Shown here in pieces: positions 1-64,000 of a stretch of 64,000 nucleotides of DNA. Numbering within the stretch: position 1 is the stretch's first letter; every line of letters begins with the position of its first letter. The position numbers and the translations under genes were made by a program. Under the pieces are notes generated by a model that saw only the letters and a program-made list of their open reading frames with translations, had not been told where the DNA came from and made no database searches. This DNA comes from Bacillota bacterium. Lineage in GTDB: Bacteria; Bacillota; SHA-98; UBA4971. Where the stretch lies: assembly GCA_012516125.1 (NCBI GenBank), contig JAAYXB010000027.1, forward strand, positions 102,093 through 166,092, written 5' to 3'.

Positions 1-290
1 CGGGGATCCGCACCCCGTAGTTGACCACGACGAAGAGATCGACGGCAGCCTCCTTCTCGCCGACCTCCACCTTAACCCCTTTGGACAGGTTCCGGCGCCC
101 GAGCAGCTCAGCTATGCCTCCGGTGATGCCGCCGCTCATGCCGGCTATCCCCTCTACCTCAGTCGCAGCGAGACCTGCGATCACTCCCACAACCTCGCTG
201 GCGATCTTGATACTCCCCAGGCTTTCGTCGGCTCCGTGCGAACGAGCGTCATCATAATATCCCAGATCTCCTGGCTGCATGGCGTCCTGG
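1..290 (-). CDS. Asp23/Gls24 family alkaline-shock-type protein, 3' end truncated by window edge
   Basis: Not in ORF track (no stop in window). My translation of the reverse strand from the ATG at 290 reads MQPGDLGYYDDARSHGADESLGSIKIASEVVGVIAGLAATEVEGIAGMSGGITGGIAELLGRRNLSKGVKVEVGEKEAAVDLFVVVNYGVRIP, a typical Asp23 N-terminal domain. Position after accC matches B. subtilis yqhY. Confidence 0.7.
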
Positions 291-336
291 CCCTCCTTCC
301 GGCTGTATTATACCAGTTCACGTATCTCTTGGCAAA

Positions 337-1704
337 TTAAGGCTCGTCCCCGGCGACAAGAGCCAGAACGTCGTCGTTACAATAGATCGCCGCGTCGCGG
401 AACCGGGAACTGCCTATTAGCCTCCGCTGGAAAGCGACGTTCGTAGAAACACCCTCGATCTCGATCTCCTCCAGCGCCCTTGCCATCCTTTCGATGGCCT
501 CGGTGCGGTCGCGCCCCCACACGGCCACCTTCGCGATAAGCGAGTCGTAATGCGGCGGCACGTCGCAGCCCGCGAAAAGCGCGGTGTCGACCCGGACCCC
601 GGGCCCGCCCGGGAGCAGGAGCGAGGACACCCGGCCGGGCGAGGGCATGAAGTTCCGAGAGGGGTCCTCCGCGTTAATTCTGCATTCGATAGCATGGCCC
701 GAAAGCGTGATATCGTTCTGCGTGACCGCGATGGACTCGCCCGCCGCTATCATGAACTGCGCCTTCACGATGTCGATGCCTGTTACAAGCTCGGTCACGG
801 GGTGCTCCACCTGCACCCTGGTGTTCATTTCCATGAAGTAAAACGCCCCGGATGCGTCCACAAGAAACTCCATGGTGCCGGCATTAGTGTAACCCACGGC
901 GAGGGCGCCCCGCACTGCCGCCTCACCTATGGCCCTTCTCAGCCGCTCGTCCACGGCCGGCGAGGGTGATTCCTCGACGAGCTTCTGGTGCTTCCTCTGC
1001 ACCGAGCAGTCCCGCTCGCCAAGGTGGATCGCGTGCCCGTCCTCGTCCACGAGCACCTGCACCTCGACGTGCCTCGGGCGATCGAGGATCTTCTCGAGGT
1101 AGACTCCTGCCACGCCGAACGCGGCTTCAGCCTCAGCCTGGGCGAACCTGATGGCGGTCACAAGCTCCTGCCTACTCAATGCCGCGCGCATCCCCTTGCC
1201 CCCGCCGCCGGCGGCCGCTTTCACCATGACCGGGAACCCGTATTCCTCCGCGAAGGCCAGCGCCTCTTTCTCGTCCTGTATCACGCCGGGGGTGCCGGGG
1301 ATCACGGGAAGCCCGGCCGCAGCCATCGCCCGTTTCGCCTCGGCTTTGTCCCCCATGACGCTCATGACGCGCGCGCTAGGGCCTATGAATCTTATGTTGT
1401 GAGACTCACAGATCTCGGCGAAATAGGGGTTCTCGGCCAAAAAGCCATAACCCGGATGGATCGCGTCCGCCCCTGATAGCAGCGCTGCGCTGATGATATT
1501 GGGCACGTTCAGGTAGCTCTGAGTGCTGGGCCCTGGGCCTATGCAGTAAGCCTCGTCGGCCAGCCTTGTCGCAAGCGAACCCCGGTCGGCCTCGGAGTAC
1601 ACCGCGACTGTCTTTATGCCAAGCTCCTTCGCTGCTCTTATGATGCGGACCGCGACCTCGCCCCTGTTCGCCACGAGGACCTTCCTGATGGAAAGCTCTG
1701 ACAC
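337..1704 (-). CDS. accC: acetyl-CoA carboxylase biotin carboxylase subunit
   Basis: ATP-grasp biotin carboxylase sequence ([37 protein letters not shown]...). Start moved from the ORF-track M to a GTG at 1704, preceded by AGGAGGT; the upstream 65 aa of the ORF is GC-artefact extension. Confidence 0.9.
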
Positions 1705-1766
1705 GCCGTACCTCCTGCGATTTTCGATGCAGCATGTATGAATTGCAGCAACCCTGGCCTTAGAAC

Positions 1767-2255
1767 TCAGAGAGCCTCGAGGACGAAGAGGGGCTGACCG
1801 TACTCCACGGGCTCGGCGTTCTCCACCAGGATCTCCACGACCCTGCCCCTCACCTCGGCCTGTATCTCGTTCATGATCTTCATGGCTTCGATGATGCACA
1901 CCACCTGCCCTGGGGAGACCACATCCCCGATCTCGACATAAGGCTCCGCATCGGGGGCGGGTGCCCTGTAGAATGTGCCCACCATAGGGGCAGGAATCGT
2001 GATGTGGTTGTCGCGGGCTGTCACCTCTGCCCTGGCTTGCGGTGCCGCCTCAGCGAACGTGGTTTTCTCCTGCGGCGGAGCCTCGGGCTGGACGACCTCC
2101 CGTCCTTGCTGGGCGCTGGTTGGCGCGCCCGCCCGCTTCAATTTGACAGACACTCCATCCGTGGTAACCTCGATCTCCGCGATGTCATGGGCGTTCATTA
2201 TCTTCGCGAGCCCGGCGATCTCGCGTCGCAGTTCTTTGAGTCCCAACTCTTGCAG
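1767..2255 (-). CDS. accB: biotin carboxyl carrier protein
   Basis: C-terminal biotinyl domain with the EAMKIMNEI motif. True start probably internal ([16 protein letters not shown]...), about 2255; start uncertain. Confidence 0.85.
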
Positions 2256-2519
2256 CCTGCCTTCCCTGAAACTGGATGAATATACGCATTTATAGCCTTC
2301 CCGGCAACTGGAACCACTAACCACGGGGGTCGCGCCGGGGTTCCGGGCTATGCCTTGGTATATTCACCACAAGTATCGCGTTTCCTGCTTCGGCCACCCC
2401 GTGTCGGGCGCGGGCGGGCTGGCACGGGGGACTACTTTGTCATGTCACGAGTCGCCCGGCCGGACCGGTCCGTCGCCAAGCCCACGAGACCGGGGCATTT
2501 CGTATCTGACAAGGTAGGA

Positions 2520-3209
2520 CTAATCCCCCCGTTCGATTATGGTTATGTTGGCGAGCTCAAGTCCCAGGCACCTTGCCACGATGTCCCCGATTTGCTCGGC
2601 ATCGGACCGTGTCAGCTCGGGCCCTGACACAACCACATCGCAGGTGTCGCCGCGCACAAACACGAGAGCGTCCTTGTAGCCTCTCGCGCGTATGAGCGCT
2701 TCTGCCTCCGCCTCGGCCTCGGTCTTCTTCGACAGATCCACAAGCTGCGTGCTGGCAGCGGCCCGGGCCTCCTCGGACGCCCTTTCGTCGGCTATGATCT
2801 GCCGGAGAAGCTCGATATCCCTGGACCGCGCGCGACTGCGCTCAAGGCGGTACTCAGAAAAGAAGTCTTCACCGGTGACATCGGCGCCTGCCACGGTCGC
2901 GCCATTCCCCGTCGGCGCAGTGGCGGCCCGCTGGGTCGGGGTTTGCGCCGGTGTTGGGGTAGCCGTCCCTGCCTGAGTCTGGCTCTGGACCCCGGTCCCA
3001 GGGCCGGCATGTGTGGCAGCGGGCGAGCCACCGCCTGCCGAGCCACCGCTTCCCGTGGCGGCCGGCTGCGCATCGCCGCCTGCTGCGAGATCGATCCCCT
3101 TTTCCAGCGGCGCCTGGACATTCCTCGTGCCTATGAGCACCCCCAGCACCACCGCGATCACCACCATCAACGCGAAACCAGATCTCGCCCTGTCCTTCAT
3201 GAGCGTCAC
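2520..3209 (-). CDS. spoIIIAH: stage III sporulation protein AH
   Basis: N-terminal signal-anchor, then an acidic linker and a C-terminal YscJ/FliF-like region (EAEALIRARGYKDALVFVRGDTCDVVVSGPELT). Last gene of the spoIIIA operon, as in Bacillus. Confidence 0.8.
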   Translation of the reverse strand: MTLMKDRARSGFALMVVIAVVLGVLIGTRNVQAPLEKGIDLAAGGDAQPAATGSGGSAGGGSPAATHAGPGTGVQSQTQAGTATPTPAQTPTQRAATAPTGNGATVAGADVTGEDFFSEYRLERSRARSRDIELLRQIIADERASEEARAAASTQLVDLSKKTEAEAEAEALIRARGYKDALVFVRGDTCDVVVSGPELTRSDAEQIGDIVARCLGLELANITIIERGD

Positions 3210-3872
3210 CTACCTCTGTCTCGGCAATACCGCAACCTTGTGCGGCGGTATGTCAAGGACGGTCGCAACGGCCTCGGTAAGAGCGCTCCTCACGCGAGCA
3301 TCTCTCGCGCCATCTGAGACCACGAGCACCCCCTGGACCCTCGGTTCGAGCACGTTGCGGACCACGGGCACCGTGTACCCGCTTCCCCGCTCCTGCGTGG
3401 TAACCACCTCTCCGCTCGTTCTGACCTCCGTCGTCTCTCTCCTCACCCCTCCGGAGTCATGCTCCTTCGTGGTGCTCTCCTCGCGGGTGGCATTCTCGGC
3501 ATACTCATACATGCGTCCGGTTGCAAAGGTGAGCTTGACGCTTACCCTGCCGGCCCCTTCGACCTGACGAAGGACCTCCTCGAGCCTGCGTTCAAGGTAT
3601 GACTCGTGAGATCCAAGCACATCTAACGCCTCCGTTCCGGGCCCGGCGGCAACTGGCGCGGCTCCGTCTGTCGCCCCAGGGCGGAGCATGCCAGGAGTCC
3701 CGGACGGGCTCTGCAGCCTCGGCGAGAATCCGATGATTAGAAGGAGGACGCCCACGAGGCCGACAAGGATGAGCCATCCGATCTTGCGGATCTGCGGGGC
3801 CTTGAGGCCGCCGCCCGCTTCATCCCTACCTTCCAGCAGCTTCGCGATGACGTCCATGATGCCTTGGGCCAC
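3210..3872 (-). CDS. spoIIIAG: stage III sporulation protein AG
   Basis: N-terminal TM segment, then a FlgP-like C-terminal domain (VSVKLTFATGRMYEYAENATREES...VLVVSDGARDARV). Position between AF and AH. Confidence 0.8.
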   Translation of the reverse strand: MAQGIMDVIAKLLEGRDEAGGGLKAPQIRKIGWLILVGLVGVLLLIIGFSPRLQSPSGTPGMLRPGATDGAAPVAAGPGTEALDVLGSHESYLERRLEEVLRQVEGAGRVSVKLTFATGRMYEYAENATREESTTKEHDSGGVRRETTEVRTSGEVVTTQERGSGYTVPVVRNVLEPRVQGVLVVSDGARDARVRSALTEAVATVLDIPPHKVAVLPRQR

Positions 3873-3892
3873 GTCAGGTCACCTCGCATGAT

Positions 3893-4609
3893 CTACCCAC
3901 GCACCTCGACAACAACGGGGATGTCTCCCGCGAGGCCGTAGAAATCCCGTACGGCGCGCTCCACCCGTGCCGCGAGCACGGTCTCCGCCACGCCCTCCCC
4001 GTCCGGGGCATCCTGGTCTGCGACCATGCCCGCGCCGTTGCCCTGTTCCTGCCCGTGCACCTGTCCCTGTCCCTGTCCCTGTCCCTCTCCCTCTCCCTCT
4101 CCCCCTCCCCCTCCCTTTCCCTGTCTTTGCCTCTGGTCGCTACCGCGTTCGCCTTCGGGGGAACGAGTTTGCCAGCGGGCTGAGGTGACCCGCACGACCA
4201 CGCGGATTCCGGATAGATCCCCCGAAGGCGCCAGGTCCACCCGGGCGTCCACTGCCTCAGCACCCGAGGCGAGGCGAGCGAGGGACTCGACCTGTCTTTC
4301 GAGGCGTGTGCGGACGTCCCGGCTCGCTATCTCCAGCCCGGCCTGGGCTATCCTGTTCCCTTCTGCCGCGTAGTCATGCCGCCCGCCGCCTGCAGCTTCG
4401 GACAGGTCCGGAATCGAAGGCGTTGCGAGAGCCTCCTCCACAGAGGAAAGGTCCACGAGGGACCCCAGGATGATCGCCACCAGCACAAGGCCGATGACGA
4501 CCCTCGCGAACTTGCGGAGATCGTTCCGTGGAAGCAGCATCTCCGCGAACGCGAGGATGAGCGCCATGACCGCGAGATCCCGCACCCACCCGGATATGGC
4601 GTCTATCAT
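3893..4609 (-). CDS. spoIIIAF: stage III sporulation protein AF
   Basis: Two N-terminal TM helices (MIDAISGWVRDLAVMALILAFAEMLLP...) as in SpoIIIAF, operon position. Carries a GEGEGQGQGQ low-complexity insert encoded by a hexanucleotide tract around 4040-4140. Confidence 0.75.
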   Translation of the reverse strand: MIDAISGWVRDLAVMALILAFAEMLLPRNDLRKFARVVIGLVLVAIILGSLVDLSSVEEALATPSIPDLSEAAGGGRHDYAAEGNRIAQAGLEIASRDVRTRLERQVESLARLASGAEAVDARVDLAPSGDLSGIRVVVRVTSARWQTRSPEGERGSDQRQRQGKGGGGGEGEGEGQGQGQGQVHGQEQGNGAGMVADQDAPDGEGVAETVLAARVERAVRDFYGLAGDIPVVVEVRG

Positions 4610-4636
4610 CTCACGCCACCTCTTACGCCGTCTCGC

Positions 4637-5872
4637 CTACCTCATCGCGGCCGTCAAATTGGCAAGGCCGGCCACCACGGTCATGGCCGCGATGAACGCG
4701 AACGCCGACACGGCCAGGGACACAAGGACCATGACGAGCGTGTTGCCAAGGGCCCCGAGGCAGCGCGCCAGCTGCTCGTCGCCCATGGGCTGCACCACAG
4801 CGCCGGCTACTTTGTACATGGCCGCCACGGCGAAGATCTTCGCAGCAGGGACCAGACATATCATGAACACCCCGAGAAGACCGACCACCGTAAGACCGCT
4901 CTGGATGAGCACGGAGCAGCTTGCGACCATGGCGACGGCGTCGGAGAACATCTTCCCGACCACAGGGATGAACGTCCCAGAGACGAACTTCGCCGCCCGG
5001 ATCGACAGGGTGTCGGTAACGGCCGCCCCGACACCCCGCACGGCCATCACACCCACGAACAGCGTCATGAACCCGCCGAGCGCCGCCACTGCCCCATCGC
5101 GCAGGAGGGCCGACAGGCGCGTGAGCTGGACGCGTTCGGTGATCATGCTGGTCACCTCCAGCACCGCCGAGAGGAATATCAGCGGGAACACGAGGTTGTT
5201 CACGAAGCCGCTCGTGGCCCCGGCGGCAGCCACCACCGCGGGGCTCATCACCGCCGCCGACGTAACCCCTCCGGCCGCTGCGAGCAGGGCAAAGAGCAGG
5301 GGCGTTGCGGAGTGGACGAACGAGGTCATCCTGTCAACGGCGGCCGTTGCGGCCCGCGTGGTCACGAGGAAGCTGTTTATAGCCATCACAGCCAGCACCA
5401 TGAAACACGCGGCCCGGGCGATCCCCGTAGCCTGCTCCGCCCCCAGGCCCGACGCAAACTCCGAGAGCACCGAGCACATCACCGCAAGCACTATGAGCTG
5501 CCCGAGAAGGGCGAGGCTTGCCCGCACTTCGGCTGCGACCAGTCTCACGATACCCGCCGCAATCCTCCCGGGCTCGAGCCGATCCGCCGCGCCCCGCGGT
5601 GCCTTCAGCATTGCGGCAAGGTCGAGCTCGGGGAAAAACTCCTTGACGTCCGCGTCCACGTCCCGCAGGAAGCTTTCAAGGGCTGCCGTGTCCATGGCGT
5701 CCATCTGCGCCCTTACGATGTCGTCCGGGGACGCAGGGCGGCCCGGCTGCGAACCCGAGGAGGCGGCAGCGGCTTCCTGCGCCATGGGGGCCTGGGCTGA
5801 TGTGGTCGCTCTCGCTCCGTCGAGCCATGCGGCGACCGCCAGCATCAGGACCATCAGTAGCGCGACGGACAT
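4637..5872 (-). CDS. spoIIIAE: stage III sporulation protein AE
   Basis: Polytopic membrane protein that aligns along its length with B. subtilis SpoIIIAE (PLLFALLAAAGGVTSAAV..., VTDTLSIRAAKFVSGTFIPVVGKMFSDA). Start set at internal ATG 5872 (MSVALLMVLML signal peptide); the ORF-track N-terminal 54 aa is likely artefact. Confidence 0.85.
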   Translation of the reverse strand: MSVALLMVLMLAVAAWLDGARATTSAQAPMAQEAAAASSGSQPGRPASPDDIVRAQMDAMDTAALESFLRDVDADVKEFFPELDLAAMLKAPRGAADRLEPGRIAAGIVRLVAAEVRASLALLGQLIVLAVMCSVLSEFASGLGAEQATGIARAACFMVLAVMAINSFLVTTRAATAAVDRMTSFVHSATPLLFALLAAAGGVTSAAVMSPAVVAAAGATSGFVNNLVFPLIFLSAVLEVTSMITERVQLTRLSALLRDGAVAALGGFMTLFVGVMAVRGVGAAVTDTLSIRAAKFVSGTFIPVVGKMFSDAVAMVASCSVLIQSGLTVVGLLGVFMICLVPAAKIFAVAAMYKVAGAVVQPMGDEQLARCLGALGNTLVMVLVSLAVSAFAFIAAMTVVAGLANLTAAMR

Positions 5873-6168
5873 CCATGTTACCGCGGGCGCGCGGCCCCCG
5901 GGACCGCGGCATGTCCGCGCCGTCCGTCGAGCTTCCAAGCGGGTCAGACGGGCTACTGGGCGGCGATGCAGGTTTTCTGGGGCAAGCTGTTCGCGCATCA
6001 CAGGCATCCTTTCTGAGCCGGCAGGCTGGCTCAAGGCCCCGCTTCTCGGCCACGCTCCTCCAGGGATCCTCTCCCAGCCACGCCTCCTTTAGAGCCCTTC
6101 CAGGGCGGCAGCCCCTTCGCTTGCCTCCTTGGACCCCGCCAGGACGTCCAGGTTTCCGGCTCGCCAAG

Positions 6169-6579
6169 TTACCTCAGAAAACGTGTGATCGTCTCGAGCA
6201 CGGCAACGAGCACCGGGAGCGCCATGACGAGTATCATCACCTTGCCCGCGAACTCGAGCTTAGTCGCTATGGCGCCCTCGCCCGCGTCCCGGCACACCTC
6301 CGCCCCGAACCCGGCGAGGTACGCAACGCCGATCACCTTCAGGACCGCGGTGAAATACACATTGCCCGACCTGGTTCTTGACGCGAGATCGGTGAGGGCG
6401 CGCACGAGATAGCTGATGTGCCCGAGCATGGCCGCGAACACTATCACGCCCGTCACGATGCTGAGCCAGATGGCCATCTCCGGCCGCTGGGACCGGAGGA
6501 GCACCACGAGGACGGTCGCCATCACGCACACAGCAAGCACCTTAGCGATATCCAAGGCCCGCACCCCGCACTGCCGCAT
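6169..6579 (-). CDS. spoIIIAD: stage III sporulation protein AD
   Basis: Small 4-TM protein; C-terminal AVLKVIGVAYLAGFGAEVCRDAGEGAIATKLEFAGKVMILVMALPVL matches the SpoIIIAD signature. Exact start uncertain. Confidence 0.8.
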   Translation of the reverse strand: MRQCGVRALDIAKVLAVCVMATVLVVLLRSQRPEMAIWLSIVTGVIVFAAMLGHISYLVRALTDLASRTRSGNVYFTAVLKVIGVAYLAGFGAEVCRDAGEGAIATKLEFAGKVMILVMALPVLVAVLETITRFLR

Positions 6580-6585
6580 TCCAGG

Positions 6586-6786
6586 CTACCAGAGCCTGAA
6601 CACGGTGAGGATGTCATCCAGAAGCTCCTTGAACTGAAGGAGCGCAACGCCGAACACCAGGGCGGCGCCGATGACCGTGGCGGCCCAGGCGAAGTCCTTC
6701 CTGCCCACCTGCTCGAAGATGAGGGCAACGACGATGGAGATGATGCCTATCCCGGCGACCTTGAAGACGATGTCTATGCCCGGCAT
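6586..6786 (-). CDS. spoIIIAC: stage III sporulation protein AC
   Basis: About 67-aa two-TM protein (MPGIDIVFKVAGIGIISIVVALIFEQVGRKDFAWAATVIGAALVF). Start set at internal ATG 6786. Confidence 0.8.
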   Translation of the reverse strand: MPGIDIVFKVAGIGIISIVVALIFEQVGRKDFAWAATVIGAALVFGVALLQFKELLDDILTVFRLW

Positions 6787-6841
6787 TCCGTCATCTCCCT
6801 TCATCAGCGAGGGCCGGCGCCCGGTCCTGGCAGCCTGCGGC

Positions 6842-7357
6842 TCAGTACAAGAGAAGGGCTACCATAGCGCCCACGGTCACGCCGAGATACCGCCACATCC
6901 TCGCCATGCGCTCCGCCTCATCCCGCGCTCTGACCTCGTTTGCGCGAAGTCGCTCGCGCGCGAGGGCCAGGTGTCGGAGCTGGTCCTCGGCGCCGCACGC
7001 CCCGAGGGTCTCTCCGAACGCGAGCAGCGCGTCGCGGTCCTCGGGCGCGAGGGCCGACCACGCGTAGACGCGGTGCACCGCCGTCTGCCAGGCTTCGCTG
7101 GGCAGAGGTTCGGAAGACCTGATGAGATCCGCCGCAAGACGGAATATCCGCGTTCCTACGCCACGGCGAGTGCCGTATGCGCGCACCAGGGCATCAGCCA
7201 GCGGCGTCCTCGCGTAGGAAATCTCCGTCTCCAGCACGGCAAGGGCCGACGCTATCTCGGCAAGTTGGCGGGGGCGCTCGGAATAGTTCCTTGCCACTGT
7301 GTTTCCGATGAGGGTGGCGGACCCCACAACAAGGGCCGCGCCGAGGAGCTTCACCAC
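6842..7357 (-). CDS. spoIIIAB: stage III sporulation protein AB
   Basis: VKLLGAALVVGSATLIGNTVARNYSERPRQLAEI... aligns with the B. subtilis SpoIIIAB N-terminus (MLKLLGAVFIVV...YTERPRQIRQL). GTG start at 7357 with GGAGG 8 nt upstream. The ORF-track upstream extension (Gly/Ala-rich) is likely non-coding. Confidence 0.8.
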   Translation of the reverse strand: MVKLLGAALVVGSATLIGNTVARNYSERPRQLAEIASALAVLETEISYARTPLADALVRAYGTRRGVGTRIFRLAADLIRSSEPLPSEAWQTAVHRVYAWSALAPEDRDALLAFGETLGACGAEDQLRHLALARERLRANEVRARDEAERMARMWRYLGVTVGAMVALLLY

Positions 7358-7620
7358 AGGACTCGCCTCCTCACGGCGCTCCACCGGGCCCGGAGTCTCA
7401 GCTGCACCCCCAACCCCAGCTCTGACCGCAGGTCCACGTCCGCTACGACATTCAGCTCTGCCTTCAGCACCAGCACCAGCACCAGCTTCGGCTCTGGCTC
7501 CTGCTCTGGCTCCGGTTCCAGCCGTTCCCAGGCGTGTAACCAGCGGTTGTAGCCGGACCACGCTAGGCAGAGGGTCGCAGGTCTGGCCCGGGGTTGGGCG
7601 TTGCCGCGACTATCCCGATC

Positions 7621-8631
7621 CTACCGGGAAGAGCGGGCAACCAGGGTCTTCCCACTCCGTAGGTCGAGAACGGTCTCGAGCGTGCCCGGGCCATGGGCGG
7701 AGCTCAGGGTCACCACTCTCTCGAACATCTGCGCCTCGAATAGGCACCTGAGCGCGGGGCGCCTCGCGACGTCTTCCAGCGCCTCCCCGTGGGCCGTCGC
7801 CACGATGCTCACCCCGGCGTTCATGGCCTCTCGGACAGCCACCGCGTCCTCCTCCCTGCCGATCTCATCTGTAACCACGAGATCCGGCGACATGGATCTC
7901 ACGAGCATGATCAGGCCTGCGGCCTTGGGGCAGGCGTCAAGGACGTCGGTTCGCAGGCCCACGGTGTTCTGAGGGACCCCGCCGTAGCAGGCCGCTATCT
8001 CTGAGCGCTCGTCGACGATTCCAACGCGTAGGCCCGCAAGGCCAAGCGACGGGATCCCCTCGCTTGCCTGTCGGGCTATGTCGCGTAAGAGCGTTGTCTT
8101 GCCGCAGCGCGGGGGTGAGACGATGAGCGTGTGGAAGAGACGGTTGCGGGACTTGATAAGGTATGGCATGACCAGGTCAGCCGCGCCCAGCACTTCACGG
8201 GATATCCTGATGCAGAAACCTGAGACGTCCTTGATGACTTTGACGATGCCGTCGTGTACCACAGCTCGCCCCACGATTCCCACCCTGTGGCCGCCCCGCA
8301 GCGTAACGTAGCCCTGGCGGATCTCGTCCTCGTAGGAGTAAACAGACGAGCCCACCATGAGCTGAAGCGCGACGAGCGTCTCCTGGTCGCTGAGGATGTA
8401 GCCTTCGTCCGGCCCGGGTGCGACCCCGCCCCGGGACGAAACGAACACCTCGTCGTCCCCGGCAACCAGCATCACCGGGCGGCCCCGGCGCAGGCGGATC
8501 TCGTGGGTACTCGCAAGCAGCTCCGCCGGCAGCATCTGGATTGCCGATCGCAGCTTGGCGGGAAGGCAGGGCAGGATCTCGTCCACGATCACCTCGTTGA
8601 TCGGCCTTCCGCGTCGTCCTTCCGAGAGCAA
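7621..8631 (-). CDS. spoIIIAA: stage III sporulation protein AA (AAA+ ATPase)
   Basis: Walker A (SPPRCGKTTLLRDIAR) and extensive similarity to SpoIIIAA (GYVTLRGGHRVGIVGR, IVDERSEIAACYGGVPQN, DVLDACPKAAGLIMLVRSMSP). First gene of the operon. Confidence 0.9.
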   Translation of the reverse strand: MLSEGRRGRPINEVIVDEILPCLPAKLRSAIQMLPAELLASTHEIRLRRGRPVMLVAGDDEVFVSSRGGVAPGPDEGYILSDQETLVALQLMVGSSVYSYEDEIRQGYVTLRGGHRVGIVGRAVVHDGIVKVIKDVSGFCIRISREVLGAADLVMPYLIKSRNRLFHTLIVSPPRCGKTTLLRDIARQASEGIPSLGLAGLRVGIVDERSEIAACYGGVPQNTVGLRTDVLDACPKAAGLIMLVRSMSPDLVVTDEIGREEDAVAVREAMNAGVSIVATAHGEALEDVARRPALRCLFEAQMFERVVTLSSAHGPGTLETVLDLRSGKTLVARSSR

Positions 8632-8654
8632 GGCACGTCCCCCCCCCCTCTTGT

Positions 8655-8692
8655 AACCATGCTTATGCGAGGGCGGGGGTTTTATGACAAAT
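8655..8692 (-). promoter_or_regulatory. candidate sigma-E-type promoter for the spoIIIA operon
   Basis: The reverse strand reads TCATAAAA-13 nt-CATAAGCAT. This loosely resembles the ATATT / CATACA-T sigma-E elements and sits between the efp terminator and the spoIIIAA start. Weak match. Confidence 0.25.
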
Positions 8693-8697
8693 TGAAT

Positions 8698-8728
8698 GCG
8701 GAGATGGCAAGCGAATTACCATCTCCGC
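8698..8728 (-). terminator. putative efp intrinsic terminator
   Basis: On the transcribed strand: GCGGAGAUGG-UAAUUCGCUUG-CCAUCUCCGC (10-bp perfect stem) followed by AUUCAAUUUGUCAUAAAAC, about 65 nt after the efp stop. Confidence 0.45.
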
Positions 8729-8793
8729 GGCAGGCCTTGTCATGATCTCCAGCAGGATGTGCGGCGGCACACAGTGGGATCCTGGAAAACCCT

Positions 8794-9351
8794 TCAGACT
8801 CGCTCCAGGTACTGACCGGTGCGTGTGTCCACCCTGATGACATCGCCGACGTTCACGAAGAGAGGCACCTGAACCACGGCGCCCGTCTCGAGGGTGGCAG
8901 GCTTGGACCCACCTGTCGCGGTGTCGCCGCGTAGGCCTGGGTCGGTGTCGACCACGGCAAGCTCCACGAAGTTGGGAAGCTCCACCCCGATAGGCGCGCC
9001 CTCGTACATCTGCACGCCGATGACCATGTTCTCCTTCAGGTACTTCTTTGCGTCGCCAAGCGTTTCGTTGCTCAGGACGAGCTGTTCGTACGTGGACGTA
9101 TCCATGAAATAGTTGTCGTCGCCCGAGCTATAGAGATACTGCATCTCCCGGTAGTCTATGTGAGCCCGTGGGAGCTTCTCGCCTGCCCGGAAGGTCCTCT
9201 CTATGACATACCCGGTCTTGACGTTCTTGAGCCTGGAACGGACGAACGCGGAGCCCTTGCCGGGCTTCACGTGCTGGAAGTCCACGACGGTGTAGACCTC
9301 GCCGTCGAGCTCAATGGTAAGGCCTGTGTGAAAGTCGTTGGTTGATATCAT
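8794..9351 (-). CDS. efp: elongation factor P
   Basis: [47 protein letters not shown] is the canonical EF-P N-terminus. Start moved to ATG 9351. Confidence 0.9.
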
Positions 9352-9520
9352 GCACCCACCCCCGAACTGGATCAAATACACATGTAATTCGCGCCGTCTC
9401 TAGATTATCCTCTCTCGTCGGCGGATATTTGGTGCATCGGCTGGTGCATCGGCGGCGAATGTTTTATGGTGCGCGCGGTTGCACGTCCGTATCGAGCTGG
9501 ACCTCGATGTCCGAGCGGAA

Positions 9521-10597
9521 CTAGATCTCGATAAGCTCTTTCGGTGACTTCGTAAGGTTGCGCACGCCCCCATCCTCGACGACGACCAGGTCTTCGATAC
9601 GCACGCCGAGGTTCCCTGGGAGGTAGATGCCTGGCTCGACGCTCACGACCATCCCCGGCTCGAGCACCGTGGACGAGGACGGAGCAAGGCGCGGCTCTTC
9701 GTGCACCGCAAGGCCCACCCCGTGCCCGAGCCCGTGGCCGAAGTTCTCGCCGTAGCCCGCTTCCTCGATGATCCGCTGCGCTATCCCATGTGCTTCCTCG
9801 CCTTTCATGCCGGCCCTGATGCCGTCGAGCGCAGCTTCCTGCGCGCGGAGGACGATGTCGTAGATCCTGCGCTGCTCGTCCGATGCCCGCCCTAGAGCCA
9901 CGGTGCGCGTGCAGTCGCCCCGGTAGCCGTCGACGACCGCTCCGAAGTCGAGCACGATGAGCTCGCCCGGGACGAGGCGCTTGTCAGTGGCTACGGCGTG
10001 AGGCATGGCGCCGTGCGCGCCGGATGCGACTATGATATCGAAGCCGATCCTCTCGGCGCCGTTCTTCCTCATGAACCACTCCATCTCGAGCGCCACCTCG
10101 ATCTCGGTCATGCCCGGCTTCATCATCGTGAGGATGTGGGAGAACGCTGCGTCCCCAAGGGCTTCCGCCCGCCGAATCCTCTCGATTTCTTCCTCGTCTT
10201 TGACCATCCGCATCTTCTCGACGAGGCCTTCCACCGGAACCAGCTTGACGCCTTCGAGCTCGGACGCAAACGTCTCGTGCTGTTTATACGTGACGACGTC
10301 CTTCTCGAAGCCGAGGGTCGCAACTCCGATCTCGGCGAGGACCTCTTTCAACGTGTCAACCATCTTCACGCCGTGCTTGACGATGCGGAAGTCGGGTGCC
10401 TGGGACGTCGCCTGCTCGATGTAGCGGAAATCCGTGATGAGCACGGCATGACCCTGAGAAATGACCACGAACCCGGACGAACCCGTGAACCCTGTCATGT
10501 AGCGCCTGTTCTCGGGGCGCGTCACAAGGAGTGCGTCGATTCCGTGTTCCTTGAGAGACTCCCGCAGCTTCGCTATCCTCGTCGCTGTGCGTGCCAT
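9521..10597 (-). CDS. pepP: Xaa-Pro aminopeptidase (M24B family)
   Basis: Creatinase/prolidase N-domain plus metal-binding motifs (HGLGHGVGLAVHEEP, VEPGIYLPG). Start at ATG 10597 with GGAGGG RBS. Position upstream of efp matches B. subtilis yqhT. Confidence 0.85.
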   Translation of the reverse strand: MARTATRIAKLRESLKEHGIDALLVTRPENRRYMTGFTGSSGFVVISQGHAVLITDFRYIEQATSQAPDFRIVKHGVKMVDTLKEVLAEIGVATLGFEKDVVTYKQHETFASELEGVKLVPVEGLVEKMRMVKDEEEIERIRRAEALGDAAFSHILTMMKPGMTEIEVALEMEWFMRKNGAERIGFDIIVASGAHGAMPHAVATDKRLVPGELIVLDFGAVVDGYRGDCTRTVALGRASDEQRRIYDIVLRAQEAALDGIRAGMKGEEAHGIAQRIIEEAGYGENFGHGLGHGVGLAVHEEPRLAPSSSTVLEPGMVVSVEPGIYLPGNLGVRIEDLVVVEDGGVRNLTKSPKELIEI

Positions 10598-10670
10598 ATC
10601 GTACCCTCCAACCCGCTGTGTTAACCGCGAGAAGCCCATACAGGCGCTGCCGGAATCGGGATATTCTCCT

Positions 10671-12095
10671 TCACCCGCCGTTTTCCTTCTCAGTTCGTGC
10701 TACGGCGTCATCCACGGTCACTATGCGCGGCGTGATGAATATGACCATCTCAGTTTCCTTGGCCTGGACCTTCTTGTTCTTGAAAAGCTCACCTAGGATG
10801 GGGATGTCGCCGAGGATCGGGAACTTCAGCATGCTCTCGATCTCCTCACGCTGAAGCAGCCCCGCGATGGCAAGGGTCTCGCCGTCCCGTACCGTTGCCA
10901 CGAAATCGGCTTCCCTCGTTCTCACGTGCGGGTAACCCTGGGTCTGCTCCTTGCCGAGGATGGACGACACCTCCGGACGGACGTGCACCGTTATGAGGCC
11001 GTTACGGTTGACGCGCGGCGTGATGATGAGCTTTACTCCGGCCTCAATGAAGGACACGCTTTGGCTCGTCTCGCCGCCGCTGGAGCTTGTGATTATGACC
11101 GGGATCTTGTCGCCGATGAATATCCGCGCCTCCGTGCCGTCTAGTGTGGTGGTGCCGGGACGGGCAATGGTGACAGCCTTGCCCGAATCCTCAAGCATCT
11201 TGAGAAAAGGCCCTACAGCGAGCGAAAGCCCAATGAATGCGCCGGTGGTGGGGTCCGTTCTTATATAGACCTTTCCGAACCCGCCGTACTCCCCCGCTTC
11301 CTGCCAGTTTATCCCGTGCTCGTCCAGGGCATCCTTGGCGATTTCCTCAAGGCGAGCGTCGATCCGCACCATGGGGATGGGCACGTCCAGCTTCTCCACG
11401 ACCTTAGCAGCTTCATCGAGTTCCATTTGGGCACCCGAGGCTATGACCGAATTCGTGCGCTCGTCTACCTGGAGTCTGTCGGCGGGGATCACGAGGCTGA
11501 GAGCCTGCTTGATGTCGGCCGGCGAGGAGTAGCTCAGCTTGAACACCCTGGTCTCGACCTTGTCGAAGCCCTCTTTGAAACGTCCGGGGGCGGCAACCAC
11601 GAGGGTGTTGCCGACGTACCTGTAGGCGAGGCCGGTTGCGCGCGTGACAAGCTCTACCGCGTCGGTCACAGGGACGGCCTTCAGGGTTAGCGAGACCTCG
11701 CCCCTCACGGACGGGTCGGCGATGATGTTCACGCCTCCGAGCTCCGCAAGGATCTTGAGGACGTCGCGGATGTCGGCGCCTTTCAGGTCGATCGTGACAG
11801 GGTGTCCCACAGCTCGGGCGGTGCCTGCTATGGCACTCCCTGCAGGTGTCGTCTGTCCCTGTCCCTGTCCCTGTGTCTGTGTCTGCGTCTGCGTCTGTGC
11901 CTGTACCTGTGGCTGTGGCTGTGCCTGTGCTTCTCCCTGTGCACCTGGAGTTGCCTCTGCCTGAGCAGGGCCTTGCTGCTCCGGCTGAACCTGGGCCTGC
12001 GCCTGCGGCTGCTGTGGCGCCGCCAGGCACGCCAGCGTCACTACGAGCACAATCATGAAGGCGACCCGCCTGGTCAGGCGCGGACCGCTTGTCAT
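10671..12095 (-). CDS. pilQ: type IV pilus secretin PilQ family protein
   Basis: Signal peptide, Gln/Thr/Pro-rich low-complexity linker and N-domains. C-terminal secretin domain (GETLAIAGLLQREEIESMLKFPILGDIPILGELFKNKKVQAKETEMVIFITPRIV). Confidence 0.8.
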   Translation of the reverse strand: MTSGPRLTRRVAFMIVLVVTLACLAAPQQPQAQAQVQPEQQGPAQAEATPGAQGEAQAQPQPQVQAQTQTQTQTQGQGQGQTTPAGSAIAGTARAVGHPVTIDLKGADIRDVLKILAELGGVNIIADPSVRGEVSLTLKAVPVTDAVELVTRATGLAYRYVGNTLVVAAPGRFKEGFDKVETRVFKLSYSSPADIKQALSLVIPADRLQVDERTNSVIASGAQMELDEAAKVVEKLDVPIPMVRIDARLEEIAKDALDEHGINWQEAGEYGGFGKVYIRTDPTTGAFIGLSLAVGPFLKMLEDSGKAVTIARPGTTTLDGTEARIFIGDKIPVIITSSSGGETSQSVSFIEAGVKLIITPRVNRNGLITVHVRPEVSSILGKEQTQGYPHVRTREADFVATVRDGETLAIAGLLQREEIESMLKFPILGDIPILGELFKNKKVQAKETEMVIFITPRIVTVDDAVARTEKENGG

Positions 12096-13264
12096 GGTTT
12101 ACCGCCTCCCCCGAGTTCCAGCACGAACTCCTCGCCTTCCTTGATCACGGTGATGGACTTCTCCCCGATGGACTTCACCGTCACGCCTCCGACCTCGTCT
12201 CCGGGCCGCACGATGCTGCTGCCCTGGGGCGTCTTCACTATCGCGTACGCCGAGTCACCGGTGCTGATGATGCCGGTCACAAGCATGAGCGGGGGGTCCA
12301 CGCGCGGCCTCGGCGGGGCAACAGATTCCGGCGGCACGCTCTCGCGGCCGCTCTCTTTGACGGTCAGTGTTCCCTTGCTGGTAGTAGGTGCTCCTGCGGC
12401 TGTGGGGCCGCCGCCCTTGTCCGCCGTTGACGGTGGCTTGGCGGTCCCGGGCTTCCCCGCATCGTTTCCGGCGGACGGCTTCCCCGAGAGAGCCTGGGAC
12501 GGTTCCGACGCCTGGACGGCTTCACCGGCACGTGTGTCTCCCGCGCGCGGGGCGGACTCGCCCGTTGCGGTCTTGCCGGGCTTGTCCACCGGCTCGGTTG
12601 TTCCGGTCTTTCCCACCGGCTCGGCGGCTGCCACACTGCCTTTCTCGCCAGCCTGCGCCTCTTCAGGCGCAGGCTGAGGCGTCGGCGTGGGTGTGGGCGG
12701 CAACTGTGCTACCGTCACAGGCTCCGGGGGCTTCGGCACAGGCGGAGAGGAGGGTTTTGCGTCTTCCTTCGGCTCGGCCGGAGGCTTCTCCTCGGGCACG
12801 CTCGGTTTCGTCGCGGCCTTTGAAGCGTTCTTTGCTGAGGCCGTAGCGATGATCCTCCTGACCTCGTCCGGTCCCGTGTCAGGCTCCGCGCTCATGGGGC
12901 CAGGGCGCCGCCCTTGCGTGCGGTAATACCGTACAATAGAACTGTCCGGGGCAAATGGGTCCTCATCGGACCTTGCAGGAAACGAAATGGCCTCCTCCTC
13001 CTTACCCGCCTGGGTGACGGGGGGAAGCGGCTTCTGAAGCTCGCGCCACTTCTCGGGGATGGCGGGCCGGGTGACAGCCGTCGAGGGCGCCTCCGGCAAG
13101 CTCCTGTCCGCAGGCGGGCGCACAGCCCTCATGCCCACGACGACCGCGGCGGCCATCACAGCAAGAGCGAAGACAGCCACGAACCAGGCCACGGGTTTAA
13201 GTGGCGACTTCGTGCCACCTTGTCTGAGATCCACACGTGTCTTGCCGCCGAAGAGAGGTCTCAT
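12092..13264 (-). CDS. PilP-like pilus assembly protein (proline-rich, N-terminal TM)
   Basis: N-terminal TM anchor and a long Pro/Ala/Lys-rich linker. C-terminal beta domain (LMLVTGIISTGDSAYAIVKTPQGSSIVRPGDEVGGVTVKSIGEKSITVIKEGEEFVL) resembles PilP. Position between pilO and the secretin. Confidence 0.45.
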   Translation of the reverse strand: MRPLFGGKTRVDLRQGGTKSPLKPVAWFVAVFALAVMAAAVVVGMRAVRPPADRSLPEAPSTAVTRPAIPEKWRELQKPLPPVTQAGKEEEAISFPARSDEDPFAPDSSIVRYYRTQGRRPGPMSAEPDTGPDEVRRIIATASAKNASKAATKPSVPEEKPPAEPKEDAKPSSPPVPKPPEPVTVAQLPPTPTPTPQPAPEEAQAGEKGSVAAAEPVGKTGTTEPVDKPGKTATGESAPRAGDTRAGEAVQASEPSQALSGKPSAGNDAGKPGTAKPPSTADKGGGPTAAGAPTTSKGTLTVKESGRESVPPESVAPPRPRVDPPLMLVTGIISTGDSAYAIVKTPQGSSIVRPGDEVGGVTVKSIGEKSITVIKEGEEFVLELGGGGKP

Positions 13265-13833
13265 CTGCCACCCCCACCCTTTGGCACCACGTATAGGACC
13301 ATCGAGAGCGTCGCATCCAGCGTTTGCGCCCTTCCCGCATCGCTCGTCCCCCGTGGGGCAGTGAGGCGGACGCCTCTCACGCTCATCGCTCGCCCGAGGG
13401 AAAGAAGCTTGTCAAGGAATGTCTTCACCTGTTGATAAGAGCCCTGGACCTCTATCGTGAAGGGAACCTCAGCATAGGGACTGGAGGAGGACAGGGATCC
13501 GAGGGAAAGGGACACCACAGCCACTCCGGAAGCGGATGAGACGCGGTCCAGATCCCTCAGGAAGTAGGGTATGCCTGTTTCCCTTGTTACCATAGAATCG
13601 ATCGCCTGGAGGGCCTTCAAGGCCTCTTCATACTCCACCCGCAGGCTCGCGAGGGTCTCGCCCTTCTCGGCGATCGACCCGATCCTGCGGCTTATGAGGT
13701 CAAGACGTTGGGAAAGGTCCGCGGCCTCGCGCGATATGGGCGAAAGGACGTACGCATAGAACACATAGCCCGCAAGAGCCAGGCCCACGGTCAGGACGAG
13801 GATGTATCTCGGCATCTGGCTTCGGCTGCTCAC
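13261..13833 (-). CDS. pilO: type IV pilus assembly protein PilO
   Basis: N-terminal TM, coiled-coil, then a PilO-like fold. Operon position after pilN. Confidence 0.6.
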   Translation of the reverse strand: MSSRSQMPRYILVLTVGLALAGYVFYAYVLSPISREAADLSQRLDLISRRIGSIAEKGETLASLRVEYEEALKALQAIDSMVTRETGIPYFLRDLDRVSSASGVAVVSLSLGSLSSSSPYAEVPFTIEVQGSYQQVKTFLDKLLSLGRAMSVRGVRLTAPRGTSDAGRAQTLDATLSMVLYVVPKGGGGR

Positions 13834-14384
13834 GGCTTCTCGCCTCCTGTGCGAGAGAGCGTCGCCTGCGCCTGAAAGGCGAGCAGCCCTTCATTCTCGC
13901 CGGCCCTGCCAGTGCGAGCCAGGCGGACGTCGTCGAAAAGATCCGAATCCTCAAGGGCTAGCATGAGTGAGGCCACGGCCTCGAGCGACGCCGCCTCTCC
14001 GTCTATCATCGCCTTGCCGTCGTCTGCAAGGGTGAACTGCACCAGGCGCACGCCCCTGGGAAGGAGACGCGAAAGGTCGCCTAGGATCTCCTGCGCCGGG
14101 AGACCGCCCTCAACCTGTTGCGTGGCTGCGGCTAGCCTTGCCAGCACTTCGTCCTTGCTCTTGCGGGTCTCCTGGATATCGTGGTCGAGCCAGGCATAGC
14201 GGGCGTAGTCCTCCTCTTGCGCCTTCAGAGAGCGGCGCAGGTCTGCGACCTCCTGCGCCTTCACCACGTAGAGAAGGACGGCCACGAGCACGAAAGCGCA
14301 CACCGACGCTGCCGCCACTATCCGCAGGGCGCTCGTCCTGGGCGGCTTCGGTAGCCCTGGCGGCAGCAGGTCAACGCCTTTCAA
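13830..14384 (-). CDS. pilN: type IV pilus assembly protein PilN
   Basis: Single TM plus coiled-coil plus periplasmic domain (LKGVDLLPPGLPKPPRTSALRIVAAASVCAFVLVAVLLYV...). Start assigned to a TTG at 14384 that overlaps the pilM TGA stop, with GGTGGAGGA upstream. The ORF-track N-terminal 83 aa is likely artefact. Confidence 0.6.
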   Translation of the reverse strand: MKGVDLLPPGLPKPPRTSALRIVAAASVCAFVLVAVLLYVVKAQEVADLRRSLKAQEEDYARYAWLDHDIQETRKSKDEVLARLAAATQQVEGGLPAQEILGDLSRLLPRGVRLVQFTLADDGKAMIDGEAASLEAVASLMLALEDSDLFDDVRLARTGRAGENEGLLAFQAQATLSRTGGEKP

Positions 14385-15553
14385 GAGTCCTCCACCCCCC
14401 GCAGCGCAAGCCCGATTGCAACCGAAAGCGACGGCCCGTGCGCAGCGAGCACGTCGGCGAGGCGATCCGTCTTCGCCGGGGATGCGTTCTTCAGCGGGTT
14501 CCCGGGGCTCACCGCCACGCCGAGGCTGCTCTCGAGGAACTCGGCCAGCCCTGCGAGCCTCGACCCGCCGCCGGTGAGTATGACCGAGGCGATGGGCGCG
14601 TCCGCGCCGCGCCTTGTCCTCGCCTGGGCGTTGCAATAGTCGATAGACCGCCTCAGCTCTACGGCAAGCCTCGCTGCAACGCTGGCGAGCGCCTGCTCGA
14701 CAGCGCCATCCTCAGAAGCGGCGTCGTCCACCAAGGCGCCACCGGCTACCGCCGTAGAGGACGGCACCGGCACACGACACCTGCGCTTGGCTGTCTCCGC
14801 CCAACCCGCGCCGCGGCCCGTAGCCTCGGCCACGGCGGCTGTGAAGTCGTTCCCACCTATGGGAACGATCCGCGTGAACCGAAGCACGCCGCCCTCGGAG
14901 TAGGCGAGGTCGGTGGTCCCTCCTCCGATGTCCGCACAAAAGGCCGAGGACTCGGCGTTGCCGTCGCGGAATACGCGGTCCAGCGTGATAGGCTGGATGT
15001 CGAGGGCCAGCGGGTACAGCCCCGCAAGCTGCATGGTCTCGACATGGCTCTGCACGAGCTTCTTCGGGGCGGCCACGATCATGACCTCGATCTTGTCGGG
15101 TGAGCCCGCCGGGGAGCCGACGATTTGGAAGTCTATGCTCGCGTCTTTCGCAGGGTAGGGGATGTACGCCCCCGCGTCCCACTTCACCGCCTGGGCAAGT
15201 TCCTCCCTTGGCATGCGGGGGAAAAGCGCATGCCTCACCACGACATCGTCGCCTGCGATGGCAGCGTATACCTCGTTGGATCGGATGCCACCCGCGCGCA
15301 TGGCCTCCTTCACGGCGGCGGCGACCTTCGGAGGGTCGAGGACGCTCCCCTCGGCGACCGCGCCTTCGGGCGTGGGATGTACCCCGGCGCGAGTTATCTC
15401 GACCGCGCTCTTTGTTTTCGTGATCTCGACCACCTTGATGAGGGTGGTCCCGATGTCAAGCCCCACGGCGCGCTTCGCGCCGCCGAACGGAAGAAGCGGG
15501 CTCAGACGACCGCCTCCTTTCGAAGCATGAACCCTAATACTGGGCCGCCACAC
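14381..15553 (-). CDS. pilM: type IV pilus assembly ATPase-fold protein PilM
   Basis: Actin-like PilM (VGLDIGTTLIKVVEITKTKSAVEITRAGVHPTPEGAVAEGSVLDPPKVAAAVKEAM). Start uncertain by about 20 codons. Confidence 0.8.
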   Translation of the reverse strand: MWRPSIRVHASKGGGRLSPLLPFGGAKRAVGLDIGTTLIKVVEITKTKSAVEITRAGVHPTPEGAVAEGSVLDPPKVAAAVKEAMRAGGIRSNEVYAAIAGDDVVVRHALFPRMPREELAQAVKWDAGAYIPYPAKDASIDFQIVGSPAGSPDKIEVMIVAAPKKLVQSHVETMQLAGLYPLALDIQPITLDRVFRDGNAESSAFCADIGGGTTDLAYSEGGVLRFTRIVPIGGNDFTAAVAEATGRGAGWAETAKRRCRVPVPSSTAVAGGALVDDAASEDGAVEQALASVAARLAVELRRSIDYCNAQARTRRGADAPIASVILTGGGSRLAGLAEFLESSLGVAVSPGNPLKNASPAKTDRLADVLAAHGPSLSVAIGLALRGVEDS

Positions 15554-15790
15554 CTGAAACCATTCTCAAAAGTCGGGAGCGTCTTCGTACGGGACTGTTG
15601 AACTCCGCCAGCAGCTACCCGTTTAGCCCGGCACGGCGACGGTTTTGGGCGATTCGGCCCGGTCATCGTGACACGATGTGGGAACCATCAACAGTCTCTT
15701 ACTCCCGTACTTACTGCTGTGCTACACAGGCAAAGGAACCTGGAAGACGTCACCAAACCGGGAAATCGGCGCAGACTGGTGCTCCCACGC

Positions 15791-16612
15791 TTAGAACCCC
15801 GCCTGGCCAAGCCACGGGAACACGAGACGCAGTACCCAGGTCCCCGAGATACACACGATGATCGCTCCCGCCGCAATGAAAGGCCCGAACGGGATCTCGT
15901 CCTTCCTCTTCTTAAGGCCTGCGACGATCAGCCCGATCCCGACCGCCGCGCCGATGAAGCACGCGACCATGAACGACGCAAGCCCGCCCCACGGCCCGAG
16001 AAAGCTCCCCACGAGCGCCATCAGCTTGACATCTCCGCCGCCCATGCCCCCGCGGCTCAAGAGGGCGATGAGGAACACAAGCCCTCCGCAGGCAAAAAGT
16101 CCAACGATGCGCATCGTAACCTCGCGGAGGCCCCCGAGCGCCCCTGCCGCCACGCCCACCGCCATCCAGGGAAGCGTAAGCCTGTCGGGGATCACCCCAT
16201 GATTGAGATCGATCCCCGCCGCAACCACGACCAGGCTCGCCAGCACCAGGTAGTTCAGGGTCCAGACAGTGGCTCCGCGGCCTACCACGATCAAGAGAAA
16301 AATGAGCCCAACGCCGACCTCCATGGCAGGGTAAGAGATGGATATCTTCTTTCCACAGTGGCGACACCTGCCCCGGAGGAGCAGGTAACTCAGCACGGGC
16401 ACGAGCTCGAGCGGCCCGAGCGTGGTCCCGCATTCCGGACAGTGGGATCGCGGCGACACGACCGACTTCCCACGTGGGAGACGGCGAACACACACGGTGA
16501 GGAAGCTTGCCACGATTGTTCCCGCAAGAAACACTAGCAATGTTCCGATGGGCGACGTACCTCCATACGACAAAGGAACAGGGATTTCCCATTGCGCATG
16601 AGATGCTGCCAA
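15791..16612 (-). CDS. pilD: prepilin peptidase (A24 family)
   Basis: N-terminal CPECG...CRHCG zinc-finger motif followed by a polytopic peptidase domain (GGGDVKLMALVGSFLG). Track start is a TTG; true start uncertain. Confidence 0.85.
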   Translation of the reverse strand: MAASHAQWEIPVPLSYGGTSPIGTLLVFLAGTIVASFLTVCVRRLPRGKSVVSPRSHCPECGTTLGPLELVPVLSYLLLRGRCRHCGKKISISYPAMEVGVGLIFLLIVVGRGATVWTLNYLVLASLVVVAAGIDLNHGVIPDRLTLPWMAVGVAAGALGGLREVTMRIVGLFACGGLVFLIALLSRGGMGGGDVKLMALVGSFLGPWGGLASFMVACFIGAAVGIGLIVAGLKKRKDEIPFGPFIAAGAIIVCISGTWVLRLVFPWLGQAGF

Positions 16613-16936
16613 AGCACCCTGGACTCCAGGCTCCTGCGGTCAGGTGATCTCTTCGCTACAAAGCCAGAACGAGTTTGACGTTCAGCGTGATACCTTATGA
16701 CAAGGCGACAGAGCATCCCCAGGCCGCAGGAGCGAGCAGAGTCAGGATAGGCGCGTAAAACTCGACGACTGAAAGCTACCTCTTCCCAAGCCTCTCAGAC
16801 AATAGCCACTCGAGTTGTCAGGACAGATGCTACGGACGTGACGCGTTTGCCAATCCGGCACATCATGCGTCCGCGAATGATTCCCGCAACGCACGCACAT
16901 CCCTGTAGGCTACGACTCCGGCTGTTTCGGCTCTCG

Positions 16937-17329
16937 CTACTCACCAGCACCACAGGATGCACAATGCACGCCGGTCACGTTGCCCTCGTCGTCCTCGTCA
17001 AAGACGTAAGCGGTTGCGCCCTCGTCGCCCGTCACGGGGCACTTAGGCAGTTCTCCTGTTTCCAGATAACCCGCTAGCTGCTCAACGCTGTCCGGGTCTT
17101 TGCCGTTGTCAACTCGGTACAAATCGATCAGCCGCTCCAGTGTCTGCACGTTTGCCTCACATGCTTTCTTCTTTGCTGCTTGAGTGACTTTCGAGAAACT
17201 TGGTACCGCGATTGCAGCTAGGATTCCGATAATGGCAATGACTATAAGCATCTCTATCAGGGTGAAGCCTCGCCTATCGCAAACTACCCGATGGACAGCC
17301 TTTCTCACACGCATGCCTAATTCCCTCAC
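16937..17329 (-). CDS. type IV pilin (prepilin with class III signal)
   Basis: Leader ...CDRRG followed by FTLIEMLIVIAIIGILAAIAVP, the N-methylation site and hydrophobic helix. GTG start at 17329 with GAAAGGAGG 9 nt upstream. Cys-containing C-terminus. Confidence 0.8.
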   Translation of the reverse strand: MRELGMRVRKAVHRVVCDRRGFTLIEMLIVIAIIGILAAIAVPSFSKVTQAAKKKACEANVQTLERLIDLYRVDNGKDPDSVEQLAGYLETGELPKCPVTGDEGATAYVFDEDDEGNVTGVHCASCGAGE

Positions 17330-17439
17330 TGCAAATGGCCTCCTTTCTGTACTTCACACTGCGTTCCATAGGAATTGTCCCAACCTTCCGGTATCGCCCC
17401 CCTTGCGAGACTACAACATGTGACGCTATGTGACGCTCG

Positions 17440-18663
17440 CTATACGGCCTGCACCATCCTGAACATCGGCAGTATCACCGACGCCGCCACGAGGGCCACG
17501 CACAGGCCCAGGAACACGATGACGACGGGCTCTATCAGGCTCGTTAGCGACTTTATGCCCCGGTCGACTTCCTGCTCGTAAAACCCCGCCAGCTTCGTAA
17601 GCAAGCTGTCCAGGGCGCCGCCTTCCTCGCCGACTGCCATCATCTGCGTGACGACCGGTGGGAAGATCCCTGCCTGCGCCAGCGGAAGAGCGATGCCCGC
17701 GCCCTCCCTCACGCCGGACCGCACCTGCCGGAGGCCCATGGCGATGTGGCTGTTGCCAACGACTCTCTCGACGACCTCAAGGCTCTGGAGGATCGGGACG
17801 CCCGCGGCCACAAGGCTTGCTAGTGTCTGGGCGAACCGCACCACGATGACCTTCTCCATGAACCTCCCGATCACAGGAAGCTTCAGCACAGTCGAGTCAT
17901 ACCAGTAGCGGCCGCGATCCGTCCTGAGCCAGTATCCAACAGCCACCGCTGCGAGCGTCGGCACGCTGAGCACGACATACCACCTGGTCTGGACGAACTT
18001 CCCCACGCCGAACACGATCTGCGTGATCCTCGGCAGAGGGACATCAGACTGCGCGAGTACCTCGACGAACCTCGGGATCACGAACGTCATCAGGATGCCC
18101 ACCACTATCACGGCGAAGCCCGCGACGACCGCCGGGTAGGTGAGCGCGCCCTTGACCCTCTGGCGGAGGTCGTGGTCCTTCTCGTAGTAGTCCGCGAGCC
18201 GCGCGAGCACCTCGTCGAGCCGCCCGGTCACCTCCCCTGCCTCCACCATGTGGATGAAGAGCGGCGGGAACGCGCCTGTCTCGGCAAGCGCGCCCACGAG
18301 CGGGTTCCCGGCGTCCACGCGCGCCTTCGCCGCCTCGAGCACGCGCCTCTCCAGCTTGTTTTCGGCCTGACCTGCGAGCGTGTGCAGGGCGGCCGAAAGC
18401 CCCACCCCCGCCTGCATCATCACGGAAAGGTGCCGCGAGAGCCTCGCGAGGCTCTGGACCTTCAGTCTGCCGCGGACGGCTGGCCGCACCGCAGCTGGCG
18501 TGCTGCCCTCGGCCTCGCCCTTCTCTCCACCGAAAAGCCCCGTCACGAAGAGGCCCTGCGCTCGCAACAGCTCGGCCGCGGCGGCCTCATCGGCCGCCCT
18601 GATGGTGCCCTGTGTCAGACGCCCTTCAGCGTCGCGCGCCCGGTATGTGAATACCCGCTCCAC
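17440..18663 (-). CDS. pilC: type IV pilus platform protein PilC (GspF family)
   Basis: Two tandem T2SSF domains, three TM segments, about 400 aa. Confidence 0.85.
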   Translation of the reverse strand: MERVFTYRARDAEGRLTQGTIRAADEAAAAELLRAQGLFVTGLFGGEKGEAEGSTPAAVRPAVRGRLKVQSLARLSRHLSVMMQAGVGLSAALHTLAGQAENKLERRVLEAAKARVDAGNPLVGALAETGAFPPLFIHMVEAGEVTGRLDEVLARLADYYEKDHDLRQRVKGALTYPAVVAGFAVIVVGILMTFVIPRFVEVLAQSDVPLPRITQIVFGVGKFVQTRWYVVLSVPTLAAVAVGYWLRTDRGRYWYDSTVLKLPVIGRFMEKVIVVRFAQTLASLVAAGVPILQSLEVVERVVGNSHIAMGLRQVRSGVREGAGIALPLAQAGIFPPVVTQMMAVGEEGGALDSLLTKLAGFYEQEVDRGIKSLTSLIEPVVIVFLGLCVALVAASVILPMFRMVQAV

Positions 18664-18679
18664 TCCCGCGACCTCCTAC

Positions 18680-19741
18680 CTACGCGCCCCTGATGAGCCG
18701 CTTGAGCTCGTCCTGGTCCACCGCTATCGTGAGGGCGTCCTCCAGGCTCACCACGCCCTGTTCCACCCACTGCCGCAGGGACTGGTCCATGGTCTGCATT
18801 CCGAACCTCGCCCCGGTCTGGATCACCGACCGGAGCTGGTGGGTCTTGCCCTCACGGATGAGGTTTCGCACCGCTGGCGTCCCAACCATGACCTCCACGG
18901 CCGGCACCCGCCCGGGCTTGTCCTTCCTCGGGACGAGCTGCTGCGAGATCACCGCCACCAGCGTGGCGGCGAGCTGGATCCTCACCTGCTGCTGCTGATA
19001 AGGCGGGTAGACGTCGATTATCCGATCGATGGTCTGCACCGCGTCGCCCGTGTGCAGCGTGGCGAGCACCAGGTGCCCCGTTTCTGCGGCCGTGATCGCC
19101 GTGCTCATGGTCTCGAGGTCGCGCATCTCACCCACGAGGATCACGTCGGGGTCTTCCCGCAGTGCCGCCCGGAGCGCCAGGGCGAACGAGGCGGAGTCCT
19201 GCCCGATCTCGCGCTGGTTCACCATGGCCTTCTTATGTCGGTGCAGGTACTCGATGGGGTCCTCGATGGTCATCACGTGGCAGCTTCGCTCGCTGTTGAT
19301 GAGGTCCACCATCGCCGCAAGCGTGGTAGACTTGCCGCTGCCCGTCGGCCCTGTCACGACGATAAACCCGCGGCTCTTGCGGGCAAGAGTCTCGATGATG
19401 GGCGGAAGGCCAAGCTCCGCTACGGTCGGTATCTCGTGCGGGATGACCCTTATGGCTGCCCCACACGTCCCACGCTGCCGGTATGCGTTCACCCTGAAGC
19501 GCCCCACTCCAGGCAGGCCGTATGAAAAGTCCACCTGGCCCTGCTCCGCGAAAACCCGCCTGTGCTCGTCGTTCATGAGAGCCAGCACGAGCCCTTCGGT
19601 GTCCTGCGGCGAAAGAGGCGTAAACCCCTCGACAGGACGCAGGCTTCCGACCACCCTCAGGACGGGTGGAAGGCCGGTCGTGATATGTAGGTCGGATGCG
19701 CCATTCCCGACAGCTACCTTCAGCAATTCCTCTATTGACAA
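18680..19741 (-). CDS. pilT: type IV pilus retraction ATPase PilT
   Basis: MSIEELLKVAVGNGASDLHITTGLPPVLRV... plus Walker A (GPTGSGKSTTLAAM) and Asp/His boxes. Start set at TTG 19741 with AAGGAGGG 9 nt upstream, overlapping the pilB 3' end by about 10 nt. Confidence 0.85.
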   Translation of the reverse strand: MSIEELLKVAVGNGASDLHITTGLPPVLRVVGSLRPVEGFTPLSPQDTEGLVLALMNDEHRRVFAEQGQVDFSYGLPGVGRFRVNAYRQRGTCGAAIRVIPHEIPTVAELGLPPIIETLARKSRGFIVVTGPTGSGKSTTLAAMVDLINSERSCHVMTIEDPIEYLHRHKKAMVNQREIGQDSASFALALRAALREDPDVILVGEMRDLETMSTAITAAETGHLVLATLHTGDAVQTIDRIIDVYPPYQQQQVRIQLAATLVAVISQQLVPRKDKPGRVPAVEVMVGTPAVRNLIREGKTHQLRSVIQTGARFGMQTMDQSLRQWVEQGVVSLEDALTIAVDQDELKRLIRGA

Positions 19742-21570
19742 GATCGAGCGCCCTCCTTGCCATCCGGCACCGCGCACACCTTTGCAAGTTCCTCGGGCGT
19801 CGTGATCCCCAGAAGCACTTTGCGCGCGCCGTCAACCACGAGCCTGGTCATGCCCGCCTTCACCGCCGCATCCTCGATCTGCTCGGCGGGCGCGGACTTC
19901 ATGACCAACCCCCGGATGTAGTCGTCGACCACCATCACCTCGGCGATCGCCGTGCGCCCGTAACATCCCGTATTCGCGCACTGCCTGCAGCCACGGCCGC
20001 GCCTCAGCACCCTCCCCCGCTCCGCCTCCACCCGGGGCGCCGTGTCAGGCGCGAGCGCGCTCCACGCCGCCCATGTGGTCGGGTCCGCCTCGTACTCCTC
20101 GGCGCAGTATGGGCACACCTTCCGCACCAGCCTCTGCGCCACCACCGCTGTCACAGACGAGGCCACGAGATACGGCTCCACGCCCATCTCCATGAGCCGC
20201 ACGAGCGCCCCCGCCGCGTCGATGGTATGGAACGTGCTCAGCACGAGGTGCCCGGTCATCGCGAACCTTATGGCGATCTCAGCAGTCTCGCGATCCCTTA
20301 TTTCGCCCACCATGACGATGTCAGGGTCCTGCCTCAGGATGGCCCGCAGCCCCGCCGAAAACGTAAGGCCCGCCCTGGGATTCGTCTGTACCTGGTTGAG
20401 GCCAGACACGCGGAACTCCACAGGGTCTTCGATGGTGACAATGTTCTTCTCGGGGCTGTTGAGCTCGTGGAGAGCCGCATAAAGCGTCATGGTCTTCCCG
20501 CTTCCCGTCGGGCCTGTCACGAGCATGATCCCGTTGGGCCGCGCGAGCACCTGGCGGAGGCGCGCCGCATCCGCCTCCAGGAACCCAAGCTCGTCGATAC
20601 GGGTAATGGCCCCCTTTGATCGCAGGATCCTGATCTCGACCTTCTCGCCGTAGAGCGTCGGAAGCGTGGATACGCGAAGGTCGACCTCCTCGCCCTCCGC
20701 TCGTATCTCGACCCGCCCGTCCTGCGGCACCCGCCTCTCGGCGATGTCCATGCCCGCCGTGACTTTGATGCGCGAGGCCACCGCAGGGCCGAGCTCTTTC
20801 GGGAAGGTCATAACCTGCCTCAGGATGCCGTCGACCCTGTATCTCACCCGCACCTGCGACTCCTGCGGCTCGATGTGGATGTCGCTCGCGCGCGCCTTCA
20901 CAGCCTCGGAAATGATGGCGTTCGCGAGCCGCACCGCCGGGGCGCTCATCACTTGCGCGTCGTCGGCGGCCTTTCTCGCCTCGTCAGCCCTGGCCTGCTG
21001 CGCCTTTCCGGCCGCCCCCGCGACTTGGGCCTGGACCTCCTTGACAAGCTTCACGGCGGGGCCGGCGCCGTAGCACTCGGCTATCGCAGCCTCGATCTCA
21101 GCCTCGCTGGCAATGACGGGATCGACCTCGAGGCCCGTGGAGATTCTCACGTCATCGATGGCGAAAACGTCAAGGGGGTCCGCCATGGCGAGGGTGATGC
21201 GGTCGCCGACTCGCTCGATGGGGAATACCTTGTGGGACCTCACGAACGCCTCGGGGAGAAGATGCGCCACTTCCGGATTGATGATGTACCTGGCGAGCTC
21301 GACCCGGGGAATTCCAAGCTGGGTTTCGAGGGCCGTGAGCATGGTGTCCTCATCGATGAAGCCGAGGGAGACCAACACCGAACCCAGCCTTCCGCCTCTC
21401 TCCTTCTGGACGGCAAGCGCCTTATCGAGGTCTTCGTGTGTGAGGACCCCCGCGTCAATGAGGATCTCGCCAAGTTTACGCCTGCGCGCAACAGGCGCCA
21501 CCTGCGTGCCGGGCGCAGCGGCCTCGGTCACTGGTGCACGCCCCGCACCGGCTCCCCCTGCCGTGCTCAT
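19732..21570 (-). CDS. pilB: type IV pilus assembly ATPase PilB (GspE family)
   Basis: N-terminal GSPII_E N-domain, Walker A (GPTGSGKTMTLYAAL) and a C-terminal tetracysteine motif (CPYC...CRQC). Confidence 0.85.
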   Translation of the reverse strand: MSTAGGAGAGRAPVTEAAAPGTQVAPVARRRKLGEILIDAGVLTHEDLDKALAVQKERGGRLGSVLVSLGFIDEDTMLTALETQLGIPRVELARYIINPEVAHLLPEAFVRSHKVFPIERVGDRITLAMADPLDVFAIDDVRISTGLEVDPVIASEAEIEAAIAECYGAGPAVKLVKEVQAQVAGAAGKAQQARADEARKAADDAQVMSAPAVRLANAIISEAVKARASDIHIEPQESQVRVRYRVDGILRQVMTFPKELGPAVASRIKVTAGMDIAERRVPQDGRVEIRAEGEEVDLRVSTLPTLYGEKVEIRILRSKGAITRIDELGFLEADAARLRQVLARPNGIMLVTGPTGSGKTMTLYAALHELNSPEKNIVTIEDPVEFRVSGLNQVQTNPRAGLTFSAGLRAILRQDPDIVMVGEIRDRETAEIAIRFAMTGHLVLSTFHTIDAAGALVRLMEMGVEPYLVASSVTAVVAQRLVRKVCPYCAEEYEADPTTWAAWSALAPDTAPRVEAERGRVLRRGRGCRQCANTGCYGRTAIAEVMVVDDYIRGLVMKSAPAEQIEDAAVKAGMTRLVVDGARKVLLGITTPEELAKVCAVPDGKEGARSCQ

Positions 21571-21748
21571 GCTTCCTCAAAACACCCCATGACCTGCAGC
21601 GCCAGATGCCGTGACATCAGGTGCCAACAATTACATATGGTGGCAGTTGTCACAAAACGACATATTCCTTGTTAACTTGGACATCCTCGAAGTAATTCCT
21701 GCACGCCCATCCAAAAAAGAGCAAGAAGAAACGCGCTCGCCACCGGAG

Positions 21749-23002
21749 TTATGAGGATTCTCGGGGGTCACCACACGGCGAGCTGGTTTCCGGTTTCCTC
21801 CTGAGGAGACGCGCCACCTCATCGAGGACCCTGTGCGCGAGGTCCGTCTTGGGCATGAGCGGGATCTCCTCGATGCGCCCGTCGGAGTGGATGATGCTGA
21901 CCTCGTTGAGGTCGGACCCGAACCCTGCCCCAGAGCGGGTCACGTCGTTGGCCACGATGAAGTCGAGGTTCTTCGCCGCCAGCTTGGCTGCTGCATGCTC
22001 CAGGAGGTCGTGGGTCTCGGCAGCAAAGCCCACCACTACGCGCCTGCCCTTGTGCTTGCCGGCGGTGCCGATGATGTCCTCGCACATCTCAAGCTCCAGG
22101 GTCATGGGCCCGCTGCCCTTCTTGATCTTCTGCGGAGCCACCGTCGCCGGGCGCCAGTCGGCGGGAGCCGCGGCGCCGATAATGACGTCGGCCGCCTCTA
22201 GCCGTCTCATCACCGCGTCCAGCATCTCGCGGGCGGTGCGCACGCGAACCACCTCGATCCCGGCAGGGTCCGCAAGGGCGCAAGGCCCGCTCACCAGGAC
22301 CACGCTGGCGCCGCGGTCGCGCGCAGCCTCTGCCAGGGCATAGCCCATCTTGCCTGATGAGCGGTTCGATATGTGCCTTACAGGGTCAATGGGCTCCTCC
22401 GTTGGCCCGGCGGTCACGACCACCGTGAACCCGGCGAGGTCCTGCCGGACGCAGAGTACCCTTCGGACCTCCGCCACGATCTCCTCAGGCTCGGGCATCC
22501 TGCCCTTGCCCTCTGCGCCGCACGCGAGGTACCCCGTCCCGGGCTCCATCGCCCTGTACCCGAGCGCGAGAAGACGGTCGAGGTTCGCGCGGAAGATGGG
22601 GTTCTCGTACATCGCCTGGTTCATGGACGGCGCTAAGAGCACGGGCGCCTTCGTGGCCATTATGACGGTGGTGAGGAGGTCATCCGCTATCCCACACGCG
22701 ACCTTCCCGATGCAGTTCGCAGTCGCCGGAGCCACCACCACGATGTCGGCCTTCTCAGCAAGCGCCACGTGGCGCACGTTCCACTCGCCGGGGTCGGAGA
22801 ACATATCCACAGCCACCGGGTTATGCGAGAGGGTGCGGAACGTGAGCGGAGCCACGAACTTCGTCGCGGCCTCCGTCATGATGACGTGGACCTCAGCCCC
22901 CCCCTTGACAAGAAGGCTTGCGACCTCCGCAGCTTTGTACGCAGCAACTCCGCCTGTGACTCCGAGAACGACCGTCTTGCCCTCCAGCACTTTACCCTCC
23001 AT
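21749..23002 (-). CDS. coaBC: bifunctional phosphopantothenoylcysteine decarboxylase / phosphopantothenate-cysteine ligase
   Basis: Flavoprotein N-domain (KTVVLGVTGGVAAYKAAEVASLLVKGGAEVHVIMTEAA) plus DFP C-domain. Start at ATG 23002. Confidence 0.85.
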   Translation of the reverse strand: MEGKVLEGKTVVLGVTGGVAAYKAAEVASLLVKGGAEVHVIMTEAATKFVAPLTFRTLSHNPVAVDMFSDPGEWNVRHVALAEKADIVVVAPATANCIGKVACGIADDLLTTVIMATKAPVLLAPSMNQAMYENPIFRANLDRLLALGYRAMEPGTGYLACGAEGKGRMPEPEEIVAEVRRVLCVRQDLAGFTVVVTAGPTEEPIDPVRHISNRSSGKMGYALAEAARDRGASVVLVSGPCALADPAGIEVVRVRTAREMLDAVMRRLEAADVIIGAAAPADWRPATVAPQKIKKGSGPMTLELEMCEDIIGTAGKHKGRRVVVGFAAETHDLLEHAAAKLAAKNLDFIVANDVTRSGAGFGSDLNEVSIIHSDGRIEEIPLMPKTDLAHRVLDEVARLLRRKPETSSPCGDPRESS

Positions 23003-23102
23003 CTCTCCTCCCGCCCCCCTCACGGTCCATCACACTCACGGCCCATTTACACTCACGGCTCATTATGCTCGTGTGGCGCCCCGCGCGGGGGCGCCACACG
23101 CT

Positions 23103-23309
23103 CTACTTCATACCTGACTTGGGCTGCTCGAACGTGACCTTTCCGGCGAGGATCTCCTCCATGGCTATGGTTACGGGCTTGTCCGATCTGGTTTCCACGA
23201 GTTTCTTCGCCCCGTTCATGAGTTGCCTCGCCCGTTTCGCCGTCGCAACCACAAGAGCGTATCTGCTCTCGGCCTTGTCAGCGAACGCGTCAAGAGGTGG
23301 ATAAGGCAT
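23103..23309 (-). CDS. rpoZ: DNA-directed RNA polymerase subunit omega
   Basis: MPYPPLDAFADKAESRYALVVATAKRARQL matches the RpoZ N-terminus. Start moved to internal ATG 23309. Position gmk-rpoZ-coaBC as in Bacillus. Confidence 0.8.
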   Translation of the reverse strand: MPYPPLDAFADKAESRYALVVATAKRARQLMNGAKKLVETRSDKPVTIAMEEILAGKVTFEQPKSGMK

Positions 23310-23411
23310 ATTGTGGTACGTCCCTCCCGTAAACATGCATGAATCTTCAGGCAACCGCCGGCTTCCGGCAATTAGGCCCCGCACAAGGAAGCCCCGCCGC
23401 CGCGATAGGCC

Positions 23412-24044
23412 TCACCGGGCCTCGTCGCGCAAGCGCTCCACGAAGGACCTGCAGTCGCATCGTGCGATTCTGCAGCGTTCCGCCGTGATTATGGCCTTTA
23501 GCTTCTCGGCGGCCACCTCAAGATCCTCATTGACGATCACGTAATCGTAGTCGAACACGGCCTCAAGTTCCTCCACGGCTGCGCGGAGCCGCGCGCAGAG
23601 CGCGTCCGGGGCATCCCGCCCGCGCCGCGTCGCGCGCCTCTTAAGCTCCTCCATGGAGGGCGGCATGAGATAGACGAATACACCCGCCGGCCACCTTGCC
23701 CTCACCTGTCGTGCGCCCTGGATGTCCACATCAAGGATGACGTCTTGCCCTTGTTCGATTGTCTCCTCAATGAACCTGCGAGGCGTGCCGTATGAATTGC
23801 CGTATACCGTAGCCCACTCCAGCAGTTCCCCCGCCTCTTGCATCTCGCGAAACCGTTCGGGCGTGACAAAGTGATAGTGGACTCCATCGATCTCTCCGGG
23901 GCCCGGCGGACGCGTGGTGACGGACACGGAGTAACGTATACCTTCGGCTCGTTTCAATAGCTCATTCACCAGGGTGTTCTTCCCGGCACCCGAAGGGCCG
24001 GAAAGCACTACAAGGAACCCGCGCTTCCTCTGCACACCGGTCAC
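23412..24044 (-). CDS. gmk: guanylate kinase
   Basis: P-loop [17 protein letters not shown] and the GMP-binding region. Confidence 0.9.
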
Positions 24045-24307
24045 TCGCTAGCTTCGCGGCCCGAGTCTTTTCCTCCGAGCCTGTGGGCCACCGTTTCGGG
24101 CTGGACGGCGCACAGGATGACGTGGTCGCTGTCGGTCATGACGACGGCGCGCGTCCTCCTGCCGTAGGTAGCGTCTATAAGCCTGCCGCGGTCCCTGGCT
24201 TCCTGGACTATCCTCTTGATCGGAGCGGACTCGGGGCTCACGATGGCGATGATGCGGTTTGCCGCCACGATGTTCCCGAACCCAATGTTGATGAGCTTAA
24301 CGTCCAT
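24041..24307 (-). CDS. remA: RemA/DUF370 family regulator
   Basis: [74 protein letters not shown] is near-identical in pattern to B. subtilis RemA (YlzA). Lies directly upstream of gmk as in Bacillus. Confidence 0.8.
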
Positions 24308-24322
24308 GTCCGGCACCTCTCC

Positions 24323-24634
24323 CTATTTCGCCAGTCTCTTGAGCAACGCTTCCTTCTGTCTGGCCCCAAGACCCTGGACCCTTCTGGACTCGTGAATCCC
24401 TATCTCTTCCATAATCTTGCGGCTTCTGACTCTTCCGATGCGTGGCAGCGACTCCAGCAGGTATGCGACGCGCATGCGGGATATCACGTTGTCGTCGGGG
24501 CTATTCAGGATCTTCTCCAGCGTGAGGGTGCCCTGCTTCAAGCTCTCGCGGATCTGGGCTCGCTTGGAGCGCATCTCCTGAGCCTTCTTGAGAGCGGCCC
24601 TCTTCTGCTCGGCGCTCAGCTCCGGCAAAGCCAT
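24323..24634 (-). CDS. integration host factor MihF-like (actinobacterial-type mIHF) protein
   Basis: MALPELSAEQKRAALKKAQEMRSKRAQIRESLKQGTL...LLESLPRIGRVRSRKIMEEIGIHESRRVQGLGARQKEALL resembles mycobacterial mIHF, which is also gmk-adjacent in Actinobacteria. This is a from-memory comparison. Confidence 0.6.
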   Translation of the reverse strand: MALPELSAEQKRAALKKAQEMRSKRAQIRESLKQGTLTLEKILNSPDDNVISRMRVAYLLESLPRIGRVRSRKIMEEIGIHESRRVQGLGARQKEALLKRLAK

Positions 24635-24680
24635 GGTCTCACCTCCTTGCCTGTAAGACTCGAGGTAGCCTGGGGCGGGG

Positions 24681-25559
24681 TCACTCTATGTTTTGGATCT
24701 GCTCCCGGATTTTCTCGAGTTCGCTCTTGATCTCCACTACCATATGAGAGATCTCGACGTCCTGCGACTTCGACCCTATGGTATTGGCCTCCCGGTGCAT
24801 CTCCTGGACAAGGAACTCGAGCCGCCTTCCGGCCGGCTCGGCCTGTTCGATGACGGAGTGAACCTGCGCTATGTGGCTTGCAAGCCTTACGAGTTCCTCG
24901 GTGATGTTGCTCTTGTCGGCGTATATCGCCGCCTCCATTGCAATGCGCGTCTCATCAACGGGAACGTCTGCAAGGAGTTCACGCAATCGCGCTTCGAGCC
25001 TGGCTCTGTATTCCTCAACGACGACAGGGGCGCGTTTCGAAATCCCGGCTATAAGCTGCTCTATTCGGGACGTTCTATGTATGATGTCGCGGGCGAGCGC
25101 GTCCCCCTCGGCGGCCCGCATCCTGCCGAGGGCCTCCATCGCCTCGCGCGCCGCGGCCTCCACCACCCGCCAGACGGCGTCGGGGTCGATTGGCACGGCC
25201 TTAACGGTTACCACGTCTGGCAGCGTGAGGAGCGCTTCAACCCCGATCTCCCCTGCAAGCCCGAGGCGCGCCGCGAGGTCCTTCGCGGCCGCGTGGTACG
25301 CCTGCGCCAGATCGGGCCTGACCTCGACCGTTTTCAGAGGGGCGCCGGCCTCTTCGACCGTAACGACCACATCAACATGCCCGCGTGCGAGGCTCTCTGC
25401 GACGAGCGCCCGCAGCCTGTCTTCAAGCTCCGAAAGTTCCCTAGGGGCCCGCACGTTGATGTCGCGGTACCGGTGATTCGTGGAACGCACCTCGACGGTG
25501 ACACTGAGCCCTGCCCCCGTGGACGTCCCCCGACCGTACCCCGTCATGCTCTTCGGCAT
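24681..25559 (-). CDS. yicC: YicC/YloC family stress-induced protein
   Basis: MPKSMTGYGRG N-terminus, YicC_N and DUF1732 features. Position upstream of remA-gmk as in Bacillus yloC. Confidence 0.8.
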   Translation of the reverse strand: MPKSMTGYGRGTSTGAGLSVTVEVRSTNHRYRDINVRAPRELSELEDRLRALVAESLARGHVDVVVTVEEAGAPLKTVEVRPDLAQAYHAAAKDLAARLGLAGEIGVEALLTLPDVVTVKAVPIDPDAVWRVVEAAAREAMEALGRMRAAEGDALARDIIHRTSRIEQLIAGISKRAPVVVEEYRARLEARLRELLADVPVDETRIAMEAAIYADKSNITEELVRLASHIAQVHSVIEQAEPAGRRLEFLVQEMHREANTIGSKSQDVEISHMVVEIKSELEKIREQIQNIE

Positions 25560-25947
25560 CAGGCGCCACGCCTCCCGCCCCTTATTCTACTACATAGCAT
25601 TTGCAGTTCACAAGTGCTTTTTGGCATGAATTGCCGTGTTGACCACGGCAAAGCCCTCCGGCATGTCCTCCCGGCCTGCGTAACAGGATGTTTGTCTGCG
25701 TCCCGCTGGACTCCGTGCTGGACGGTCTCTTACGCGCAAGTCCTTCGAACCAGATTCTGCGCGGGGTTGATCCCTGCAGGACCGGGTTCGCCCGCAACTT
25801 GGTCCCCGGGGAGATCACCGGTGTGCCCGCTGCCGGCGGGAGCGATGGGGCGGCTACCAGAGCGGGAGCGGCGGCAAAGAAAGCCCGCAATGCGAGGCTG
25901 CAAGTGGCATGGTGGCTATCTTATGCCCAGTCGAGGTACGCGCCGGG

Positions 25948-28758
25948 TTACGCCCGCACGATAGACATTCGGCGGAGGAGGGCGCGGCGGGCCTTGCGCG
26001 TCACGACCGCGAGGGCGCTGGACCAGCCCGAGAACACCAGCACCAACAGCCAGTCGATGCTCCCGAGCGCGGTGGTATGGAAGATCTCCTGCACGGCAGG
26101 CCAGTAGATGACTGAAAGCTGCATCACCGATGACACCAGCACAGCGCCGATGAGGTACGGGTTCGACCAGGGGTTTACTTCAACTATGGAGCGGTACTCC
26201 GAGCGGCAGTGAAACACGTAGAAAAGCTGTGCCATGACGAGCGACGTGAAGGCCACGGTGCGCGCGCGCGTGATGTCCGCGTGGAGAAACAAGGATATCA
26301 GGAACGCCGCGATGGTGCACAGGCCGATGAATACGCCCTGGGACGCGATCTTGAGCCCAAGCCCCCTCGAGAACACGCCTTCCCTGGGGCGTCTTGGCTG
26401 TCTCGTCATAACATCGGGGTCTACGGGGTCAACACCCAGGGCTATGGCGGGCAGGCCGTCGGTTACCAGGTTCATCCAGAGGATCTGCATGGGCACCAGG
26501 GGCAACGGCAGGCCTACCAGCACGGCGATGAGCATCGCGAGCACCTCGCCGGCGTTGCACGCAAGCAGGTACCGTATGAACTTCCGGATATTGTCGTATA
26601 TCGCGCGGCCTTCCTCCACCGCCGCCACGATTGTGGCGTAGTTGTCGTCCGCGAGCACCATGGCGGCAGCCTCCCGCGTCACGTCAGTGCCTGACATCCC
26701 CATGGCCACGCCGATGTCTGCCTCCTTCACCGCGGGCGCGTCATTGACCCCGTCGCCCGTCATGGCGACGATATGCCCCTGGCCCTTGAGCGCCCGCACG
26801 ATCCGGAGCTTGTGCTCGGGTGACACCCTGGCGAACACCTGGGTCGTGGCGACCGCCTGGGAAAGGGCTTCGTCGGTCATGCGGTCGAGTTCCGGCCCCG
26901 TGACAGCCCGACTGTCTCTGTCCGTAAGCTCAAGGGCACGCGCCACGGCCATGGCGGTCCCGGCGTGGTCCCCGGTGACCATGAGGGTGCGAATGCCGGC
27001 GCCACGGGCGACCCTGATTGCCCGCTTCACGTCTTCCCGTGGCGGGTCCGCCATCCCTGCGAGGCCCACGAACACGAGGTTCGTCTCGACGCCGCCGTCC
27101 GTCCGGCCGTCCGGCCGAAAGCCCCTGGGAAGTTCCCGGTACGCGAGGGCGAGCACCCGCAGGCCTCGCGAGGCCATCCGGGCGTTTCGCGCCAGGATGA
27201 GGTCCCGATCGTGGCTCGTCATCGTCCTTACCCGTCCCGCGACAAGGAGAGAGCTCGAGACGTCAAGCACCGCCTCCGGCGCGCCCTTCACGTAGGCGAT
27301 GGCGCCTACGCCCCTCGGGTCCTCGTATATGCTGGTCATCATCTTGCGCTCGGGGTCGAACGGGATCTCGTGCAAGAGCGTGAGACGCCGCCCTGCTGCC
27401 GACCAATCACGAAGCAGGCCGGCTTTCGCAGCCGCGACCACGAGCGCGCCCTCTGTGGGGTCGCCCACGATGCCCCACCGGTCGGTGGACCCCCGACCGG
27501 GCCTCCCCGGCCCCGGTCGCATGACGGCCTCGGGCTTGGCGACGCGCCCGCCCTGCGTGAGCCTGGCGTTGTTGCAGTAAAGACCGATCCGGAGCGCGAG
27601 GGCGAGGTGCTCATCGCGTAGAGGGTCCACGGGCTTTCCGGCCTCGACGAACTGCCCGTGCGGAGCATAGCCCGTGCCGGTGACCTCTATCACCCTGCCC
27701 GCGAGGTCGAGTTCCGTCAGGGTCATCTGGTTTCGGGTGAGGGTGCCCGTTTTGTCGGAGCAGATGACGGTGGTGCAGCCGAGGGTTTCGACGGCGGGCA
27801 GCCGGCGCACTATGGCGTTTCGCCTGCTCATGCGCTGGACACCGAGGGCGAGGGTTATGGTCACCACCGTGGGGAGGCCCTCCGGAATCGCCGCCACCGC
27901 GAGGCTCACCCCCGCCAGGAACATCTCGATGACCCCCTCGCCACGCAGAATCCCGGCCACAGAAATGAAAGCGCAGAGGCCGATACAAACAAGCACGAGC
28001 GTGCGGCCGAGGTGCTCCAGGCGTTGCTGAAGGGGAGTCAGTTCGTCCCTGTTGTCCTGTATGAGGTGGGCGATCCGACCGATCTCCGTGTCCATGCCCG
28101 TCGCTGCCACCACTGCCTTCCCGCGCCCGCGTGTGACCACGGTGCCCATGAACACCATGTTACGCCTGTCGCCGAGCGCTGCGGCCGCAGGCAGGAGGTC
28201 GTCCGACCTCTTCGCAACCGGGACCGACTCGCCGGTCAGCGCCGACTCCTCTACCTCCAGGGCCATGGTCTCTACCAGGCGCGCATCCGCTGGTATCCTG
28301 TCGCCCACCTCGATGACGAGAAGATCGCCGGGCACGACTTCCCTGGCTTTCACCTCTACCGGCACGCCGTCCCTGATGACCCGCGCCGAGGGCGCGGCGA
28401 GTTCCTTGAGGGCCTCGAGGGAGCGCTCGGCCCGGTACTCCTGCATGAACCCGAGGATCGCGTTGAGCGTCACGATGGCCAGAATCGCGAGGGCGTCCCC
28501 CATCTCGCCCAGAGCAACGGAGATCCCGGCGGCTGCAATGAGGACGAGCACCATGAAGTCGCTGAACTGGCCCGCGAACATCTTGAGTGCCGACGTCTTC
28601 CTCGTCCCCTGGATCTCATTAGGTCCCTCGCGGCCGAGCCTCCTCTCAGCTTCCCTGGCGGAAAGGCCCGTGGCAAGGCTGGTCTTGAGGACGGACGCCA
28701 CGGCGGAGGGGCCTAGGCTGTGCCATGCGTGTTCCTTACGTTCCTGCAACGCGCTCAC
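25948..28758 (-). CDS. P-type Ca2+-transporting ATPase (YloB-like)
   Basis: CSDKTGTLT phosphorylation site, TGDHAGTAMAVA and GDGVNDAPAL motifs, ten predicted TM segments; aligns to B. subtilis YloB. Start uncertain: GTG at about 28758 or ATG 28818. The ORF-track 1022-aa version is over-extended. Confidence 0.85.
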   Translation of the reverse strand: MSALQERKEHAWHSLGPSAVASVLKTSLATGLSAREAERRLGREGPNEIQGTRKTSALKMFAGQFSDFMVLVLIAAAGISVALGEMGDALAILAIVTLNAILGFMQEYRAERSLEALKELAAPSARVIRDGVPVEVKAREVVPGDLLVIEVGDRIPADARLVETMALEVEESALTGESVPVAKRSDDLLPAAAALGDRRNMVFMGTVVTRGRGKAVVAATGMDTEIGRIAHLIQDNRDELTPLQQRLEHLGRTLVLVCIGLCAFISVAGILRGEGVIEMFLAGVSLAVAAIPEGLPTVVTITLALGVQRMSRRNAIVRRLPAVETLGCTTVICSDKTGTLTRNQMTLTELDLAGRVIEVTGTGYAPHGQFVEAGKPVDPLRDEHLALALRIGLYCNNARLTQGGRVAKPEAVMRPGPGRPGRGSTDRWGIVGDPTEGALVVAAAKAGLLRDWSAAGRRLTLLHEIPFDPERKMMTSIYEDPRGVGAIAYVKGAPEAVLDVSSSLLVAGRVRTMTSHDRDLILARNARMASRGLRVLALAYRELPRGFRPDGRTDGGVETNLVFVGLAGMADPPREDVKRAIRVARGAGIRTLMVTGDHAGTAMAVARALELTDRDSRAVTGPELDRMTDEALSQAVATTQVFARVSPEHKLRIVRALKGQGHIVAMTGDGVNDAPAVKEADIGVAMGMSGTDVTREAAAMVLADDNYATIVAAVEEGRAIYDNIRKFIRYLLACNAGEVLAMLIAVLVGLPLPLVPMQILWMNLVTDGLPAIALGVDPVDPDVMTRQPRRPREGVFSRGLGLKIASQGVFIGLCTIAAFLISLFLHADITRARTVAFTSLVMAQLFYVFHCRSEYRSIVEVNPWSNPYLIGAVLVSSVMQLSVIYWPAVQEIFHTTALGSIDWLLVLVFSGWSSALAVVTRKARRALLRRMSIVRA

Positions 28759-29049
28759 CCCTGTTCCCGCAAAAGGTGCCGGCGCCCGGGCGGCGGCGCC
28801 AGGACGCCACACACTCATTGATATGCTCTTGTCCACGGGATCATGTATCGGGACGGGCGACGCCTTCGCCAGCCTGAGGCCGCGTGTCATCGGTCGAATC
28901 AGGACGACTGACGTACACGAGCAGTCGGCCACGCCTGCTGTCGCCCGGTACCATAATGAACATGAGGGCACCCCACCCTGGACGATGCCGCGTTGACGAT
29001 CGGCTCCGGCGGCCATATACTACACGTGAACGCGTGCGGGGTGAGAGAC

Positions 29050-30927
29050 ATGACATTTGACGGAATCGTGATGGCCGCTGCCACAGCGGAACTGCGTAAA
29101 CTCCTGGAAGGGGCGAGGGTGGACTCTGTCCACCAGCCGGGGAAGCTTGACGTGCTCATCGTCGCGCGCCAGCCGGGCCGGAGCATCCGGATCATCGCGT
29201 CGGCCGAGGCGTCTTGCGCGCGCGTACATGTGAGCTTCGCCGAGCGCGAGAATCCGCCGGCGCCGCCTGCCTTCTGTATGCTCCTCAGAAAGCATCTAGT
29301 GGGCGCGAGGATCGCCCGGGTGTCCCAGCGAGACCTCGACAGGGTCCTCGAAATCGGCTTTGTGGGACCTTATGATGATCCTCCGAAGACGCTCGTCATA
29401 GAGATAATGGGAAGGCACAGCAACATCATCCTCGTGGACGACGCGTCCGGCCTCGTACTGGACAGCATTAAGCACATCGGCCCCACGCTGAGCCGTGTGC
29501 GTACCGTGCGACCTGGGTCGCCGTACGTGCTCCCGCCGTCCCAGGAAAAGCTGAACCCGCTTCGGGTATCGGCAGGCGAGTTCACGGAAGCGCTCACACG
29601 CTTCGCCGACGACTTTCCGGAGGTTTCCTGCGAGGAGTTCCTGAGCCGCGCTTTCACGGGGGTGGGGCGCGACTCGGCCACGATCATCGCATCCCGGGCG
29701 AGCCTTGCTGGGCCGGGTAGGCCATCGGGGGAGCCTCGCCTTGCCCACCTGGATCCGAACGCCGCCATGCGGTTATGGACCGAACTCGCCGCCGCCATGG
29801 CCTGCGTGCGGGACGGGCGCTTTGCGCCCTGCGCCGGGGTAGACGGGGAGACGGGTGAGGTTACGTGGATATCCGTGATTGGCCCGCCGGCATGGTCGAC
29901 GGCGGCGCGGCCGACCTCGGAGCCGCAGTGGCGTCCGGGACAACGCACGAAACAGGAGCTGGCGCCTGCGTCGGCCTCCGGGTCGTCCGGAGAGACCGTA
30001 CTCGTGTTCCCCAGCATCGGGAGCCTCCTCGACTATGCTTTCACGCCGCGTGAGAAGGCAGTGACCCTCGCCGCCGCGTCATCGGAGATATCCCGCGTGG
30101 TCGCGACCGCCATTGAGAGGCTACGGCGTAAGCTCGCCGCCCAAGAGGAGGAAATCGCGGAGGCCGAGAAAGCGGACGAACTTCGGCGAGCAGGCGAACT
30201 CATCTCGGCAAACGCCCCGTTGATAGAACAGGGTCGATCCCTAGCCCAGGTGGTGGACTACTTCGATCCGGAACTTCGCACGGTCGAGGTGAAGCTCGAT
30301 CCGCGGCTCTCGCCACATGAGAACGCCCAGGAGTACTTCAGGAGGTACTCCCGCGCAAAACGGCGCCTTGCGGCGGCGAGGGAACAGGCGGAAGGTACCC
30401 GCGTTGAGCTTGAGTATTTGGAACAGGTGGCTACCACCATCGAACAGGCGGAAAGCCTCGAAGCCATAGAGGAAATCCGGCGGGAGCTTGCGGACCAGGG
30501 ATACCTCGCCCGACCCAGGCGGGAACGGCCCAGGGGCCAGAAGGGCGGGGCCCCATCCGGGCCGCTCTCCTTCGCTGTGAACGGCCACGAAGTTCTGGTG
30601 GGACGGAACAACACGCAGAACGATGTCCTCACGCTAAAGATGGCGCGCCCTGACGATATCTGGCTGCACGCGCGGGGCGTCCCGGGCGCGCACGTGATAG
30701 TTAGAGTCGGGGCGAAGGGGCCGCAAGGGGTTTCCGACGAAGCCCTGCTCCGCGCGGCAGAGATCGCGGCATACTACAGCAGCGCACGCTCGGCGTCCAA
30801 GGCACCGGTTGACTACACCCTGAGAAAGCACGTCAGGAAGCCACGTGGAGCGCGGCCCGGGATGGTCATCTACGACCACGAGAGGACGATCATGGCGGCC
30901 CCCAGGCCCCCGGGAGAGGTGACCTGA
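29050..30927 (+). CDS. rqcH: RqcH / NFACT family ribosome quality control protein (fibronectin-binding protein A-like)
   Basis: NFACT-N (MTFDGIVMAAATAELRKLLEGARVDSVHQP...), a coiled-coil middle and NFACT-R at the C-terminus. Divergent from the Ca-ATPase as yloA/yloB are in B. subtilis. Start at ATG 29050. Confidence 0.8.
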   Translation: MTFDGIVMAAATAELRKLLEGARVDSVHQPGKLDVLIVARQPGRSIRIIASAEASCARVHVSFAERENPPAPPAFCMLLRKHLVGARIARVSQRDLDRVLEIGFVGPYDDPPKTLVIEIMGRHSNIILVDDASGLVLDSIKHIGPTLSRVRTVRPGSPYVLPPSQEKLNPLRVSAGEFTEALTRFADDFPEVSCEEFLSRAFTGVGRDSATIIASRASLAGPGRPSGEPRLAHLDPNAAMRLWTELAAAMACVRDGRFAPCAGVDGETGEVTWISVIGPPAWSTAARPTSEPQWRPGQRTKQELAPASASGSSGETVLVFPSIGSLLDYAFTPREKAVTLAAASSEISRVVATAIERLRRKLAAQEEEIAEAEKADELRRAGELISANAPLIEQGRSLAQVVDYFDPELRTVEVKLDPRLSPHENAQEYFRRYSRAKRRLAAAREQAEGTRVELEYLEQVATTIEQAESLEAIEEIRRELADQGYLARPRRERPRGQKGGAPSGPLSFAVNGHEVLVGRNNTQNDVLTLKMARPDDIWLHARGVPGAHVIVRVGAKGPQGVSDEALLRAAEIAAYYSSARSASKAPVDYTLRKHVRKPRGARPGMVIYDHERTIMAAPRPPGEVT

Positions 30928-30982
30928 GGGCCGCATCCTCACGCTGCAGCTTGGGCGGCCACATCGTCGCGTTGTCGCATCA

Positions 30983-32113
30983 TCACGCTGTGATCTGGGC
31001 GGCCGCTTCCCGCTCGAGGTCGAGCACGCGTGCGAGCACGCGCTCGCAAAGTCGGTCCACGGCCGCAAAGTCCATGCTTCGCACGTAATAGGCCTGCATC
31101 TCGTCGTGTACCAGCTTGGCCCTGTGAAGGAACTCCGTCGCCCTCCCGAGCGCCTGGTGAAATCTTTCCCTTGAGCCTGCGATGATGTCCTGGTACCTGG
31201 CGAGCACGGCCTTGTCGAGAGCCACCTTCATCTCGACAGTCCTATCGAGCTCCTTCGAAGCGTCGAAGAGATGGGGCCAGGTGCCACTTATCACCGCCAC
31301 CCCGAGGGAGGGAATCACCACGTGATCGACCTTTGACGGATCGAGGGGGCAGTGGTAGAACTCCACGTCGAGGCCGCGCTCTATGGCGGCGTCGCCGACT
31401 TTGCGGGCGAGGGTAGACTTACCTGTCCCGGGCTCGCCTTTCAGGATGTATCTGCGCGGAAGTCTGCCCACGATGGAGTCGAGGTAATGGATAGGCCCGT
31501 CTGGCGAGAGAGCGCTCGCGAAAAGGTGCCTCGACCGCCCGGGGACAGGGGACACGGGCTTATCCCCGAAGATGCCGCGCTTCATTTCGTCCGCCATGCA
31601 GTTGGCGTAGCCGAAGTCCAGCGCTTCGGTGTAGCACGCCTCCCAGTCATCGTGGACGATCTTTGCCTCTTTCAGGTAACGGAAGGCACGCTCGAAAAGG
31701 CGGGAGACCTCGCTGTTGGCGTCCATTATCTCGCGCTTTGACGCGCGAAGCGCGTTCTCGTTCCAGAAATCCCCGAGGTTTATGATCTCGTCCACCGCGC
31801 CTGGGTTTTTCGGATCGACGACGTGGGGGGCAGTGCCGTCGATGAGAGCGAGACCCAGATCATGCACTGCCACACCGTCAAGCGAATCGTTGTCCGACGA
31901 GCAGCAGAGGAACTCCACGTCGTAGCCCATGTCGACGAACCTCTGGCCGATCTTCCTCATGAGGGTGGACTTTCCGACCCCCGGCCCGCCCTTTACGATT
32001 ATGATCTTGTTCGCATCGGGCCTAATGATATACTCGTAGAATGAGAAAAACCCCTCCGGCGTGTTCGCTCCGGGGAACACCTTCTTTACCCATCCTCTGC
32101 CATGGGACTTCAT
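30983..32113 (-). CDS. tandem P-loop NTPase of unknown function (two Walker-A domains)
   Basis: Two repeated halves, each with a Walker A (GGPGVGKSTLMRKIG and GEPGTGKSTLARKVG) followed by DVEF(L/Y)(C/H)C and a DxxxG(T/V)AxHxxDP-like motif. Start at ATG 32113. Confidence 0.6.
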   Translation of the reverse strand: MKSHGRGWVKKVFPGANTPEGFFSFYEYIIRPDANKIIIVKGGPGVGKSTLMRKIGQRFVDMGYDVEFLCCSSDNDSLDGVAVHDLGLALIDGTAPHVVDPKNPGAVDEIINLGDFWNENALRASKREIMDANSEVSRLFERAFRYLKEAKIVHDDWEACYTEALDFGYANCMADEMKRGIFGDKPVSPVPGRSRHLFASALSPDGPIHYLDSIVGRLPRRYILKGEPGTGKSTLARKVGDAAIERGLDVEFYHCPLDPSKVDHVVIPSLGVAVISGTWPHLFDASKELDRTVEMKVALDKAVLARYQDIIAGSRERFHQALGRATEFLHRAKLVHDEMQAYYVRSMDFAAVDRLCERVLARVLDLEREAAAQITA

Positions 32114-32389
32114 GCTATCCCTCCCTTGTGCGCCTTTTTCCCGGGCGTCCGCCCGGCTATACGGGGGCCGGGAACGCCCGCGCGGCAGGACACAATCTAC
32201 AGGCAGGACACAGTCTACAGCATGATATTGAGGCGCGGAGGAGTAGGTGCTTGGGCACCAACGCCATCTCACATCATGATTCTGTCCACTTCATGGCATC
32301 GCTGCTCGGTAAAGCTCCGGAAGTAAAGCCCCGGAAGACGGCGGCTGTGGACAGTTAAACTGACGGCTACTTGGTAAGACTAGCAGGCA

Positions 32390-32506
32390 CGTAGAGAGAT
32401 TGCTCCCGACCTTTGGAAGGGGTTGCCGGTGACTCGAAGAGAGAGTTCAACACCGGCAACCCATCAGATGCTGACAAGCCGCGAGCAACTAACGAACCGT
32501 GGGTTA
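32390..32506 (+). repeat. MITE-like repeat, copy F (short variant)
   Basis: GATTGCTCCCGACCTTTGGAAGGGGTTGCCGGTGACTCGAAGAGAGAGTTCAACACCGGCAACCCATCAG...GGGTTAG is highly similar to copy E. The terminal TTAG overlaps the purB stop codon (32504-32506). Confidence 0.55.
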
Positions 32507-33796
32507 GACCCCGACCCGACGAAAGATATCGTCGATGTGGGCGAGGTGTCTCGAGAGGTCGAAACAAGCCTCTATATCGGTGGGCTTCAGCACGGCGGTG
32601 ATCTCGGGGTCGCCAGAGATGAGCTCCTTGAAGTTCAGCCCTTCGTCCCAGGCCCGGGCGGCGTTCCGCTGCACGAGCGCGTACGCGTGCTCACGGCTAA
32701 GCCCGCGCCCCACGAGGGCCAGCATCACAGCCTCGGAGAATACGAGGCCGCCCGTCATCTCGAGGTTGGCCTGCATTCTGTCCTTTCTTACAACGAGGCC
32801 CTCCATTACCTCGGCGAACTTCCGAAGCATGTAATCCATGAGGGTGGTCGCGTCGGGGAGCACGATCCTCTCAACAGAGGAGTTGCTGATGTCTCGCTCA
32901 TGCCACAGGGGCGTGTTTTCCATAGCAGCCATGGCGTACCCCCGCATCACTCTCGCGAGACCGGTGATCCGCTCTGAAACGATAGGATTGCGCTTGTGCG
33001 GCATGGCCGAGGACCCTTTCTGGCCCGGCCTGAACGGCTCCTGCACCTCGAATACCTCGGTGCGCTGGAGACCCCGTATCTCGGTGGCGAACTTCTCCAG
33101 GGAGCTGGCGATGATGGCGAGGGTGGTGACGTATTCTGCGTGGCGGTCGCGCGAGAGCACCTGGGTTGAGGCCTTCGCAGCCTCGAGCCCAAGCTTGCTG
33201 CATACATACTCCTCGACCCTCGGGTCCATGCTCGCATAGGTGCCGACGGCGCCCGAGATCCTGCCCACGCTCACCACCTCGCGTGCCCTCTGCATCCTCG
33301 CGAGATTGCGGCGCATCTCGGCGACCCAGACCGCCAGCTTGAGCCCGAAGGTGATAGGCTCGGCATGCACGCCGTGAGTCCTGCCGACCATGGGCGTGTT
33401 CTTGTATTCCCGAGCCTTCTCGGCAAGGACGTCGATGACCTTGCGGATGTCCCGAATGATTATGTCCGCGGCGTCCCGCAGGAGCAGCGAGAGGGCGGTA
33501 TCCACCACGTCGTACGACGTCATGCCCATGTGGATGTAGCGTGCCTCGGGGCCGACGTTCTCTGATACGTTCGTGAGGAACGCTATGACGTCGTGGTCGA
33601 CTATCGCCTCTATCTCGCGAATCCTCGCGATGTCGAACCGAGCCTTTTCCCTGATGGCCTCAACGGCGTCCGCCGGCACTCGCCCTATGCTCGCCCAGCC
33701 CTCGCAGGCCAGGATCTCGATCTCCAGCCATTTCCTGTAGCGGTTCTCTGGCTCCCAGAGTTGCTTCATCTCGGGATACGTGTAACGCTCTATCAT
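32504..33796 (-). CDS. purB: adenylosuccinate lyase
   Basis: MIERYTYPEMKQLWEPENRYRKWLEIEILACEGWA plus the fumarate-lyase signature region. Start at ATG near 33796 with GGAGG RBS. The ORF-track 49-aa N-terminal extension is artefact. Confidence 0.9.
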   Translation of the reverse strand: MIERYTYPEMKQLWEPENRYRKWLEIEILACEGWASIGRVPADAVEAIREKARFDIARIREIEAIVDHDVIAFLTNVSENVGPEARYIHMGMTSYDVVDTALSLLLRDAADIIIRDIRKVIDVLAEKAREYKNTPMVGRTHGVHAEPITFGLKLAVWVAEMRRNLARMQRAREVVSVGRISGAVGTYASMDPRVEEYVCSKLGLEAAKASTQVLSRDRHAEYVTTLAIIASSLEKFATEIRGLQRTEVFEVQEPFRPGQKGSSAMPHKRNPIVSERITGLARVMRGYAMAAMENTPLWHERDISNSSVERIVLPDATTLMDYMLRKFAEVMEGLVVRKDRMQANLEMTGGLVFSEAVMLALVGRGLSREHAYALVQRNAARAWDEGLNFKELISGDPEITAVLKPTDIEACFDLSRHLAHIDDIFRRVGV

Positions 33797-33949
33797 GCCA
33801 TGTCGCCTCCGATGCTTCGACGCGTTGGCCGCGCCCGTACCGCCCGTACCGCCGCGGCCCCCTGGGTTGGCTTCTCCTTGGCTTCTCCCGTCGCCCGCTT
33901 CCGAACCCCGAACCCCGTTCGAACCCCGGCTCACAGCCGGCACTGGACT

Positions 33950-34573
33950 TTACTCGGGCCCAAGGCGCCTTGACCCCGGGTCGACCAGTGGTACATTCTC
34001 TCCGCAGAGGGGGCATTCCTCTGGGACATAAGTCTCAAATTCCACCCTGACGAGCCGCTCGGTCCGGACGCCGAAATCCGCCTGCCCCCTGCTCCTATCC
34101 ACGATCATCCCGACGCCCGCGACTTCGCCGCCCTTCTCGGCCACGAGGTCCAGGACTTCCCTGACGGAAAGCCCGGTTGTCACAACATCCTCCACCACGA
34201 GGACCCGCTCGCCCGGCGCTATCGTAAACCCCCGGCGAAGGATCCGCCGGCCGCCCTCTCTTTCAGCGAATATGGCTCTCGCCCCGAGGCTACGCGCTAC
34301 CTCATAGGCGATGATGATCCCGCCTGTGGTGGGTCCTATGACGACGCTTACGGCGTCGCGCCTGAACCTATCCGCGAGGTGGCGAAGCACCTTCTCGGCG
34401 AGTTCGGGACGCTCGAGGAGCCGGAACTTCTCGATGTAGACTGGGCTGTGCAGCCCCGAGCTCAGCTTGAAGTGCCCCGTCAGGTACGCCCCGGTCTCCT
34501 TCAGGACCGCGAGCACCTCGTCTGAAATCGCTGATGCTAATGAAGTGGTTGAACTGGTCCTAGCCTGTCGCAT
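33950..34573 (-). CDS. pyrE: orotate phosphoribosyltransferase
   Basis: PRTase motif VLVVEDVVTTGLS. Last gene of the pyr operon. Confidence 0.85.
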   Translation of the reverse strand: MRQARTSSTTSLASAISDEVLAVLKETGAYLTGHFKLSSGLHSPVYIEKFRLLERPELAEKVLRHLADRFRRDAVSVVIGPTTGGIIIAYEVARSLGARAIFAEREGGRRILRRGFTIAPGERVLVVEDVVTTGLSVREVLDLVAEKGGEVAGVGMIVDRSRGQADFGVRTERLVRVEFETYVPEECPLCGENVPLVDPGSRRLGPE

Positions 34574-35306
34574 CCCGCCTCGCCTCCCTCACCTCGTCGA
34601 GAAGTCTTGCGGCCGCGTCCCTCGGGGAGCGAGCCCGCGTGATGGGCCTACCCACCACAAGGTAGTCCGCGCCGGCGAGCACCGCCTGCCGCGGTGTCAT
34701 ACATCTCCTCTGGTCATGCGGGTCGGCGGCCCAGGCAGGTCTCACGCCAGGGACCACCGTGATGAAATCGCGGCCGCACGCCTTACGTATCGCGTCCACC
34801 TCAAACGCCGATGCGACCACGCCGTCAAGCCCACTCTCCTTCGCAAGACGCGCCATCCGGACAACGTGCTCTACGAGACTGCAATCGCACCCCGGGGCGA
34901 TTTCCCGCGAGAAAACCTCCCCGTCTATGCTTGTAAGAAGGGTCACCGCTATAACCTTCGGCGGCCGGACCCCCCGCGCCTGGGCCGCTCCCCGCACGGC
35001 AGCGAGTCCTTCCCTCATCATCCCGGACCCGCCGAAGGCGTGCACGTCAAGGATGTCCACCCCGGGCCTCGCCAGCGCGGCCATGGCCCGTCCCACCGTG
35101 ACGGGGATGTCGTGCAGCTTGAGGTCGAGGAATATCTTCGCCCCGAGGGCCGCAAGTCTGTCGATGATCCCCGCGCCACACGAGTAGAAAAGCTCCATGC
35201 CCACTTTGTACATAGTGATCTCCGGCATGAGTCGGTCCACCAGTGAGAGGGCCTCATCCGGGCTGTTCGTGTCAAGAGCTACTATGATCTCACTGTTCTC
35301 CTCCAT
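34560..35306 (-). CDS. pyrF: orotidine 5'-phosphate decarboxylase
   Basis: MEENSEIIVALDTNSPDEALSLVDRLMPEITMYKVGMELFY, with the catalytic DLK and lysine region. Start at ATG 35306, overlapping the pyrD end. Confidence 0.85.
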   Translation of the reverse strand: MEENSEIIVALDTNSPDEALSLVDRLMPEITMYKVGMELFYSCGAGIIDRLAALGAKIFLDLKLHDIPVTVGRAMAALARPGVDILDVHAFGGSGMMREGLAAVRGAAQARGVRPPKVIAVTLLTSIDGEVFSREIAPGCDCSLVEHVVRMARLAKESGLDGVVASAFEVDAIRKACGRDFITVVPGVRPAWAADPHDQRRCMTPRQAVLAGADYLVVGRPITRARSPRDAAARLLDEVREARRDATG

Positions 35307-36324
35307 GGCTTCGCCCCTTCCCTGTGGCAAAGTCGTCTTTCGCTTTGCGCTCTTTCGGTTCGTACACGCATGCTTCGTCGGAGTGGGATCCCGCGGCGTG
35401 ACCGGCATGGCCCTTTGCGAGGCCAACGAGATCGGTTGCAGCCCGAATCCCTCGCTCTTCCAGATAGGACCTGATGCCCTCGACGACCTCGAGGCAGGCC
35501 ACGGGTGAAATGAAGTTCCCTGTGCCGATGGCGACCGCGCTCGCACCCGCGAGGAGGAACTCGATGGCGTCCTGGGGAGAGCATATCCCGCCGATGCCCA
35601 CGACAGGTATCCTCACCGCAGACGCCGCCTCCCACACAGCCCGCAGCGCAAGCGGCTTTATCGCGGGGCCCGAGAGTCCCGCAAAGACCCGCGAGAACAC
35701 GGGCCTGATCCGTTCGGAATCGATGGCAATACCGAGGTAGGTGTTCACGCACGACACCGCGTCCGCCCCACCCATCTCCGCCGCCTGGGCCGTGCCCGCG
35801 ATGCCGGCGACGTTGGGGGAAAGTTTCACAATGAGCGTTTTCCCGGTGACCCGTCGGACGGCCGCCGTCACCCTGTACACCGACTCAGGGTCGCTTGCGA
35901 ACGGTCGCCCGCCCGCGTGGATGTTGGGGCATGAGACGTTGACTTCGAGCCCGTCCACCCCGGGCGCATCCTCGAGGCAGGACGCAAGCTCGCAGAACTC
36001 CGCAAGCGAATCGCCTGAAATGTTCACGATGACAGGAACCCCGTATGCGGCTAGCCTGGGTGCCTCATCTCTAATGAACGCCGCAACCCCGGGGTTCTGG
36101 AGACCTACGGAGTTGAGAAGCCCGCATGGCGTCTCCCACAACCTCGGGGGCGGGTTGCCTGCCCGTGGCTTGAGAGTGATGCCCTTGGTCACGATCGCTC
36201 CGAGCGCGGATATGTCAAACACGCGGTCGAACTCGCGCCCGAATCCGAAAGTGCCCGATGCCGCCATCACCGGGTTTTTCATCTTGATAGCGCCGATGGT
36301 AACCGCGAGGTCAGCCGATGCCAT
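35290..36324 (-). CDS. pyrD: dihydroorotate dehydrogenase catalytic subunit (class 1B)
   Basis: MASADLAVTIGAIKMKNPVMAASGTFGFGREF..., with an NVSCPN active-site region. About 35-aa Lys/Gly-rich C-terminal tail. Confidence 0.9.
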   Translation of the reverse strand: MASADLAVTIGAIKMKNPVMAASGTFGFGREFDRVFDISALGAIVTKGITLKPRAGNPPPRLWETPCGLLNSVGLQNPGVAAFIRDEAPRLAAYGVPVIVNISGDSLAEFCELASCLEDAPGVDGLEVNVSCPNIHAGGRPFASDPESVYRVTAAVRRVTGKTLIVKLSPNVAGIAGTAQAAEMGGADAVSCVNTYLGIAIDSERIRPVFSRVFAGLSGPAIKPLALRAVWEAASAVRIPVVGIGGICSPQDAIEFLLAGASAVAIGTGNFISPVACLEVVEGIRSYLEERGIRAATDLVGLAKGHAGHAAGSHSDEACVYEPKERKAKDDFATGKGRSHGGEQ

Positions 36325-37357
36325 CGAGATCCACCTCCTCCGCCCAGAACACGGGGCCGTCGGCGCACACACGAAGGTACCCTGCGCGCCCGCTTCGGGT
36401 GGCGGCCTCCCTCGCCTTTACGGCACATCCGAGGCACGCGCCGAGACCGCACGCCATCCGTGCTTCCAGGCTAACCTGGACGGGCACGTGGAATGCCTCC
36501 CCCAGCCTTGCCACCTCGCGAAGCATGCCGGCAGGGCCGCAGGCGTAGGCGCACGCGATGTCGCCGCCTGCAAGCACGTCTCGGAGGGCGTCGGTCACAA
36601 GCCCTCTCCGCCCCACGGACCCGTCCTCCGTCACCACCTGGACCTCGCAGCACGGCCCAGTATAGCCCGTGGCCATGTCGCACCCACTCGGCGGCAGATG
36701 CGCGCCCTGCACGATTCCGGGACTTGCAGGTTCGGGATTCGCGGGGCACCCGGAAAGCAGGGCATTCCCGCATGATGCCCGCGGAATCAAGTCGAGGCCT
36801 GCAAGGAGTTCGCCGCTGCGCGCTCCAACGACGAACACAAACCCCACGCCGGAGCGAAAGATGGCATGGCTCAGCATGATCAGGGGGGCGATTCCGAGCC
36901 CTCCGGCCACCAGGGCCACCTTCACCGTCCCGCTTCCGCTGCCAACGCTGCCAATACCATTGCCGCCCTCGCTCTCACGGCTGTTGTTCCCAACGCTGCC
37001 TTCGTTTCCACCGCCGCCGACGCGAAGCATCTCGAAGCCTCTTCCCAGCGGCCCCAACACGTCGAGTTTGTCGCCCGGGCGAAGGGTCGAAAGCATTCTC
37101 GTCCCCCTGCCGACCACCTGATAGAGGATGAGAAAAGCGCCATGGGACGGTTCCACCTGGCACACGCTGAACGGGCGCCTCAAGAGCGGGTCGAGGGGCG
37201 GACCAGGGATGCGGACGTGAACGAACTGGCCCGGCACCGCGCAACGCGCGATATACTCATTCTCGAGCCGCATCCGGTAGCATCCGGGTCCTACCTGCCG
37301 GTTTTCCAGCACGATGGCTGTCGATGCTGCCGGTGCTGACCCCAAACATTCCCTCAT
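36311..37357 (-). CDS. pyrK: dihydroorotate dehydrogenase electron transfer subunit
   Basis: FAD/NAD-binding beta-barrel (RRPFSVCQ) and a C-terminal 2Fe-2S cluster (CGLGACLGC). Contains a Gly/Ser/Asn-rich insertion of about 45 aa (GGGGNEGSVGNNSRESEGGNGIGSVGSGSG). Confidence 0.8.
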   Translation of the reverse strand: MRECLGSAPAASTAIVLENRQVGPGCYRMRLENEYIARCAVPGQFVHVRIPGPPLDPLLRRPFSVCQVEPSHGAFLILYQVVGRGTRMLSTLRPGDKLDVLGPLGRGFEMLRVGGGGNEGSVGNNSRESEGGNGIGSVGSGSGTVKVALVAGGLGIAPLIMLSHAIFRSGVGFVFVVGARSGELLAGLDLIPRASCGNALLSGCPANPEPASPGIVQGAHLPPSGCDMATGYTGPCCEVQVVTEDGSVGRRGLVTDALRDVLAGGDIACAYACGPAGMLREVARLGEAFHVPVQVSLEARMACGLGACLGCAVKAREAATRSGRAGYLRVCADGPVFWAEEVDLDGIG

Positions 37358-37365
37358 CGCGGCAT

Positions 37366-38650
37366 CTAGAAACCCCCAGCCTCATACGCGAGCCGACCCG
37401 CAACTACAGTGGCGACCACCTTCCCGAAAAGCCGCCACCCACCAAACGGCGTGTTGCGCGAAAGCGAGGCAAACCGGGCAGGGTCAACCACGAAACTCGC
37501 ATCGGGGTCGAGCACTGTAACGTTAGCCTCCGCGCCAGGCACGATCCCCGGCCAGTCAAGCCCGAGGATCCTCGCAGGAGCATACGACATCCTCTCCACA
37601 AGCTGCCCAAGGGTGAGAATGCCCGGCCTGACAAGCTCGGTGACGGCGAGGGACAGCGAAGTCTCCAGTCCGATCATGCCGAACGCAGCAAGTTCGTATT
37701 CCACCTCTTTCTCCTCCGCCGTGTGGGGTGCGTGGTCAGACGCAATCACGTCTATCGTTCCGTCCGCAAGGCCCTGACGCAAGGCCTCCACGTCCCGCGC
37801 CGTGCGGAGGGGCGGGTTCACCTTGGTGTTTGTGTCGTATCCCGCCACTGCCTCGTCCGTGAGCGTGAAATGATGGGGCGTGGCCTCGCAAGTCACCAGG
37901 ATGCCCTTCTCCTTTGCGCGCCGAATAAGCTCCACGGACCCGGCGGTGCTCACGTGGGCGATGTGGAGTCTGGCCCCGGCAAGCTGAGCGAGGAAGATGT
38001 CCCTCGCCACCATGGTCTCCTCCGCGGCTGCCGGGATGCCAGGCAGGCCCAGCCTGGTGGACCAGTAACCCTCGTTGATGGCCCCGCCCGCTGAAAGCTC
38101 CATATCCTCGGCGTGGGATATCACAGGCATGCCGAACATGCTTGCGTACTCCATGGCATGACGCATAACCCTGGAATTCGTCACAGCATGGCCGTCATCG
38201 GATATCGCCACCGCCCCTGCGCGACGAAGCTCGCCTATCTCGGCGAGTTCGGCCCCGCCAAGGCCTTTCGTGATGGCCCCTACTGGAAGAACCCTGACGT
38301 GACCGGTCTCCCGGGCCCTCGACAGCACAAACCTCACGGCCGCCCCGGTGTCGAGGGGCGGGTCGGTGTTGGGCATGCACGCCACCGCCACAAACCCTCC
38401 CCTCGCCGCGGCGAGGGTGCCGGTCTTGATGGTCTCCTCGTCCTCTCTGCCGGGCTCGCGCAGGTGCACGTGCATGTCGATAAGGCCGGGCAGCACCGCT
38501 TTTCCTGACACGTCAAGGACCCGAGCGTCCTCCGCGTCGATAGCTATATCGACCGCGAGTACCTTTCCCTCTTCCACGAGTACGTCCATCGTCTCGTCCA
38601 GGCCGTTTCGCGGATCTACCACGCGGCCTCCCTTAAGCAGCAATTTCACC
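37366..38650 (-). CDS. pyrC: dihydroorotase
   Basis: [16 protein letters not shown]..., the [10 protein letters not shown] metal-binding motif and an amidohydrolase fold. GTG start at 38650 with AGGAGGAGGG upstream. The ORF-track 83-aa extension is artefact. Confidence 0.85.
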
Positions 38651-39574
38651 AGCTTTCCCTCCTCCTGAGAGCAGATAGAGCACAGCCATGCGGCACGCGA
38701 CGCCGTTGGTGACCTGCTCGTGTACGGCCGCGCTCGGGCTTTCGGCAACCTCCTCCGTAATCTCGACCCCGAGGTTCGCAGGCCCCGGGTGCAGGATGAG
38801 GACGCCGGGCTTGCACTTTTCGACTCTCTCGCGAGTGAGGCCGTACAGGTCGGAGTACTCACGAATGCTCGGGAGAAGCCCTTTCTTCTGCCTCTCAAGC
38901 TGGAGCCTGAGGACGTTCACGACGTCGGCGTCGGCCAGGGCCTCGCCGAGGTCGCACGTGACCTCAACGCCCATGCGGGAGATCTCCGGGGGAATGAGGG
39001 TCCTCGGGCCGCACACCGTCACGTGAGCGCCCAGCTTCACAAGCCCCCATATGTTGGACCTGGCGACGCGGCTGTGCAGGATGTCACCGACGATGGTCAC
39101 TTTGAGACCCTCGATGCGCCCCAACCGCTCCCTGATGGTGAAGAGGTCGAGGAGAGCCTGCGTGGGATGCTCGTGACGGCCGTCCCCAGCGTTTATCACC
39201 GAAGCCTTCACGGTGCGCGCCACCAGGTGGGGCGCACCGGCCATCTGGTGGCGGATGACTATGAAGTTGGCGCCGAGGGCCTCAAGGGTCCTCGCGGTGT
39301 CCTTGAGGTTTTCGCCTTTCGCCACGCTGCTCGTTGACGTGGCAATGTTCGTGACATCCGCGCTCATCCACTTACCGGCAAGCTCGAAGGACGTCCTCGT
39401 CCTCGTGCTCGGCTCGTAGAAGAGGTTCACCATGGTCTTGCCCCGCAGGGTGGGCAGCTTCTTGATGTCGCGCGTGAATATCTCCTTCATCGGCACGGCG
39501 GTATCCAGAATGAGCTCGATCTCCTCGCGCTCAAGGTACTCGAGACCCAACAGGTCTTTCTGTCTGAGTGGCAT
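38633..39574 (-). CDS. pyrB: aspartate carbamoyltransferase catalytic subunit
   Basis: [26 protein letters not shown]..., STRTR and HPTQ motifs. ATG 39574 with AAGGAGGAGG RBS. Confidence 0.9.
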
Positions 39575-39706
39575 CGTGTGCCTCCTCCTTTGCTCGGAAT
39601 CCCGCGCAACGCATCGCAGGGGCAGGGGCTGCAGATCGCGTCGTGTCAATGTGTAGCTTCTCCGTCATGCACCGTATCCCTCAGCCTCAATGTCCGTACA
39701 GCGAAA

Positions 39707-39810
39707 GCCTCCCTGCCGGGTGCGCGCCGGCAGGGAGGCACTGTATACACCGTACAGTTCGCCTGTCTCCCTCCCCTTCCGGCCTCGCTGGACCAGCTTA
39801 AAGGGGTTCC
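39707..39810 (-). promoter_or_regulatory. second PyrR attenuator between pyrR and pyrB
   Basis: RNA motif CCUUUAAGCUGGUCCAGCGAGGCCGGAAGGGGAGG (plus 39775-39810) is nearly identical to the leader PyrR box. It is followed by a perfect 13-bp stem hairpin GCCUCCCUGCCGG-CGCGCA-CCGGCAGGGAGGC (plus 39707-39739), then UUUCGCUGU, then the pyrB RBS. Confidence 0.6.
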
Positions 39811-39857
39811 TTCTGCCCATCTAACCAGAGCTCAGGTGGAACGTCGCAAGTTTACGC

Positions 39858-40536
<679 letters not shown>

Positions 40537-40626
40537 GTCTTCTTTGTCATAGAGACTACCAATTCAGCCGGGGCTTGTCAATACCCGGCTGCCCGGGAGC
40601 GGGTATTCTCCTTTACGACCCCGCTT

Positions 40627-41589
40627 TTACCTGACCTTCGCCGGCCCGGGCTGCTTCGTTCTGGCCGCCGCGGCCTGGCGCTGCTGCCTCGCCCTGTCCC
40701 ACATGCGCCATTCAAGCCATATGGGGCTGGCTATGAATATCGACGAGTACGTGCCGGTCATAAGGCCAATGATGAGCGCAAGGCTGAAGTCCCTGATGCT
40801 GGCCCCACCGAAGAAGAACAGCGCAAACACGGCGAGGAGCGTCGTTATCACGGTGTTCAACGATCTCGTCATCGTCTGCAGTATGCTCTTGTTGGTAAGC
40901 TCCTCCAGGGTCTCCTTCTTCCGGAGCCTGAGGTTCTCGCGTATCTTGTCGAATATGATTATGGTGTCGTTGATGGAATACCCGATGATCGTGAGCACCG
41001 CCGCGATGAAGGGGCTGTTCACCTGCCTGCCCATGAGGGCGAACGCCCCCAGTACGATTATAACGTCGTGTATGAGCGCGAGGATCGCCGCCACCGCGAA
41101 CCTGAACTCGAATCGAAGAGACACGTATATCACTATTCCGACGCACGCTATCACGACCGCCATGAGGGCCCGCCCCAGGAGTTCCCTCCCGATGACTCCC
41201 TCAACCATCTGGGATTCGATGACGCTGACCTGGCCTATCTTCTGGGACAAAGCCGCCACGATTCGCCCGACCTGCTCATCGTTGAGAGGTCGCCCGCCGA
41301 CCTGCGCCCTCACCTGCACGTCGCAGGTTCCCCGTATGGGCTGGATCACAGCTTTCCGGAGGTCCAAGTCTGCAAGCTCCCTGCTCGTGAGCACTTTGGA
41401 AACCTCACTGGCTGTGACGGGCCTTTCGAACCTGAGCCTGAGGAGCGACCCGCCGGTGAAGTCAACCCCGAGGTTCAGGCCGCGCGCGAGGAGCGCGATG
41501 ATCCCGATAGCCACAAGTATCCCTGATATGGCAAGGAACATGCGCCTCTTGCCGATTATGTCCACGGTTTCAACCTCCTTACGCGCCAA
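40627..41589 (-). CDS. secF: protein translocase subunit SecF
   Basis: SecF N-terminus (FLAISGILVAIGIIALLARGLNLGVDFTGGS) plus the SecD/SecF C-terminal membrane domain. Short Gln/Ala-rich C-terminal tail. Confidence 0.85.
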   Translation of the reverse strand: MARKEVETVDIIGKRRMFLAISGILVAIGIIALLARGLNLGVDFTGGSLLRLRFERPVTASEVSKVLTSRELADLDLRKAVIQPIRGTCDVQVRAQVGGRPLNDEQVGRIVAALSQKIGQVSVIESQMVEGVIGRELLGRALMAVVIACVGIVIYVSLRFEFRFAVAAILALIHDVIIVLGAFALMGRQVNSPFIAAVLTIIGYSINDTIIIFDKIRENLRLRKKETLEELTNKSILQTMTRSLNTVITTLLAVFALFFFGGASIRDFSLALIIGLMTGTYSSIFIASPIWLEWRMWDRARQQRQAAAARTKQPGPAKVR

Positions 41590-42772
41590 AGTACTTTGCG
41601 TATCTCTCGGGGTTCCGGTCCACCACGGCGGTTATGAGAACTCTCGTCACAACTATCGCCGTGAACATGCTGGCGAGAATGCCGAGCCCAAGGGTCACCG
41701 CGAAGCCTCTCACAGCGCCCGTCCCGTAGATATACAGCACACCGGCGGTGATAAGCGTGGTCACGTTGGAATCGAGTATACACCCGAAAGCCCGCGCGAA
41801 CCCCGCCTCGATGGCCGCCCGCAGGCGCTTTCCGCCCCGCATCTCTTCCTTGATTCTCTCGAAGATGATCACGTTGGCGTCAACAGCCATGCCTACCGAG
41901 AGGATGAGACCCGCAATGCCGGGTAGCGTCAGCACTGCATGAATGCTCGCCAGCACCGCCAGGACGATGAGACCGTATACGCCGAGCGCAATATCGGCCA
42001 TGACCCCAGGCAGCCTGTAGACTGCCAGCATGAACAGGACCACAAGGCCTGCGCCTATGATCGCAGCGACCTTGCTCTGGTCGATGGACTCTTTCCCGAG
42101 TATCGGCTCCAGCACCTCGCTGTGCAAGAGGTCGAGGGGCACCGGGAGGGCGCCTGCGCGAAGCATCATGGAGAGGTCCTTGGCTCTCTCCATGCTACCA
42201 ATACCGGTGATCTGGCCCTTGTCCTTTATGACGCTCTGCACCACGGGCGCCGACAGAAGTTCCTGGTCGAGGTATATGGAGATCGGGCGGCCGATGTTCT
42301 CGCGGGTTGCCTTCTCGAACTTCCTCGCGCCTTCGCTAGTCAGCTCGAAGTGGACCGCAGGGCGCCCGTACTCATCAGGGCCGGCCGTAGCGTTCTTCAG
42401 GTCGTTACCGGTCATGATGACATTGCCCTGCTCATCCTTGAACTCGAGCTGCGCGGTCCTCCCGATGATCTCCCTGGCCCTGTGCGGGTCCTTGACCCCG
42501 GCCAGCTCGACGACAATACGCTTTGCCCCCTGCCGGTAGATCACCGGCTCGGCCACGCCAAGCTGGTTGACTCTTCTTTCGATGACTTCCTTGGCACGCA
42601 CCACAGCATCCTCGTCGGCCTTCACCGTGTCGGTATCCCTCGCCTCGAGTACCATGCGGGTGCCACCGCGAAGGTCAAGGCCGAGGTTCATGGGAAGCTT
42701 GTAGATGGCCAGGGCACATGCGACAACTAAGATGGCGATGCCGACAAGCCTCCAGAGGGTTCCTGGCCTCAT
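41579..42772 (-). CDS. secD: protein translocase subunit SecD
   Basis: MRPGTLWRLVGIAILVVACALAIYKLPMNLGLDLRGGTRMVLEA..., SecD periplasmic domain and a C-terminal 6-TM bundle. Start at ATG 42772 with AAAGGAGG upstream; the track start at 42814 would translate the RBS. Confidence 0.85.
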   Translation of the reverse strand: MRPGTLWRLVGIAILVVACALAIYKLPMNLGLDLRGGTRMVLEARDTDTVKADEDAVVRAKEVIERRVNQLGVAEPVIYRQGAKRIVVELAGVKDPHRAREIIGRTAQLEFKDEQGNVIMTGNDLKNATAGPDEYGRPAVHFELTSEGARKFEKATRENIGRPISIYLDQELLSAPVVQSVIKDKGQITGIGSMERAKDLSMMLRAGALPVPLDLLHSEVLEPILGKESIDQSKVAAIIGAGLVVLFMLAVYRLPGVMADIALGVYGLIVLAVLASIHAVLTLPGIAGLILSVGMAVDANVIIFERIKEEMRGGKRLRAAIEAGFARAFGCILDSNVTTLITAGVLYIYGTGAVRGFAVTLGLGILASMFTAIVVTRVLITAVVDRNPERYAKYFGA

Positions 42773-42880
42773 GAATCCGGTTCCTCCTTTGCCCGCCCAA
42801 ACTGACACAACCACATTATATGAGTTGAGTTGGGGCTTGTCAACGAAACCGGCGGCCCCGCGAATTGTTGCTGCCCCGCC

Positions 42881-43543
42881 TTACAGCAGCTTGGCGCCGT
42901 TTATCTGCAGCTTGAAGTGACAGCGCAGAAACTGAGCGGCTCGCCTGCACATCACCATCCTTGTCAGGAATATCTCAAAGTAGTCCATGACTGGCGATAT
43001 CTCAGTGTCGATCTTCAGCTCGAGCGTGACGGTGCGGGCGTGGGCGTCTACTCTGATGAACGACCGGAGCACGGCGTAGTTGACGCGATCGTGGATCTCG
43101 AATGTGGCTGGGTCGGCGTTTCGCACCCTCGACCGGTGTACGTCGGACTTGTCGGCCAGGATGAGGGCCGCAGCCACGTTGTTCACCGCCTGCCCCACCT
43201 GCTCTTCGTGATTGCCTATGGCACCGGCGACGGTCGCTACCTCGGAAGGGTCCATCCCTGCCTTGAGAAGGATCATGGTAGCCAGCGCGGCCCCCACCGA
43301 CCCGTGGTGGTCGCGCCCAGCCATGTTGCCGATGTCATGCATGTACCCGGCGATCGCGGCAAGCTCCGCCTCCCTTTCGGGATGCCCGAGCCTTTCGAGA
43401 ATGTTCCGCGCTATCGTGGAAACCAGCGACGCATGTCGCACCCCATGCTCAGTGAAGCCCATGACGCCGAGGTGCTCGTTGGCTTTCTCCACGAAGACCC
43501 CCACCTCTGTTATCTTCCTCACATCGTCAAGCACAAGGGCCAT
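42881..43543 (-). CDS. HD-domain metal-dependent phosphohydrolase
   Basis: H...HD motif region (GVRHASLVSTIARNIL...AAIAGYMHDIGNMAGRDHHGSVGAA), about 220 aa, no other domain. Confidence 0.6.
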   Translation of the reverse strand: MALVLDDVRKITEVGVFVEKANEHLGVMGFTEHGVRHASLVSTIARNILERLGHPEREAELAAIAGYMHDIGNMAGRDHHGSVGAALATMILLKAGMDPSEVATVAGAIGNHEEQVGQAVNNVAAALILADKSDVHRSRVRNADPATFEIHDRVNYAVLRSFIRVDAHARTVTLELKIDTEISPVMDYFEIFLTRMVMCRRAAQFLRCHFKLQINGAKLL

Positions 43544-44051
43544 TCTCCTGCCTCCCGTTCCCAGGGACTATCCGGGTCATCCCGAAATCAGGCGCCAGCT
43601 TGGAGATACATGAAACCGCAGGCCCACACAAGGTGTGTTTGCGAGCGGGTGCAGACGGTCGTCATGGCCGCCAAGGAATAGCATGCCGGAGGCCGCGCGC
43701 CGGTATGCCGCCGGTGTGCCGCCAAGCGAGGGTGGGTTAACTCTCGTCCGTTCGACGCCCCGACGCAGCCGCCTTCGGGCAAGCCGCAAGCTACTGCGCG
43801 ACTGTGCAGTCATGCGGCGGACGATCCGCCGTTCATCCGCTGATTATGCGGCCTACAATTCGCTACCAGCTGGCCAATCCTCCAGCGACTGGTTCGCCGA
43901 AAATCGGGTGACTTGCCGACGTGCGGTTCGCCAGTGAGTAGATGATTGTGCGCGCCAATGCTCTACCCATCCGCTGTTTCGCCAGCAAACGACTCGCACA
44001 CGCCCGGCTGGCACCCGCTCGGCCGATCATGCACAGGACGATCAAAAGCCG

Positions 44052-44253
44052 CTCAGTGAGGGTGCAGAAATGCTCCCGAGCTTTGGGAGGGGTTGCCGAT
44101 GATTGCACGAGGGGTGTCAAAATCCGGCTGCCTAGCCAGACGGGCCGGATTTTGGCGAAGCGCGCCCCGCTTGGGGCGCCGTCCCCGAGCGCAACACCGG
44201 CAACCCGGCAACTACTGGAAGAGGGGCGAGAACTAACGCACCCTTACTTCGAG
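44052..44253 (+). repeat. MITE-like structured repeat, copy A (long form)
   Basis: Begins CTCAGTGAGGGTGCA and ends GCACCCTTACTTCGAG (degenerate TIRs). Core TTTGGGAGGGGTTGCCGATGATTGCACGAGGGGTGTCAAAATCCGGCTGCCTAGCCAGACGGGCCGGATTTTGG...CAACACCGGCAACCCGGCAACTACTGGAAGAGGGGCGAG is about 90% identical to copy B. Confidence 0.75.
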
Positions 44254-44419
44254 GATAAGCCAGGGGACAGACCGCTTGGCTGATCGTGCGTGGGACGATC
44301 GTCAGCCTTTGACTGTCGCAGGATGTGACGCAACACCTCGCGGGGACATAGACTGTATCGGGAAGTAAAGGATCTTCCCCCCAGCGAGCGGCAAGTCTCC
44401 GAAATCTGGAGGGAGGGAG

Positions 44420-44641
44420 ATGGCGGAGCCTCTGGCTGTAGGTGATTTCGTCACCAGGAAGTCTTATGATGGTGACGTCGTCTTCAAGGTCGTCGCCGTC
44501 GAGGGCGATAGCGTCCTGCTACGCGGCGTCCTGCTCAGGATCATGGCAGATGCCCCTACAAGCGACGTTGTGAAGGTCGAGCCGGAGCGTGCCCTCCTGG
44601 CACTGCGCTCTCTCGAACGCTTTGAAAGGAAAACAGGCTAA
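44420..44641 (+). CDS. small hypothetical protein (73 aa; possible SH3/KOW-like beta-barrel)
   Basis: Strong RBS GGAGGGAG 5 nt before the ATG. One of only four plus-strand genes in the window. Pattern VGDFVTRKSYDGDVVFKVVAVEGDSVLL resembles small Bacillus beta-barrel proteins (YkvS/DUF2187-like), from memory. Flanked by repeat copies A and B; its stop lies in the copy B TIR. Confidence 0.4.
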   Translation: MAEPLAVGDFVTRKSYDGDVVFKVVAVEGDSVLLRGVLLRIMADAPTSDVVKVEPERALLALRSLERFERKTG

Positions 44642-44835
44642 GTGGGGGTGCAAAAATGCTCCCGACTTTTGGGAGGGGTTGCCGGTGATTGCACGAGGGG
44701 TGTCAAAATCCGGCTGCCTAGCCGGACGGGCCGGATTTTGTCAAGACGCCCCGCTTGGGGCGCCGTCCCCGAGCGCAACACCGGCAACCCGGCAACTACT
44801 GGAAGAGGGGCGAGGACTAATGCACCTTCACTTAG
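44638..44835 (+). repeat. MITE-like structured repeat, copy B (long form)
   Basis: TIRs CTAAGTGGGGGTGCA...TGCACCTTCACTTAG. Internal nested inverted repeats: GGTTGCCGGTG/CACCGGCAACC, CAAAATCCGGC/GCCGGATTTTG and CGCCCC-GCTT-GGGGCG. The left TIR supplies the TAA stop of ORF 44420-44641. Confidence 0.8.
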
Positions 44836-44872
44836 GACCGCAAGTAGCGCCAGGAAAGGAGTGGTTTGAGGC

Positions 44873-45196
44873 ATGCGGACCATTACCAGAGAAGAGCTTA
44901 TGCAACTCGAACAGTACATTAAGACGCTTCCACCTCAGGACAAAGAGCCGCAGGTCCTCGCGAGCCCGCAGCAGCTCACGTTCGTCCTTGCAAGGGCCAC
45001 ATGGTTCAGGCAGCAGGCCCCCGAGGGCAGCAGAGTTCTCTGGATCGCTTCCACTGATTCAGGATACGTTACGAGGACGGTGAGCGAGGACTTCGTGGCA
45101 AACTGGGGCTCAGTGATCATGGCCGCGGATCAATTGTGGCTGGGCGTCGATGCAAACTCCGTCATCATGCTGTGGCAGCCCGGGGCGACTTTCTAG
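44873..45196 (+). CDS. hypothetical protein (107 aa)
   Basis: RBS AGGAAAGGAG 8 nt before the ATG. No recognisable motif (MRTITREELMQLEQYIKTLPPQDKEPQVLASPQQLTFVLARATWFRQQAPEGSRVLWIAS...). Lies between repeat copies B and C. Confidence 0.35.
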   Translation: MRTITREELMQLEQYIKTLPPQDKEPQVLASPQQLTFVLARATWFRQQAPEGSRVLWIASTDSGYVTRTVSEDFVANWGSVIMAADQLWLGVDANSVIMLWQPGATF

Positions 45197-45294
45197 GCGT
45201 TGGGTTGGAGGGCTCGCGACAGGGCGTGCGGGCAGGCACACAAAATCAGGTGACCCCCGGGAAACGGGCGACCTTTCCCGGGGGATTACCGAAT

Positions 45295-45382
45295 TAAGTG
45301 AAGGTGCACAAATGCATCCAACCCATGGGAGGGATCGCCGGTGACTCGGCCGGTGACCAGGACCTCACGCACCCTCACTTAG
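45295..45382 (+). repeat. MITE-like repeat, copy C (short, degenerate)
   Basis: TTAAGTGAAGGTGCAC ... GGGAGGGATCGCCGGTGACTCGGCCGGTGACC ... GCACCCTCACTTAG. Same TIRs with the internal region reduced to about 60 bp. Ends 21 bp before the stop of the lipoprotein gene. Confidence 0.6.
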
Positions 45383-45403
45383 GCGCCTCAGTGGGGCGCG
45401 TGC

Positions 45404-46192
45404 CTACCGTGAGATCGCGAACTGCTTGCTCACGCCGTACGGGATGTAGAGCACCCACTTGAGGCCTTCGAGGGTCGGGTCAGCAGCGAAGTCCTTTGTG
45501 AACTTAGGGAAGATCAAGAACCCTCTTTTCCACGATCTCGCTGCCACCGGACCGTCGATATCATTCTTCACCGGGACCGGATAATAGTAGGTCTTTGCGA
45601 TCTTCGCGGTCTCAACAGTATAGTAGGCCTCGAGCTGAGGGTATATCGACACCTCGTGGTCGAGCGTGTTCTCTATCAGGATATCGAACTTGATTTCCGC
45701 GGGAAGCTCCAGAAGGGCGAGAACGGTCACGCGGACGCCGTCGACCTCGCAGGGTTCCTTGAACATGACCCCCGGAAGGAAGCTGTCCGAAGCCCATCCG
45801 CGCCCACGCCTGCCATCGTCCACTATAGACCATCTGCCGTCGCCGGACTTTTGCGCTTTCACGTACCTGACACCGAAGTTGCCGTCGCCGTCCTTGAACA
45901 CGACTTTCACAAGGTGGTAGTCGGCGAAGGTCGCGCTCTCGCAAGACACCAGGGCAGGAACGCCCGAGCGCTTCTCCCCCGTAGCGCTTGTGTATTCCAC
46001 CCAGGACCTTGCCGCACCTGCTGCAAGTTTAATGGCCTCGGAATACTCACCCGATTCCATCGCAGTCACGTAGCGCACCGCGAGTTCCTGTGCATCCTTC
46101 GCGTCGTCGGCAAGAGCGGGACACGCTCGAACCATGGCGAGAACCAGCGCCAGCAACGACAGCGCGAACAGAACGGGCAGCTTCTTTGACAT
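45404..46192 (-). CDS. secreted/lipoprotein of unknown function
   Basis: MSKKLPVLFALSLLALVLAMVRAC is a signal peptide with a possible lipobox Cys. About 260 aa mature protein, no recognised catalytic motif. Start at ATG 46192. Confidence 0.5.
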   Translation of the reverse strand: MSKKLPVLFALSLLALVLAMVRACPALADDAKDAQELAVRYVTAMESGEYSEAIKLAAGAARSWVEYTSATGEKRSGVPALVSCESATFADYHLVKVVFKDGDGNFGVRYVKAQKSGDGRWSIVDDGRRGRGWASDSFLPGVMFKEPCEVDGVRVTVLALLELPAEIKFDILIENTLDHEVSIYPQLEAYYTVETAKIAKTYYYPVPVKNDIDGPVAARSWKRGFLIFPKFTKDFAADPTLEGLKWVLYIPYGVSKQFAISR

Positions 46193-46270
46193 ACCGCTCC
46201 CTCCCCAGCGTCCCCACGGCACACCTGGTATGTTGCACTGTGAAACCCGGACGGCCCGGCAGGCATCTCG

Positions 46271-46597
46271 TCACTGCCCTGCGAGCTCCGGCTCCTTGTC
46301 CTTCGCGGACTCGCCCTTGCCCAGCACGGCGCCGACAGCCGCCCGCGTGGTCTTTATGCGGACCTTATCTGCTATTTCAAGTACCAGCGAGTCTTCCTTC
46401 ACATCCACGATCTGACCATATATCCCGCCTACGGTGATAACATGGTTCCCCTTGCGCAGAGAGTTCAGCATCTCCCGTCTCTTCTTCTGCTGAATCTGCT
46501 GGGGTCTGATGAGGAAGAAGTAGAACACGGCGAACATGAGCGCGAACATCAGAAGACTCGAGACAAGCGACCCTTGCTGTGCCGGCATCGACTTCAC
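46271..46597 (-). CDS. yajC: preprotein translocase subunit YajC
   Basis: Single TM (LVSSLLMFALMFAVFYFFLIRPQQ) plus GDxV(I)TxGGI(Y)G motif (GNHVITVGGIYGQIVDV). Position before tgt as in Bacillus. Confidence 0.8.
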   Translation of the reverse strand: MKSMPAQQGSLVSSLLMFALMFAVFYFFLIRPQQIQQKKRREMLNSLRKGNHVITVGGIYGQIVDVKEDSLVLEIADKVRIKTTRAAVGAVLGKGESAKDKEPELAGQ

Positions 46598-46626
46598 CCC
46601 TGCCTTGTGGTTTTTTCAGCGACGTC

Positions 46627-48876
<2,250 letters not shown>

Positions 48877-48880
<4 letters not shown>

Positions 48881-49299
48881 TCCTCGCGGGCGCCTCCTCC
48901 GGACGTACGGGACATGTCAGCCCCTGTAAAGGCGCCCGGGAGCAGGTCGGCCGCCGCAACCACCCTGACGTTCCCTTTGAGGTTCGCCATGATAACCTGG
49001 ATATCGGGCCCGAATTCGGCCAGGACCTGCCTGCATATGCCGCACGGCGCGCATGGCCCTTCGGTATCTCCGACGACCGCGATCGCCGAAAACTCTCGCT
49101 CGCCCTCGGACACCGCTTTGGCGACGGCACAGCGTTCGGCGCAGATGCCCGCCGGATACGACGCGTTCTCAACGTTACAACCTGTGTACACCCGCCCGCT
49201 TCGTCCGAGGAGCGCGGCTCCCACCGGAAAGTGTGAGTACGGGGCATACGCCCGCTTCCTCGCACCCTTCGCAAGCTCGATCAACCTGGCATGATCCAT
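48877..49299 (-). CDS. cdd: cytidine deaminase
   Basis: CAERCAV and PCGICRQV zinc-binding motifs; about 130-aa homotetrameric CDA type. Confidence 0.9.
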
Positions 49300-49319
49300 T
49301 CCAACACCTCCGAACCTCT

Positions 49320-50186
49320 TTAGCGTCTCTTGTATGCCCCCAGGGTCACCGTGCTCTCCTCTCTCACCTCGAGCTTCTTCCCATCACGCGCGAACCTCGC
49401 GCTGACCTCCGAGAGCGCGCGCCTGAGCGCCTGTGGGTCGCCCACAGCCTCGATGACCACGGGGTTCACGGGAATAGGCTGCTGGTTCACAAGGATGACG
49501 GGACCTGCGCATCTTACCGACGACTGCGCGATGATGCGCTGCCCGCCCACCTCGGCCCCTCTCGCCCCGGAATAGAACAGGAGGTTAAGGATCTCCTTGA
49601 TGTCCCTCTCATGGACGATCTCGCGGCTCCGGTAGCCGTCCTGCGCGTCGTAGGCGCGTACGACCACCCCTGGCCCGACGAGCTCCGCTGCGCCGGCAAC
49701 CTCTCTTAGCTTCGCAAGCGCCTCGCGCAGCGCCCTGACCTCCTCCTGCAGTCTCTGGATGTCCTGGTACGCCTGCTTCTCCTGCTCAGCCCTTGACCAC
49801 GAGGCGAAGCCTGCACGTGCGAAGCCAAGGGCCTCCTCTGCATCTCTGGCCTCTACGCAAAGCGCCCTGGCAACCTCGGCAGGGCTTGCGGCAAGCCCGA
49901 TGGCAGCGTCGAGGCGCGAGAGCGCGTCCTTCACATACGGTACGTCCTGCACCCCGGCCTTGTCTGCGATGGAGCGGAGATGCAACGCCACCGCATACCC
50001 GCCCCGCCGCGCCATCTCCAGGTCGTCCATCTCCCCGGGAAAGCGAAAGAGCGACATCCTGCGGGCGAGGGCCACGCTGTCGAGGGCGAGAAGAAGGGCG
50101 GCACACACGAGAAGTAGACGCAGCGTGCGCTGTCGGGCCTCGCCCTGCTGCCGTCTCTCTGACCTCGAAGGCCCCCGGAGCGTCAA
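49320..50186 (-). CDS. DUF881 family protein (YlxW/YlxX-like)
   Basis: N-terminal TM plus coiled-coil; C-terminal GPGVVVRAYDAQDGY...QQPIPVNPVVIEAVGDP is the DUF881 signature. Confidence 0.7.
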   Translation of the reverse strand: MTLRGPSRSERRQQGEARQRTLRLLLVCAALLLALDSVALARRMSLFRFPGEMDDLEMARRGGYAVALHLRSIADKAGVQDVPYVKDALSRLDAAIGLAASPAEVARALCVEARDAEEALGFARAGFASWSRAEQEKQAYQDIQRLQEEVRALREALAKLREVAGAAELVGPGVVVRAYDAQDGYRSREIVHERDIKEILNLLFYSGARGAEVGGQRIIAQSSVRCAGPVILVNQQPIPVNPVVIEAVGDPQALRRALSEVSARFARDGKKLEVREESTVTLGAYKRR

Positions 50187-50189
50187 CGC

Positions 50190-51206
50190 CTACTGGCCCT
50201 CCTTTCGGAAAGCGCTCAACACAAGATTATCCTGTCTCTCGATCTCCACGCGTATGCCCCACGGTTTAAGGCTGTTCCGGATGAGCTCCAGGCTGCTCGC
50301 GAGAAGCTGAGGGTCTCCCACTGCGCGGATGACTACGGGGTTCACAGCAATGGGCTGCTGGTTCACGAGGAGCAGCGGGCCCGCGCTTCTTATCGACGAC
50401 GTAGCTACGAGCCTCTGGCCCCCTACCTCCACGCCCGACGCGCCTGCCGCGAACAGCTCGTTCACCATGTCCCTGATGTCTTTCTCCTGGACCACGTCCT
50501 CCCTCGAGTACCCGCCCGGGGCGTCGTAAACCCTGACGACGATACCCTGCCCCTCCAGCGGGCTGTAGCCTGCCGAGCGTCGCAGGCTCTCGAGCGCCGA
50601 GCGAAGGTTGTCGAGCTCCGCCTGGAGGAGCCTGAGAGCGTCCTGCGTCGTTCTGGGGGCTATCAGGGACGCCTTGCCGTTCAGGATCTCCACCTCTACA
50701 GGCCCGGACAGGCTCGCGAGGGTGGGCTCAGTCCGAAGCCTCGCCGTCGTCTCAGGCGAGAGGGCAAGGTCCTTTCCTTCCACTGTGACCTGGCCGTCCT
50801 TGCCCCGCGCCACCGTGATCACCGTCTTCCCGGTGACGCTCCTTATGGCCGGGTCCTGGCTTATTATCCACAGGACCAGCTCTCTTCGCTGGTTCTCCTC
50901 CTCGCGCGCGATGACGTCCTGCACCGCCCTGCCGTACGTCGTGATGGCCGACGCGATCTCTTCGCCGCTCACGGCCTGCTCTATCTCGAACTTGAACTTC
51001 GCGAGAGCGTCCCGCACAGCCGAGTTCCTGGCAAGGCCGGAATGCGCGCAGGTCGATTCGTAGTAGTTGGCAAGGGCTCTCGCCCCTCCGCGCACTATCT
51101 CGGTGTCGGTGATCTCCCCGGGAAACCTCAGGAGATCGAGCGACCGGGCCAGCATGGCCACATTCGCAGCCATGAGAAGAACAAGGAGCACTATGAGCGT
51201 CCTCAT
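50190..51206 (-). CDS. DUF881 family protein, tandem paralog
   Basis: GQGIVVRVYDAPGGYSREDVVQEKDIRDMVNELFAAGASGVEVGGQRLVATSSIRSAGPLLLVNQQPIAVNPVVIRAVGDP. Start at ATG 51206 (MRTLIVLLVLL TM). Confidence 0.7.
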   Translation of the reverse strand: MRTLIVLLVLLMAANVAMLARSLDLLRFPGEITDTEIVRGGARALANYYESTCAHSGLARNSAVRDALAKFKFEIEQAVSGEEIASAITTYGRAVQDVIAREEENQRRELVLWIISQDPAIRSVTGKTVITVARGKDGQVTVEGKDLALSPETTARLRTEPTLASLSGPVEVEILNGKASLIAPRTTQDALRLLQAELDNLRSALESLRRSAGYSPLEGQGIVVRVYDAPGGYSREDVVQEKDIRDMVNELFAAGASGVEVGGQRLVATSSIRSAGPLLLVNQQPIAVNPVVIRAVGDPQLLASSLELIRNSLKPWGIRVEIERQDNLVLSAFRKEGQ

Positions 51207-51406
51207 CCCAGCACCCGAAGGCTCTCGCACGCCAGAAACCTCCTCGTCCCGACTCGACCACATTATAGCAGAAAAGCCCCGCCGTATCCACAAGAGTCCA
51301 GAGCAACGCCACAAGGACTCCACGCCGCGGCGGCGTATAGTATGGACTAAGCGAAGGTGGGCGGTGGGCGGACGAGGGGCACCTCGGCCCGCCGGAAGGA
51401 GGACTT

Positions 51407-52298
51407 AGCTGTGGTACATTCGCCGACGATAGCTCTTATTCTGGCGCTTGCGATTCTCTCTACCGCAATACAGGGACAGGCGCGCGCATCGTCTCACGAA
51501 GGCTGGTTCGTACGTGGCGGGACGGTTGATGTGCGAGCCGAGCCTGCGGACGGCGCAGAGCGCGTCACCCAAGCTCACCTCGGCACAGAAGTCGTGGTCA
51601 TCGGTGAGGCGGACGATTGGGCGAAGGTGCGCATCCCAGTGCAGGGGAACTACCCTGGCTGGATAAGGAAGTCCGCTATCGTGCCGGCACGGGAAGCCGG
51701 AGCCTTCGCGAGCGCGAAGCAACTCGCAGTGGTGCGGGTCGCAAGAGCCCCCGTGTTTCGCAGCGAGCAGGGCGGCGAACCGGTGGTGGCCCAGGTTACT
51801 CTCGGCGCGCGCCTTGCCGTTCTCGGAAGGCGCGGCAGGCTTGTGCGGGTGGCCTTCCCCGGCGGCGAGTCCGGGTACATCGCCGAGGATGCTGTGGCCC
51901 TCTATGACAGGGACGGCACACCGCCGCGCCGGGGGGCGGACGACATCATCAAGACGGCAACGCAGCTTCTGGGGGTGCCATACCTCTGGGGCGGCATGAG
52001 CACTGACGGTGTGGACTGCTCCGGCTTCGTGTACACGGTGTTCTACGCCAACGGCATCGTGCTTCCGCGCGACGCTCACGAACAGTACACGGTCGGAACG
52101 CCTGTAGGTCGTGGGGACCTTCGCCCGGGCGACCTGGTGTTCTACTCCACATACGCTGCCGGAGCATCCCACGTGGGCATCTACATGGGCGAGCACAGGG
52201 TGATCCAGTCGGGGTCCAGGACACGCGGCGTCGCTGTCATCGATCTCGACGACCCACACTACGGCCCGAAGTACATCGGTGCGCGCCGGGTGCTGTAA
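51407..52298 (+). CDS. NlpC/P60 (C40) cell-wall peptidase with two SH3b-like domains
   Basis: Catalytic Cys (GVDCSGFVYTVFYANG) and His (SHVGIYMGEHRVIQS). Two SH3b-like repeats (WAKVRIPVQGNYPGWIRKSAI; VRVAFPGGESGYIAEDAV). GTG start at 51407 with GGAAGGAGGA 7 nt upstream; signal peptide. Confidence 0.75.
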
Positions 52299-52314
52299 CT
52301 CGCCGTGGAAACAC

Positions 52315-52514
52315 CTAAGTGAGGGTGCGTCAGGCCTTGTCCCTTTTCCAGTAGTTGCCGGGTTGCCGGTGTTGTACTCGGGCACGGCGCCCCAAGCGGG
52401 GCGCGCTTCGCCAAACTCCGGCCCGTCTGGCCAGCGGCCGGATCTTGACACCTCTTGTGCAATCGCCGGCAACCCCTCCCAAAAAACCGGAACCATTCTT
52501 GCACCCTCACTTAG
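52315..52514 (-). repeat. MITE-like structured repeat, copy D (long form, inverted orientation)
   Basis: Perfect 14-bp TIRs CTAAGTGAGGGTGC / GCACCCTCACTTAG. Its reverse complement aligns to copy B at about 85-90% identity. Sits between the convergent NlpC/P60 gene (stop 52298) and dgkA, whose stop (52511-52513) lies inside the TIR. Confidence 0.8.
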
Positions 52515-52894
52515 AGGAGGCGGAGGAGGGCGCGGGCCACGGGGACAAGTTTCGGCCCGAGGACCGCGGCACCCACGACGGTCGCCCACGCGGCGCTTAC
52601 AAGCACAGTTCCCGCGGCTATGTCCTTCACGGTCTTGACCCGAATTTCCCAGGTAGGGCAGGCTATATCACAGATGAGTTCGAGGGCGGTGTTGGCAAGC
52701 TCGCAGATGAGGACGAGGGCGATGGCAAGGGCGAGGCACGCAAGCTCGACCATCGATACCCCGAGGGCGCCCGCGGCCGCCAGCACAGAGGCGGCCGCGA
52801 TGAAATGAATGCGCATGTTGCGCTCGGTGGAGAGCACAGCCTTCACGCCCTGCACAGCGCAGCGAAAGCTCTCTCCGAGCGACCTGGTCTTCAC
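52511..52894 (-). CDS. dgkA: diacylglycerol/undecaprenol kinase
   Basis: DgkA three-TM fold (ESFRCAVQGVKAVLSTERNMRIHF..ELANTALELICD). Stop codon inside the TIR of repeat copy D. Confidence 0.8.
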   Translation of the reverse strand: MKTRSLGESFRCAVQGVKAVLSTERNMRIHFIAAASVLAAAGALGVSMVELACLALAIALVLICELANTALELICDIACPTWEIRVKTVKDIAAGTVLVSAAWATVVGAAVLGPKLVPVARALLRLL

Positions 52895-53400
52895 CGGCCG
52901 TCACTCCCCTCGTGACAGGCGGGAGCCCCACCCGTGGCGGCAGGCGGGGCGACCTCCGCAAGGATCTCCTTCTCGTGCGCCTCCATCTCCTCGGCATCCT
53001 CGCAAGTCTCGTGATCGTACCCGAGGAGATGCAGAAGGCCGTGGATGGCGAGGAGCACCACATGGCGGGTAAGGCCTCCTGTCTCCGACGCCTCGCGAGC
53101 GGCCGTCTCGAGCGAGATGACTATGTCGCCAAGGATGGCTGGCTCCTCCGGCACATCCTGATCATCCATTCCGAAGGACAGCACGTCAGTGGGTGCGTCC
53201 TTCCTGCGGAACTTCTTGTTCAGCTCGTGAATTCGCTCGTCATCCACAAGGGCTATGCTCACCTCGACCCCCGTGGGGTCCATTCCCTCGCGGGCAAGCC
53301 CGACTGTCACCGCACGATCCAGCGCGGCTGAAAGCTCTCCGGTGATCTCGATCCTGTCCTGGAGGTTCACGATCTCAACAGGCACGCACGACCCCTCCAT
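52891..53400 (-). CDS. ybeY: rRNA maturation endoribonuclease YbeY
   Basis: HGLLHLLGYDHE zinc-binding motif. Acidic C-terminal tail of about 30 aa. Confidence 0.85.
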   Translation of the reverse strand: MEGSCVPVEIVNLQDRIEITGELSAALDRAVTVGLAREGMDPTGVEVSIALVDDERIHELNKKFRRKDAPTDVLSFGMDDQDVPEEPAILGDIVISLETAAREASETGGLTRHVVLLAIHGLLHLLGYDHETCEDAEEMEAHEKEILAEVAPPAATGGAPACHEGSDGR

Positions 53401-53417
53401 GCAGACGAGCGCAAGGC

Positions 53418-55610
53418 CTATGCCCGCTTCGCCTCGAGGTCTTTGAGGCTAATGTCGGGATACTCGATCCTGGCGTGGAATATCCCCGTGAGCACCCGCA
53501 CGAAAGCCCGAGCGACCCCGTCGAGGTCCTTGAGCGTCAGGTCGCACTCGTCGAATTGTCCGTCAGCTAGCCTTTCCTTTATTATCTTTCGCACGAGCCC
53601 CTCGATTCGGCCGGGCGTGGGCCTGGCCAGCGACCGCACCGCCGCCTCCACCGAGTCGGCCAGCATGACTATGGCGGCCTCCTTGGTTTGGGGCTTGGGA
53701 CCGGGATAACGGAAGTCCTCCTCATCCACGGTTTCCTCGCGACCTCCGTCTGTGGCTTTGTGGTAGAAGTACGGCACGAGACTCGTCCCATGGTGCTCCC
53801 GGATGATGTCGATGATGGCCTCCGGGAGCCTGTGGCGAATCCCCAGCTCGACTCCGTCCTTCACGTGGGATGTTATGACGAGGGTGCTCAGAGTGGGAGC
53901 TATCTTGTCATGGGGATTATCCTGCATGAGCTGGTTCTCCACAAAGAAGTAGGGGCGTTTCATTTTGCCCACGTCGTGGTAGTATGAGCCCACCCGCACA
54001 AGGAGCGAGTCGGCCCCCACCGCCTCTGCGGCGGCTTCGGCCAGGTTCCCCACGATTATGCTGTGATGGTACGTCCCTGGCGCCTCCACCAGTAACCTCC
54101 TGAGGAGTGGCTGGGTCGGGTTAGAAAGCTCCAGCAGCTTGATGGAGGACGTTATGCGGAACAGATTCTCGAAGAACGGCAGAAACCCGATTGTCACCAC
54201 CGTGGACAGGACGCCGTTTATGAGGCCCAGGTACCAGAACCGCGAAATGGACGGATCTCCCACCGGTGGCCCGATGGCCGCTATAACGAGAGCCCCCGCG
54301 GCACCCACCACAGCGCCTGCCCGCATGAGGTCAGAGCGCTCCGATATCCTGGTAACGCAGAAGGTGCCCGCAAGCCCTGAGACGGTAGCTGCCGTGGCCA
54401 CAGGGAAGGATCCCCCGCCGATCACACCTGTGAGGGCGCCGAACACGATCGCGGAGAGAGCTGACAGCCTCGCGTCCACGAGCACGGCTATGAGCATGGT
54501 CCCGAGGCTCACCGGCACCAGAAAGCCCGCGCCGGGCCATGGGATGGAGCATATCACGGCGGCGGCAACCGCGATCATCACGATGACCGTGCCAAGGAGC
54601 AGCAGGAGTTTCGCGCTGAAAAAGACGTCGCGCCGATGAAGATACAGGTACACCCCGATTACGGCGACCAGCACCACAACAAGGATGAAGATACTGCCAA
54701 GCATGAAGGGGTTGAACCTCGGTGCGAGGAGCCCCAGGTCCTGCAAGATGGCGATGTGGTCTTCAGTGGCGATCTCGCCGCGCCTGATGACCACCTGGCC
54801 TTTAAGGATCATCACCGGCTTGACCTGGCGGATGGCGGCCTCGCGCGCCTTCTCTACCTTTCCGGGGTTAAGGACCAGGTTCGGGCTTATCTGGCTTGCA
54901 ACGACCTCGGTGACTGCCTTCTGGGTCGCGTCGGGCAAGCCAAGGGACCCGACGGCGTCGGCGGCCCGCTTCGTTGCGGCGTCAAGCGTCTCCTTGCTGA
55001 CCCGCATCTCTCTCATGATCCGTCCGACCACCGACTTGGCTCCCGCCCTCGCCGTCTCGAACTCCTCCTGGGAGAGGACCATAAGGGCAGCAAGGGTCTC
55101 GCGGGAGAGCCTCGTGCCGAAGTCCCTGGCGGCCCTGGCGGACAACCGGGAAACGGCGTTCTCGATGCCAGCGCCGTGCCAGGCAGGTTCGCCTCCCTGA
55201 TTGTTTACGCCCTGTTGCACCGCGCCCAGCTTCCGGCGCTCATCGGCAATGGCACTGAATATGAGATCTATGGTGTCCTCGGCGCTGATGCTCGCAGCAA
55301 GGCTGATGTCGTAGTTCGCCGGCGACGCGTTGGCCTCCTTTATGGCTTCCCTCGCCGCCTCCTCGCGTAGCCGCTCGGTGGCAGGGCGGTTGATGATGTC
55401 ACGGGACGCCTCCACGTCAACCTTGCTCGGCTGGCCGACCTCCAGGTCTACGCGCCTCGGGACGAGGATCGCCGAGAGGATCAGGACCAGCGCGATGGTG
55501 ACACCTGCCGCCACCAGGGCGCGGTGAAGCACAGGATCGGACCAGAGGCCGTTCCTCTTCTCGGGCGCCGGTGCGAGGTTTGCGGTAGGCTTTCCCGTCG
55601 GAACAGGCAC
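53418..55610 (-). CDS. pgpH: 7TM-HD (HDIG) membrane phosphohydrolase PgpH/YqfF
   Basis: Extracellular 7TM-receptor N-domain, seven TM helices and a cytoplasmic HD domain (HHSIIVGNLAEAAAEAVGAD...YYHDVGKMKRP). Position phoH-yqfF-ybeY as in Bacillus. Confidence 0.85.
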   Translation of the reverse strand: MPVPTGKPTANLAPAPEKRNGLWSDPVLHRALVAAGVTIALVLILSAILVPRRVDLEVGQPSKVDVEASRDIINRPATERLREEAAREAIKEANASPANYDISLAASISAEDTIDLIFSAIADERRKLGAVQQGVNNQGGEPAWHGAGIENAVSRLSARAARDFGTRLSRETLAALMVLSQEEFETARAGAKSVVGRIMREMRVSKETLDAATKRAADAVGSLGLPDATQKAVTEVVASQISPNLVLNPGKVEKAREAAIRQVKPVMILKGQVVIRRGEIATEDHIAILQDLGLLAPRFNPFMLGSIFILVVVLVAVIGVYLYLHRRDVFFSAKLLLLLGTVIVMIAVAAAVICSIPWPGAGFLVPVSLGTMLIAVLVDARLSALSAIVFGALTGVIGGGSFPVATAATVSGLAGTFCVTRISERSDLMRAGAVVGAAGALVIAAIGPPVGDPSISRFWYLGLINGVLSTVVTIGFLPFFENLFRITSSIKLLELSNPTQPLLRRLLVEAPGTYHHSIIVGNLAEAAAEAVGADSLLVRVGSYYHDVGKMKRPYFFVENQLMQDNPHDKIAPTLSTLVITSHVKDGVELGIRHRLPEAIIDIIREHHGTSLVPYFYHKATDGGREETVDEEDFRYPGPKPQTKEAAIVMLADSVEAAVRSLARPTPGRIEGLVRKIIKERLADGQFDECDLTLKDLDGVARAFVRVLTGIFHARIEYPDISLKDLEAKRA

Positions 55611-55621
55611 GCGTCTCCCCC

Positions 55622-56599
55622 CTATGCCTCTCCCTTCTCGTGTTCGTACCTTTCGTAAGCCCTTATGACTTTCTGGACGAGCTCGTTGCGCACCACGTCC
55701 CTGTCGGTGAGGTACACGAATTCGACCCCTTCGACGCCCCGCAGGATATGCTGGACCTCCTCGAGACCCGACAACTTCCGGCTCGGAAGGTCAATCTGGG
55801 TGAGGTCCCCTGTCACGACCACTCTCGAGCCGAACCCCATCCTCGTCAGGAACATCTTCATCTGCTCATGCGTGGTGTTCTGCGCCTCGTCCAGGATGAT
55901 GAAGGAGTCATCAAGAGTCCGCCCACGCATGTACGCAAGAGGCGCGATCTCGATGATGCCTCTCTCCATGTGCTTTCTGAACGTGTCAACGCCGACTATG
56001 TCGTATATGGCGTCATAGAGAGGCCTCAGGTACGGGTCAACCTTCTCCTGAAGATCGCCCGGCAAAAAGCCCAGCTTCTCACCGGCCTCAACCACGGGGC
56101 GCGTCAGCACGATCCGCGATATCTCCTTGTTCTTGAGGGCCGCAATGGCCATCGCCATGGCGAGATAAGTCTTGCCCGTGCCGGCGGGGCCGATGGCAAA
56201 GACTATGCCCGACCTCCGCATCGCCTCGATGTACCTCTTCTGGCCCAGGGTCTTGGCGCATATCCGCTTGCCCCTGGTGGTAACCTGGACGACGTCGCTC
56301 ATGACCTCAACGAGGCTTGTCCCACTGCCCTCTCTCACCGTGTCTATAGCATACCTGATGTCGCCCGTTGTGAGCCGATGGCCGGCCCTCACGATCTCCA
56401 GAAGCTCCGTGAGCACCTGGCGAGCCCTCGCCACCTTGACCGGGTCACCATCGATGGCCACATCGTCCCCGCGGGACGATATGGTGACGCCAAGCTCTTT
56501 CTCAACGAGTCGCAGCGTCTCGTCGCGTCTTCCGAAGAGGGCCATGGCCTCATGCACGTCCCTGAGCGGTAGCCTTTCAGGAGCGGTCTGGACGTTCAA
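55622..56599 (-). CDS. phoH: PhoH family ATPase
   Basis: Walker A (VFAIGPAGTGKTYLAMAMA) and PhoH signature (LTRPVVEAGEKLGFLPGDLQEK). Confidence 0.9.
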   Translation of the reverse strand: MNVQTAPERLPLRDVHEAMALFGRRDETLRLVEKELGVTISSRGDDVAIDGDPVKVARARQVLTELLEIVRAGHRLTTGDIRYAIDTVREGSGTSLVEVMSDVVQVTTRGKRICAKTLGQKRYIEAMRRSGIVFAIGPAGTGKTYLAMAMAIAALKNKEISRIVLTRPVVEAGEKLGFLPGDLQEKVDPYLRPLYDAIYDIVGVDTFRKHMERGIIEIAPLAYMRGRTLDDSFIILDEAQNTTHEQMKMFLTRMGFGSRVVVTGDLTQIDLPSRKLSGLEEVQHILRGVEGVEFVYLTDRDVVRNELVQKVIRAYERYEHEKGEA

Positions 56600-57797
56600 T
56601 CTCCCGCTCTTGCCTCCTCTCCCTGGCTATATCCTCTGTAGTCTCTATCGTCATCGTAAGGGTTAGGACTCCGCCTTGAGAGTACCTGACGTCTTCCCTC
56701 TCGTCAAGGACCCTGGCACCTCGTGGCAGCCTCGCCTCGAGGGCCCTTCGCGCCCTCTCGCGCGCCTCGGCCAGCACCTCATCCCTGTCGACGACCTCGG
56801 CCCGGCGGATGACCTCACGATACGTCGTGACATCAAGCCCGATGGAATACCCGGACCAGCCGCCAAGAGGTACCGCGTACGATCTTTCGTCCTCTTCGTA
56901 GTCGGCAAACGGCGGGGCCTTCGGGCCGACTACAAAGGTGAGCCCGCCGACCGCAAAGCGACGCGTCCGGGCCACCCTGCCGGTCTCCGTGACGATCTCC
57001 TTCACAAGTCTGCATTTCTCCGAATGGGTACGCCAGACCCTAGCGAGCACTATTCCGCGGGCGTTCACAACCTCGACCGTCTTCGACTCGCCATCCTGGT
57101 CCTGGGACCAAAGGATGAGCCCTGCGATCAGCACCTGGCCCTTCGTGACCGTGTCGCCCTCGCTCACGAGCGGTTCCCCGGAGAGCACGATGATGTTGGT
57201 GACGAGCGCGTTCTCCGCGGCCACCACATCCACCACACCAGGACTCATATCAGGCAGGGTCTTCTCTACAACCTCGATATTCACCATCGTTCCCCTGACG
57301 TGGACGGCCGCCCACGCAAGGTCGGGGAACTCCGCCAGGATGCTCCTGGCGACTTTTCCGGGATCGATGGACCTTTTCAGCACACCCGGGCGAAGCCCGT
57401 GCCTCGCCGCCAGCTCGAGGACGGCCTCGGGCTTCGTCCTTTCGACACCTGAGACGTCCACGAACCAGACGAACGACGAGAGCACATACAGAGCAACAGA
57501 AAAGAGGATTGCGCCGGCGACGAGGCCCTTTCGCCTGGCGAGCCTCCGCACGAGGAACGGCACGCCCACTTTCTCCTCGATTCGCCCCCGGCAATCCGTC
57601 TCCCTCAGTATCCGCCCAAGAGAGGGAAGATCGTGAAGATAGGCCCTTGCGACGAGGGAGCGGTCGTCGACCCTGGATATGTCCCAGAGGTCTATCCCGC
57701 GCGCCAGGGCCGTGTTCACGAACTTCTCAAGGGTCCTTCCCTTGACTGCTATTATAACATACCCCTTGAAGTAAGACCACAGGTCCGCGAGAGCCAC
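56577..57797 (-). CDS. yqfD: sporulation protein YqfD
   Basis: About 400-aa YqfD pattern: N-terminal soluble domain, TM, C-terminal domain. Position after yqfC. Confidence 0.8.
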   Translation of the reverse strand: MALADLWSYFKGYVIIAVKGRTLEKFVNTALARGIDLWDISRVDDRSLVARAYLHDLPSLGRILRETDCRGRIEEKVGVPFLVRRLARRKGLVAGAILFSVALYVLSSFVWFVDVSGVERTKPEAVLELAARHGLRPGVLKRSIDPGKVARSILAEFPDLAWAAVHVRGTMVNIEVVEKTLPDMSPGVVDVVAAENALVTNIIVLSGEPLVSEGDTVTKGQVLIAGLILWSQDQDGESKTVEVVNARGIVLARVWRTHSEKCRLVKEIVTETGRVARTRRFAVGGLTFVVGPKAPPFADYEEDERSYAVPLGGWSGYSIGLDVTTYREVIRRAEVVDRDEVLAEARERARRALEARLPRGARVLDEREDVRYSQGGVLTLTMTIETTEDIARERRQEREIERPDRS

Positions 57798-57827
57798 GGA
57801 CCACCCCTCCCAGTGGCGGGGTAAGCC

Positions 57828-58121
57828 TTATTCCCCCAGCGCGATGCGGTGTATACGCCCATCGATGGCTATCTCGCTCTTCGTGATCCTGCCGATGGAT
57901 AGGCCCCTGCCTTCCACCGCGACCTCGCCTCTTGAAGTCGCCACCCTGACCCGCTGCCGCGTGTATTCGACAATGCCCTGGTGATTCTCCACGGTCAGCT
58001 GCACGTTCCCCACGAGGACGATCCTCGGCATGTCGAGGAGGACGTTCTTCGGAATCTCAAAGAGGTCAGCAAGCTTCTCTTCTACGCGGCCCGTTATGCC
58101 GTCCTTGCCACCCACCTGCAT
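57828..58121 (-). CDS. yqfC: sporulation protein YqfC (YabP/YqfC family)
   Basis: 97-aa YabP-family beta protein (IVLVGNVQLTVENHQGIVEYTRQRVRVATSRGEVAVEGRGLSIGRI). Confidence 0.75.
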   Translation of the reverse strand: MQVGGKDGITGRVEEKLADLFEIPKNVLLDMPRIVLVGNVQLTVENHQGIVEYTRQRVRVATSRGEVAVEGRGLSIGRITKSEIAIDGRIHRIALGE

Positions 58122-58333
58122 CGTGCCTCCCGTCCCTTTCGGGCCAGGCCACCCTCCGCGCCACCGGACCCTTTCACAGAGCGCCTGACCGGGGAGGCGG
58201 CCGTGGTTACACCGTCAGCACTATTTAAGTGTATTCCTGCAGGCAGGGCAACTTGCCCCTAGATCCTGCCACCAGACGATGGCGCCCGGCTGCAGCCGGA
58301 GGCTTCAGCCGGGCGTTCGCATTTTGGAGTCCT

Positions 58334-58457
58334 CTTCGTGAGGGCGCAAAGATGCTCGCGACTTTGGGAGGGGTTGCCGGTGACTCAAAGAGAGAGTGCA
58401 ACACCGGCAACCCAGCAACTACTGGAAAACGGACAAGAACCGGCGTACCTTAACTTA
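58334..58457 (+). repeat. MITE-like repeat, copy E (short variant)
   Basis: CTTCGTGAGGGCGCA...GACTTTGGGAGGGGTTGCCGGTGACTCAAAGAGAGAGTGCAACACCGGCAACCCAGCAACTACTGGAAAACGGACAAG...CCTTAACTTAC. The long middle hairpin is replaced by a short ACTC...GAGT stem. The end supplies the stop of the hypothetical gene 58455-59066. Confidence 0.65.
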
Positions 58458-59066
58458 CAGCCGGATTCTGCGTCTGAGGGCACGGGGAGGGCCCAGCACC
58501 TCAGCCAGCACCACCGCACGCATGAGCTCCTCAGGCCCGAGTTCGCCGATGATGTCCGTGGCGGCCCGCGTGTCAGGCAGGTCGTACCGCCCCCGGCGTT
58601 CCTCGGTCGATGCGCTGACGCGACGCCGTGAAGGCGCGGAGGGGCGGCCCAGTCCCGTGTCCGTTGCCCATTCCCCAGCCTCCGCCCATTCCAGGCTGAG
58701 GCCTTCTTCAGAGAACCACTCCTCGGTCGAGCGCCGACGCCCTCTACGCCCGCGTGTCTCCTCAGGGGGCCGCTGGTACACCGGGTGCGCCGCGGCCGAC
58801 CCCTCGGGAGCCGGAGGTTCCGGACGGCCTTCGAGGGTGCGACCGGGCTGCACCGTCATATCGTCCCGGGCCTCGGACGCCACCGGGCCCTCAGCGGGGC
58901 TCGCCGGCACGCCCGCGCCGGTCCCTGTCCCGGGCGCCTCCGACGGTGGTATCCGGGGCCATGGGGCGCCCGCGCCCCTGGTCCTTCCCTGGCGCCCCTT
59001 TGAGACGGCCGCTATGGCCACGGCAACCATATAGAGCAGAAACAGAAGCCCGAAAATGGCATCCAT
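58455..59066 (-). CDS. hypothetical membrane-anchored, Pro/Arg/Glu-rich disordered protein (yqfB position)
   Basis: ATG immediately after the floA stop (TGATGATCTGATG), suggesting coupling. One N-terminal TM (MDAIFGLLFLLYMVAVAIAAV), then a low-complexity region. No similarity to B. subtilis YqfB that I recognise. Confidence 0.4.
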   Translation of the reverse strand: MDAIFGLLFLLYMVAVAIAAVSKGRQGRTRGAGAPWPRIPPSEAPGTGTGAGVPASPAEGPVASEARDDMTVQPGRTLEGRPEPPAPEGSAAAHPVYQRPPEETRGRRGRRRSTEEWFSEEGLSLEWAEAGEWATDTGLGRPSAPSRRRVSASTEERRGRYDLPDTRAATDIIGELGPEELMRAVVLAEVLGPPRALRRRIRL

Positions 59067-59073
59067 CAGATCA

Positions 59074-60093
59074 TCACTTCTTCTTCTCGTCTTCAGCGGG
59101 CGGCTCATCAACGGGCTCCCGCGGTTCGCTGACACCTGCTATAGACTGTCTCATGCGCGTGTCGGCCAGCACGTTCTGCAACTGGTAGTAGTCGAGGACC
59201 CCAAGCTTGCCCGAGCGGAGCGCCTCCGCAAGCGCCTTCGGGACCTCGGCCTCCGCCTGGACCACCCTCGCGCGCATCTCCTGAACCTGCGCTTTCATTT
59301 CCTGCTCTCGCGCAAGCGCTGCGAACCTCCGCTCGGCAGCCTTCGCCTGTGCGATGTTCTTGTCGGCCTCGGCCTGGTCCATCTGCAGTTGCGCGCCGAT
59401 GTTCCTTCCGACGTCCACATCGGCTATGTCGATGGAAAGTATCTCGAAGGCGGTGCCTGCGTCGAGACCTTTGCTCAGCACGGTGCGGGAGATCTTGTCG
59501 GGGTTCTCCAGCACCTCCTTGTGGCTCTCAGCCGAGCCCACGGTTGTCACCACGCCTTCGCCGACCCTCGCGATGATGGTGGCCTCACCCGCGCCGCCGA
59601 CGAGCCTGTCGATGTTGGCGCGCACCGTCACCCGGGCCTTGGCCTTGAGCTCAATGCCGTCCTTCGCGACCGCAGCCACCACGGGCGTCTCGATCACCTT
59701 CGGGTTCACGCTCATCTGAACGGCCTCCAGAACGTTTCTGCCCGCAAGGTCTATGGCGCACGCCCGCTCGAACGACAGATTGATCTCCGCCCGCTGGGCC
59801 GCGATGAGCGCGTCAACCACACGGTCGACGTTGCCTCCGGCAAGGAAGTGCGCCTCCAGCTTGTCCACGCTCACTTGAAGGCCGGCCTTCACCGCCTTGA
59901 TAAGCGGCAGGATGATCCGCCCCGGTGGAACCCGGCGCAAGCGCATCCCCACTAAGGTGAAGATGCCCACGTGCACCCCGGCTGCCCACGCGGATACCCA
60001 GAGGCCCACCGGCACGAAGTTCAGCAGGATGAGCAGACCGACGATGATAAGGACAGGCAGGATCAAGAACGCGTATACCGCTCCCATTTCCAT
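59074..60093 (-). CDS. floA: flotillin-like protein FloA (SPFH domain)
   Basis: Aligns throughout with B. subtilis FloA/YqfA ([70 protein letters not shown]). ATG 60093 with GGGAGG RBS. Confidence 0.85.
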
Positions 60094-60150
60094 TACCTCC
60101 CGGTTAGGTTTATGGCGATGGTGTGATGGTTCCCTTTCGAGGTTCACATG

Positions 60151-61494
60151 TCAGCCGCGCCGCTCACTTTCCTCCTGGACGCGCACCACGAGGCGCGCCC
60201 CCGCGACGTCCACGACTTCCACGACAGCGTCCTTCGGAATGAAATCCCCCTCTGACACCGCGTCGAGCCTTGCGCCGTCGACTAGTATGGTGCCGCTCGG
60301 TCGCATTACGGTCAGAGTCCTTCCTAGCCGGCCCAGGTAAGCCTGACGCTCGGGCGTCGCGACGTAACCTTCGCGGGCTGCTTCGCTCGTTCTCAGAATG
60401 AGCCGTCCGATGGCGGGCGACCTCCCGAGGTACTTGAACGCCGTTGCAACGATGAACGCCGTGACTACGATGGAGAATGAGATCACGAACGCGGCCTCGC
60501 GCAGATCCCTGAAGCTCAAGACGAGCGAGGCGAATATGGCGACGATCCCGCCGATGCCTGCGACGCCGAATCCGGGTATGAGGAAGGCCTCTACCATGAG
60601 CAGGATGAAGCCCAGGATGAACAGGCCCACGACCTCCCACCCCGCGATGCCCGCGATCATCCTGCCGCCGAAAAAGAGCGCGAGCGCGACTAATCCGGCC
60701 GTGCCAGGCACTCCCCACCCAGGCGAGGTGACCTCGAATAGGAGCCCCAGGAAGCCTATGATGAGAAGTATCGAGCTTACGGTCGGCTCCGTCAGGAAGC
60801 GGGCGACCTTCTCAGCCCAGTTTTGCCGCACCTCCACGAGCTCCGCGTCGGCGAACCCGAACTTGCGTAGCACCTCCCCCCTGGTGCCCGCCACGAGATC
60901 GGCGAGCCCAAGCTCCTTCGCTTTGTGCGCCGTAAGGGTGAGGAGCTTGCCCTGTCCTATGAGACCCTCTATGACTATACCGGCATCGACCATAGCCGCG
61001 GCGACCCTGGGGTCACGTCCTCTGGCCTCGGCAGTCGCCTCGAACTCGCCGCGTAGCGCGGAGACGGCCTTTTCCTCCTTCGGGATGGTCTCGGCCGCCC
61101 CGATGCTTGCGCCGGGAGCCATCGCGATCTTCTCCGCGGCGAGCGTGACCAGCGCCCCCGCCGACCATGCCCTCCCTTTAACGAAAGCCACGGAAGGCAC
61201 CCCAAGGTCGAAAATGAGATCGCGTATCTCGGTGGCGGCATCAACACGGCCTCCGAAGGTATCGACCTCGATCAGGACGCATGCGGCCCGGGCGTCCCGA
61301 GCGGCTTCGAACCCTCTCTTCAGGTACGCCGCAAGGCCCGGCTCGATAGGTCCCTCCACGCTGAGCACGTATACCATCTTGTCTTCCGGAGCCTGCTGCG
61401 AGCATACGCTGCCCGCCGCAAGCGTAAGCGCAAACCCGCCCACTAGCGCCAGGGCGAGAAGAATCACGGCGATTCGCTGGGATGGGCGCCTCAT
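60151..61494 (-). CDS. nfeD: NfeD family membrane-bound ClpP-class serine protease
   Basis: ClpP/crotonase-fold N-domain (YVLSVEGPIEPGLAAYLKRGFE...IEVDTFGGRVDAA), TM helices and a C-terminal OB-fold. Partner of floA. ATG 61494 with GAGGGG RBS. Confidence 0.8.
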   Translation of the reverse strand: MRRPSQRIAVILLALALVGGFALTLAAGSVCSQQAPEDKMVYVLSVEGPIEPGLAAYLKRGFEAARDARAACVLIEVDTFGGRVDAATEIRDLIFDLGVPSVAFVKGRAWSAGALVTLAAEKIAMAPGASIGAAETIPKEEKAVSALRGEFEATAEARGRDPRVAAAMVDAGIVIEGLIGQGKLLTLTAHKAKELGLADLVAGTRGEVLRKFGFADAELVEVRQNWAEKVARFLTEPTVSSILLIIGFLGLLFEVTSPGWGVPGTAGLVALALFFGGRMIAGIAGWEVVGLFILGFILLMVEAFLIPGFGVAGIGGIVAIFASLVLSFRDLREAAFVISFSIVVTAFIVATAFKYLGRSPAIGRLILRTSEAAREGYVATPERQAYLGRLGRTLTVMRPSGTILVDGARLDAVSEGDFIPKDAVVEVVDVAGARLVVRVQEESERRG

Positions 61495-61538
61495 TTCAAC
61501 CCCTCGCTCTACTCCGGCCCGGTGGCCTGGCTTCCGGC

Positions 61539-61584
61539 GCACAGCGAATGATGCCCGACGAGAGTCGGGCATCATTCGCTGTGC
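61539..61584 (-). terminator. 21-bp perfect-stem hairpin immediately downstream of rpsU (putative terminator or processing element, no U-tract)
   Basis: GCACAGCGAATGATGCCCGAC-GAGA-GTCGGGCATCATTCGCTGTGC begins 6 nt after the rpsU stop. The following RNA is GC-rich, so intrinsic-terminator function is uncertain. Confidence 0.4.
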
Positions 61585-61589
61585 CAAGG

Positions 61590-61769
61590 CTAGTATCGGA
61601 ACCTGCGCTTGCGCGCGGCCTCAGACTTCTTCTTCCGCCGCACGCTCGGCTTCTCGTAATGCTCGTGCTTCCGAAGTTCAGCGAAAACTCCCGACTTCTG
61701 GCACTCCCGCTTGAACCTGCGGAGCGCGCTATCGAGGGATTCGTTTTTTCCGACACGTACCTCCGACAT
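61590..61769 (-). CDS. rpsU: 30S ribosomal protein S21
   Basis: [60 protein letters not shown] 61769 with GGAGGGAGGGAG RBS. Confidence 0.85.
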
Positions 61770-61881
61770 CCGATCTCCCTCCCTCCGCAACCACGATCTT
61801 TACCCGACGGTGCTGCGACTTGAGGCAGCCAGCTGTGGTGGCGGAGACCAGTCGGGCACTCGCCGAAAAGACCTACGCGAG

Positions 61882-61911
61882 ATTATACCCCAGCGCTCGA
61901 TCATATGTCAA
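61882..61911 (-). promoter_or_regulatory. sigma-A type promoter for rpsU (TTGACA-18-TATAAT)
   Basis: The reverse strand reads TTGACATATGATCGAGCGCTGGGGTATAAT: perfect -35 and -10 hexamers, 18-nt spacer, about 110 nt upstream of the rpsU start. Confidence 0.6.
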
Positions 61912-61970
61912 TCTAGAACCTGCGCTGCGCGCCGCCTGCGCAGCAACCCGCACCGGCCTGCGCAAGGCAG

Positions 61971-62357
61971 TCATCCAGGGGGCCACCCAAGCCGCCTTCC
62001 TCCGAGAACGTGCAGGTGGATGTGGAAGACGCTCTGGCCCGCCTTCTCACCGCAGTTTCCCACCACCCGGAACCCGTCACCCACCCCCAGTTTTGATGCA
62101 AGCCTTGTGGCAACGGTCAGGAGATGCCCCATCAGGGCCTCATCGGGCTCGGCCAGCTCGGCCAGGGAACTTACGTGCCGCTTCGGGATGACGAGCACGT
62201 GAACGGGCGCCTGGGGATTGATGTCACGGAAGGCAAGCGCTTGGTCGTCTTCGTACACGACATCCGCGGGTAATTCTCGGCTGGCGATCTTGCAAAACAG
62301 GCACTCTCGTTCCGCCCCGGCGATGCGCGGACGGGTCTCGGTCTCGGTCGCTGTCAT
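61971..62357 (-). CDS. HIT family (histidine triad) nucleotide hydrolase
   Basis: CLFCKI N-terminal motif and HIHLHVLGG histidine triad. ATG 62357 with GGGAGGG RBS. The track N-terminal extension is artefact. Confidence 0.8.
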   Translation of the reverse strand: MTATETETRPRIAGAERECLFCKIASRELPADVVYEDDQALAFRDINPQAPVHVLVIPKRHVSSLAELAEPDEALMGHLLTVATRLASKLGVGDGFRVVGNCGEKAGQSVFHIHLHVLGGRRLGWPPG

Positions 62358-62379
62358 GGCAGTCCCTCCCTGATGATTA

Positions 62380-63756
62380 TTACTTCTCCCCCAGCCGCTC
62401 TGATCCTTCCTTTGCAACCTCTTGTTGAAGAACTCTTTTCGCCGTGACCCCGCTCGCGTCCGCAGCAACGACGGACACCGGGACAAGCTCTCCTGCGAGG
62501 TCCGCCTCTCCCGGAAACTCGATTCTCACGTAAGTGCTGCCGACCCCACGCACGACACCGCGACCAACCTCATAGCCCTCCACGAGCGCCTCTTCGCGGC
62601 TCCCCACCAGGCTCCGGTGGAACTTAAGCGCAAGCTCGTGCCCAAGCGCGATCATGGTCTCGCTCCGTGCGTGCCTCGTGGCGGGGTCCACCTGCCCTCC
62701 CATGCGGGCGGCCCGGGTCCCGGGCCGCGGCGAGTACGCGAACACGTGCATCCTCGAGAAAGCCATGCGCCTCGCAAACTCGCGGGATCGCGCGAACCTC
62801 TCGTCCGTTTCGCCCGGGAAGCCCACCATGATGTCGGTGGTAATGCCCACGGGCCAGACCTCCTCGCGGATCCGGTCGATAAGACGCTCGTAGTCGGACG
62901 TCCGGTATTTCCTGTTCATCATTGCCAGGATATCATCGTCCCCGCTCTGGAGCGGTATGTGGAAGTGCTTTGCGACCCTCGGAAGGCCCGCCACGGCCCG
63001 TATGAGGCGCTCACCCACATCGAGAGGCTCCACCGAGCTCACCCTCACCCGCCCGAGTCCCGGCACCTCGTGGACACGCTCTACGAGCCACGCAAGGTCC
63101 GGCCGGACGCCGTTCCCCAGCTTGCCCAGGTCCCTGCCGTACGCCCCGAGGTGGATACCGGTTAGGACGATCTCTCTGTGGCCCGCCTCCACGAACCTCT
63201 GCACCTCAGCAAGCACGCTTTCGGGGTCCCGGCTTCTGGACGCCCCACGCGCGTAAGGCACCCTGCAGTAGGAGCAGAACTCATCGCAGCCTTCCTGGAC
63301 CTTGATGAACCTGCGAGTCTTCGCGTGCGGCCCTGCGAGAGGAAGCTCCTCAAAGGGGCCACCGGGACGGCCCCCGCGCACCTCGACCACGGGACCCTGG
63401 CCCTGGATGGCTTTCTCCACAAGGTCCACGAGCTTTCCTCTCTCCCGAATCCCGGCGACCACGTCGACCCCGGGTATGGAAGCAACCTCATCGGGCGCGA
63501 CCTGCGCGTAGCAACCCACCACAGCTACGATGGCTGAACGGTTCCGCCGCTTTGCCCGGCGAATGGCTTGCCTGGACTTCTTTTCACTTGTGCTCGTGAC
63601 CGTGCACGTGTTGATGCAGTACACGTCCGCCGGGGACTCGAAGTCCACGACGTCGTAGCCGCGCTCGCGGAAAAGCCTTGCGAGGCTTTCCGTGTCATAC
63701 TGGTTCACCTTGCACCCTAGAGTGTAGAAGGCGCATCTTCGCGTCTTCTGAGGCAA
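62380..63756 (-). CDS. mtaB: MiaB-like tRNA methylthiotransferase (MtaB/YqeV type)
   Basis: N-terminal MTTase domain (Cys at FYTLGCKVNQYD, INTCTV), radical-SAM CxxxCxxC (CDEFCSYC) and a C-terminal TRAM domain. Position between rsmE and rpsU as B. subtilis yqeV. Confidence 0.8.
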   Translation of the reverse strand: MPQKTRRCAFYTLGCKVNQYDTESLARLFRERGYDVVDFESPADVYCINTCTVTSTSEKKSRQAIRRAKRRNRSAIVAVVGCYAQVAPDEVASIPGVDVVAGIRERGKLVDLVEKAIQGQGPVVEVRGGRPGGPFEELPLAGPHAKTRRFIKVQEGCDEFCSYCRVPYARGASRSRDPESVLAEVQRFVEAGHREIVLTGIHLGAYGRDLGKLGNGVRPDLAWLVERVHEVPGLGRVRVSSVEPLDVGERLIRAVAGLPRVAKHFHIPLQSGDDDILAMMNRKYRTSDYERLIDRIREEVWPVGITTDIMVGFPGETDERFARSREFARRMAFSRMHVFAYSPRPGTRAARMGGQVDPATRHARSETMIALGHELALKFHRSLVGSREEALVEGYEVGRGVVRGVGSTYVRIEFPGEADLAGELVPVSVVAADASGVTAKRVLQQEVAKEGSERLGEK

Positions 63757-64000
63757 CTACCCCATCTCCCCGGCCTCATACAGGATGATGGAAGCCACCA
63801 CGAGACCCGCCGTTTCCGTCCGGAGGATCCTCGGGCCCAGCCCGCATGTGACGGCCCCGCACGCGACAGCCTGTCCAACCTCTTCCCGGGAAAACCCACC
63901 CTCCGGCCCGACGAAGACGAGAATGTCGCGGGCGCCCCGGCGCTCCCGCAGCACCTCTCGGATGCTCCGCGATCTTTCCAGCTCCCAGAGCATGATGATG
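63757..64000 (-). CDS. rsmE: 16S rRNA (uracil1498-N3)-methyltransferase RsmE, 5' end beyond window
   Basis: C-terminal SPOUT region (DILVFVGPEGGFSREEVGQAVACGAVTCGLGPRILRTETAGLVVASIIL). The gene continues past position 64000. Confidence 0.6.
   Translation of the reverse strand, partial: IIMLWELERSRSIREVLRERRGARDILVFVGPEGGFSREEVGQAVACGAVTCGLGPRILRTETAGLVVASIILYEAGEMG

Follow-up and report, generated by a model that had tools for sequence, protein, structure and literature searches.

Hexanucleotide repeats of variable length in conserved proteins of an uncultured spore-forming Bacillota

Hexanucleotide arrays in the window and their host genes

The window analyzed here is a stretch of 64,000 nucleotides of DNA from a genome with a GC content of 63%. 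It carries the spoIIIA operon in the order AA-AB-AC-AD-AE-AF-AG-AH, and the genes of a pilQ-like secretin, of PyrK and of QueA. Tandem repeat analysis with TRF revealed three strong period-6 arrays, located in spoIIIAF, pilQ and queA. These arrays, their genes and two minor repeats are the following:

3893..4609, minus strand: spoIIIAF gene, 238 aa (Pfam PF09581 Spore_III_AF, E 1.9e-15)
4041..4125, minus strand: hexanucleotide array in spoIIIAF (TRF period 6, 14.2 copies, score 79)
10671..12095, minus strand: secretin gene, pilQ-like, 474 aa (Pfam STN at 122-168, Secretin_N, Secretin)
11853..11942, minus strand: hexanucleotide array in pilQ (TRF period 6, 15 copies, score 75)
11982-12026, minus strand: minor (QA)n run in the pilQ linker
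12662..12706, minus strand: small (TP)4 repeat, (GGCGTG)3.7 on the plus strand (TRF score 30; low-complexity scan; translation)
47792..48880, minus strand: queA gene, 362 aa (Pfam PF02547 Queuosine_synth, E 2.9e-138)
48554..48628, minus strand: hexanucleotide array in queA (TRF period 6, 12.3 copies, score 71)

Pfam identified the host proteins as SpoIIIAF, a secretin (STN, Secretin_N and Secretin), QueA and, for a low-complexity segment described below, PyrK (DHODB Fe-S domain). The small (TP)4 repeat lies in a 390-aa protein with no Pfam match, encoded between pilO and pilQ. All coding hexamer tracts are on the minus strand.

On the coding strand the spoIIIAF array reads (GGAAAG)(GGAGGG)2(GGAGAG)3(GGACAG)4 and at the codon level encodes GKGGGGGEGEGEGQGQGQGQ. 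The pilQ array, (GCACAG)2(CCACAG)2 GTACAG GCACAG (ACGCAG)2(ACACAG)2(GGACAG)3, encodes AQAQPQPQVQAQTQTQTQTQGQGQGQ, and the queA array, (GGCGAG)4 GATGAA GGTAAA GGCGAA GGTGAA (GGCGAG)3, encodes 22 residues. A first-pass annotation of this DNA had listed coordinates, repeat units and encoded peptides, which were rechecked in the window and were all correct. Each array is composite and contains several variant hexamers. Inside the blocks the codons are identical from unit to unit (GGC GAG; GGA GAG; GGA CAG; ACA CAG). This codon homogeneity argues for duplication at the DNA level and not for selection on the amino-acid pattern.

The dense hexamer arrays are a real and confirmed observation. Period-6 arrays with a score of at least 50 occurred three times in the window and in none of 200 codon shuffles, in which the highest score was 42. 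At a score of at least 30 the window held 11 arrays, compared with a mean of 2.3 in the shuffles. The three strong arrays (TRF scores 71–79) consist of head-to-tail 6-nt copies beyond chance. Distant Firmicute spoIIIA loci, 1.32 Mb in all, contained a single comparable array, corresponding to 0.08 per 100 kb; the density of 4.7 per 100 kb in the window is about 60 times this value. Exact protein matches extended the sequence outside the window by only about 3.7 kb. The low-complexity fraction was 2.3–2.9%, with 2.3% for the window, and 1.1% in other Firmicute loci, a rough comparison in which the 2.3% is a slight underestimate because the crude gene caller of the scan omitted spoIIIAF. RNA families and tRNAs were searched for with Rfam at gathering thresholds and with ARAGORN, and none was detected anywhere in the window. 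This rules out that the tracts are parts of known RNAs.

Protein context and length variation of the tracts

QueA matched positions 2-322 of the 322 positions of its Pfam profile. An alignment with PDB 1YY3 (E 2.6e-113) contained one gap only, the insert at residues 86-108 (window 48557-48625). The alignment with PDB 1VKY was gapped at precisely the same place, and three PDB structures of QueA lack the insert. Since both the family profile and the solved structures are matched over the full length, the insert excepted, the protein was identified as QueA. The insert is located in the loop of a beta-hairpin. In the AlphaFold model (m2fa29fc89daa) strands were predicted for residues 77-85 and 109-116 with a pLDDT below 50 at 89-105, and the neighbouring secondary structure was intact.

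SpoIIIAF was assigned by its match to the family profile, its place in the spoIIIAA-AH operon, a pair of N-terminal helices and a soluble domain of the alpha-beta-beta-alpha-beta type. A sequence search of the PDB gave only spurious low-complexity matches for this protein, and the fold is the one predicted by AlphaFold (m2b674a0e92af: H80-115, E119-126, E132-140, H204-224, E232-237). In this model residues 147-201 (window 4007-4171), with a pLDDT below 50, form a disordered loop between beta2 and alpha2. The flanks of the insert are ordered and their secondary structure is intact. Thus, the models bear out for both QueA and SpoIIIAF the proposal that the tracts fall into loops of conserved proteins. 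In the secretin the tract is part of the linker that joins the signal peptide to the N0/STN domain (approximately residues 28-95, window 11811-12014). This N-terminal linker varies in length among relatives. The public annotation places the start of the secretin downstream of the tract, and consequently the signal peptide is lost.

The tracts had been expected to be slippage-prone and of strain-variable length, and comparison with close relatives supported this for queA, spoIIIAF and pilQ. All comparison sequences are metagenome assemblies, in which repeats can mis-assemble; among them, every difference in tract length in the three genes was a whole number of 6-nt units, and copy-number polymorphism by whole units was found between close strains for each gene. 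The members of the 90%-identity cluster of QueA are 348–362 aa long, and their differences of 2, 4, 6 or 14 aa all lie within the (GE)n tract. The DNA alignment of queA showed in-register indels of 42 nt and 12 nt. Alleles of 11, 9 and 4 units occur among close relatives whose flanks are up to 99.8% identical. In three independent Japanese biogas assemblies (L081-L083), with nucleotide flanks 99.5–99.8% identical to the window, 42 nt are cleanly deleted, the gap falling exactly between one (GGCGAG) block and another. Contigs of three separate assemblies or samples contained the 348-aa allele (P0019).

For spoIIIAF, 10 units were counted in the window, 9 in L101, 4 in L102, 6 in L105 and 9 in L001, and each close relative differs in unit count or unit type. 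One sample (ERZ925058) yielded two alleles of 226 and 230 aa. The pilQ tract comprises 13 XQ units in the window and 6 in the nearest metagenome-assembled genome (L001); a QAQA indel was also seen in the PilQ comparison. The allele of the window was recovered on 12 contigs.

QueA proteins of typical length (341–342 aa) have no insert. In relatives that are 81–87% identical the QueA loop holds non-repetitive, G/E-rich inserts with a maximum of 33 aa, and in aligned relatives at or below about 73% identity the insert is absent or amounts to 3–7 extra residues at most. A similar pattern across relatives was found at the SpoIIIAF loop and at both sites in PyrK. The first-pass annotation had named tracts of constant length shared with distant orthologs as the finding that would speak against its reading. 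The alignment revealed no tracts in distant orthologs, and the reading is therefore not overturned. The inserts are not purely recent, however, as shown by those of the 81–87% identical sister lineages. Apparently, these sites are older insertion hot spots at which the present repeats have re-expanded.

The spoIIIAA-spoIIIAB spacer and the pyrK inserts

Repeats or low-complexity inserts had also been described between spoIIIAA and spoIIIAB (7440-7520) and in pyrK. The features found there are:

7358..7620, minus strand: spoIIIAA-spoIIIAB spacer, 263 nt, expanded only in the clade of the window, L001, L002 and L003
7465..7513, minus strand: two short hexanucleotide arrays, (GGTGCT)3-4 and (GGAGCC/AGAGCC) (TRF)
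36650..36772, minus strand: pyrK insert 2, approximately residues 196-236 (alignment with relatives and PDB)
36929..37018, minus strand: pyrK insert 1, residues 114-143, GGGGNEGSVGNNSRESEGGNGIGSVGSGSG, low-complexity, not a tandem DNA repeat

In the spacer TRF detected a weaker pair of arrays, at 7465-7486 (CAGCAC, 3.7 copies, score 44) and at 7490-7513 (score 32–46). More distant relatives have far shorter spacers. L001 carries another array, (GTTGGA)5.8, at another position. The tract at 7465-7513 is most likely non-coding. A reading as a (GA)n N-terminal extension of SpoIIIAB starting from GTG 7561 is less likely, because the Pfam SpoIIIAB profile begins only at residue 71 of the long open reading frame, because a GGAGG at 7366-7370, 8 nt upstream of GTG 7357, is conserved in L001, and because the upstream "peptide" is not conserved and is broken by a stop codon in L002. 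No sigma-70-like promoter and no intrinsic terminator were found in the spacer, and its predicted RNA fold was not significantly better than that of shuffled sequences (z = -1.76). A structured RNA or attenuator was therefore rejected. Since the spacer is most likely non-coding and L001 uses a different unit, its arrays were counted as evidence for a process acting at the DNA level.

In pyrK the low-complexity peptide GGGGNEGSVGNN...GSGSG is encoded at 36929-37018 as described. However, it is neither a hexanucleotide array nor strain-variable. The only TRF match in insert 1 was a 9-nt unit in two copies at 36937-36954, and the insert has the same length in six sequences that are more than 99% identical. 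With no tandem array and no length variation at this level of identity, the segment was rejected as a microsatellite. Insert 1 is positioned where the FAD-binding and NAD-binding domains meet; the alignment with PDB 1EP3_B skips it there and passes from residue 107 directly to residue 108. Its length among relatives ranges from 0 to about 33 aa. It is an older, lineage-specific insert, and insert 2 is a second hypervariable and lineage-specific one. Both are best read as decayed or otherwise acquired low-complexity inserts and not as active microsatellites. Their origin from microsatellites is a conjecture, because no repeat survives in them.

Origin of the tracts and comparison with known systems

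The tracts are very probably coding microsatellites with 6-nt units, which change by whole units and are tolerated only in disordered loops and linkers. Slipped-strand mispairing in replicating DNA, or unequal recombination among the repeat blocks, would lead to the gain or loss of whole units. Since one unit equals two codons, each change would stay in frame and add or remove one dipeptide (GE, GQ, XQ). Alleles may persist only at sites of the protein that can accommodate a floppy segment, such as the hairpin loop of the beta-barrel domain of QueA, the beta2-alpha2 loop of SpoIIIAF and the secretin linker from the signal peptide to the N0 domain, or in the non-coding spacer of the spoIIIA operon. 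We infer that such length changes are near-neutral, the neutrality itself being an assumption, and that expansion would be followed by decay through point mutation and by re-expansion. The flexible acidic or Gln-rich loops may nevertheless serve some function. The degenerate G/E-rich inserts of the sister lineages at the same sites fit such cycles.

The genus-level clade of the window is probably unusually prone to hexamer expansion. A further-reaching version of this idea, which we consider rather unlikely, is a clade-specific mutational syndrome, caused for example by weak mismatch repair or a polymerase bias, that seeds hexamers throughout the genome which then decay to inserts in core enzymes, with the spoIIIAF quadruplex motif destabilizing both replication and sequencing. 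If this were true, the inserts in QueA and PyrK would be a bacterial counterpart of a Plasmodium-type, insert-rich proteome. The clade concerned, a genus-level group of Bacillota found in anaerobic digesters, is uncultured, forms spores and bears a secretin.

The tracts might also be selected "tuning knobs" or contingency elements whose length alters protein behaviour, for instance phage exposure of the secretin or the channel geometry of SpoIIIA. The secretin and the ring protein SpoIIIAF, two of the three hosts, are parts of envelope machines, SpoIIIAF differs in each close relative, and prokaryotic simple-sequence proteins have been associated with the cell surface and membrane (PMC1524752). 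However, similar tracts are also found in the cytoplasmic QueA and in the non-coding spacer, 6-nt units make on/off switching impossible, and the same loops of sister lineages contain unrelated sequence or nothing. Moreover, the unit composition shifts freely between GE, GQ, AQ and TQ, which suggests weak sequence constraint. Selection for tract length is thus an improbable explanation.

It is very improbable that the inserts are ancestral, conserved linkers instead of expansions. Relatives at about 55–87% identity do indeed already have inserts at these sites, G/E-rich ones in the QueA loop and G-rich ones at the PyrK junction, and the PyrK insert is invariant among strains that are more than 99% identical. 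But the insert sequences cannot be aligned between sub-clades and vary in length between 0 and at least 33 aa, QueA of typical length and the solved structures lack the insert, and tract lengths differ among near-identical strains. For queA, spoIIIAF and pilQ this explanation is already contradicted.

There is even less reason to regard the length variation as an artefact of metagenome assembly or sequencing that conceals fixed tracts. The spoIIIAF tract is clearly hard to assemble: it was crossed by only one assembly of the window strain, and no assembly of the 100%-identical strain in the JGI and SRR11032113-116 samples spanned it. Its (GGAGGG)2 units thus come from a single assembly. All four contigs of this strain coming from the pilQ side stop at window 4069-4174, and three of the four from the spoIIIAG side begin at 4082-4093. 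The tract is also G-rich and prone to form G-quadruplexes, and such sequence degrades Illumina reads. The breaks are only suggestive of an elevated indel rate at this site. In contrast, the queA and pilQ tracts of 75–90 nt are shorter than typical reads, and both the pilQ allele of the window and the short queA allele were assembled identically from independent samples. Furthermore, every allele keeps the reading frame, the alleles differ from one another in whole units, and differences in length accompany flanking substitutions, e.g. in L084 (95%) and L101 (97.8%).

The spoIIIAF tract contains an additional sequence feature:

4065..4121, minus strand: G-quadruplex-type motif (regex scan; 10 G3+ runs, loops of 1–3 nt)

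The motif is a G-quadruplex-forming sequence as defined by at least four G3+ runs with loops of 1–7 nt, and is the strongest of the window, where other motifs have 4–6 runs. Its minimum free energy calculated with ViennaRNA was -44.6 kcal/mol with G-quadruplexes allowed and -13.4 kcal/mol without them, a large predicted gain in stability. That a G-quadruplex regulates the spoIIIA operon at the DNA or mRNA level is nevertheless hardly credible. In L001, the closest species, this loop is encoded by (GCACAG)6 with a single G3 run, and L102 retains only four such runs, so that conservation is lacking and the motif looks like a by-product of the GGA-containing units.

The coding microsatellites of the window do not overturn current understanding; mutation-prone DNA of this type is already known, and the window is an unusually dense case of it. 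For typing strains of this uncultured digester lineage the tracts are ready markers. They also break assemblies, as seen for spoIIIAF, and mislead gene callers, as seen for the secretin start. Among close relatives, even core enzymes such as QueA can accommodate a floppy dipeptide in 4 to 11 copies within the loop of a hairpin, in every case with the reading frame intact. Together, tracts and inserts provide a small natural series for the origin and turnover of coding microsatellites in bacteria and their decay to fixed low-complexity inserts.

Long simple sequence repeats with units of 5–11 nt are catalogued in prokaryotes, evolve by slipped-strand mispairing and are used as VNTRs in strain typing. 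The tracts described here share with them the short head-to-tail units, the strong excess over chance, the whole-unit copy differences between close strains and the in-frame units that leave the protein intact. They differ in their composite arrays with several variant hexamers and in that they lie in the core genes of a spore-former that is environmental and uncultured, instead of in surface or virulence genes of host-adapted pathogens.

At the protein level the tracts correspond to polyXY direpeats, with two recurring codons and a pLDDT below 50 over QueA 89-105 and SpoIIIAF 147-201. Alternating direpeats of this kind have been characterized in every domain of life and studied in the human transcriptome by Mier & Andrade-Navarro in 2023, who proposed them as hot spots of replication slippage (PMC10652141). 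As in that study, XYXY peptides arise from two repeated codons and lie in disordered regions; in contrast to it, strains of a bacterium were compared directly.

The tetranucleotide repeats of Haemophilus influenzae are phase-variable contingency loci (PMC2651432, PMC11868660). They resemble the present tracts as slippage-prone, gene-associated tandem repeats with a high turnover of alleles. Here, however, the unit is a multiple of three within the reading frame, no allele is out of frame, and neither a promoter-like nor a terminator-like site is present at the spacer tract. Consequently, the length of a loop changes and not the expression state, with no on/off switching.

Finally, the AT-rich genome of Plasmodium encodes Asn-rich inserts. 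Low-complexity inserts in Plasmodium housekeeping proteins (PMC5762703) are, like those in the QueA loop and at both PyrK sites, lineage-specific, fast-evolving and located in loops of conserved enzymes. In contrast to them, the inserts described here are composed of G, E and Q in a genome of high GC content, and their scale is modest.

Hexanucleotide arrays in the window

The window has a GC content of 63% and carries nearly all of its genes on the minus strand. The sole long plus-strand gene (28993-30927) encodes an RqcH/NFACT homolog and adjoins a minus-strand gene for a STAND-like ATPase with two P-loop regions (30983-32272); GC skew is slightly positive around these two genes (28993-32272). 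The hexanucleotide tracts reported in the first-pass annotation were confirmed by Tandem Repeats Finder, and translation and Pfam searches bore out its gene names and the encoded peptides GKGGGGGEGEGEGQGQGQGQ, AQAQPQPQVQAQTQTQTQTQGQGQGQ and a third one of 22 letters. The public MAG that carries this sequence (proteins NLG79030.1 and NLG79072.1) is labelled 'Firmicutes bacterium'.

Arrays (Tandem Repeats Finder) and genes (translation and Pfam)
4041-4125, in the minus-strand gene spoIIIAF: period-6 array, 14.2 copies, score 79
7465-7486 and 7490-7513, spoIIIAA-spoIIIAB spacer: two short arrays
11853-11942, in the minus-strand secretin gene: period-6 array, 15 copies, score 75
48554-48628, in the minus-strand gene queA: period-6 array, 12.3 copies, score 71
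3893-4609, minus: SpoIIIAF
6842-7561, minus: SpoIIIAB (longest ORF)
7621-8631, minus: SpoIIIAA
10671-12095, minus: secretin with STN, Secretin_N and Secretin domains (pilQ), in the type IV pilus cluster
36311-37357, minus: PyrK electron-transfer subunit
47792-48880, minus: QueA

Codon-shuffling the predicted genes 200 times yielded no period-6 array with a score of 50 or more (maximum 42), compared with three at 71-79 in the window. At scores of at least 30 the window held 11 such arrays versus a shuffle mean of 2.3. The density of arrays scoring at least 50 was 4.7 per 100 kb in the window, and spoIIIA-centred loci of distant Firmicutes, 1.32 Mb in total, contained a single one (0.08 per 100 kb). 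L001, a 21-kb locus of the closest species-level relative MAG-64, carried two, in the orthologous spoIIIAF loop and the spoIIIAA-spoIIIAB spacer. A rough scan revealed 2.3-2.9% low-complexity residues in the window and its close relatives versus 1.1% in other Firmicute loci.

Tract variation among relatives

The tracts had been proposed to be slippage-prone, strain-variable inserts in loops of conserved proteins. For queA both variability and loop position were borne out. Cluster look-up and homolog search revealed QueA proteins of 348, 356, 358, 360 and 362 amino acids among relatives at 93-99.7% identity, and every length difference lay within the (GE)n tract. The window tract reads (GGCGAG)4 GATGAA GGTAAA GGCGAA GGTGAA (GGCGAG)3. 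It is 12 nt shorter in MAG-64 (locus L084) and consists of exactly (GGCGAG)4 in three separate assemblies/samples from a Japanese biogas fermenter (L081-L083), an in-register 42-nt deletion located exactly between two perfect (GGCGAG) blocks. The flanks of these three loci are 99.5-99.8% identical to the window across 3-4 kb on each side, and the difference represents strain-level variation. A typical QueA comprises 341-342 residues, as do the great majority of the 120 nearest cluster representatives; the longer proteins aligned among them possess only 4-6 residues in the insert loop. In relatives at 81-87% identity the same place holds non-repetitive inserts, rich in G and E and up to 33 amino acids long, and two relatives at 81% have none. 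Alignment with the solved structures 1YY3 and 1VKY leaves a gap exactly at the tract. An AlphaFold model (52 sequences, mean pLDDT 83.5) exhibited a coil between strands 77-85 and 109-116, with pLDDT below 50 for residues 89-105. Thus, the tract is predicted to form the loop of a beta hairpin.

The spoIIIAF tract was likewise found to be strain-variable, with a different allele in each close relative.

Alleles of the spoIIIAF tract in the window and in comparison loci (nucleotide identity to the window)
Window (reference): (GGAAAG)(GGAGGG)2(GGAGAG)3(GGACAG)4
L101 (97.8%): (GGAAAG)(GGAGAG)4(GGACAG)4
L102 (about 96%): (GGAGAG)1(GGACAG)3
L001 (about 94%): GGACAA GGACAG (GCACAG)6 GGACAG
L105 (about 93%): (GGAGAG)2(GGACAG)3 GGACCG

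Sample ERZ925058 contained parallel contigs with two alleles (226 and 230 amino acids). One more relative carries a long SQ/TQ/AQ/RA series in the loop; in more distant relatives the loop sequence is unrelated or almost missing. The AlphaFold model of SpoIIIAF (23 sequences) consists of two N-terminal helices, helix 80-115, strands 119-126 and 132-140, a disordered segment 147-201, helix 204-224 and strand 232-237. The model describes an alpha-beta-beta-alpha-beta domain whose beta2-alpha2 loop contains the tract, in agreement with the proposed loop position. This order of elements would match the ring-building motif that has been reported for SpoIIIAF of B. subtilis; a PDB sequence search with the window protein did not retrieve the B. 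subtilis structure. Elsewhere in the operon, SpoIIIAH (2520-3209, minus strand) contains the short low-complexity stretches AATGSGGSAGGGSPAA and TATPTPAQTPTQ, and the N-terminal region of SpoIIIAE (4637-6034, minus strand; about residues 1-90) is not conserved among relatives. In this clade, variable linkers therefore appear to be a common feature of the spoIIIA operon.

On the coding (minus) strand, 4065-4121 comprises ten runs of at least three G separated by loops of 1-3 nt. It ranks first among the G-quadruplex-type motifs of the window, with a predicted minimum free energy of -44.6 kcal/mol when G-quadruplexes are allowed versus -13.4 kcal/mol without. As the motif is missing from the L001 allele, it is unlikely to have a conserved regulatory role. 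Assemblies that match the window at 100% identity (JGI 3300022230 and 3300021045; SRR11032113-116; loci L087-L090 and L097-L100) break at this tract from both sides (4069-4174): all four pilQ-side contigs end at 4069-4174 and three of four spoIIIAG-side contigs start at 4082-4093. For this strain, the tract is bridged by the public MAG contig only. The breaks may have arisen because the population contains several tract lengths or because the G-rich stretch sequences poorly.

The variability postulated for pilQ was also observed. The tract follows the conserved signal peptide and precedes the N0/STN domain. It encodes 13 XQ dipeptide units in the window versus 6 in MAG-64; indels such as QAQA distinguish other members of the 90% cluster, and in more distant relatives the linker is short and non-repetitive. 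In the public annotation the secretin (NLG79038.1, 379 amino acids, beginning MGHPVTIDLK) starts after the repeat and has lost the conserved signal peptide (window 11811-12095), and PyrK (NLG79060.1, 320 amino acids) starts at residue 29 (window 37274-37357). Start-site calling seems to have been misled by the low-complexity N-terminal regions.

The secretin gene belongs to a complete type IV pilus cluster (10671-21570, minus strand) directly upstream of an M24 aminopeptidase gene, efp and the spoIIIAA-AH operon. The cluster comprises pilB, pilT, pilC, pilin, prepilin peptidase, pilM, pilN, pilO, a 390-residue protein and the secretin, and its order is kept in L087-L092. The presence of a secretin in a spore-forming bacterium points to an outer membrane and hence a diderm Bacillota lineage. 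The 390-residue protein (12092-13264, minus strand) has no Pfam match. It contains a single hydrophobic segment at the N-terminus and a long region rich in Pro, Lys, Thr and Ala, and its gene region includes (TP)4 at 12662-12706 and two copies of a 27-nt repeat at 12568-12624. It could be PilP-like or a pilotin analogue.

The pyrK inserts and the spoIIIAA-spoIIIAB spacer

For pyrK the first-pass interpretation was not supported. The G-rich insert (residues 114-143) is real and absent from PDB 1EP3_B, whose alignment passes from residue 107 to 108 across it. By Tandem Repeats Finder it is not a tandem DNA repeat, and the insert length is the same in six sequences more than 99% identical; an active microsatellite was therefore rejected. 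A second, lineage-specific insert of about 40 residues lies in the NAD-binding domain (36650-36772, minus strand). It is missing from typical PyrK and reaches about 70 residues in the homologs P0156 and P0157, and the Cys residues of the window's insert are not conserved in MAG-64. Among relatives the first site holds 0 to about 33 residues and the second (about residues 196-236) 0 to about 70, all in unalignable sequences. By sequence comparison, both are best described as lineage-specific low-complexity inserts, which may be decayed repeats.

The SpoIIIAB Pfam profile begins at residue 71 of the longest ORF, and GGAGG at 7366-7370 lies 8 nt ahead of GTG 7357, an arrangement shared with L001. 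Consequently, the arrays at 7465-7513 are most likely non-coding, within a 263-nt spacer. This spacer is far shorter in more distant relatives, and searches of it revealed no promoter, terminator or significant RNA structure. L001 carries another array, (GTTGGA)5.8, at another position, which supports the interpretation for this tract and indicates that the process acts on coding and non-coding DNA alike.

Some related records (locus L002, JBLNCC010000070.1, and proteins P0279, P0281, P0031 and P0153) are labelled Betaproteobacteria, Bacteroidota or Anaerolineae, and the spoIIIA, queA and pyrK genes found in them belong to this Bacillota clade. L002 and the window share 88% identity in SpoIIIAA. 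These are probably mis-binned or mislabelled MAGs.

Proposed origin and classification of the tracts

Codon-homogeneous hexamers in queA, spoIIIAF, pilQ and the spacer would undergo slipped-strand mispairing, or their blocks would recombine unequally, and selection would filter for disordered sites. We propose this mechanism because codon use is uniform within blocks, every length difference observed is a whole number of 6-nt units, the 42-nt deletion in queA falls exactly between perfect blocks and independent arrays occur in a non-coding spacer. As the same loops carry degenerate inserts in sister lineages, expansion may have been followed repeatedly by decay and renewed expansion. That a lineage-specific mutational syndrome seeds such inserts genome-wide appears improbable.

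Phase-variable contingency loci were excluded since the units are in frame. The tracts belong to a known kind, coding microsatellites/VNTRs and polyXY direpeats, the latter described as slippage hot spots (PMC10652141). A negative association between simple-sequence proteins and metabolism was reported for prokaryotes (PMC1524752), so that QueA and PyrK look like unusual hosts. Mildly unusual is the density of arrays in core genes of one clade.

Follow-up and report, generated by a model that had tools for sequence, protein, structure and literature searches.

A probable type IVa pilus operon with a PilQ secretin and a PilP-type partner in an uncultured, spore-forming bacterium of probable Limnochordia affiliation

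The ten genes described here very probably form the chromosomal type IVa pilus (T4aP) operon of a thermophilic spore former from the Limnochordia, one of three diderm Bacillota lineages. The source organism, which is uncultured, stems from a biogas reactor run under thermophilic conditions, its closest genomes are metagenome-assembled genomes (MAGs) of uncultured Bacillota, and the analysis covered a stretch of 64,000 nucleotides (the 64-kb window). It was found that pilB, pilT, pilC, one pilin gene, pilD, pilM, pilN, pilO, a 390-aa open reading frame (ORF) and pilQ follow one another on the minus strand (10671-21570), as had been proposed by a sequence-only reading of this DNA. All ten are listed in Table 1. 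The operon is flanked by coaBC on one side and by an M24 peptidase gene, efp and spoIIIA on the other. The same reading had placed sporulation genes in the window, and this was borne out by Pfam matches (Table 1). It had also called the locus complete, which holds for the ten core genes but is slightly generous in that minor pilins and a pilotin are missing from the window.

Table 1. Positions of the pilus genes and of sporulation genes in the 64-kb window.
Gene	Product or feature	Position	Strand	Evidence
pilB	extension ATPase, N-terminal MshEN (c-di-GMP-binding type)	19732..21570	-	Pfam T2SSE 6.6e-134, MshEN 1.8e-21
pilT	retraction ATPase, 353 aa, TTG start	18680..19741	-	TIGR01420 PilT/PilU
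pilC	inner-membrane platform protein	17440..18663	-	Pfam T2SSF 8.4e-60, two stretches
pilin gene	single prepilin (major pilin), ComGC/GspG-like, long basic leader before G↓FTLIE	16937..17329	-	N_methyl 1.5e-10
pilD	prepilin peptidase/N-methyltransferase	15791..16540	-	A24_N_bact 2.6e-32, Peptidase_A24 2.1e-17
pilM	actin-like cytoplasmic assembly protein, probable start 15466	14381..15553	-	PilM_2 1.6e-43
pilN	184 aa, TTG start inside cTTGA with pilM stop	13830..14384	-	PF05137 PilN 2.3e-10
pilO		13261..13833	-	PF04350 PilO 5e-14; weaker T2SSM matches
390-aa ORF	predicted PilP/GspC-type linker protein, 390 aa	12092..13264	-	predicted structure, alignment; no Pfam match
pilQ	secretin, 474 aa	10671..12095	-	Pfam Secretin 2e-44, Secretin_N 1.2e-13, STN 9.7e-10, N0 1.9e-6
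spoIIIAA-AH		2520..8631		Pfam SpoIIIAA, AB, AC/AD, AE, AF, AH
yqfD		56577..57797		Pfam YqfD
yqfC	YabP family	57828..58121		Pfam YabP/YqfC

The genes from pilM to pilQ are translationally coupled. The pilM stop and the pilN start share the sequence cTTGA (14384-14381), and overlaps of 4 nt each join pilN to pilO, pilO to the 390-aa ORF, and the 390-aa ORF to pilQ. A second overlap that had been claimed, between pilB and pilT, amounts to 10 nt (pilT start at 19741, pilB stop at 19732-19734), and the pilT TTG is preceded by aaggaggg, a GGAGG-type site.

PilB, PilC and PilD carry the T2SSE, T2SSF and A24 domains of the T4aP machinery with E values from 1e-17 to 1e-134, and the Pfam families of all three members of the PilM-PilN-PilO assembly complex were matched, PilM in addition scoring 207.6 bits against TIGR01175 (cut-off 133). 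In one of two public gene calls PilD is a 249-aa protein, which would place its start at 16540. Among NCBIfam models PilB scored highest with TIGR02538 (595 bits, cut-off 675.65); its residues 32-84 match the c-di-GMP motif NF053729 (1e-18), and the translation contains two 24-residue [RK]LGxxL(I/V)xxG(V/F)(L/I)xxxxLxxALxxQ motifs and a CPYC...CRQC tetracysteine. The NCBIfam matches of PilB, PilC and PilD extend over the full length but stay below the equivalog cut-offs; for PilC these are the GspF/PilC models. Because the subfamily or equivalog models for PilB, PilC, the pilin and PilQ all scored below the curated NCBIfam cut-offs, the assignment to the T4aP class rests on gene content, namely PilT, PilMNO and PilP. 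The claim that PilT is present proved genuine: the protein scored 499 bits against TIGR01420 over residues 15-357, well above the cut-off of 319.1, the motif AVRNLIREGK occurs in its translation, and it is identical to NCBI entry NLG79045.1, with NLG79036.1 encoded by the same MAG. From the reality of this gene we may fairly infer that the pilus would be retractile.

The pilin has a class III signal peptide (G↓F-T-L-x-E), read in the sequence as RRG↓FTLIEM, after an unusually long leader of 16-23 aa, a length that is kept in relatives. A GGAGG site lies 9 nt before its GTG start at 17329. No other gene of the operon has diverged as much (dN of 0.43 in comparison with the related locus L007). 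A search of six frames found this one prepilin motif in the whole 64-kb window, and therefore no minor pilins of the FimU/PilVWX or PilHIJK type are present there; genes for them may lie in other parts of the genome. No pilotin or accessory outer-membrane protein (PilF/Tgl/PilW, TsaP) was found among the annotated genes of the window. Such proteins are not universal in T4aP machinery.

PilQ is a real secretin. Its layout consists of a signal peptide, a Gln/Pro-rich spacer of about 65 residues, N0, N1, the secretin domain and a C-terminal helix; in the AlphaFold model these appear as a helix at 5-24, N0 at 99-168, N1 at 181-236 and the secretin domain at 242-459, and no AMIN domain was found with Pfam. 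The bona fide secretin C-domain that had been claimed, with the motif PILGDIPILGELF / FPILGDIPILGELF, was located in the protein and passed both profile and fold tests. The best subfamily model was TIGR02515 PilQ (215 bits, cut-off 284.35), the best PDB sequence match was Pseudomonas aeruginosa PilQ (6ve2, 4e-42), and Foldseek returned secretins only, the top match being Vibrio cholerae PilQ (6w6m, 1.7e-20). We propose that PilQ forms a multimeric pore in the outer membrane.

In Vibrio, Neisseria and Thermus, DNA is pulled through PilQ by a retractile pilus, and a fibre made of a short, ComGC-like pilin that serves mainly in DNA uptake is a possible, though tentative, reading of this locus. 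ComGC was the best NCBIfam match of the pilin (61.6 bits, with GspG at 57.5 bits), which also has a precomputed ComGC_C domain; PilQ also matches models of the DNA uptake porin HofQ, its top structural match 6w6m is a competence-pilus secretin, PilT is present, and the related locus of Anoxybacter contains a ComFB gene. However, the ComGC and HofQ scores are far under the curated cut-offs, among solved structures PilQ is closest in sequence to the T4aP secretins of P. aeruginosa and Myxococcus xanthus, comEA, comEC, dprA and comF are all absent from the 64-kb window, and hypervariability of a pilin would rather be expected in an adhesive, exposed fibre. DNA uptake concerns the output function of the pilus and is compatible with a T4aP of a Limnochordia bacterium. 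Separately, a ComG competence pilus of the monoderm type was considered and rejected, with ComGA, ComGB and ComGC models below their cut-offs and PilT, PilMNO and PilQ present.

The 390-aa protein encoded between pilO and pilQ has no sequence-profile match in Pfam or the PDB, and residues 262-386 match the NCBIfam model GspC_delta weakly. An alignment of 15 homologues was used to draw its layout, which comprises a transmembrane helix (about residues 24-47), a conserved DPFAPD region, a variable Pro/Ala/Glu-rich spacer and a C-terminal β domain of the HR type (about residues 325-386). The sequence-only reading had described this gene as PilP-like and had suggested structure prediction, which agreed: the C-terminal domain was modeled by AlphaFold with pLDDT values above 90, and the top 11 Foldseek matches were PilP, GspC/PulC HR and GspB (probability 0.97-1.00), with domain-sized alignments giving an rmsd of 2.5-3.1 Å over 63-67 columns. 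The protein is also homologous to the ORF upstream of PilQ in Anoxybacter (hhalign 91%, E = 1e-6). The HR domain of PilP and GspC is the piece that docks onto the secretin N0 domain. On the basis of the structural model, the 390-aa protein is the PilP-type partner of PilQ and is predicted to bind its N0 domain.

The highest target-normalised TM-scores of the HR domain were obtained with the GspC-GspD-pair structures 3oss and 6hcg (TMt 0.79 and 0.74), and the protein is bitopic like GspC. The locus could thus be read as a type II secretion system (T2SS), in which a pseudopilus pushes folded proteins through the secretin; GspE, GspF and GspG models score PilB, PilC and the pilin almost as well as or better than the pilus models do, and PilO also matches GspM models. 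We consider this very unlikely, since the operon includes a genuine pilT, two proteins (PilM and PilN) stand in place of one GspL, GspH-K minor pseudopilins are absent from the 64-kb window, the best matches of PilQ are PilQ models and PilQ structures, and neither a PDZ domain nor a coiled-coil follows the HR domain in the alignment or the AlphaFold model.

The order coaBC-pilBTC-pilin-pilD-pilMNO-pilP-like-pilQ-M24-efp-spoIIIA is common to 12 MAG species with GC contents of 49-66%, and the same operon was found in one more distant MAG, with a PilQ identity of 55%. PilQ is under purifying selection (dN/dS 0.07-0.16), and the dN/dS values of the core pil genes (0.05-0.26) are comparable to those of adjoining housekeeping genes; values for the PilP-like linker were looser (0.30-0.58), and those for the pilin were mostly saturated. 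These results bear on another, hardly credible reading of the secretin module, as either a recent horizontal transfer from a Gram-negative phylum or a relic in decay. Beyond Firmicutes MAGs the next PilQ matches are from Omnitrophota and Deltaproteobacteria (about 30% identity), the best cultured relative being Anoxybacter (40%), and two bins with the locus are labelled Bacteroidota and Betaproteobacteria. Since YqfD, SpoIIIA and the shared gene order are found in both bins, however, these labels are binning or naming errors. Neither a recent transfer nor decay fits the selection on PilQ, the GC content and GC3 of the locus, which match those of neighboring genes, or its identical position in 12 species and in Anoxybacter.

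The presence of a secretin raises the question of the cell envelope. The earlier proposal of a diderm sporulating lineage, with Limnochordia named as one candidate, is supported by the secretin and its PilP-type partner, by the selection on them, by the Anoxybacter-like position and by relatives listed as Limnochordia. These are UBA6811, UBA5449 and UBA4981, which have PilQ proteins 77-91% identical to that studied here and the same synteny, and which a supplementary table of Witwinowski et al. gives as 'Firmicutes; Limnochordia'. An outer-membrane gene cluster is present in all 46 UBA Limnochordia according to Taib et al. 2020, as reported by PMC11456536, and the latter source describes cultured Limnochordia as diderm by electron microscopy. 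In the loci analyzed by Antunes et al. 2016 (PMC5007114), PilQ is given for all Negativicutes and Halanaerobiales and as absent from monoderm relatives. An outer membrane in this organism is thus made probable by the published classification and gene screens of its close relatives and by the literature. Two membranes are an established trait of Limnochordia, and the combination of a secretin with sporulation genes is therefore expected rather than paradoxical.

The alternative that had been offered, a monoderm organism using the secretin in another layer (an S-layer or thick wall) or in the envelope of the forespore, where the neighbouring SpoIIIA channel might act together with it, found no support and is highly improbable. 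It could draw on the position of the pil operon, which in every relative precedes spoIIIAA by about 2 kb, on the absence of outer-membrane biogenesis genes (Bam, Lpx, Lpt, OmpM, TolC) from the 64-kb window, on the lack of an OmpM entry for the related UBA genomes in the table of Witwinowski et al., and on the description in PMC11448272 of many deep-branching Bacillota as Gram-negative by stain yet monoderm. However, the translational coupling of pilQ is with pilMNO and the PilP-like gene and not with spoIIIA, from which pilQ is separated by the M24 peptidase gene and efp. Anoxybacter has the same pilQ-M24 arrangement with OEP/MacB genes, not spoIIIA, between M24 and efp, and the Halanaerobiales species covered in PMC7924749 are described there as not forming spores. 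Furthermore, the account of monoderm T4P in Pelicic 2019 (PMC6916266) gives them as having neither PilP nor a secretin, and the relatives are placed in the Limnochordia, with the published gene cluster and microscopy cited above. Against the Limnochordia reading, YqfD searches found no named Limnochordia among the nearest matches; the neighbours were MAGs or distant clostridial taxa (36-42% identity), and the nearest named matches, 37-39% identical, came from monoderm clostridial lineages.

For UBA6811, UBA5449 and UBA4981 the table of Witwinowski et al. gives no match for OmpM, OmpA, Pal and Lpp, with OmpM entered as 'NA'. If the absence of these four known outer-membrane tethers from the related biogas-reactor Limnochordia were real, the envelope would be atypical, the Gln/Pro-rich spacer of PilQ and the Pro/Ala/Glu-rich spacer of about 200 residues in the PilP-like protein might be adaptations to it, and a trans-envelope T4P might help to hold the outer layer; we regard this as improbable.

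A model for the T4aP of this probably diderm bacterium is as follows. PilD would cleave and methylate the single ComGC/GspG-like prepilin, which would be polymerized by PilB on the PilC platform, probably switched on by c-di-GMP through the MshEN domain, and the fibre would be depolymerized by PilT. PilM, PilN and PilO would make up the inner-membrane assembly complex, with the N-terminal region of the bitopic 390-aa protein, the putative PilP/GspC equivalent, sitting with PilN/PilO and its HR domain docking on PilQ N0 across the periplasm. The fibre would exit through PilQ as a gated outer-membrane pore.

These findings overturn no current knowledge, and a view of this lineage as diderm sporulators had been published before (Antunes 2016; Taib 2020, as cited by others). 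Their value is that a conserved, selected secretin with a PilP partner is a clean marker of a diderm-type envelope with the endospore programme kept, in an abundant, uncultured, biogas-reactor lineage. A published scenario, in which PilP and PilQ were part of the ancestral Firmicutes T4P locus and only these two were lost in monoderm lineages, gains support from the gene order shared with Halanaerobiales. A retractile pilus, probably controlled by c-di-GMP, is also a candidate for the aggregation and biofilm formation of Limnochordia reported in methanogenic reactors.

Among known systems, the T4P loci with PilQ of diderm Firmicutes (Negativicutes, Halanaerobiales) treated by Antunes et al. 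2016 (PMC5007114) and Denise et al. 2019 (PMC6668835) are represented here by Anoxybacter fermentans (CP016379, locus L023; Halanaerobiales). Both operons are of the Firmicutes type with the secretin gene last, in the order PilO, a bitopic protein with a TM helix, an (R)DPF motif and an HR domain, and PilQ, followed by the M24 peptidase and efp, and both have an N0-N1-secretin PilQ without AMIN and a short ComGC-like pilin. In contrast, PilQ identity is only 40%, four small ORFs (probably minor pilins) and comFB follow pilD in Anoxybacter and are missing here, pilT is absent from the compared part of its locus, its pilin leader is about 10 aa rather than about 20 aa, and the spacer of the PilP-like protein is about 200 residues longer in the locus studied here.

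The T4aP systems of P. aeruginosa and M. xanthus (PilBTCD, PilMNOPQ; PDB 3jc8, 6ve2, 2lc4) share the ten core functions, the pilMNOPQ order, the PilP HR fold, the secretin fold and the MshEN-type N terminus of PilB. They differ in that PilP is a lipoprotein, whereas here it has a GspC-like N-terminal TM helix, in that PilQ is 714-901 aa long compared to 474 aa without AMIN, and in that no PilF/Tgl pilotin, TsaP or minor-pilin operon lies near the locus described here; the Pseudomonas machine is also split over several loci rather than encoded in one operon. The T4P of monoderm Firmicutes (Streptococcus sanguinis, clostridia) have the same single locus with pilB/T/C/D/M/N/O in a Firmicutes neighborhood, but PilP and the secretin, which are present, conserved and under selection here, are missing. 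Finally, the GspC-GspD pair of the T2SS resembles this locus in having a bitopic inner-membrane protein with an HR domain of the N0-binding fold, whereas this locus differs from the T2SS in the absence of a PDZ domain or coiled-coil and of GspH-K, the presence of PilT, and separate PilM and PilN proteins.

As listed in the table below, in which gene families were assigned by Pfam and NCBIfam, ten successive genes constitute the pil operon, as the contiguous one-strand arrangement of the sequence-only reading had it. The minus strand carries nearly all genes of the window, and the GC content is 62-67% throughout. The two overlaps that had been noticed were also located: pilM and pilN have cTTGA in common, and pilB and pilT overlap by 10 nt, with aaggaggg before the TTG start of pilT. 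In addition, 4-nt overlaps were found at pilN/pilO, at pilO and the 390-aa PilP-like gene, and at the latter and pilQ, which makes pilM through pilQ look translationally coupled. Neither minor pilins nor a pilotin were found in the pil locus, and scanning the operon for terminators and promoters gave counts not above those of shuffled controls. PilB may be under c-di-GMP control, the one basis for this being its two intact MshEN motifs (KLGEILIDAGVLTHEDLDKALAVQ and RLGSVLVSLGFIDEDTMLTALETQ).

Features of the window and of the PilP-like and PilQ proteins
Feature	Window position (nt)	Strand	Residues	Assignment or basis
pil operon	10671-21570	minus		ten genes
PilB				T2SSE 6.6e-134; N-terminal MshEN domain; NF053729 c-di-GMP motif
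PilT	start 19741	minus		TIGR01420, 499 bits, above cut-off
PilC				T2SSF
Prepilin (one gene)	16937-17329	minus		N_methyl; ComGC/GspG-like
PilD				A24_N_bact and Peptidase_A24
PilM				TIGR01175, above cut-off
pilM/pilN overlap	14384-14381	minus
PilN, PilO				Pfam/NCBIfam
PilP-like	12092-13264	minus	390 aa	no Pfam match
PilP-like, N-terminal TM helix				homologue alignment
PilP-like, conserved juxtamembrane stretch				ends DPFAPD; homologue alignment
PilP-like, Pro/Ala/Glu-rich spacer			~120-320	highly variable; homologue alignment
PilP-like, C-terminal block			~65 residues	almost invariant; homologue alignment
PilQ		minus		Secretin 2e-44, Secretin_N, STN, N0
PilQ, signal helix			5-24	AlphaFold model
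PilQ, disordered Gln/Pro-rich spacer			~29-94	AlphaFold model
PilQ, N0			99-168	AlphaFold model
PilQ, N1			181-236	AlphaFold model
PilQ, secretin sheet			242-459	AlphaFold model
PilQ, short C-terminal helix				AlphaFold model
spoIIIAA-AH	2520-8631
ORF at spoIIIAG position	3210-3872	minus		no Pfam match
Intergenic repeat, ~195 nt	44055-44249; 44641-44832; 45297-45379 (short form); 52318-52511
ORF	45404-46222	minus	272 aa	no Pfam match
yqfD	56577-57797
yqfC	57828-58121			YabP family
ORF adjoining floA	58455-59135	minus	226 aa	no Pfam match

The bona fide secretin C-domain claimed from sequence is borne out, in that FPILGDIPILGELF is found in PilQ (10671-12095), the Secretin profile is matched and the fold matches secretins. 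Among solved structures, the best sequence matches are PilQ proteins of the type IVa pilus (T4aP), from P. aeruginosa (6ve2, 4e-42), M. xanthus and Neisseria, with GspD next. The AlphaFold model of PilQ was built on 30 homologues, and all 50 of the Foldseek matches listed for it are secretins or secretin N-terminal domains, the best being the competence-pilus PilQ of V. cholerae (1.7e-20). No AMIN domain was found in PilQ and its TIGR02515 score was 215, under the cut-off of 284. Therefore, it is a short PilQ-type secretin rather than a textbook PilQ.

A structure prediction had been proposed for the PilP-like protein, and it gave a six-strand C-terminal beta domain with pLDDT above 90. All 16 homologues of this protein come from the same MAG group, and a profile of the C-terminus had no significant match to PDB sequences. 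The top 11 Foldseek matches are uniformly PilP (P. aeruginosa, N. meningitidis and M. xanthus), the GspC/PulC HR domain (3oss_C, TMt 0.79; 6hcg_e, TMt 0.74) and GspB, with rmsd of 2.5-3.1 A over 63-67 columns in the domain-sized alignments and 26-30% identity to the P. aeruginosa PilP. The E-values, at 5e-3 and worse, are weak owing to the small size of the domain and the disorder of most of the query. On this uniformity, the protein is predicted to be the PilP/GspC equivalent, anchored by a TM helix as in GspC, whereas PilP is anchored by lipid. In T4aP and type II secretion systems, the HR domain contacts secretin N0 (PMC6916266), and by analogy that of the PilP-like protein would contact N0 of PilQ. 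Both envelope-spanning partners have long low-complexity spacers, and that of the PilP-like protein differs in length and sequence even among close relatives.

PilQ is present at 75-91% identity in 12 MAGs (species-representative genomes; GC 49 to 66%), and the order coaBC-pilB-T-C-pilin-D-M-N-O-PilP-like-Q-M24 peptidase-efp-spoIIIA is kept in all 12, as well as in a more distant MAG with 55% PilQ identity. When the window genes were compared with those of four relatives, the dN/dS of PilQ was 0.07-0.16 and that of the remaining core pil genes 0.05-0.26, near the values of the adjoining M24 peptidase and SpoIIIAA; the higher value of the PilP-like gene (0.30-0.58) is due to its variable spacer. 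Exact copies of PilQ occur on JGI and Logan metagenome contigs, including Ga0214976, from a study of a thermophilic acetate-fed biogas reactor (PMC7024554). Window proteins identical to NCBI entries are EF-P (NLG79036.1), PilT (NLG79045.1), FloA (NLG79084.1) and DnaJ (NLG79090.1), which belong to a 193-kb contig of a 'Firmicutes bacterium' MAG. Locus L010 and P0003, P0124 and P0167 (PRJNA950955 bins) are labelled 'Betaproteobacteria bacterium' or 'Bacteroidota bacterium' yet carry the Firmicutes pil-spoIIIA-yqfD region, and apparently result from wrong binning of contigs or wrong naming of MAGs in the public record.

The pilin had a dN of 0.43 relative to a genome (locus L007) with a PilB dN of 0.017; high divergence of this kind is usual for an exposed major pilin. 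The pilins of the MAG group (the window and loci L007-L024) all have a conserved basic leader of about 20-25 aa, with the consensus R-x-V-R-R-V/I-L-x-D/N-x-R-G followed by the FTL(I/V)E cleavage site, and a CP...C/H motif at the C-terminus; in locus L013, two pilin genes are in tandem. As to the output of the pilus, DNA uptake rather than adhesion or twitching is hinted at by the ComGC-like pilin and by the top structural match of PilQ, the competence secretin of V. cholerae, whereas no ComG or HofQ score reached its cut-off and the vicinity has no comE or dprA genes.

The rest of the window consists of housekeeping genes in a Bacillus-like order and of sporulation genes, among them the spoIIIAA-AH, yqfC and yqfD noted previously. 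The 272-aa ORF has an N-terminus that by eye resembles a signal peptide. Scanning the window against Rfam and for tRNAs gave no hits. The ~195-nt intergenic repeat is bounded by inverted repeats of 12-15 nt (AAGTGAGGGTGCA...TGCACCCTCACTT), two copies share 88-95% identity, and the copy at 52.3 kb has the same ends with an interior that is apparently reverse-complemented. Its predicted fold is very stable (-106.8 kcal/mol, z = -6.05) and Rfam gave no match to it, even with the threshold at E <= 1; the repeat is either a MITE-like element or a structured RNA not yet described.

The 64-kb window holds none of the Bam, Lpx, Lpt, OmpM and TolC genes, and a look-up outward from its ends for outer-membrane genes gave dnaK-dnaJ alone, on one side. 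In the related MAG UBA5449, efp and spoIIIAA are separated by a 5.6-kb insertion (13094-18458 of locus L014) that the window lacks; it was rejected as a source of envelope genes, since its products are DUF2703, DsbD_TM and thioredoxin proteins together with an SBF-family transporter, an ArsP-type permease and a regulator of the ArsR family. The clusters of EF-P, PilT, FloA, S21, DnaJ and the M24 peptidase are all named Firmicutes or Bacillota bacterium. The nearest YqfD homologues in word-based and exhaustive representative searches were from Firmicutes MAGs and distant clostridial taxa (36-42% identity), with no Limnochordia name among these matches or their clusters.

The MAG UBA6811 is close to the window (PilQ 91% over the aligned core, PilM 86%, SpoIIIAA 79%). 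NCBI taxonomy places it in unclassified Bacillota, and the entries for UBA6811, UBA5449 and UBA4981 in the supplementary table of Witwinowski et al. (bioRxiv 10.1101/2021.05.31.446380) read 'Bacteria; Firmicutes; Limnochordia'. That table gives OmpM, OmpA, Pal and Lpp as 'NA' for these three and most UBA Limnochordia, with SLH and CsaB proteins alone listed, and has OmpM for L. pilosa and UBA5435; the 'NA' for OmpM reflects either incomplete bins, a divergent OmpM or some other tether. As told in PMC11456536, Taib et al. (2020) found an outer-membrane gene cluster in 46/46 UBA Limnochordia, mostly digester-derived; L. pilosa was earlier the sole cultured means of verifying the diderm wall of Limnochordia, and two newly cultured genera described there are diderm by electron microscopy. 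In the analysis of Antunes et al. (PMC5007114), the type IV pilus loci of all Negativicutes and Halanaerobiales included PilQ, and those of their monoderm relatives lacked it. Denise et al. (2019) are recorded as counting three T4aP with secretins in outer-membrane-bearing Firmicutes (PMC6668835).

The best cultured relative by PilQ (40% identity) is Anoxybacter fermentans, of the Halanaerobiales, a recognised diderm Firmicutes order. Its locus runs pilB, pilC, pilin, pilD, four small ORFs and comFB, then pilM, two ORFs, PilO, a 229-aa ORF, PilQ, aroQ, M24 peptidase, an OEP/MacB cluster and efp. The 229-aa ORF has a TM helix and an RDPF motif, and its C-terminus is homologous to the PilP-like domain (hhalign 91%, E = 1e-6); therefore, a PilP-like and PilQ module occupies the same chromosomal position in a diderm order. 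The same comparison bears on the other option of the sequence-only reading, a monoderm using the secretin in another envelope layer or in the forespore, for which the only argument is the proximity of spoIIIA to the pil operon. This proximity is shared Firmicutes gene order with the M24 peptidase and efp intervening, and in Anoxybacter the same M24 peptidase trails pilQ, whereas OEP/MacB genes, not spoIIIA, lie between it and efp. A diderm sporulating lineage, for which Limnochordia had been named, is thus supported by the Anoxybacter synteny and the published Limnochordia listing of the relatives, the outer-membrane link being made through relatives and the literature.

The paradox of a secretin in a spore-former is only apparent and already resolved in the literature, and the pil operon would not surprise a specialist: T4aP operons with a secretin are known from diderm Firmicutes, and this one is in an uncultured, probably Limnochordia, lineage of biogas reactors. 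The modest additions are that the gene without annotation encodes, as its model predicts, a TM-anchored PilP/GspC-HR protein common to the Halanaerobiales, that the MAG group has a conserved pilin leader of about 20 aa, and that the pilQ-M24 peptidase-efp synteny joins a diderm Firmicutes lineage to this probably diderm one.

Follow-up and report, generated by a model that had tools for sequence, protein, structure and literature searches.

MITEs are short, non-coding repeats. RUP (Streptococcus pneumoniae) and Nezha (cyanobacteria) are linked to IS630-type transposases, and the ends of Tc1-like elements read TA followed by CAGTG. The target and duplication signature of the family described here is also found in some IS5-family elements, for example IS1301, whose target is AYTAG and which likewise duplicates TA. 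A TA duplication is also shown by the Correia elements (CREE) of Neisseria, and REPs are palindromes of 20–40 nt moved by RAYT Y1 transposases with no target duplication. Both IS630 and ISY100 duplicate TA (Feng & Colloms, 2007, PMC2170065), and IS630 prefers TA within CTAG (Tenzen & Ohtsubo, 1991, as cited in PMC2170065). Correia elements are transcribed together with neighbouring genes, and RNase III cleaves them where the terminal inverted repeats pair; the small pneumococcal repeats BOX, RUP, and SPRITE bunch intergenically and insert into one another (PMC10969869).

The repeats analysed in this study were found in a 64-kb stretch of DNA (referred to as the window) and show the generic features of MITEs: a length below about 300 nt, no coding capacity, terminal inverted repeats, a target duplication, and dispersed polymorphic copies. 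They resemble IS630/ISY100, which are Tc1-mariner-type insertion sequences of bacteria, and the MITE derivatives of these in TA insertion, the 2-bp TA duplication, and, as for IS630, the CTAG preference. With the MITEs derived from that group (RUP, Nezha), they share short terminal inverted repeats, the absence of coding sequence, a copy number in the tens to hundreds, and the occurrence of internal-deletion derivatives. In contrast to that group, no sequence similarity was found in Rfam, in plasmid and phage collections, or in the searched literature, and the host clade is new. Correia elements are comparable in size (100–200 nt), are likewise bounded by terminal inverted repeats, occur in a long and a short version distinguished by an internal segment, and have no known autonomous partner. 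However, sequence and host phylum are unrelated, and neither a promoter-like nor an IHF-type site was detected in the present family. To our knowledge, a strict CTAG context and frequent placement on stop codons are not features of Correia elements. REP, BIME, and REPIN sequences are similarly intergenic, hairpin-forming, and present in many copies, whereas the present family has a unit of 120–194 nt, a TA duplication, and a palindromic target.

Results

Copies in the window

Six copies of one repeat and one 37-nt fragment were identified in the window (Table 1). All six copies claimed in a preliminary description of this DNA were recovered at their places, and their coordinates were refined by reading the sequence. 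The repeat occurs in a long form of approximately 194 nt and a short form of approximately 120 nt, besides decayed or deleted versions, and the long copies are 88–95% identical to each other over ungapped stretches. The earlier statement that the repeats exceed chance was confirmed by counting short words in the window. Specifically, the 16-nt core TGGGAGGGGTTGCCGG had nine matches with up to three mismatches (1.4 expected), and the 12-nt end AAGTGAGGGTGC had 17 matches with up to two mismatches (5.1 expected); neither nine nor 17 was reached in any of 100 shuffles each.

Table 1. Repeat copies and resident genes in the window, with the dinucleotides flanking each copy
Feature	Position	Strand	Evidence	Flanking dinucleotides
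c1, MITE long form, 194 nt	44055..44248	+	nhmmer E = 6e-61	TC 44053-44054 and TC 44249-44250, inside C...G; non-canonical duplicated dinucleotide
c2, MITE long form, 192 nt	44641..44832	+	nhmmer E = 7e-63	TA 44639-44640 and 44833-44834
c3, MITE 83-nt internally deleted derivative	45297..45379	+	nhmmer match	TA 45295-45296 and 45380-45381
c4, MITE long form, both ends intact	52318..52511	-	nhmmer E = 3.9e-58	TA 52512-52513 and 52316-52317
c5, MITE short form, 5' end decayed	~32383..32504	+	nhmmer E = 5e-12	TA 32505-32506 (3' end)
c6, MITE short form, ends partly mutated	58337..58455	+	nhmmer E = 1.3e-22	
37-nt fragment, element's 5' part	15551..15587	-	E = 0.017	
73-aa protein gene, resident	44420..44641	+	Pfam PF05582	
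107-aa conserved hypothetical protein gene, resident	44873..45196	+	homologues	

The plus strand carries five of the six copies, and nearly all genes of the window are on the minus strand. Copy c1 is situated about 170 nt 5' of the 73-aa protein gene and also upstream of the conserved leader block of that gene. Copy c3 lies between the convergent genes for the 107-aa and a 272-aa protein and is composed of approximately 53 nt from the 5' end and approximately 24 nt from the 3' end of the element, while c6 is located upstream of yabP. The 37-nt fragment adjoins sequence resembling the 'module X' variant. A search for a further decayed copy in the 500-nt ORF-free segment 43544-44052 yielded no more than weak similarity to the 3' end (43724-43751, E = 2.9).

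Structure of the element

The element is non-coding, starts with AGTGAGGGTGC at its 5' end, and finishes with GCACCCTCACT at its 3' end. The terminal inverted repeat of 14 bp reported in the preliminary description is real: the ends form an inverted repeat of 13–14 bp, of which about 13 perfect bases are common to both. Its outermost C-TA and TA-G, however, constitute target and duplication, and the element proper extends from AGTG to CACT. The ends are not self-palindromic, and among 41 long copies conservation at the terminal positions is 90% or higher. Nested stems between the ends surround a core of 12–13 bp (GGGGTTGCCGGTG/CACCGGCAACCC), the tip of which is either short, giving the element of ~120 nt, or carries a branched insert that is 73 nt longer, giving the element of ~194 nt. 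Element lengths range from 83 to 198 nt, and the ORFs that cross elements are spurious read-throughs only.

Internal-deletion derivatives that keep both ends are numerous (c3 in the window; loci L016, L027, and L032). Furthermore, the same ends enclose several unrelated internal modules (L058:4108-4283; the X-composite of L049 and L100), as would be expected if one transposase recognised the ends only. In some copies (L059, L001, and L023), one end belongs to a different family. Occasionally, both ends have changed together (L053; L007 compared to L069), which hints at a homogenisation of ends.

Insertion site and polymorphism

Copy c2 is present or absent at the same locus among other metagenome assemblies that are 98–100% identical. 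Among strains of biogas reactors, the element is still variable. The locus is filled in L075 and L081, and in the window it reads GGC-TA-(192 nt)-TA-GGACC; it is empty in L076, L077, and L083, which read GGCTAGGACC. In the longer reading, the empty allele is AAAACAGGCTAGGACCGC and the filled allele is AAAACAGGC-TA-AGTGGGGGTGC...GCACCTTCACT-TA-GGACCGC, the 194 extra nucleotides being the 192-nt element and one TA. As outgroup genomes have the empty state, the difference represents an insertion. By itself, this comparison also fits an element that carries one TA and inserts without duplication. The short copy L056:3940-4063 provided a second, independent empty site. It lies inside a different repeat, whose uninterrupted copies read CCGCC-CTAG-CAAGCACC, giving the same TA duplication at CTAG.

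The flanks of 68 full-length copies, extracted from the listed loci, have C at position -1 in 61 cases and G at +1 in 59 (both in 54), and nothing is conserved beyond these two positions. TA is found on both sides in 47 of the 68 copies. The rare flanks TC..TC (c1) and AA..AA are directly duplicated, as expected of a target duplication. CTAG itself is rare in the window, with 37 sites compared to 213 expected. The element moves as DNA, inserts in the rare palindrome CTAG, and duplicates its central TA. The empty and filled sites, the high copy number, and the lack of coding capacity bear out the earlier proposal of a mobilisable, non-autonomous, MITE-like family, for which c2 and the nested case supply both the insertion polymorphism and the target-site duplication.

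Copy c1 was found in all assemblies of the source species and was absent from the orthologous loci of relatives. At the c3 site, the relatives L094 and L096 have a spacer of 99 nt and no element. For both sites, emptiness in the relatives is read from spacer lengths and the lack of an nhmmer match, as the intergenic DNA is too diverged to align. When polymorphism of c4 and c6 was sought, the other assemblies were either filled or ended at the repeat. Several contigs end exactly at copies, and the element explains why assemblies break.

Distribution and sequence searches

The existence of further copies beyond the window was confirmed. The family is carried by at least 72 genuine loci in at least seven related MAG assemblies of Bacillota, one of which bears the label Betaproteobacteria, and at least 45 loci belong to one single MAG. 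The scan listed at least 74 loci, two of which were chance matches. In the fetched loci, nhmmer reported 167 non-overlapping matches, and copies occur in both orientations. Biogas and thermophilic reactors are the source of the hosts, which are uncultured, GC-rich Bacillota.

Four of 111 matches were flagged inside ORFs, and three of these four are explained by ORF over-extension. The copy L016:1873-2014 adds 138 nt, that is 46 codons, in frame to an HdrA/MvhD-like ORF that is open over 980 codons. This single case is reminiscent of Rickettsia palindromic elements (RPE); the family is otherwise intergenic. The nested copies (L072, L056, and L100) are accounted for by CTAG sites that the elements themselves contain (44132 and 44718 in the window). 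Together with the three-copy cluster they recall the pneumococcal repeat clusters, although the latter consist of different families and nesting here proceeds via these internal CTAG sites.

The preliminary description had recognised no named repeat family, and the searches agree with it. Rfam gave no match at gathering score in the whole window and, up to E = 10, only two chance-level matches (E ~9) in the 1.6-kb cluster region 43900-45500; by sequence, the comparison to named families covers those with an Rfam model. With a long copy as query, blastn found no match in plasmid and phage collections, and scans of viral contigs gave a single one, by chance inside a phage gene. A string search of the literature with the end and core sequences retrieved unrelated primer matches only.

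Neither the window nor approximately 0.7 Mb of fetched loci revealed an autonomous element with matching ends. Pairs of ends 0.26–4 kb apart in the fetched loci bracket only dapB, znuA-like, and HAD genes, those 0.7–3 kb apart bracket housekeeping genes only, and generic TAAGT...ACTTA inverted pairs 0.7–2.5 kb apart turned out to be pairs of separate MITEs only. No multi-copy ORF was found in an all-against-all blastp of the ORFs in the loci, and no transposase by Pfam among 20 ORFs of the window. A metagenome scan for a variant with a different subterminal module detected only a 310-nt composite MITE. We infer membership of the IS630 superfamily solely from the target and the duplication signature.

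Neighbouring genes and stop codons

The two plus-strand small ORFs of the cluster occupy the two gaps between the copies, as previously described, but the term orphan does not apply to them. The 73-aa protein is similar to the N-terminal region of the Pfam family YabG peptidase U57 (PF05582; E = 2.3e-12, 47.3 bits, cut-off 25), and the 107-aa protein has 15 full-length homologues of 107–112 aa with 65–97% identity. Relatives have the gene order secDF-HD-(73)(107)-yajC-tgt-queA with no element copy within 6 kb, and one strain has both small genes with only two of the three cluster copies. Neither of these genes belongs to the element, and both are unrelated to it. The stop of the 107-aa protein gene coincides with an unoccupied C-TAG site (45193-45196).

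About a quarter of the copies lie exactly on a stop codon, where TAG is rewritten to TAA and the protein remains unchanged. The frequency of this placement follows from C-TAG often representing a stop codon together with the base before it. For 11 of 67 copies, an ORF that looks coding has its end exactly at the TAA created at the 5' end, compared to 0–1 in control frames. In the window, c2, c4, and c5 are located on gene stops. Insertion of c2 changed the stop of the 73-aa protein gene from TAG, as seen in the empty allele, to TAA and increased the distance between this gene and the 107-aa protein gene from 37 to 231 nt. For c4, the stop codon TAA of dgkA (minus strand, 52511-52894; DAGK_prokar) is made up of TA plus the element's first A, whereas for c5 it is the TA at the 3' end that gives part of the TAA stop of an adenylosuccinate-lyase-like gene (32504-33943, minus strand).

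Discussion

In our interpretation, to which we assign a probability of about 0.8, the repeats are a CTAG/TA-inserting MITE moved by a DDE transposase of the IS630/Tc1-mariner type, and the cluster results from independent insertions around resident genes. This assignment follows from the TA duplication at CTAG, the signature of such transposases. The transposase, supplied in trans, would bind both inverted ends, excise the element by double-strand cuts, and paste it into TA. Internally deleted derivatives such as c3 would then be the expected leftovers of abortive gap repair after excision. The three-copy cluster represents three independent, lineage-specific insertions into non-coding spaces around a resident two-gene operon.

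The partner of the MITE might instead be an IS5-family transposase similar to those of IS427 and IS1301, which we regard as unlikely. The TA duplication at C-TA-G fits both families, and no partner was found that would decide between them. However, position -2 of the flanks shows no preference for A or Y (G 31, C 14, A 12, and T 11 in the 68 copies), and the preference of IS630 for TA in exactly CTAG was demonstrated experimentally, according to the work cited in PMC2170065. The ends of the element, TA followed by AGTG, also resemble Tc1-like ends, although loosely, and this is a weak argument.

It seems improbable that the repeats are primarily structured-RNA genes or cis-elements that are selected for their fold, with mobility secondary or absent. 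Their folds are strong (z about -5; c4, -101.8 kcal/mol, z = -5.0), and the consensus structure of 37 pairs includes two G:U pairs. In addition, shared variant sites show 18 G:U compared to 7 A:C on one strand (p = 0.04), and copies between tandem genes are co-oriented in 32 cases and opposite in 14 (p = 0.011, with a crude gene caller). Both the co-orientation and the G:U excess hint weakly that one strand is under selection. On the other hand, both strands fold equally well (the opposite strand of c4 has z = -5.5), since the fold is mostly an inverted repeat. The covariation term amounts to only -0.76 kcal/mol, with any double change in 6 of the 37 pairs, and singleton variants are free of a G:U bias (13 G:U compared to 17 A:C). 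Rfam gave no match, no promoter-like site was found in the element, terminator-like sites are at shuffle level, and the orientation test depends on the crude gene caller. The precise insertion with TA duplication is direct evidence of DNA transposition.

Even less probable is an origin from REPIN/REP-like or IS200/IS605-derived (PATE-like) elements, in which a Y1/HUH transposase would transfer a single strand 3' of CTA and no true duplication would arise. Formally, the empty and filled sites can be read as AGTG...CACTTA inserted after CTA, and the mild top-strand G:T bias and the orientation bias are in line with this. Yet instead of separate subterminal hairpins, the two ends are a 13–14-bp inverted repeat of each other. 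A palindromic target with conservation on either side, as seen here with C at -1 and G at +1, is not needed by a guide-sequence mechanism, and the non-canonical flanks TC..TC and AA..AA are directly duplicated. REPs, moreover, are only 20–40 nt long. The orientation in the window (five of six copies on the plus strand, genes on the minus strand) is opposite to the co-orientation at other loci, so that there is no consistent link to replication direction. A single composite mobile unit, made of the three copies with both small genes as cargo, might be suspected from the fact that these genes alone occupy the plus strand in a minus-strand region and that each is bracketed by copies. Synteny refutes this reading: the gene pair is at the same place in the relatives without nearby copies, and it is accompanied by only two copies in one strain.

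Implications

The repeats are a new MITE family of a well-known kind and not a new kind of system. With the CTAG/TA-inserting MITE, a defined mobile element of recent activity becomes available for the uncultured, GC-rich Bacillota that live in anaerobic digesters, and it is usable as a strain marker. It is also a clean natural example of how CTAG/TA targeting puts a large hairpin precisely on stop codons and leaves the proteins unaltered. The view of the two small genes as element-associated orphans is corrected. Tentatively, and with the odds clearly against it, the family could be more than selfish DNA: based on the fold of one particular strand, which propagating copies would preserve, the co-orientation, and the placement on stops, an inserted copy might act as a co-transcribed hairpin in the 3'-UTR or intercistronic RNA and serve in processing, stability, or attenuation, as is the case for Correia and ERIC. 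The co-transcription and RNase III processing of Correia elements would be a plausible model for any such effect at the RNA level. If this role were true, the polymorphic c2 would alter the coupling of two small sporulation-associated genes.

Copies of the Repeat in the Window and in Other Genomes

Self-comparison of the window recovered all six copies of the non-coding, MITE-like repeat that the preliminary description had claimed (c1 to c6), with an alignment that holds over the full length of each; the long copies are 88-95% identical to one another, ungapped. The repeats are more than chance: a core 16-mer gave nine matches in the window (1.4 expected) and a terminal 12-mer 17 (5.1 expected), and neither count was attained in any of 100 shuffles. 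The predicted fold of the long form reaches -101.8 kcal/mol (z = -5.0). A similar stability was obtained for the opposite strand (z = -5.5), which is to be expected because the structure consists mostly of inverted repeats.

Features of the window discussed in the text
Feature	Position (nt)	Strand	Description
c1	44055-44248		Long form, ~194 nt
c2	44641-44832		Long form, ~194 nt (192 nt exactly); on stop codon of 73-aa gene
c3	45297-45379		83-nt internal-deletion derivative, both ends retained
c4	52318-52511	minus	Long form, ~194 nt; on stop codon of dgkA
c5	~32383-32504		Short form, ~120 nt, 5' end decayed; on stop codon of adenylosuccinate-lyase-like gene
c6	58337-58455		Short form, ~120 nt
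Family fragment	15551-15587		37 nt
Relic of composite element	15588-15640
Spacer	43544-44052		~500 nt between HD-domain gene and c1
Weak MITE 3'-end match	43724-43751		E = 2.9
Conserved block	44322-44419		Upstream of 73-aa gene
73-aa gene	44420-44641	plus	Between c1 and c2
107-aa gene	44873-45196	plus	Between c2 and c3
CTAG inside copies	44132; 44718		In c1; in c2
Tandem repeats	4051-4103; 48554-48623		12-nt start-to-start spacing

Scanning a collection with one genome per species for a 20-nt core matched at least 74 loci, comprising at least 72 genuine copies and two chance matches. Further copies, on whose existence the preliminary description had made the family depend, are thus present in other genomes. 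The genuine loci listed come from seven MAG assemblies that are related to one another, although one bears the label 'Betaproteobacteria' and the other six are assigned to Bacillota or Clostridia: at least 45, 12, 7, and 5 in JACIXY01, JASEJE01, JBLNDE01, and JBLNCC01 (the 'Betaproteobacteria' MAG), respectively, and at least one each in UBA6811, a Fermentithermobacillaceae MAG, and a Clostridia MAG. A family HMM trained on 23 intact copies and run over the fetched DNA (loci with L-numbers) yielded 167 non-overlapping matches. Leaving out loci that duplicate the window, 68 copies were full-length (43 long, 24 short, and one of 157 nt across a masked stretch).

'Betaproteobacteria bacterium MAG135' (L097 = JBLNCC010000010.1; L005, L037, L044, L067, L070) combines the MITE with a Bacillota-type secDF-HD-yabG-like-yajC-tgt synteny and a 90%-identical 107-aa protein; this MAG is probably mislabelled, or its bin is mixed. 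Short-read contigs from other samples (L089, L090) end inside or exactly at c4 (window 52391 and 52509). The family is thus a cause of assembly fragmentation in these organisms.

Insertion Sites and Element Ends

Assemblies with the same locus (biogas-fermenter, JGI) were gathered by exact-sequence look-up of the two small proteins. L075 and L081 match the window exactly at this locus, c2 included; c2 is missing from L076, L077, and L083. The empty allele reads ...GAAAACAGGCTAGGACCGCAAG... and the filled one ...GAAAACAGGC-TA-AGTGGGGGTGC...GCACCTTCACT-TA-GGACCGCAAG...; the difference of 194 nt equals the 192-nt element plus a second TA. As more distant relatives carry the empty state, the event was an insertion. 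A second, independent case is the short copy L056:3940-4063, which interrupts a different repeat; where that repeat is intact, its sequence is ...CCGCC-CTAG-CAAGCACC....

Among the 68 full-length copies, the first TA is preceded by C in 61 and the last TA followed by G in 59, with both flanks present in 54 and no conservation further out. The few non-TA flanks include the direct duplicates TC..TC (c1) and AA..AA (L031), as a target duplication predicts. Given the two alleles and the C and G flanks, the element proper extends from AGTG to CACT. In the terminal inverted repeats of about 14 bp described previously, the outermost C-TA and TA-G represent the target CTAG with its centre duplicated.

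In some copies the two ends change in concert. GTAGGGG...CCCCTAC replaces GTGAGGG...CCCTCAC in L053:7361-7558, the orthologous copies L007:7736-7858 and L069:3060-3182 differ between their MAGs (CA...TG as against TA...TA), and L002:2109-2306 is a further case. This looks like end homogenisation or separate specificity lineages.

The Small Genes and the Cluster

The label 'orphan' for the two small genes had to be dropped. The 73-aa protein matches the Pfam model of YabG peptidase U57 (280 positions) over the model's N-terminal 57 residues (E = 2.3e-12); for the 107-aa protein, there are 15 homologues of full length (65-97% identity). Relatives keep the order secDF, HD, 73-aa gene, 107-aa gene, a 262-aa gene, yajC, tgt, and queA, with the small genes 12-37 nt apart, and nhmmer found no element copies within 6 kb of the pair in these relatives. 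Judged by such comparisons, both are resident genes. Since pair and order persist in relatives without nearby element copies, the cluster is three separate lineage-specific insertions in what little non-coding sequence surrounds a small operon.

The conserved block (GGATGTGACGC...CGGGGACATAGACTGTATCGGGAAG...), just downstream of c1, is nearly invariant in relatives, unlike their remaining intergenic DNA, which is unalignable; the block probably serves the small operon as promoter or leader. The spacer before c1, shorter in relatives, holds no convincing ORF, and its sole family signal is the weak 3'-end match. Of the tandem repeats, that at 48554 encodes a Gly/Glu-rich run inserted in a QueA-like protein and the other is a (GTCCCT)n-like run.

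Target Scarcity and Stop Codons

CTAG is about six-fold under-represented in the window (37 sites vs 213 expected from base composition; other palindromic tetramers, 144-385), and targets are therefore scarce. Many lie at gene ends, where C-TAG comprises a stop codon plus the base before it. An element that lands in such a site changes TAG to TAA and leaves the protein intact, as for c2, c4, and c5. A coding-looking ORF ends exactly on the 5'-end TAA in 11 of 67 unique copies (control frames, 0-1).

Copies c1 and c2 each contain one of the 37 sites, which offer targets for nested insertions. The deletion-derivative copy L016:1873-2014 sits in frame within a 980-codon ORF, to which it contributes 138 nt (46 codons); the ORF is HdrA-like by its Pyr_redox_2 domain upstream and 4Fe-4S and MvhD/FlpD domains downstream of the copy. 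The protein may thus tolerate a MITE inserted in frame, as with Rickettsia RPEs.

Proposed Mobilisation

Insertion at TA with a 2-bp duplication is the hallmark of IS630/Tc1-mariner DDE transposases, which excise by double-strand breaks and suffice alone. The TA in CTAG is the preferred IS630 site according to a statement in Feng & Colloms 2007 (PMC2170065), citing Tenzen & Ohtsubo 1991. From the TA target, the duplication, and the CTAG preference, we infer that an enzyme of this type, acting in trans, would recognise the 11-13-bp ends and mobilise the family. Three observations fit such mobilisation: many internal-deletion derivatives keep both ends (e.g., c3, L016, L027, L032); the same ends occur on elements with unrelated interiors (L058:4108-4283); and a 310-nt composite carries a different small element (~110 nt; TIR GAGACTGTTGAT, 6-bp duplication GTGCAG) nested just inside the MITE 5' end. 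Found at several loci (L100:1850-2160, L049:6566-6805, L015:1-210), the composite was therefore still mobile after nesting.

An IS5-family transposase is a possible partner, as IS1301 of that family likewise duplicates TA, at AYTAG. Searches of the window and of ~0.7 Mb of loci yielded no transposase with the family's ends, the defining partner of an IS630/Tc1-mariner-type assignment, so the superfamily is deduced from the insertion features.

A second repeat family, 'family B' (L072:601-1000, L056:3940-4200, L059, L001, L023), has ends like CTAAGTATGGCGCCATAAG, shares the core CACCGGCAAC with the MITE family, and is likewise flanked by C-TA...TA-G; the two are nested in one another, and some copies have one end of each.

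All generic MITE features tested were found, as was the IS630-type target signature. In its working the family would be an IS630-type MITE like RUP and Nezha; it resembles Correia elements in anatomy. Pneumococcal BOX, RUP, and SPRITE repeats bunch and nest (PMC10969869), as do the copies here. Rfam gave no family match, nor did any searchable named family match in sequence, in agreement with the preliminary description. With the c2 alleles, the TA duplication at CTAG, and the at least 72 loci, its interpretation as a mobilisable MITE-like family holds; only the orphan label and the precise termini needed correction.

Possible Role at the RNA Level

Consensus folding of 41 long copies gave 37 pairs, two of them G:U, and a covariation term of just -0.76 kcal/mol. 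On the strand 5'-AGTGAGGGTGCAGAAATGC, G:U-type variants exceed A:C-type at sites common to at least two copies (18 vs 7, p = 0.04), and copies between tandem genes, as called crudely by third-codon-position GC of ORFs, are mostly co-oriented with them (32 vs 14, p = 0.011), both p-values ignoring shared descent among copies. Singleton sites on that strand gave 13 G:U-type vs 17 A:C-type. No promoter-like site was found in the element, and terminator-like sites were at shuffle level. The G:U excess and the co-orientation are hints that one strand matters, and an effect on co-transcribed mRNA, by analogy with Correia and ERIC elements, is possible.

Follow-up and report, generated by a model that had tools for sequence, protein, structure and literature searches.

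Analysis of the 64-kb window (the whole stretch of DNA that was examined) indicates, with a probability of roughly 0.8, that the repeat at 44638-44835 is a copy of a non-autonomous DNA transposon (MITE) and that the nested hairpins within it are the conserved central module of that element. The repeat is short and without a transposase gene, it has terminal inverted repeats and a TA duplication, and it occurs as dispersed copies that are polymorphic between relatives. An earlier note had proposed a structured RNA module at this position; a free-standing module is not supported, as the core is the centre of a mobile MITE, and its resident copies decay neutrally. MITEs of this type are already known, but no description of this element was found in the literature searched, where the motif sequences returned unrelated primer coincidences and a search for MITE with Limnochordia returned nothing relevant. 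The branched core is the part worth following, as it shows compensatory changes and an orientation preference.

Anatomy of the element and its copies

Six copies of the repeat (A-F) are present in the window. Copy B, at 44638-44835, is one entire element including its terminal inverted repeats CTAAGTG...CACTTAG, and consists of the following parts.

44638-44835, + strand: copy B, long form, read directly as C-TA-[element 44641-44832]-TA-G
44639-44640, no strand: left TA of the duplication, which together with the following A is the TAA stop of ORF 44420-44641
44641-44652, + strand: left terminal inverted repeat AGTGGGGGTGCA
44659-44675, + strand: small left-arm hairpin CTCCCGAC-TTTT-GGGAG
44677-44687, + strand: P1 5' arm (outer stem) GGTTGCCGGTG
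44689-44694, + strand: P1b 5' arm TTGCAC, pairing with GCGCAA at 44773-44778 with one A.C mismatch
44695-44696 and 44771-44772, + strand: tandem G.A internal loop, GA facing GA
44697-44700 and 44767-44770, + strand: P2, GGGG paired with CCCC
44704-44714 and 44730-44740, + strand: P3 hairpin, CAAAATCCGGC and GCCGGATTTTG separated by a 15-nt loop
44747-44762, + strand: P4 hairpin CGCCCC-GCTT-GGGGCG
44779-44789, + strand: P1 3' arm CACCGGCAACC
44821-44832, - strand: right terminal inverted repeat, reverse complement AGTGAAGGTGCA
44833-44834, no strand: right TA of the duplication

The stems that the earlier note had described are all present in copy B: the P1 arms are exact reverse complements of each other, the P3 arms pair, and CGCCCC-GCTT-GGGGCG is found as P4. 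A single A (A44688) is bulged between P1 and P1b. P1 is built from two GTTGCCGG motifs in inverted arrangement, and to their right a further copy follows in tandem, with CCGGCAAC repeated at 44789-44796. Folding of a 205-nt stretch resulted in energies of -113.6 kcal/mol for the + strand (z = -7.1 compared to shuffles) and -103.8 kcal/mol for the - strand (z = -8.0). Allowing a single mismatch, the 11-mer stem motif was counted 13 times in the window compared to an expected 2.06, and 0 of 100 shuffles reached 13.

The structure of the core was defined on 30 cores of the alpha family. It consists of P1 (12 bp), the bulged A, P1b (6 bp), the GA/GA internal loop, P2 (4 bp), and a three-way junction that bears P3 (11 bp) and P4 (7 bp), with a total length of approximately 120 nt. 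A self-cleaving ribozyme with a hammerhead-like three-way junction was considered and rejected, as the junctions UGU, GGCGAAG and CGU are without the CUGAUGA/GAAA core; the Rfam ribozyme models gave no match to the core. An integron attC site was rejected as well, since the ends are CTAAGTG/CACTTAG and not RYYYAAC/GTTRRRY, and each copy stands alone between housekeeping genes.

The remaining five copies in the window are as follows.

44052-44251, + strand: copy A, long form, ends slightly decayed (CTCAGTG...TACTTCG)
52315-52514, - strand: copy D, long form, ends intact
58334-58458, + strand: copy E, short form, P1 retained, ACTCAAAGAGAGAGTGCAA in place of P2-P4
approximately 32380-32507, + strand: copy C, short form, left end decayed and its coordinate approximate
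45294-45382, + strand: copy F, remnant of 89 bp with an internal deletion, both ends retained

The claim that every copy conserves the left and right motifs is nearly correct, with the exceptions that copies A, C and D have one mismatch each in the left motif, the sequence of copy C departs from the others after CAACACCGGCAACCC, and copy F is without the right motif. Two perfect inner hairpins, which had been attributed to the long copies, are found in copy B but not in copy D, in which the first inner hairpin is imperfect. Similarly, the retention of the outer stem with replacement of the inner hairpins, which had been attributed to the short copies, is seen in copy E but not in copy F, which has lost the P1 3' arm. 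When all elements with paired terminal repeats were considered, two size classes of 197-200 bp and 124-126 bp were observed, plus a few shorter remnants, with the element proper measuring approximately 192 bp (long) or 120 bp (short) and the spacer between the outer-stem arms measuring approximately 92 nt or 19 nt. Over the entire range of lengths (89-200 bp), which lies below the limit of roughly 500 bp for a MITE, no transposase gene is present, and the internal ORFs are only chance read-throughs. The possibility that the long form is a short form with a nested insertion was rejected because the left junctions are unlike (ATTGCAC vs ACTCAAAGAGA).

Target site, mobility and genomic distribution

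A profile search of the window and 48 loci recovered approximately 85 elements, 32 of which are full-length with identical ends. The terminal inverted repeats are 12-14 nt in length, with AGTGRGGGTGCA on both ends of the 32 full-length copies, and in copy B the element ends read CTAAGTGRGGGTGC...GCACCCYCACTTAG. A C precedes the TA at 69 of 77 ends and, by symmetry, a G follows the right TA, which indicates that the target is C-TA-G.

Five comparisons of filled and empty sites were made among relatives, one of which is a nested insertion. In one pair, the site in L163 (260-448) is filled, with the sequence gcggc-TA-[element]-TA-ggtgg, and the empty homologue (L112) has a single TA in gcggcTAcgtgg (ggcTAcgtgg). 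The nested insertion is a family-2 element (L163, 868-1076) that lies within an alpha element with TA on either side. A relative of 94% identity (L092) lacks copy D, and there 20 nt separate the C40 peptidase gene from the diacylglycerol kinase gene. A relative of 75% identity (L220/L221) has neither copy B nor copy F, and copy F does occur in L218, a relative of 94% identity. Two of the empty sites, in diverged relatives, read TTAG or TGA instead of CTAG. The genes that flank copy B are 25 nt apart in a relative and the downstream gene is intact, which places copy B inside an operon.

The conserved left motif was found in several uncultured Bacillota MAGs (JACIXY01, JASEJE01, JBLNDE01, JAEZKW01 and DKEX01) in a scan that covered one genome per species. 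Matches between the MAGs and the window consisted of the repeat alone, at 87-95% identity, with unrelated flanks. No matches of the terminal repeat to viral contigs (0) or, by BLAST, of the element to plasmids were found. In terms of density, the 6 copies in the 64-kb window correspond to approximately 1 per 11 kb, or roughly 80-95 copies per Mb, and by our estimate the density at the flanks of the related loci is similar. The repeat is estimated to make up 1-2% of the host genomes. It also breaks short-read assemblies, with public short-read contigs that bear the window genes stopping inside copy D, and it rewrites stop codons and operon spacers; for these reasons annotators should mask and label it.

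Four genes in the window have a stop codon that is made by an element end.

ORF 44420-44641: stop TAA formed by the left end of copy B
32504-33943, - strand: adenylosuccinate lyase gene, stop being the TTA of copy C at 32504-32506
52511-52894, - strand: diacylglycerol kinase gene, stop being the TTA of copy D at 52511-52513
ORF 58455-59135: stop codon formed by an element end

Over all loci, at least 19 of 77 element ends (about a quarter) close a coding-looking ORF at TAA. Many copies lie exactly on stop codons with the stop kept, since either strand of CTAG includes a TAG and C-TAG becomes C-TAA-GTG on insertion.

A DDE transposase supplied in trans would move the element. TA duplication at CTAG is a product of IS630/Tc1-mariner transposases, and the element ends, which we take to resemble the AGTG-type ends of Tc1/Tc3, would point with it to an enzyme of this type. 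An IS5-type enzyme may also be responsible: the CTAG target and a GAGGGTG motif fit the IS427/IS1031-like group, while the duplication is 2 nt compared to the documented 3-4 nt. Solo ends, inverted TAAGT ends at distances of 600-4000 bp, and protein families with several copies among 1,494 ORFs of the related loci were all examined, and neither the window nor the 1.4 Mb of related loci yielded an autonomous element with the same ends; the assignment to a transposase family is therefore drawn from the ends and the duplication.

Constraint on the core and its orientation

No covariation was observed within the alpha family, in which 95.4% of cells are paired, the same as in shuffles, and just three double changes are present. 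The resident copies showed no preference for the type of mismatch when the structure was held fixed, with G.U and A.C equally common (71 vs 85 cells). An excess of G.U that had been tallied by eye (approximately 84 vs 29) was an artefact of RNAalifold choosing the pairs and was absent with the fixed structure. Private mutations per site numbered 0.54 in the core and 0.71 in the arms (p = 0.17). The resident copies look neutral, with the core decaying at the rate of the arms. Given the neutral decay and the lack of within-family covariation, the identity of the stems between the window copies reflects recent common descent.

The core was also matched without the alpha arms, in related MITE families whose ends have in common only CTAAGT and a loose pattern (for example, CTAAGTATGGCGCCATAAGT...GGCGATCTACTTAG and CTAAGTGTGGATTCAGAAATCC...); mosaics between MITE families exist. 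A covariance model of the core recovered these diverged cores and found many others in a metagenome scan that targeted non-alpha cores, and a cross-family test was performed on an alignment of 75 sequences with 500 shuffles and five measures. Changes on both sides were observed in 24 of 40 pairs (160 cells, compared to 54 +/- 7 in shuffles), and 0 of 500 shuffles reached any of the five measures, figures that overstate the significance because the alignment was fitted to the model structure and comprises few independent lineages (alpha, several beta types and gamma). As a control, the partners were slid by 1-3 columns, which resulted in 43-49% pairing compared to 92% with the true structure.

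P3 is the helix with the strongest covariation between families. Its haplotypes CAAAATCCGGC/GCCGGATTTTG and TCGAATTTGGC/GCCAAATTCGA are both paired at 11 of 11 positions and differ in five pairs, and in the beta group GAATTTGGC/GCCAAATTC alternates with GAATTCGGC/GCCGAATTC. In P4, GCGCCCC/GGGGCGC is replaced by GCGCGC/GCGCGC, and P2 has an extra paired C and G in some families. Across families, the GA/GA loop is retained together with the CGU junction, and the core is more conserved between families than the arms. A search for compensatory substitutions, of the kind that the earlier note had suggested, was negative within the family and positive between families, and the view of the note that the pairing is kept by selection is supported by the cross-family changes but not by the copies in the window or in their own family. 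Double changes in a quasi-palindrome can also arise through templated mutation, with no selection involved. From these alignments, the core appears to be constrained in the lineages of propagating elements and not in the resident copies.

The gene contexts of 66 elements were 46 tandem, 10 convergent and 10 divergent. In the tandem contexts, the + strand of the long core lies in the sense of the upstream gene in a ratio of 29:11 (p = 0.006), or approximately 2.6:1, and relative to the nearest 3'-facing gene the ratio for long forms is 33:13 (p = 0.005), compared to 6:8 for short forms; the counts for long forms were made with duplicate loci removed, genes were called crudely from GC3, and the bias is confounded with replication direction. 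Bacillota genes are mostly co-oriented with replication. The + strand fold was stabler in 63 of 88 cores, with a mean difference of 3 kcal/mol, and the GA/GA loop is TC/TC on the opposite strand. The orientation bias, together with the slightly stabler + strand fold, weakly favours a strand-specific and possibly RNA-level effect.

Possible roles of the core and related repeats

Short derivatives without P2-P4 have spread equally well, which argues that P2-P4 are needless for cut-and-paste transposition. P1 is retained by every form and is the likelier binding site for a protein, predicted to be either the transposase or a host factor. We tentatively suggest, at less than even odds, that the + strand of P2-P4 would form a compact fold when an upstream gene reads through the element. 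Such a fold would protect or insulate the 3' end of the transcript and lessen the harm of insertion beside a stop codon, and it would explain the excess of sense orientation. Nearly as likely is the alternative in which P2-P4 would serve transposition as DNA, folded as a single strand or as a cruciform. It is also conceivable, if rather speculative, that the 120-nt core is a hitherto undescribed structured RNA that is carried by a MITE superfamily in uncultured Bacillota and acts in sense read-through transcripts, for example as a module that protects or processes 3' ends; this would explain the compensatory changes despite diverging arms and the sense preference of the long-core copies. A mobile element that shows an orientation preference, and in which the inner fold is conserved across families to a higher degree than the ends, is a tractable case for a cargo role in MITEs, in which the cargo might aid movement, soften the cost of landing near genes, or be an RNA that the host can use.

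The core may have no RNA role at all and may act in cis on transposition as a DNA structure (a hairpin or cruciform in single-stranded DNA) or as a platform of subterminal binding sites for the transposase or a host factor, a reading that we consider less likely than not. The restriction of constraint to propagating lineages is consistent with it, as are the strong folding of both strands, the strand-symmetric mismatch types, and the inverted GTTGCCGG motifs of P1 with their third copy, which every form and family keeps. However, the short forms without P2-P4 are abundant and widespread, which argues that P1 at most is needed, and both the GA/GA loop and the orientation bias found only in long forms point to one strand. 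TA-duplicating DDE transposases are not known to require folded DNA.

The core is unlikely to be a structured non-coding RNA at the level of the host (a riboregulator, a processing site or a protein-binding RNA) that works at each locus and is merely distributed by the repeat. The cross-family covariation would fit such an RNA, as would the tandem GA/GA loop and the junction bases that are conserved on the + strand, the stabler + strand fold with a sense excess in long forms only, and the frequent siting right after stop codons, where co-transcription is likely. Against this, the resident copies are without purifying selection, with within-family pairing at the level of shuffles, G.U as common as A.C, and private mutations equally frequent in core and arms. 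The copies also lie in either orientation and in all three gene contexts (tandem, convergent and divergent), and orthologous sites in relatives are empty. The whole window gave 0 matches to Rfam 15 at gathering thresholds, and at E <= 10 the region 43900-45500 gave just two chance-level matches (E approximately 9); no tRNA or tmRNA was detected.

A further reading, in which the pairing is functionless, is improbable. Quasi-palindromes can gain compensatory changes by templated mutation without selection, and template switching during replication or repair would correct them and produce double changes in one event. The whole element is palindrome-like, the variation between families is mostly in few helices and few lineages, and the resident copies are neutral, all of which would fit this process. 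It would, however, yield perfect stems and not one shared imperfect architecture, and non-palindromic features (the bulged A, the GA/GA loop, and the asymmetric junctions and loops) are kept across families. The higher conservation of the core compared to the arms between families is a further point against it.

The earlier note had also suggested a transcription terminator or attenuator, which our data make very improbable; its other suggestions, a stabiliser of mRNA 3' ends or a site for protein binding, may apply. The stems are stable and GC-rich, many copies lie right after stop codons, and convergent and tandem contexts are common, as would be expected for intrinsic terminators at gene 3' ends. 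However, on the + strand none of the stems P1, P3 and P4 leads into a T-run. The sole terminator-like site in this region is a weak one on the - strand of copy B, where the 5-bp left-arm stem (44659-44675) is followed by CATTTTTG, a position at which the family consensus reads CATTTCTG. A terminator and promoter scan gave no signal above shuffles, with the count of terminator-like sites equal to the shuffle expectation. In addition, copy B lies inside an operon with the downstream gene intact, and 10 of 66 copies lie between divergent genes. The idea that the repeat is a REP/REPIN (RAYT-mobilised) or IS200/IS605-type palindrome-associated element is hardly credible, since despite its palindromic, intergenic and many-copy nature it has true inverted repeats of at least 12-14 nt, duplicates TA on insertion, is 125-200 bp and not 20-40 bp in length, is without GTAG or CGTC tags, and is accompanied by no multi-copy family of Y1-type transposases among the related loci.

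The preferred reading, a MITE with a conserved branched core, has parallels among known bacterial repeats. Correia elements (NEMIS/CREE) of Neisseria exist as full-length and internally deleted size classes with a TA duplication. The Bacillota element is similar to them in that it is short and non-coding, has terminal inverted repeats and a duplicated TA, and falls into two size classes; Correia elements are present as hundreds of gene-proximal copies that are co-transcribed and folded as RNA. The two have no sequence similarity, the host here is an uncultured Bacillota lineage, and the centre is a branched three-way-junction fold with cross-family compensatory changes, in contrast to the IHF site at the centre of Correia elements. 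RUP of Streptococcus pneumoniae and other IS630-derived MITEs, such as the cyanobacterial Nezha, likewise duplicate TA and are presumed to be moved by an IS630-family transposase in trans, and the Bacillota element shares the duplicated TA and, presumably, this mode of movement. RUP has a known parent IS with matching ends, while none was found for the Bacillota element in the window and 1.4 Mb of related loci, and for this reason it is the duplicated TA, together with the shape of the ends, that suggests the link to IS630.

With regard to effects on mRNA, Correia-containing transcripts are cleaved by RNase III (PMC10969869), and ERIC exposes an RNase E site and thereby affects transcript stability (PMC10969869). 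The ERIC/IRU repeats of enterobacteria and yersiniae are similar to the Bacillota element in being imperfect palindromes (ERIC is approximately 127 bp) with longer variants that carry internal insertions, and in their location at gene 3' ends. They differ in sequence and host, and the precise CTAG target is what puts many copies of the Bacillota element on stop codons. Any effect of the Bacillota element on mRNA is putative. REP/BIME and REPIN are similarly abundant intergenic palindromes, and have been proposed to stabilise mRNA 3' ends; unlike the Bacillota element, they are 20-40 bp, are moved by RAYT, and are without terminal inverted repeats or target duplication. IS200/IS605-type elements have subterminal hairpins only, in contrast to the inverted ends and TA duplication observed here.

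MITEPsy1 of Pseudomonas syringae, a 100-nt MITE related to IS5, targets CTAG or YTAA and duplicates 4 nt (PMC3189936). The Bacillota element shares the CTAG target, and IS5-type ends such as GAGGGTG resemble its GAGGGTGCAGAAA, but it duplicates only TA. It has no sequence relation to Correia, ERIC, RUP or MITEPsy1, and the anatomy is parallel.

The gene pair around copy B

The long-form MITE copy B (window 44638-44835, + strand) is flanked by the following features:

44420-44641, + strand: ORF of 73 aa that matches the YabG peptidase model (Pfam U57) over the first ~57 positions only
44873-45196, + strand: ORF downstream of copy B

The 73-aa gene is also kept in a relative of 75% identity, where it is followed after 25 nt by a 108-aa gene without a Pfam match. 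Judged from this gene arrangement, the 73-aa and 108-aa genes look like a small conserved two-gene operon, and copy B appears to separate the two genes of this putative operon in the window.

Element ends and ORF calls

The element end (for example, window 44638-44645) carries simultaneous stops in two frames, C-TAA-GTG and, if the R position is A, CT-AAG-TGA. In the G variant of the end, the third frame is open across the entire element, and because of this spurious ORFs arise, such as 44589-45083. Three elements at loci outside the window lie within long ORF calls (L015 6069-6265, L034 1875-2006 and L080 6384-6514), and these are either in-frame gene insertions or read-through artefacts of a crude gene caller.

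Mosaic and nested elements

Mosaic elements were found at L073 3444-3638, at L119 and L151, and at L150 793-1131, with either the core of the related beta family in arms of alpha, the family of the window copies, or a family-4 right end joined to a family-2 left end. Such mosaics point to recombination among the MITE families. At L163 868-1076, an alpha element has a family-2 element, with TA on either side, inserted in the loop of its left-arm hairpin; this nesting shows that alpha and family-2 obey one common target rule. A long near-perfect palindrome from a soil metagenome (L172 2444-2574) has only GTTGCCGGTGC/GCACCGGCAAC in common with the core, and is probably an unrelated sequence brought in by the search pattern.

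Assembly, binning and the window at large

Three short-read public contigs bearing the diacylglycerol kinase gene (window 52511-52894, - strand), namely L089 (3384-3504), L090 and L091, terminate within the adjoining copy D, which indicates that the repeat breaks up the assemblies of this organism. Alpha-family copies were also observed on L010, L053 and L078 of JBLNCC01, which is labelled Betaproteobacteria MAG135 and shares a BioProject with a Bacillota MAG bearing the element. Their presence in this bin may reflect mis-binning or transfer.

The window has negative GC skew over its whole length (1-64000), carries almost all of its genes on the - strand, and includes the sporulation genes yabP and a yabG-like gene. 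These properties agree with a unidirectionally replicated arm of a spore-forming Bacillota chromosome. A CTCGCC/CTTCACC-type hexamer run at 48554-48623, inside the ORF at 47792-48880 (- strand), is a low-complexity repeat in a coding region.
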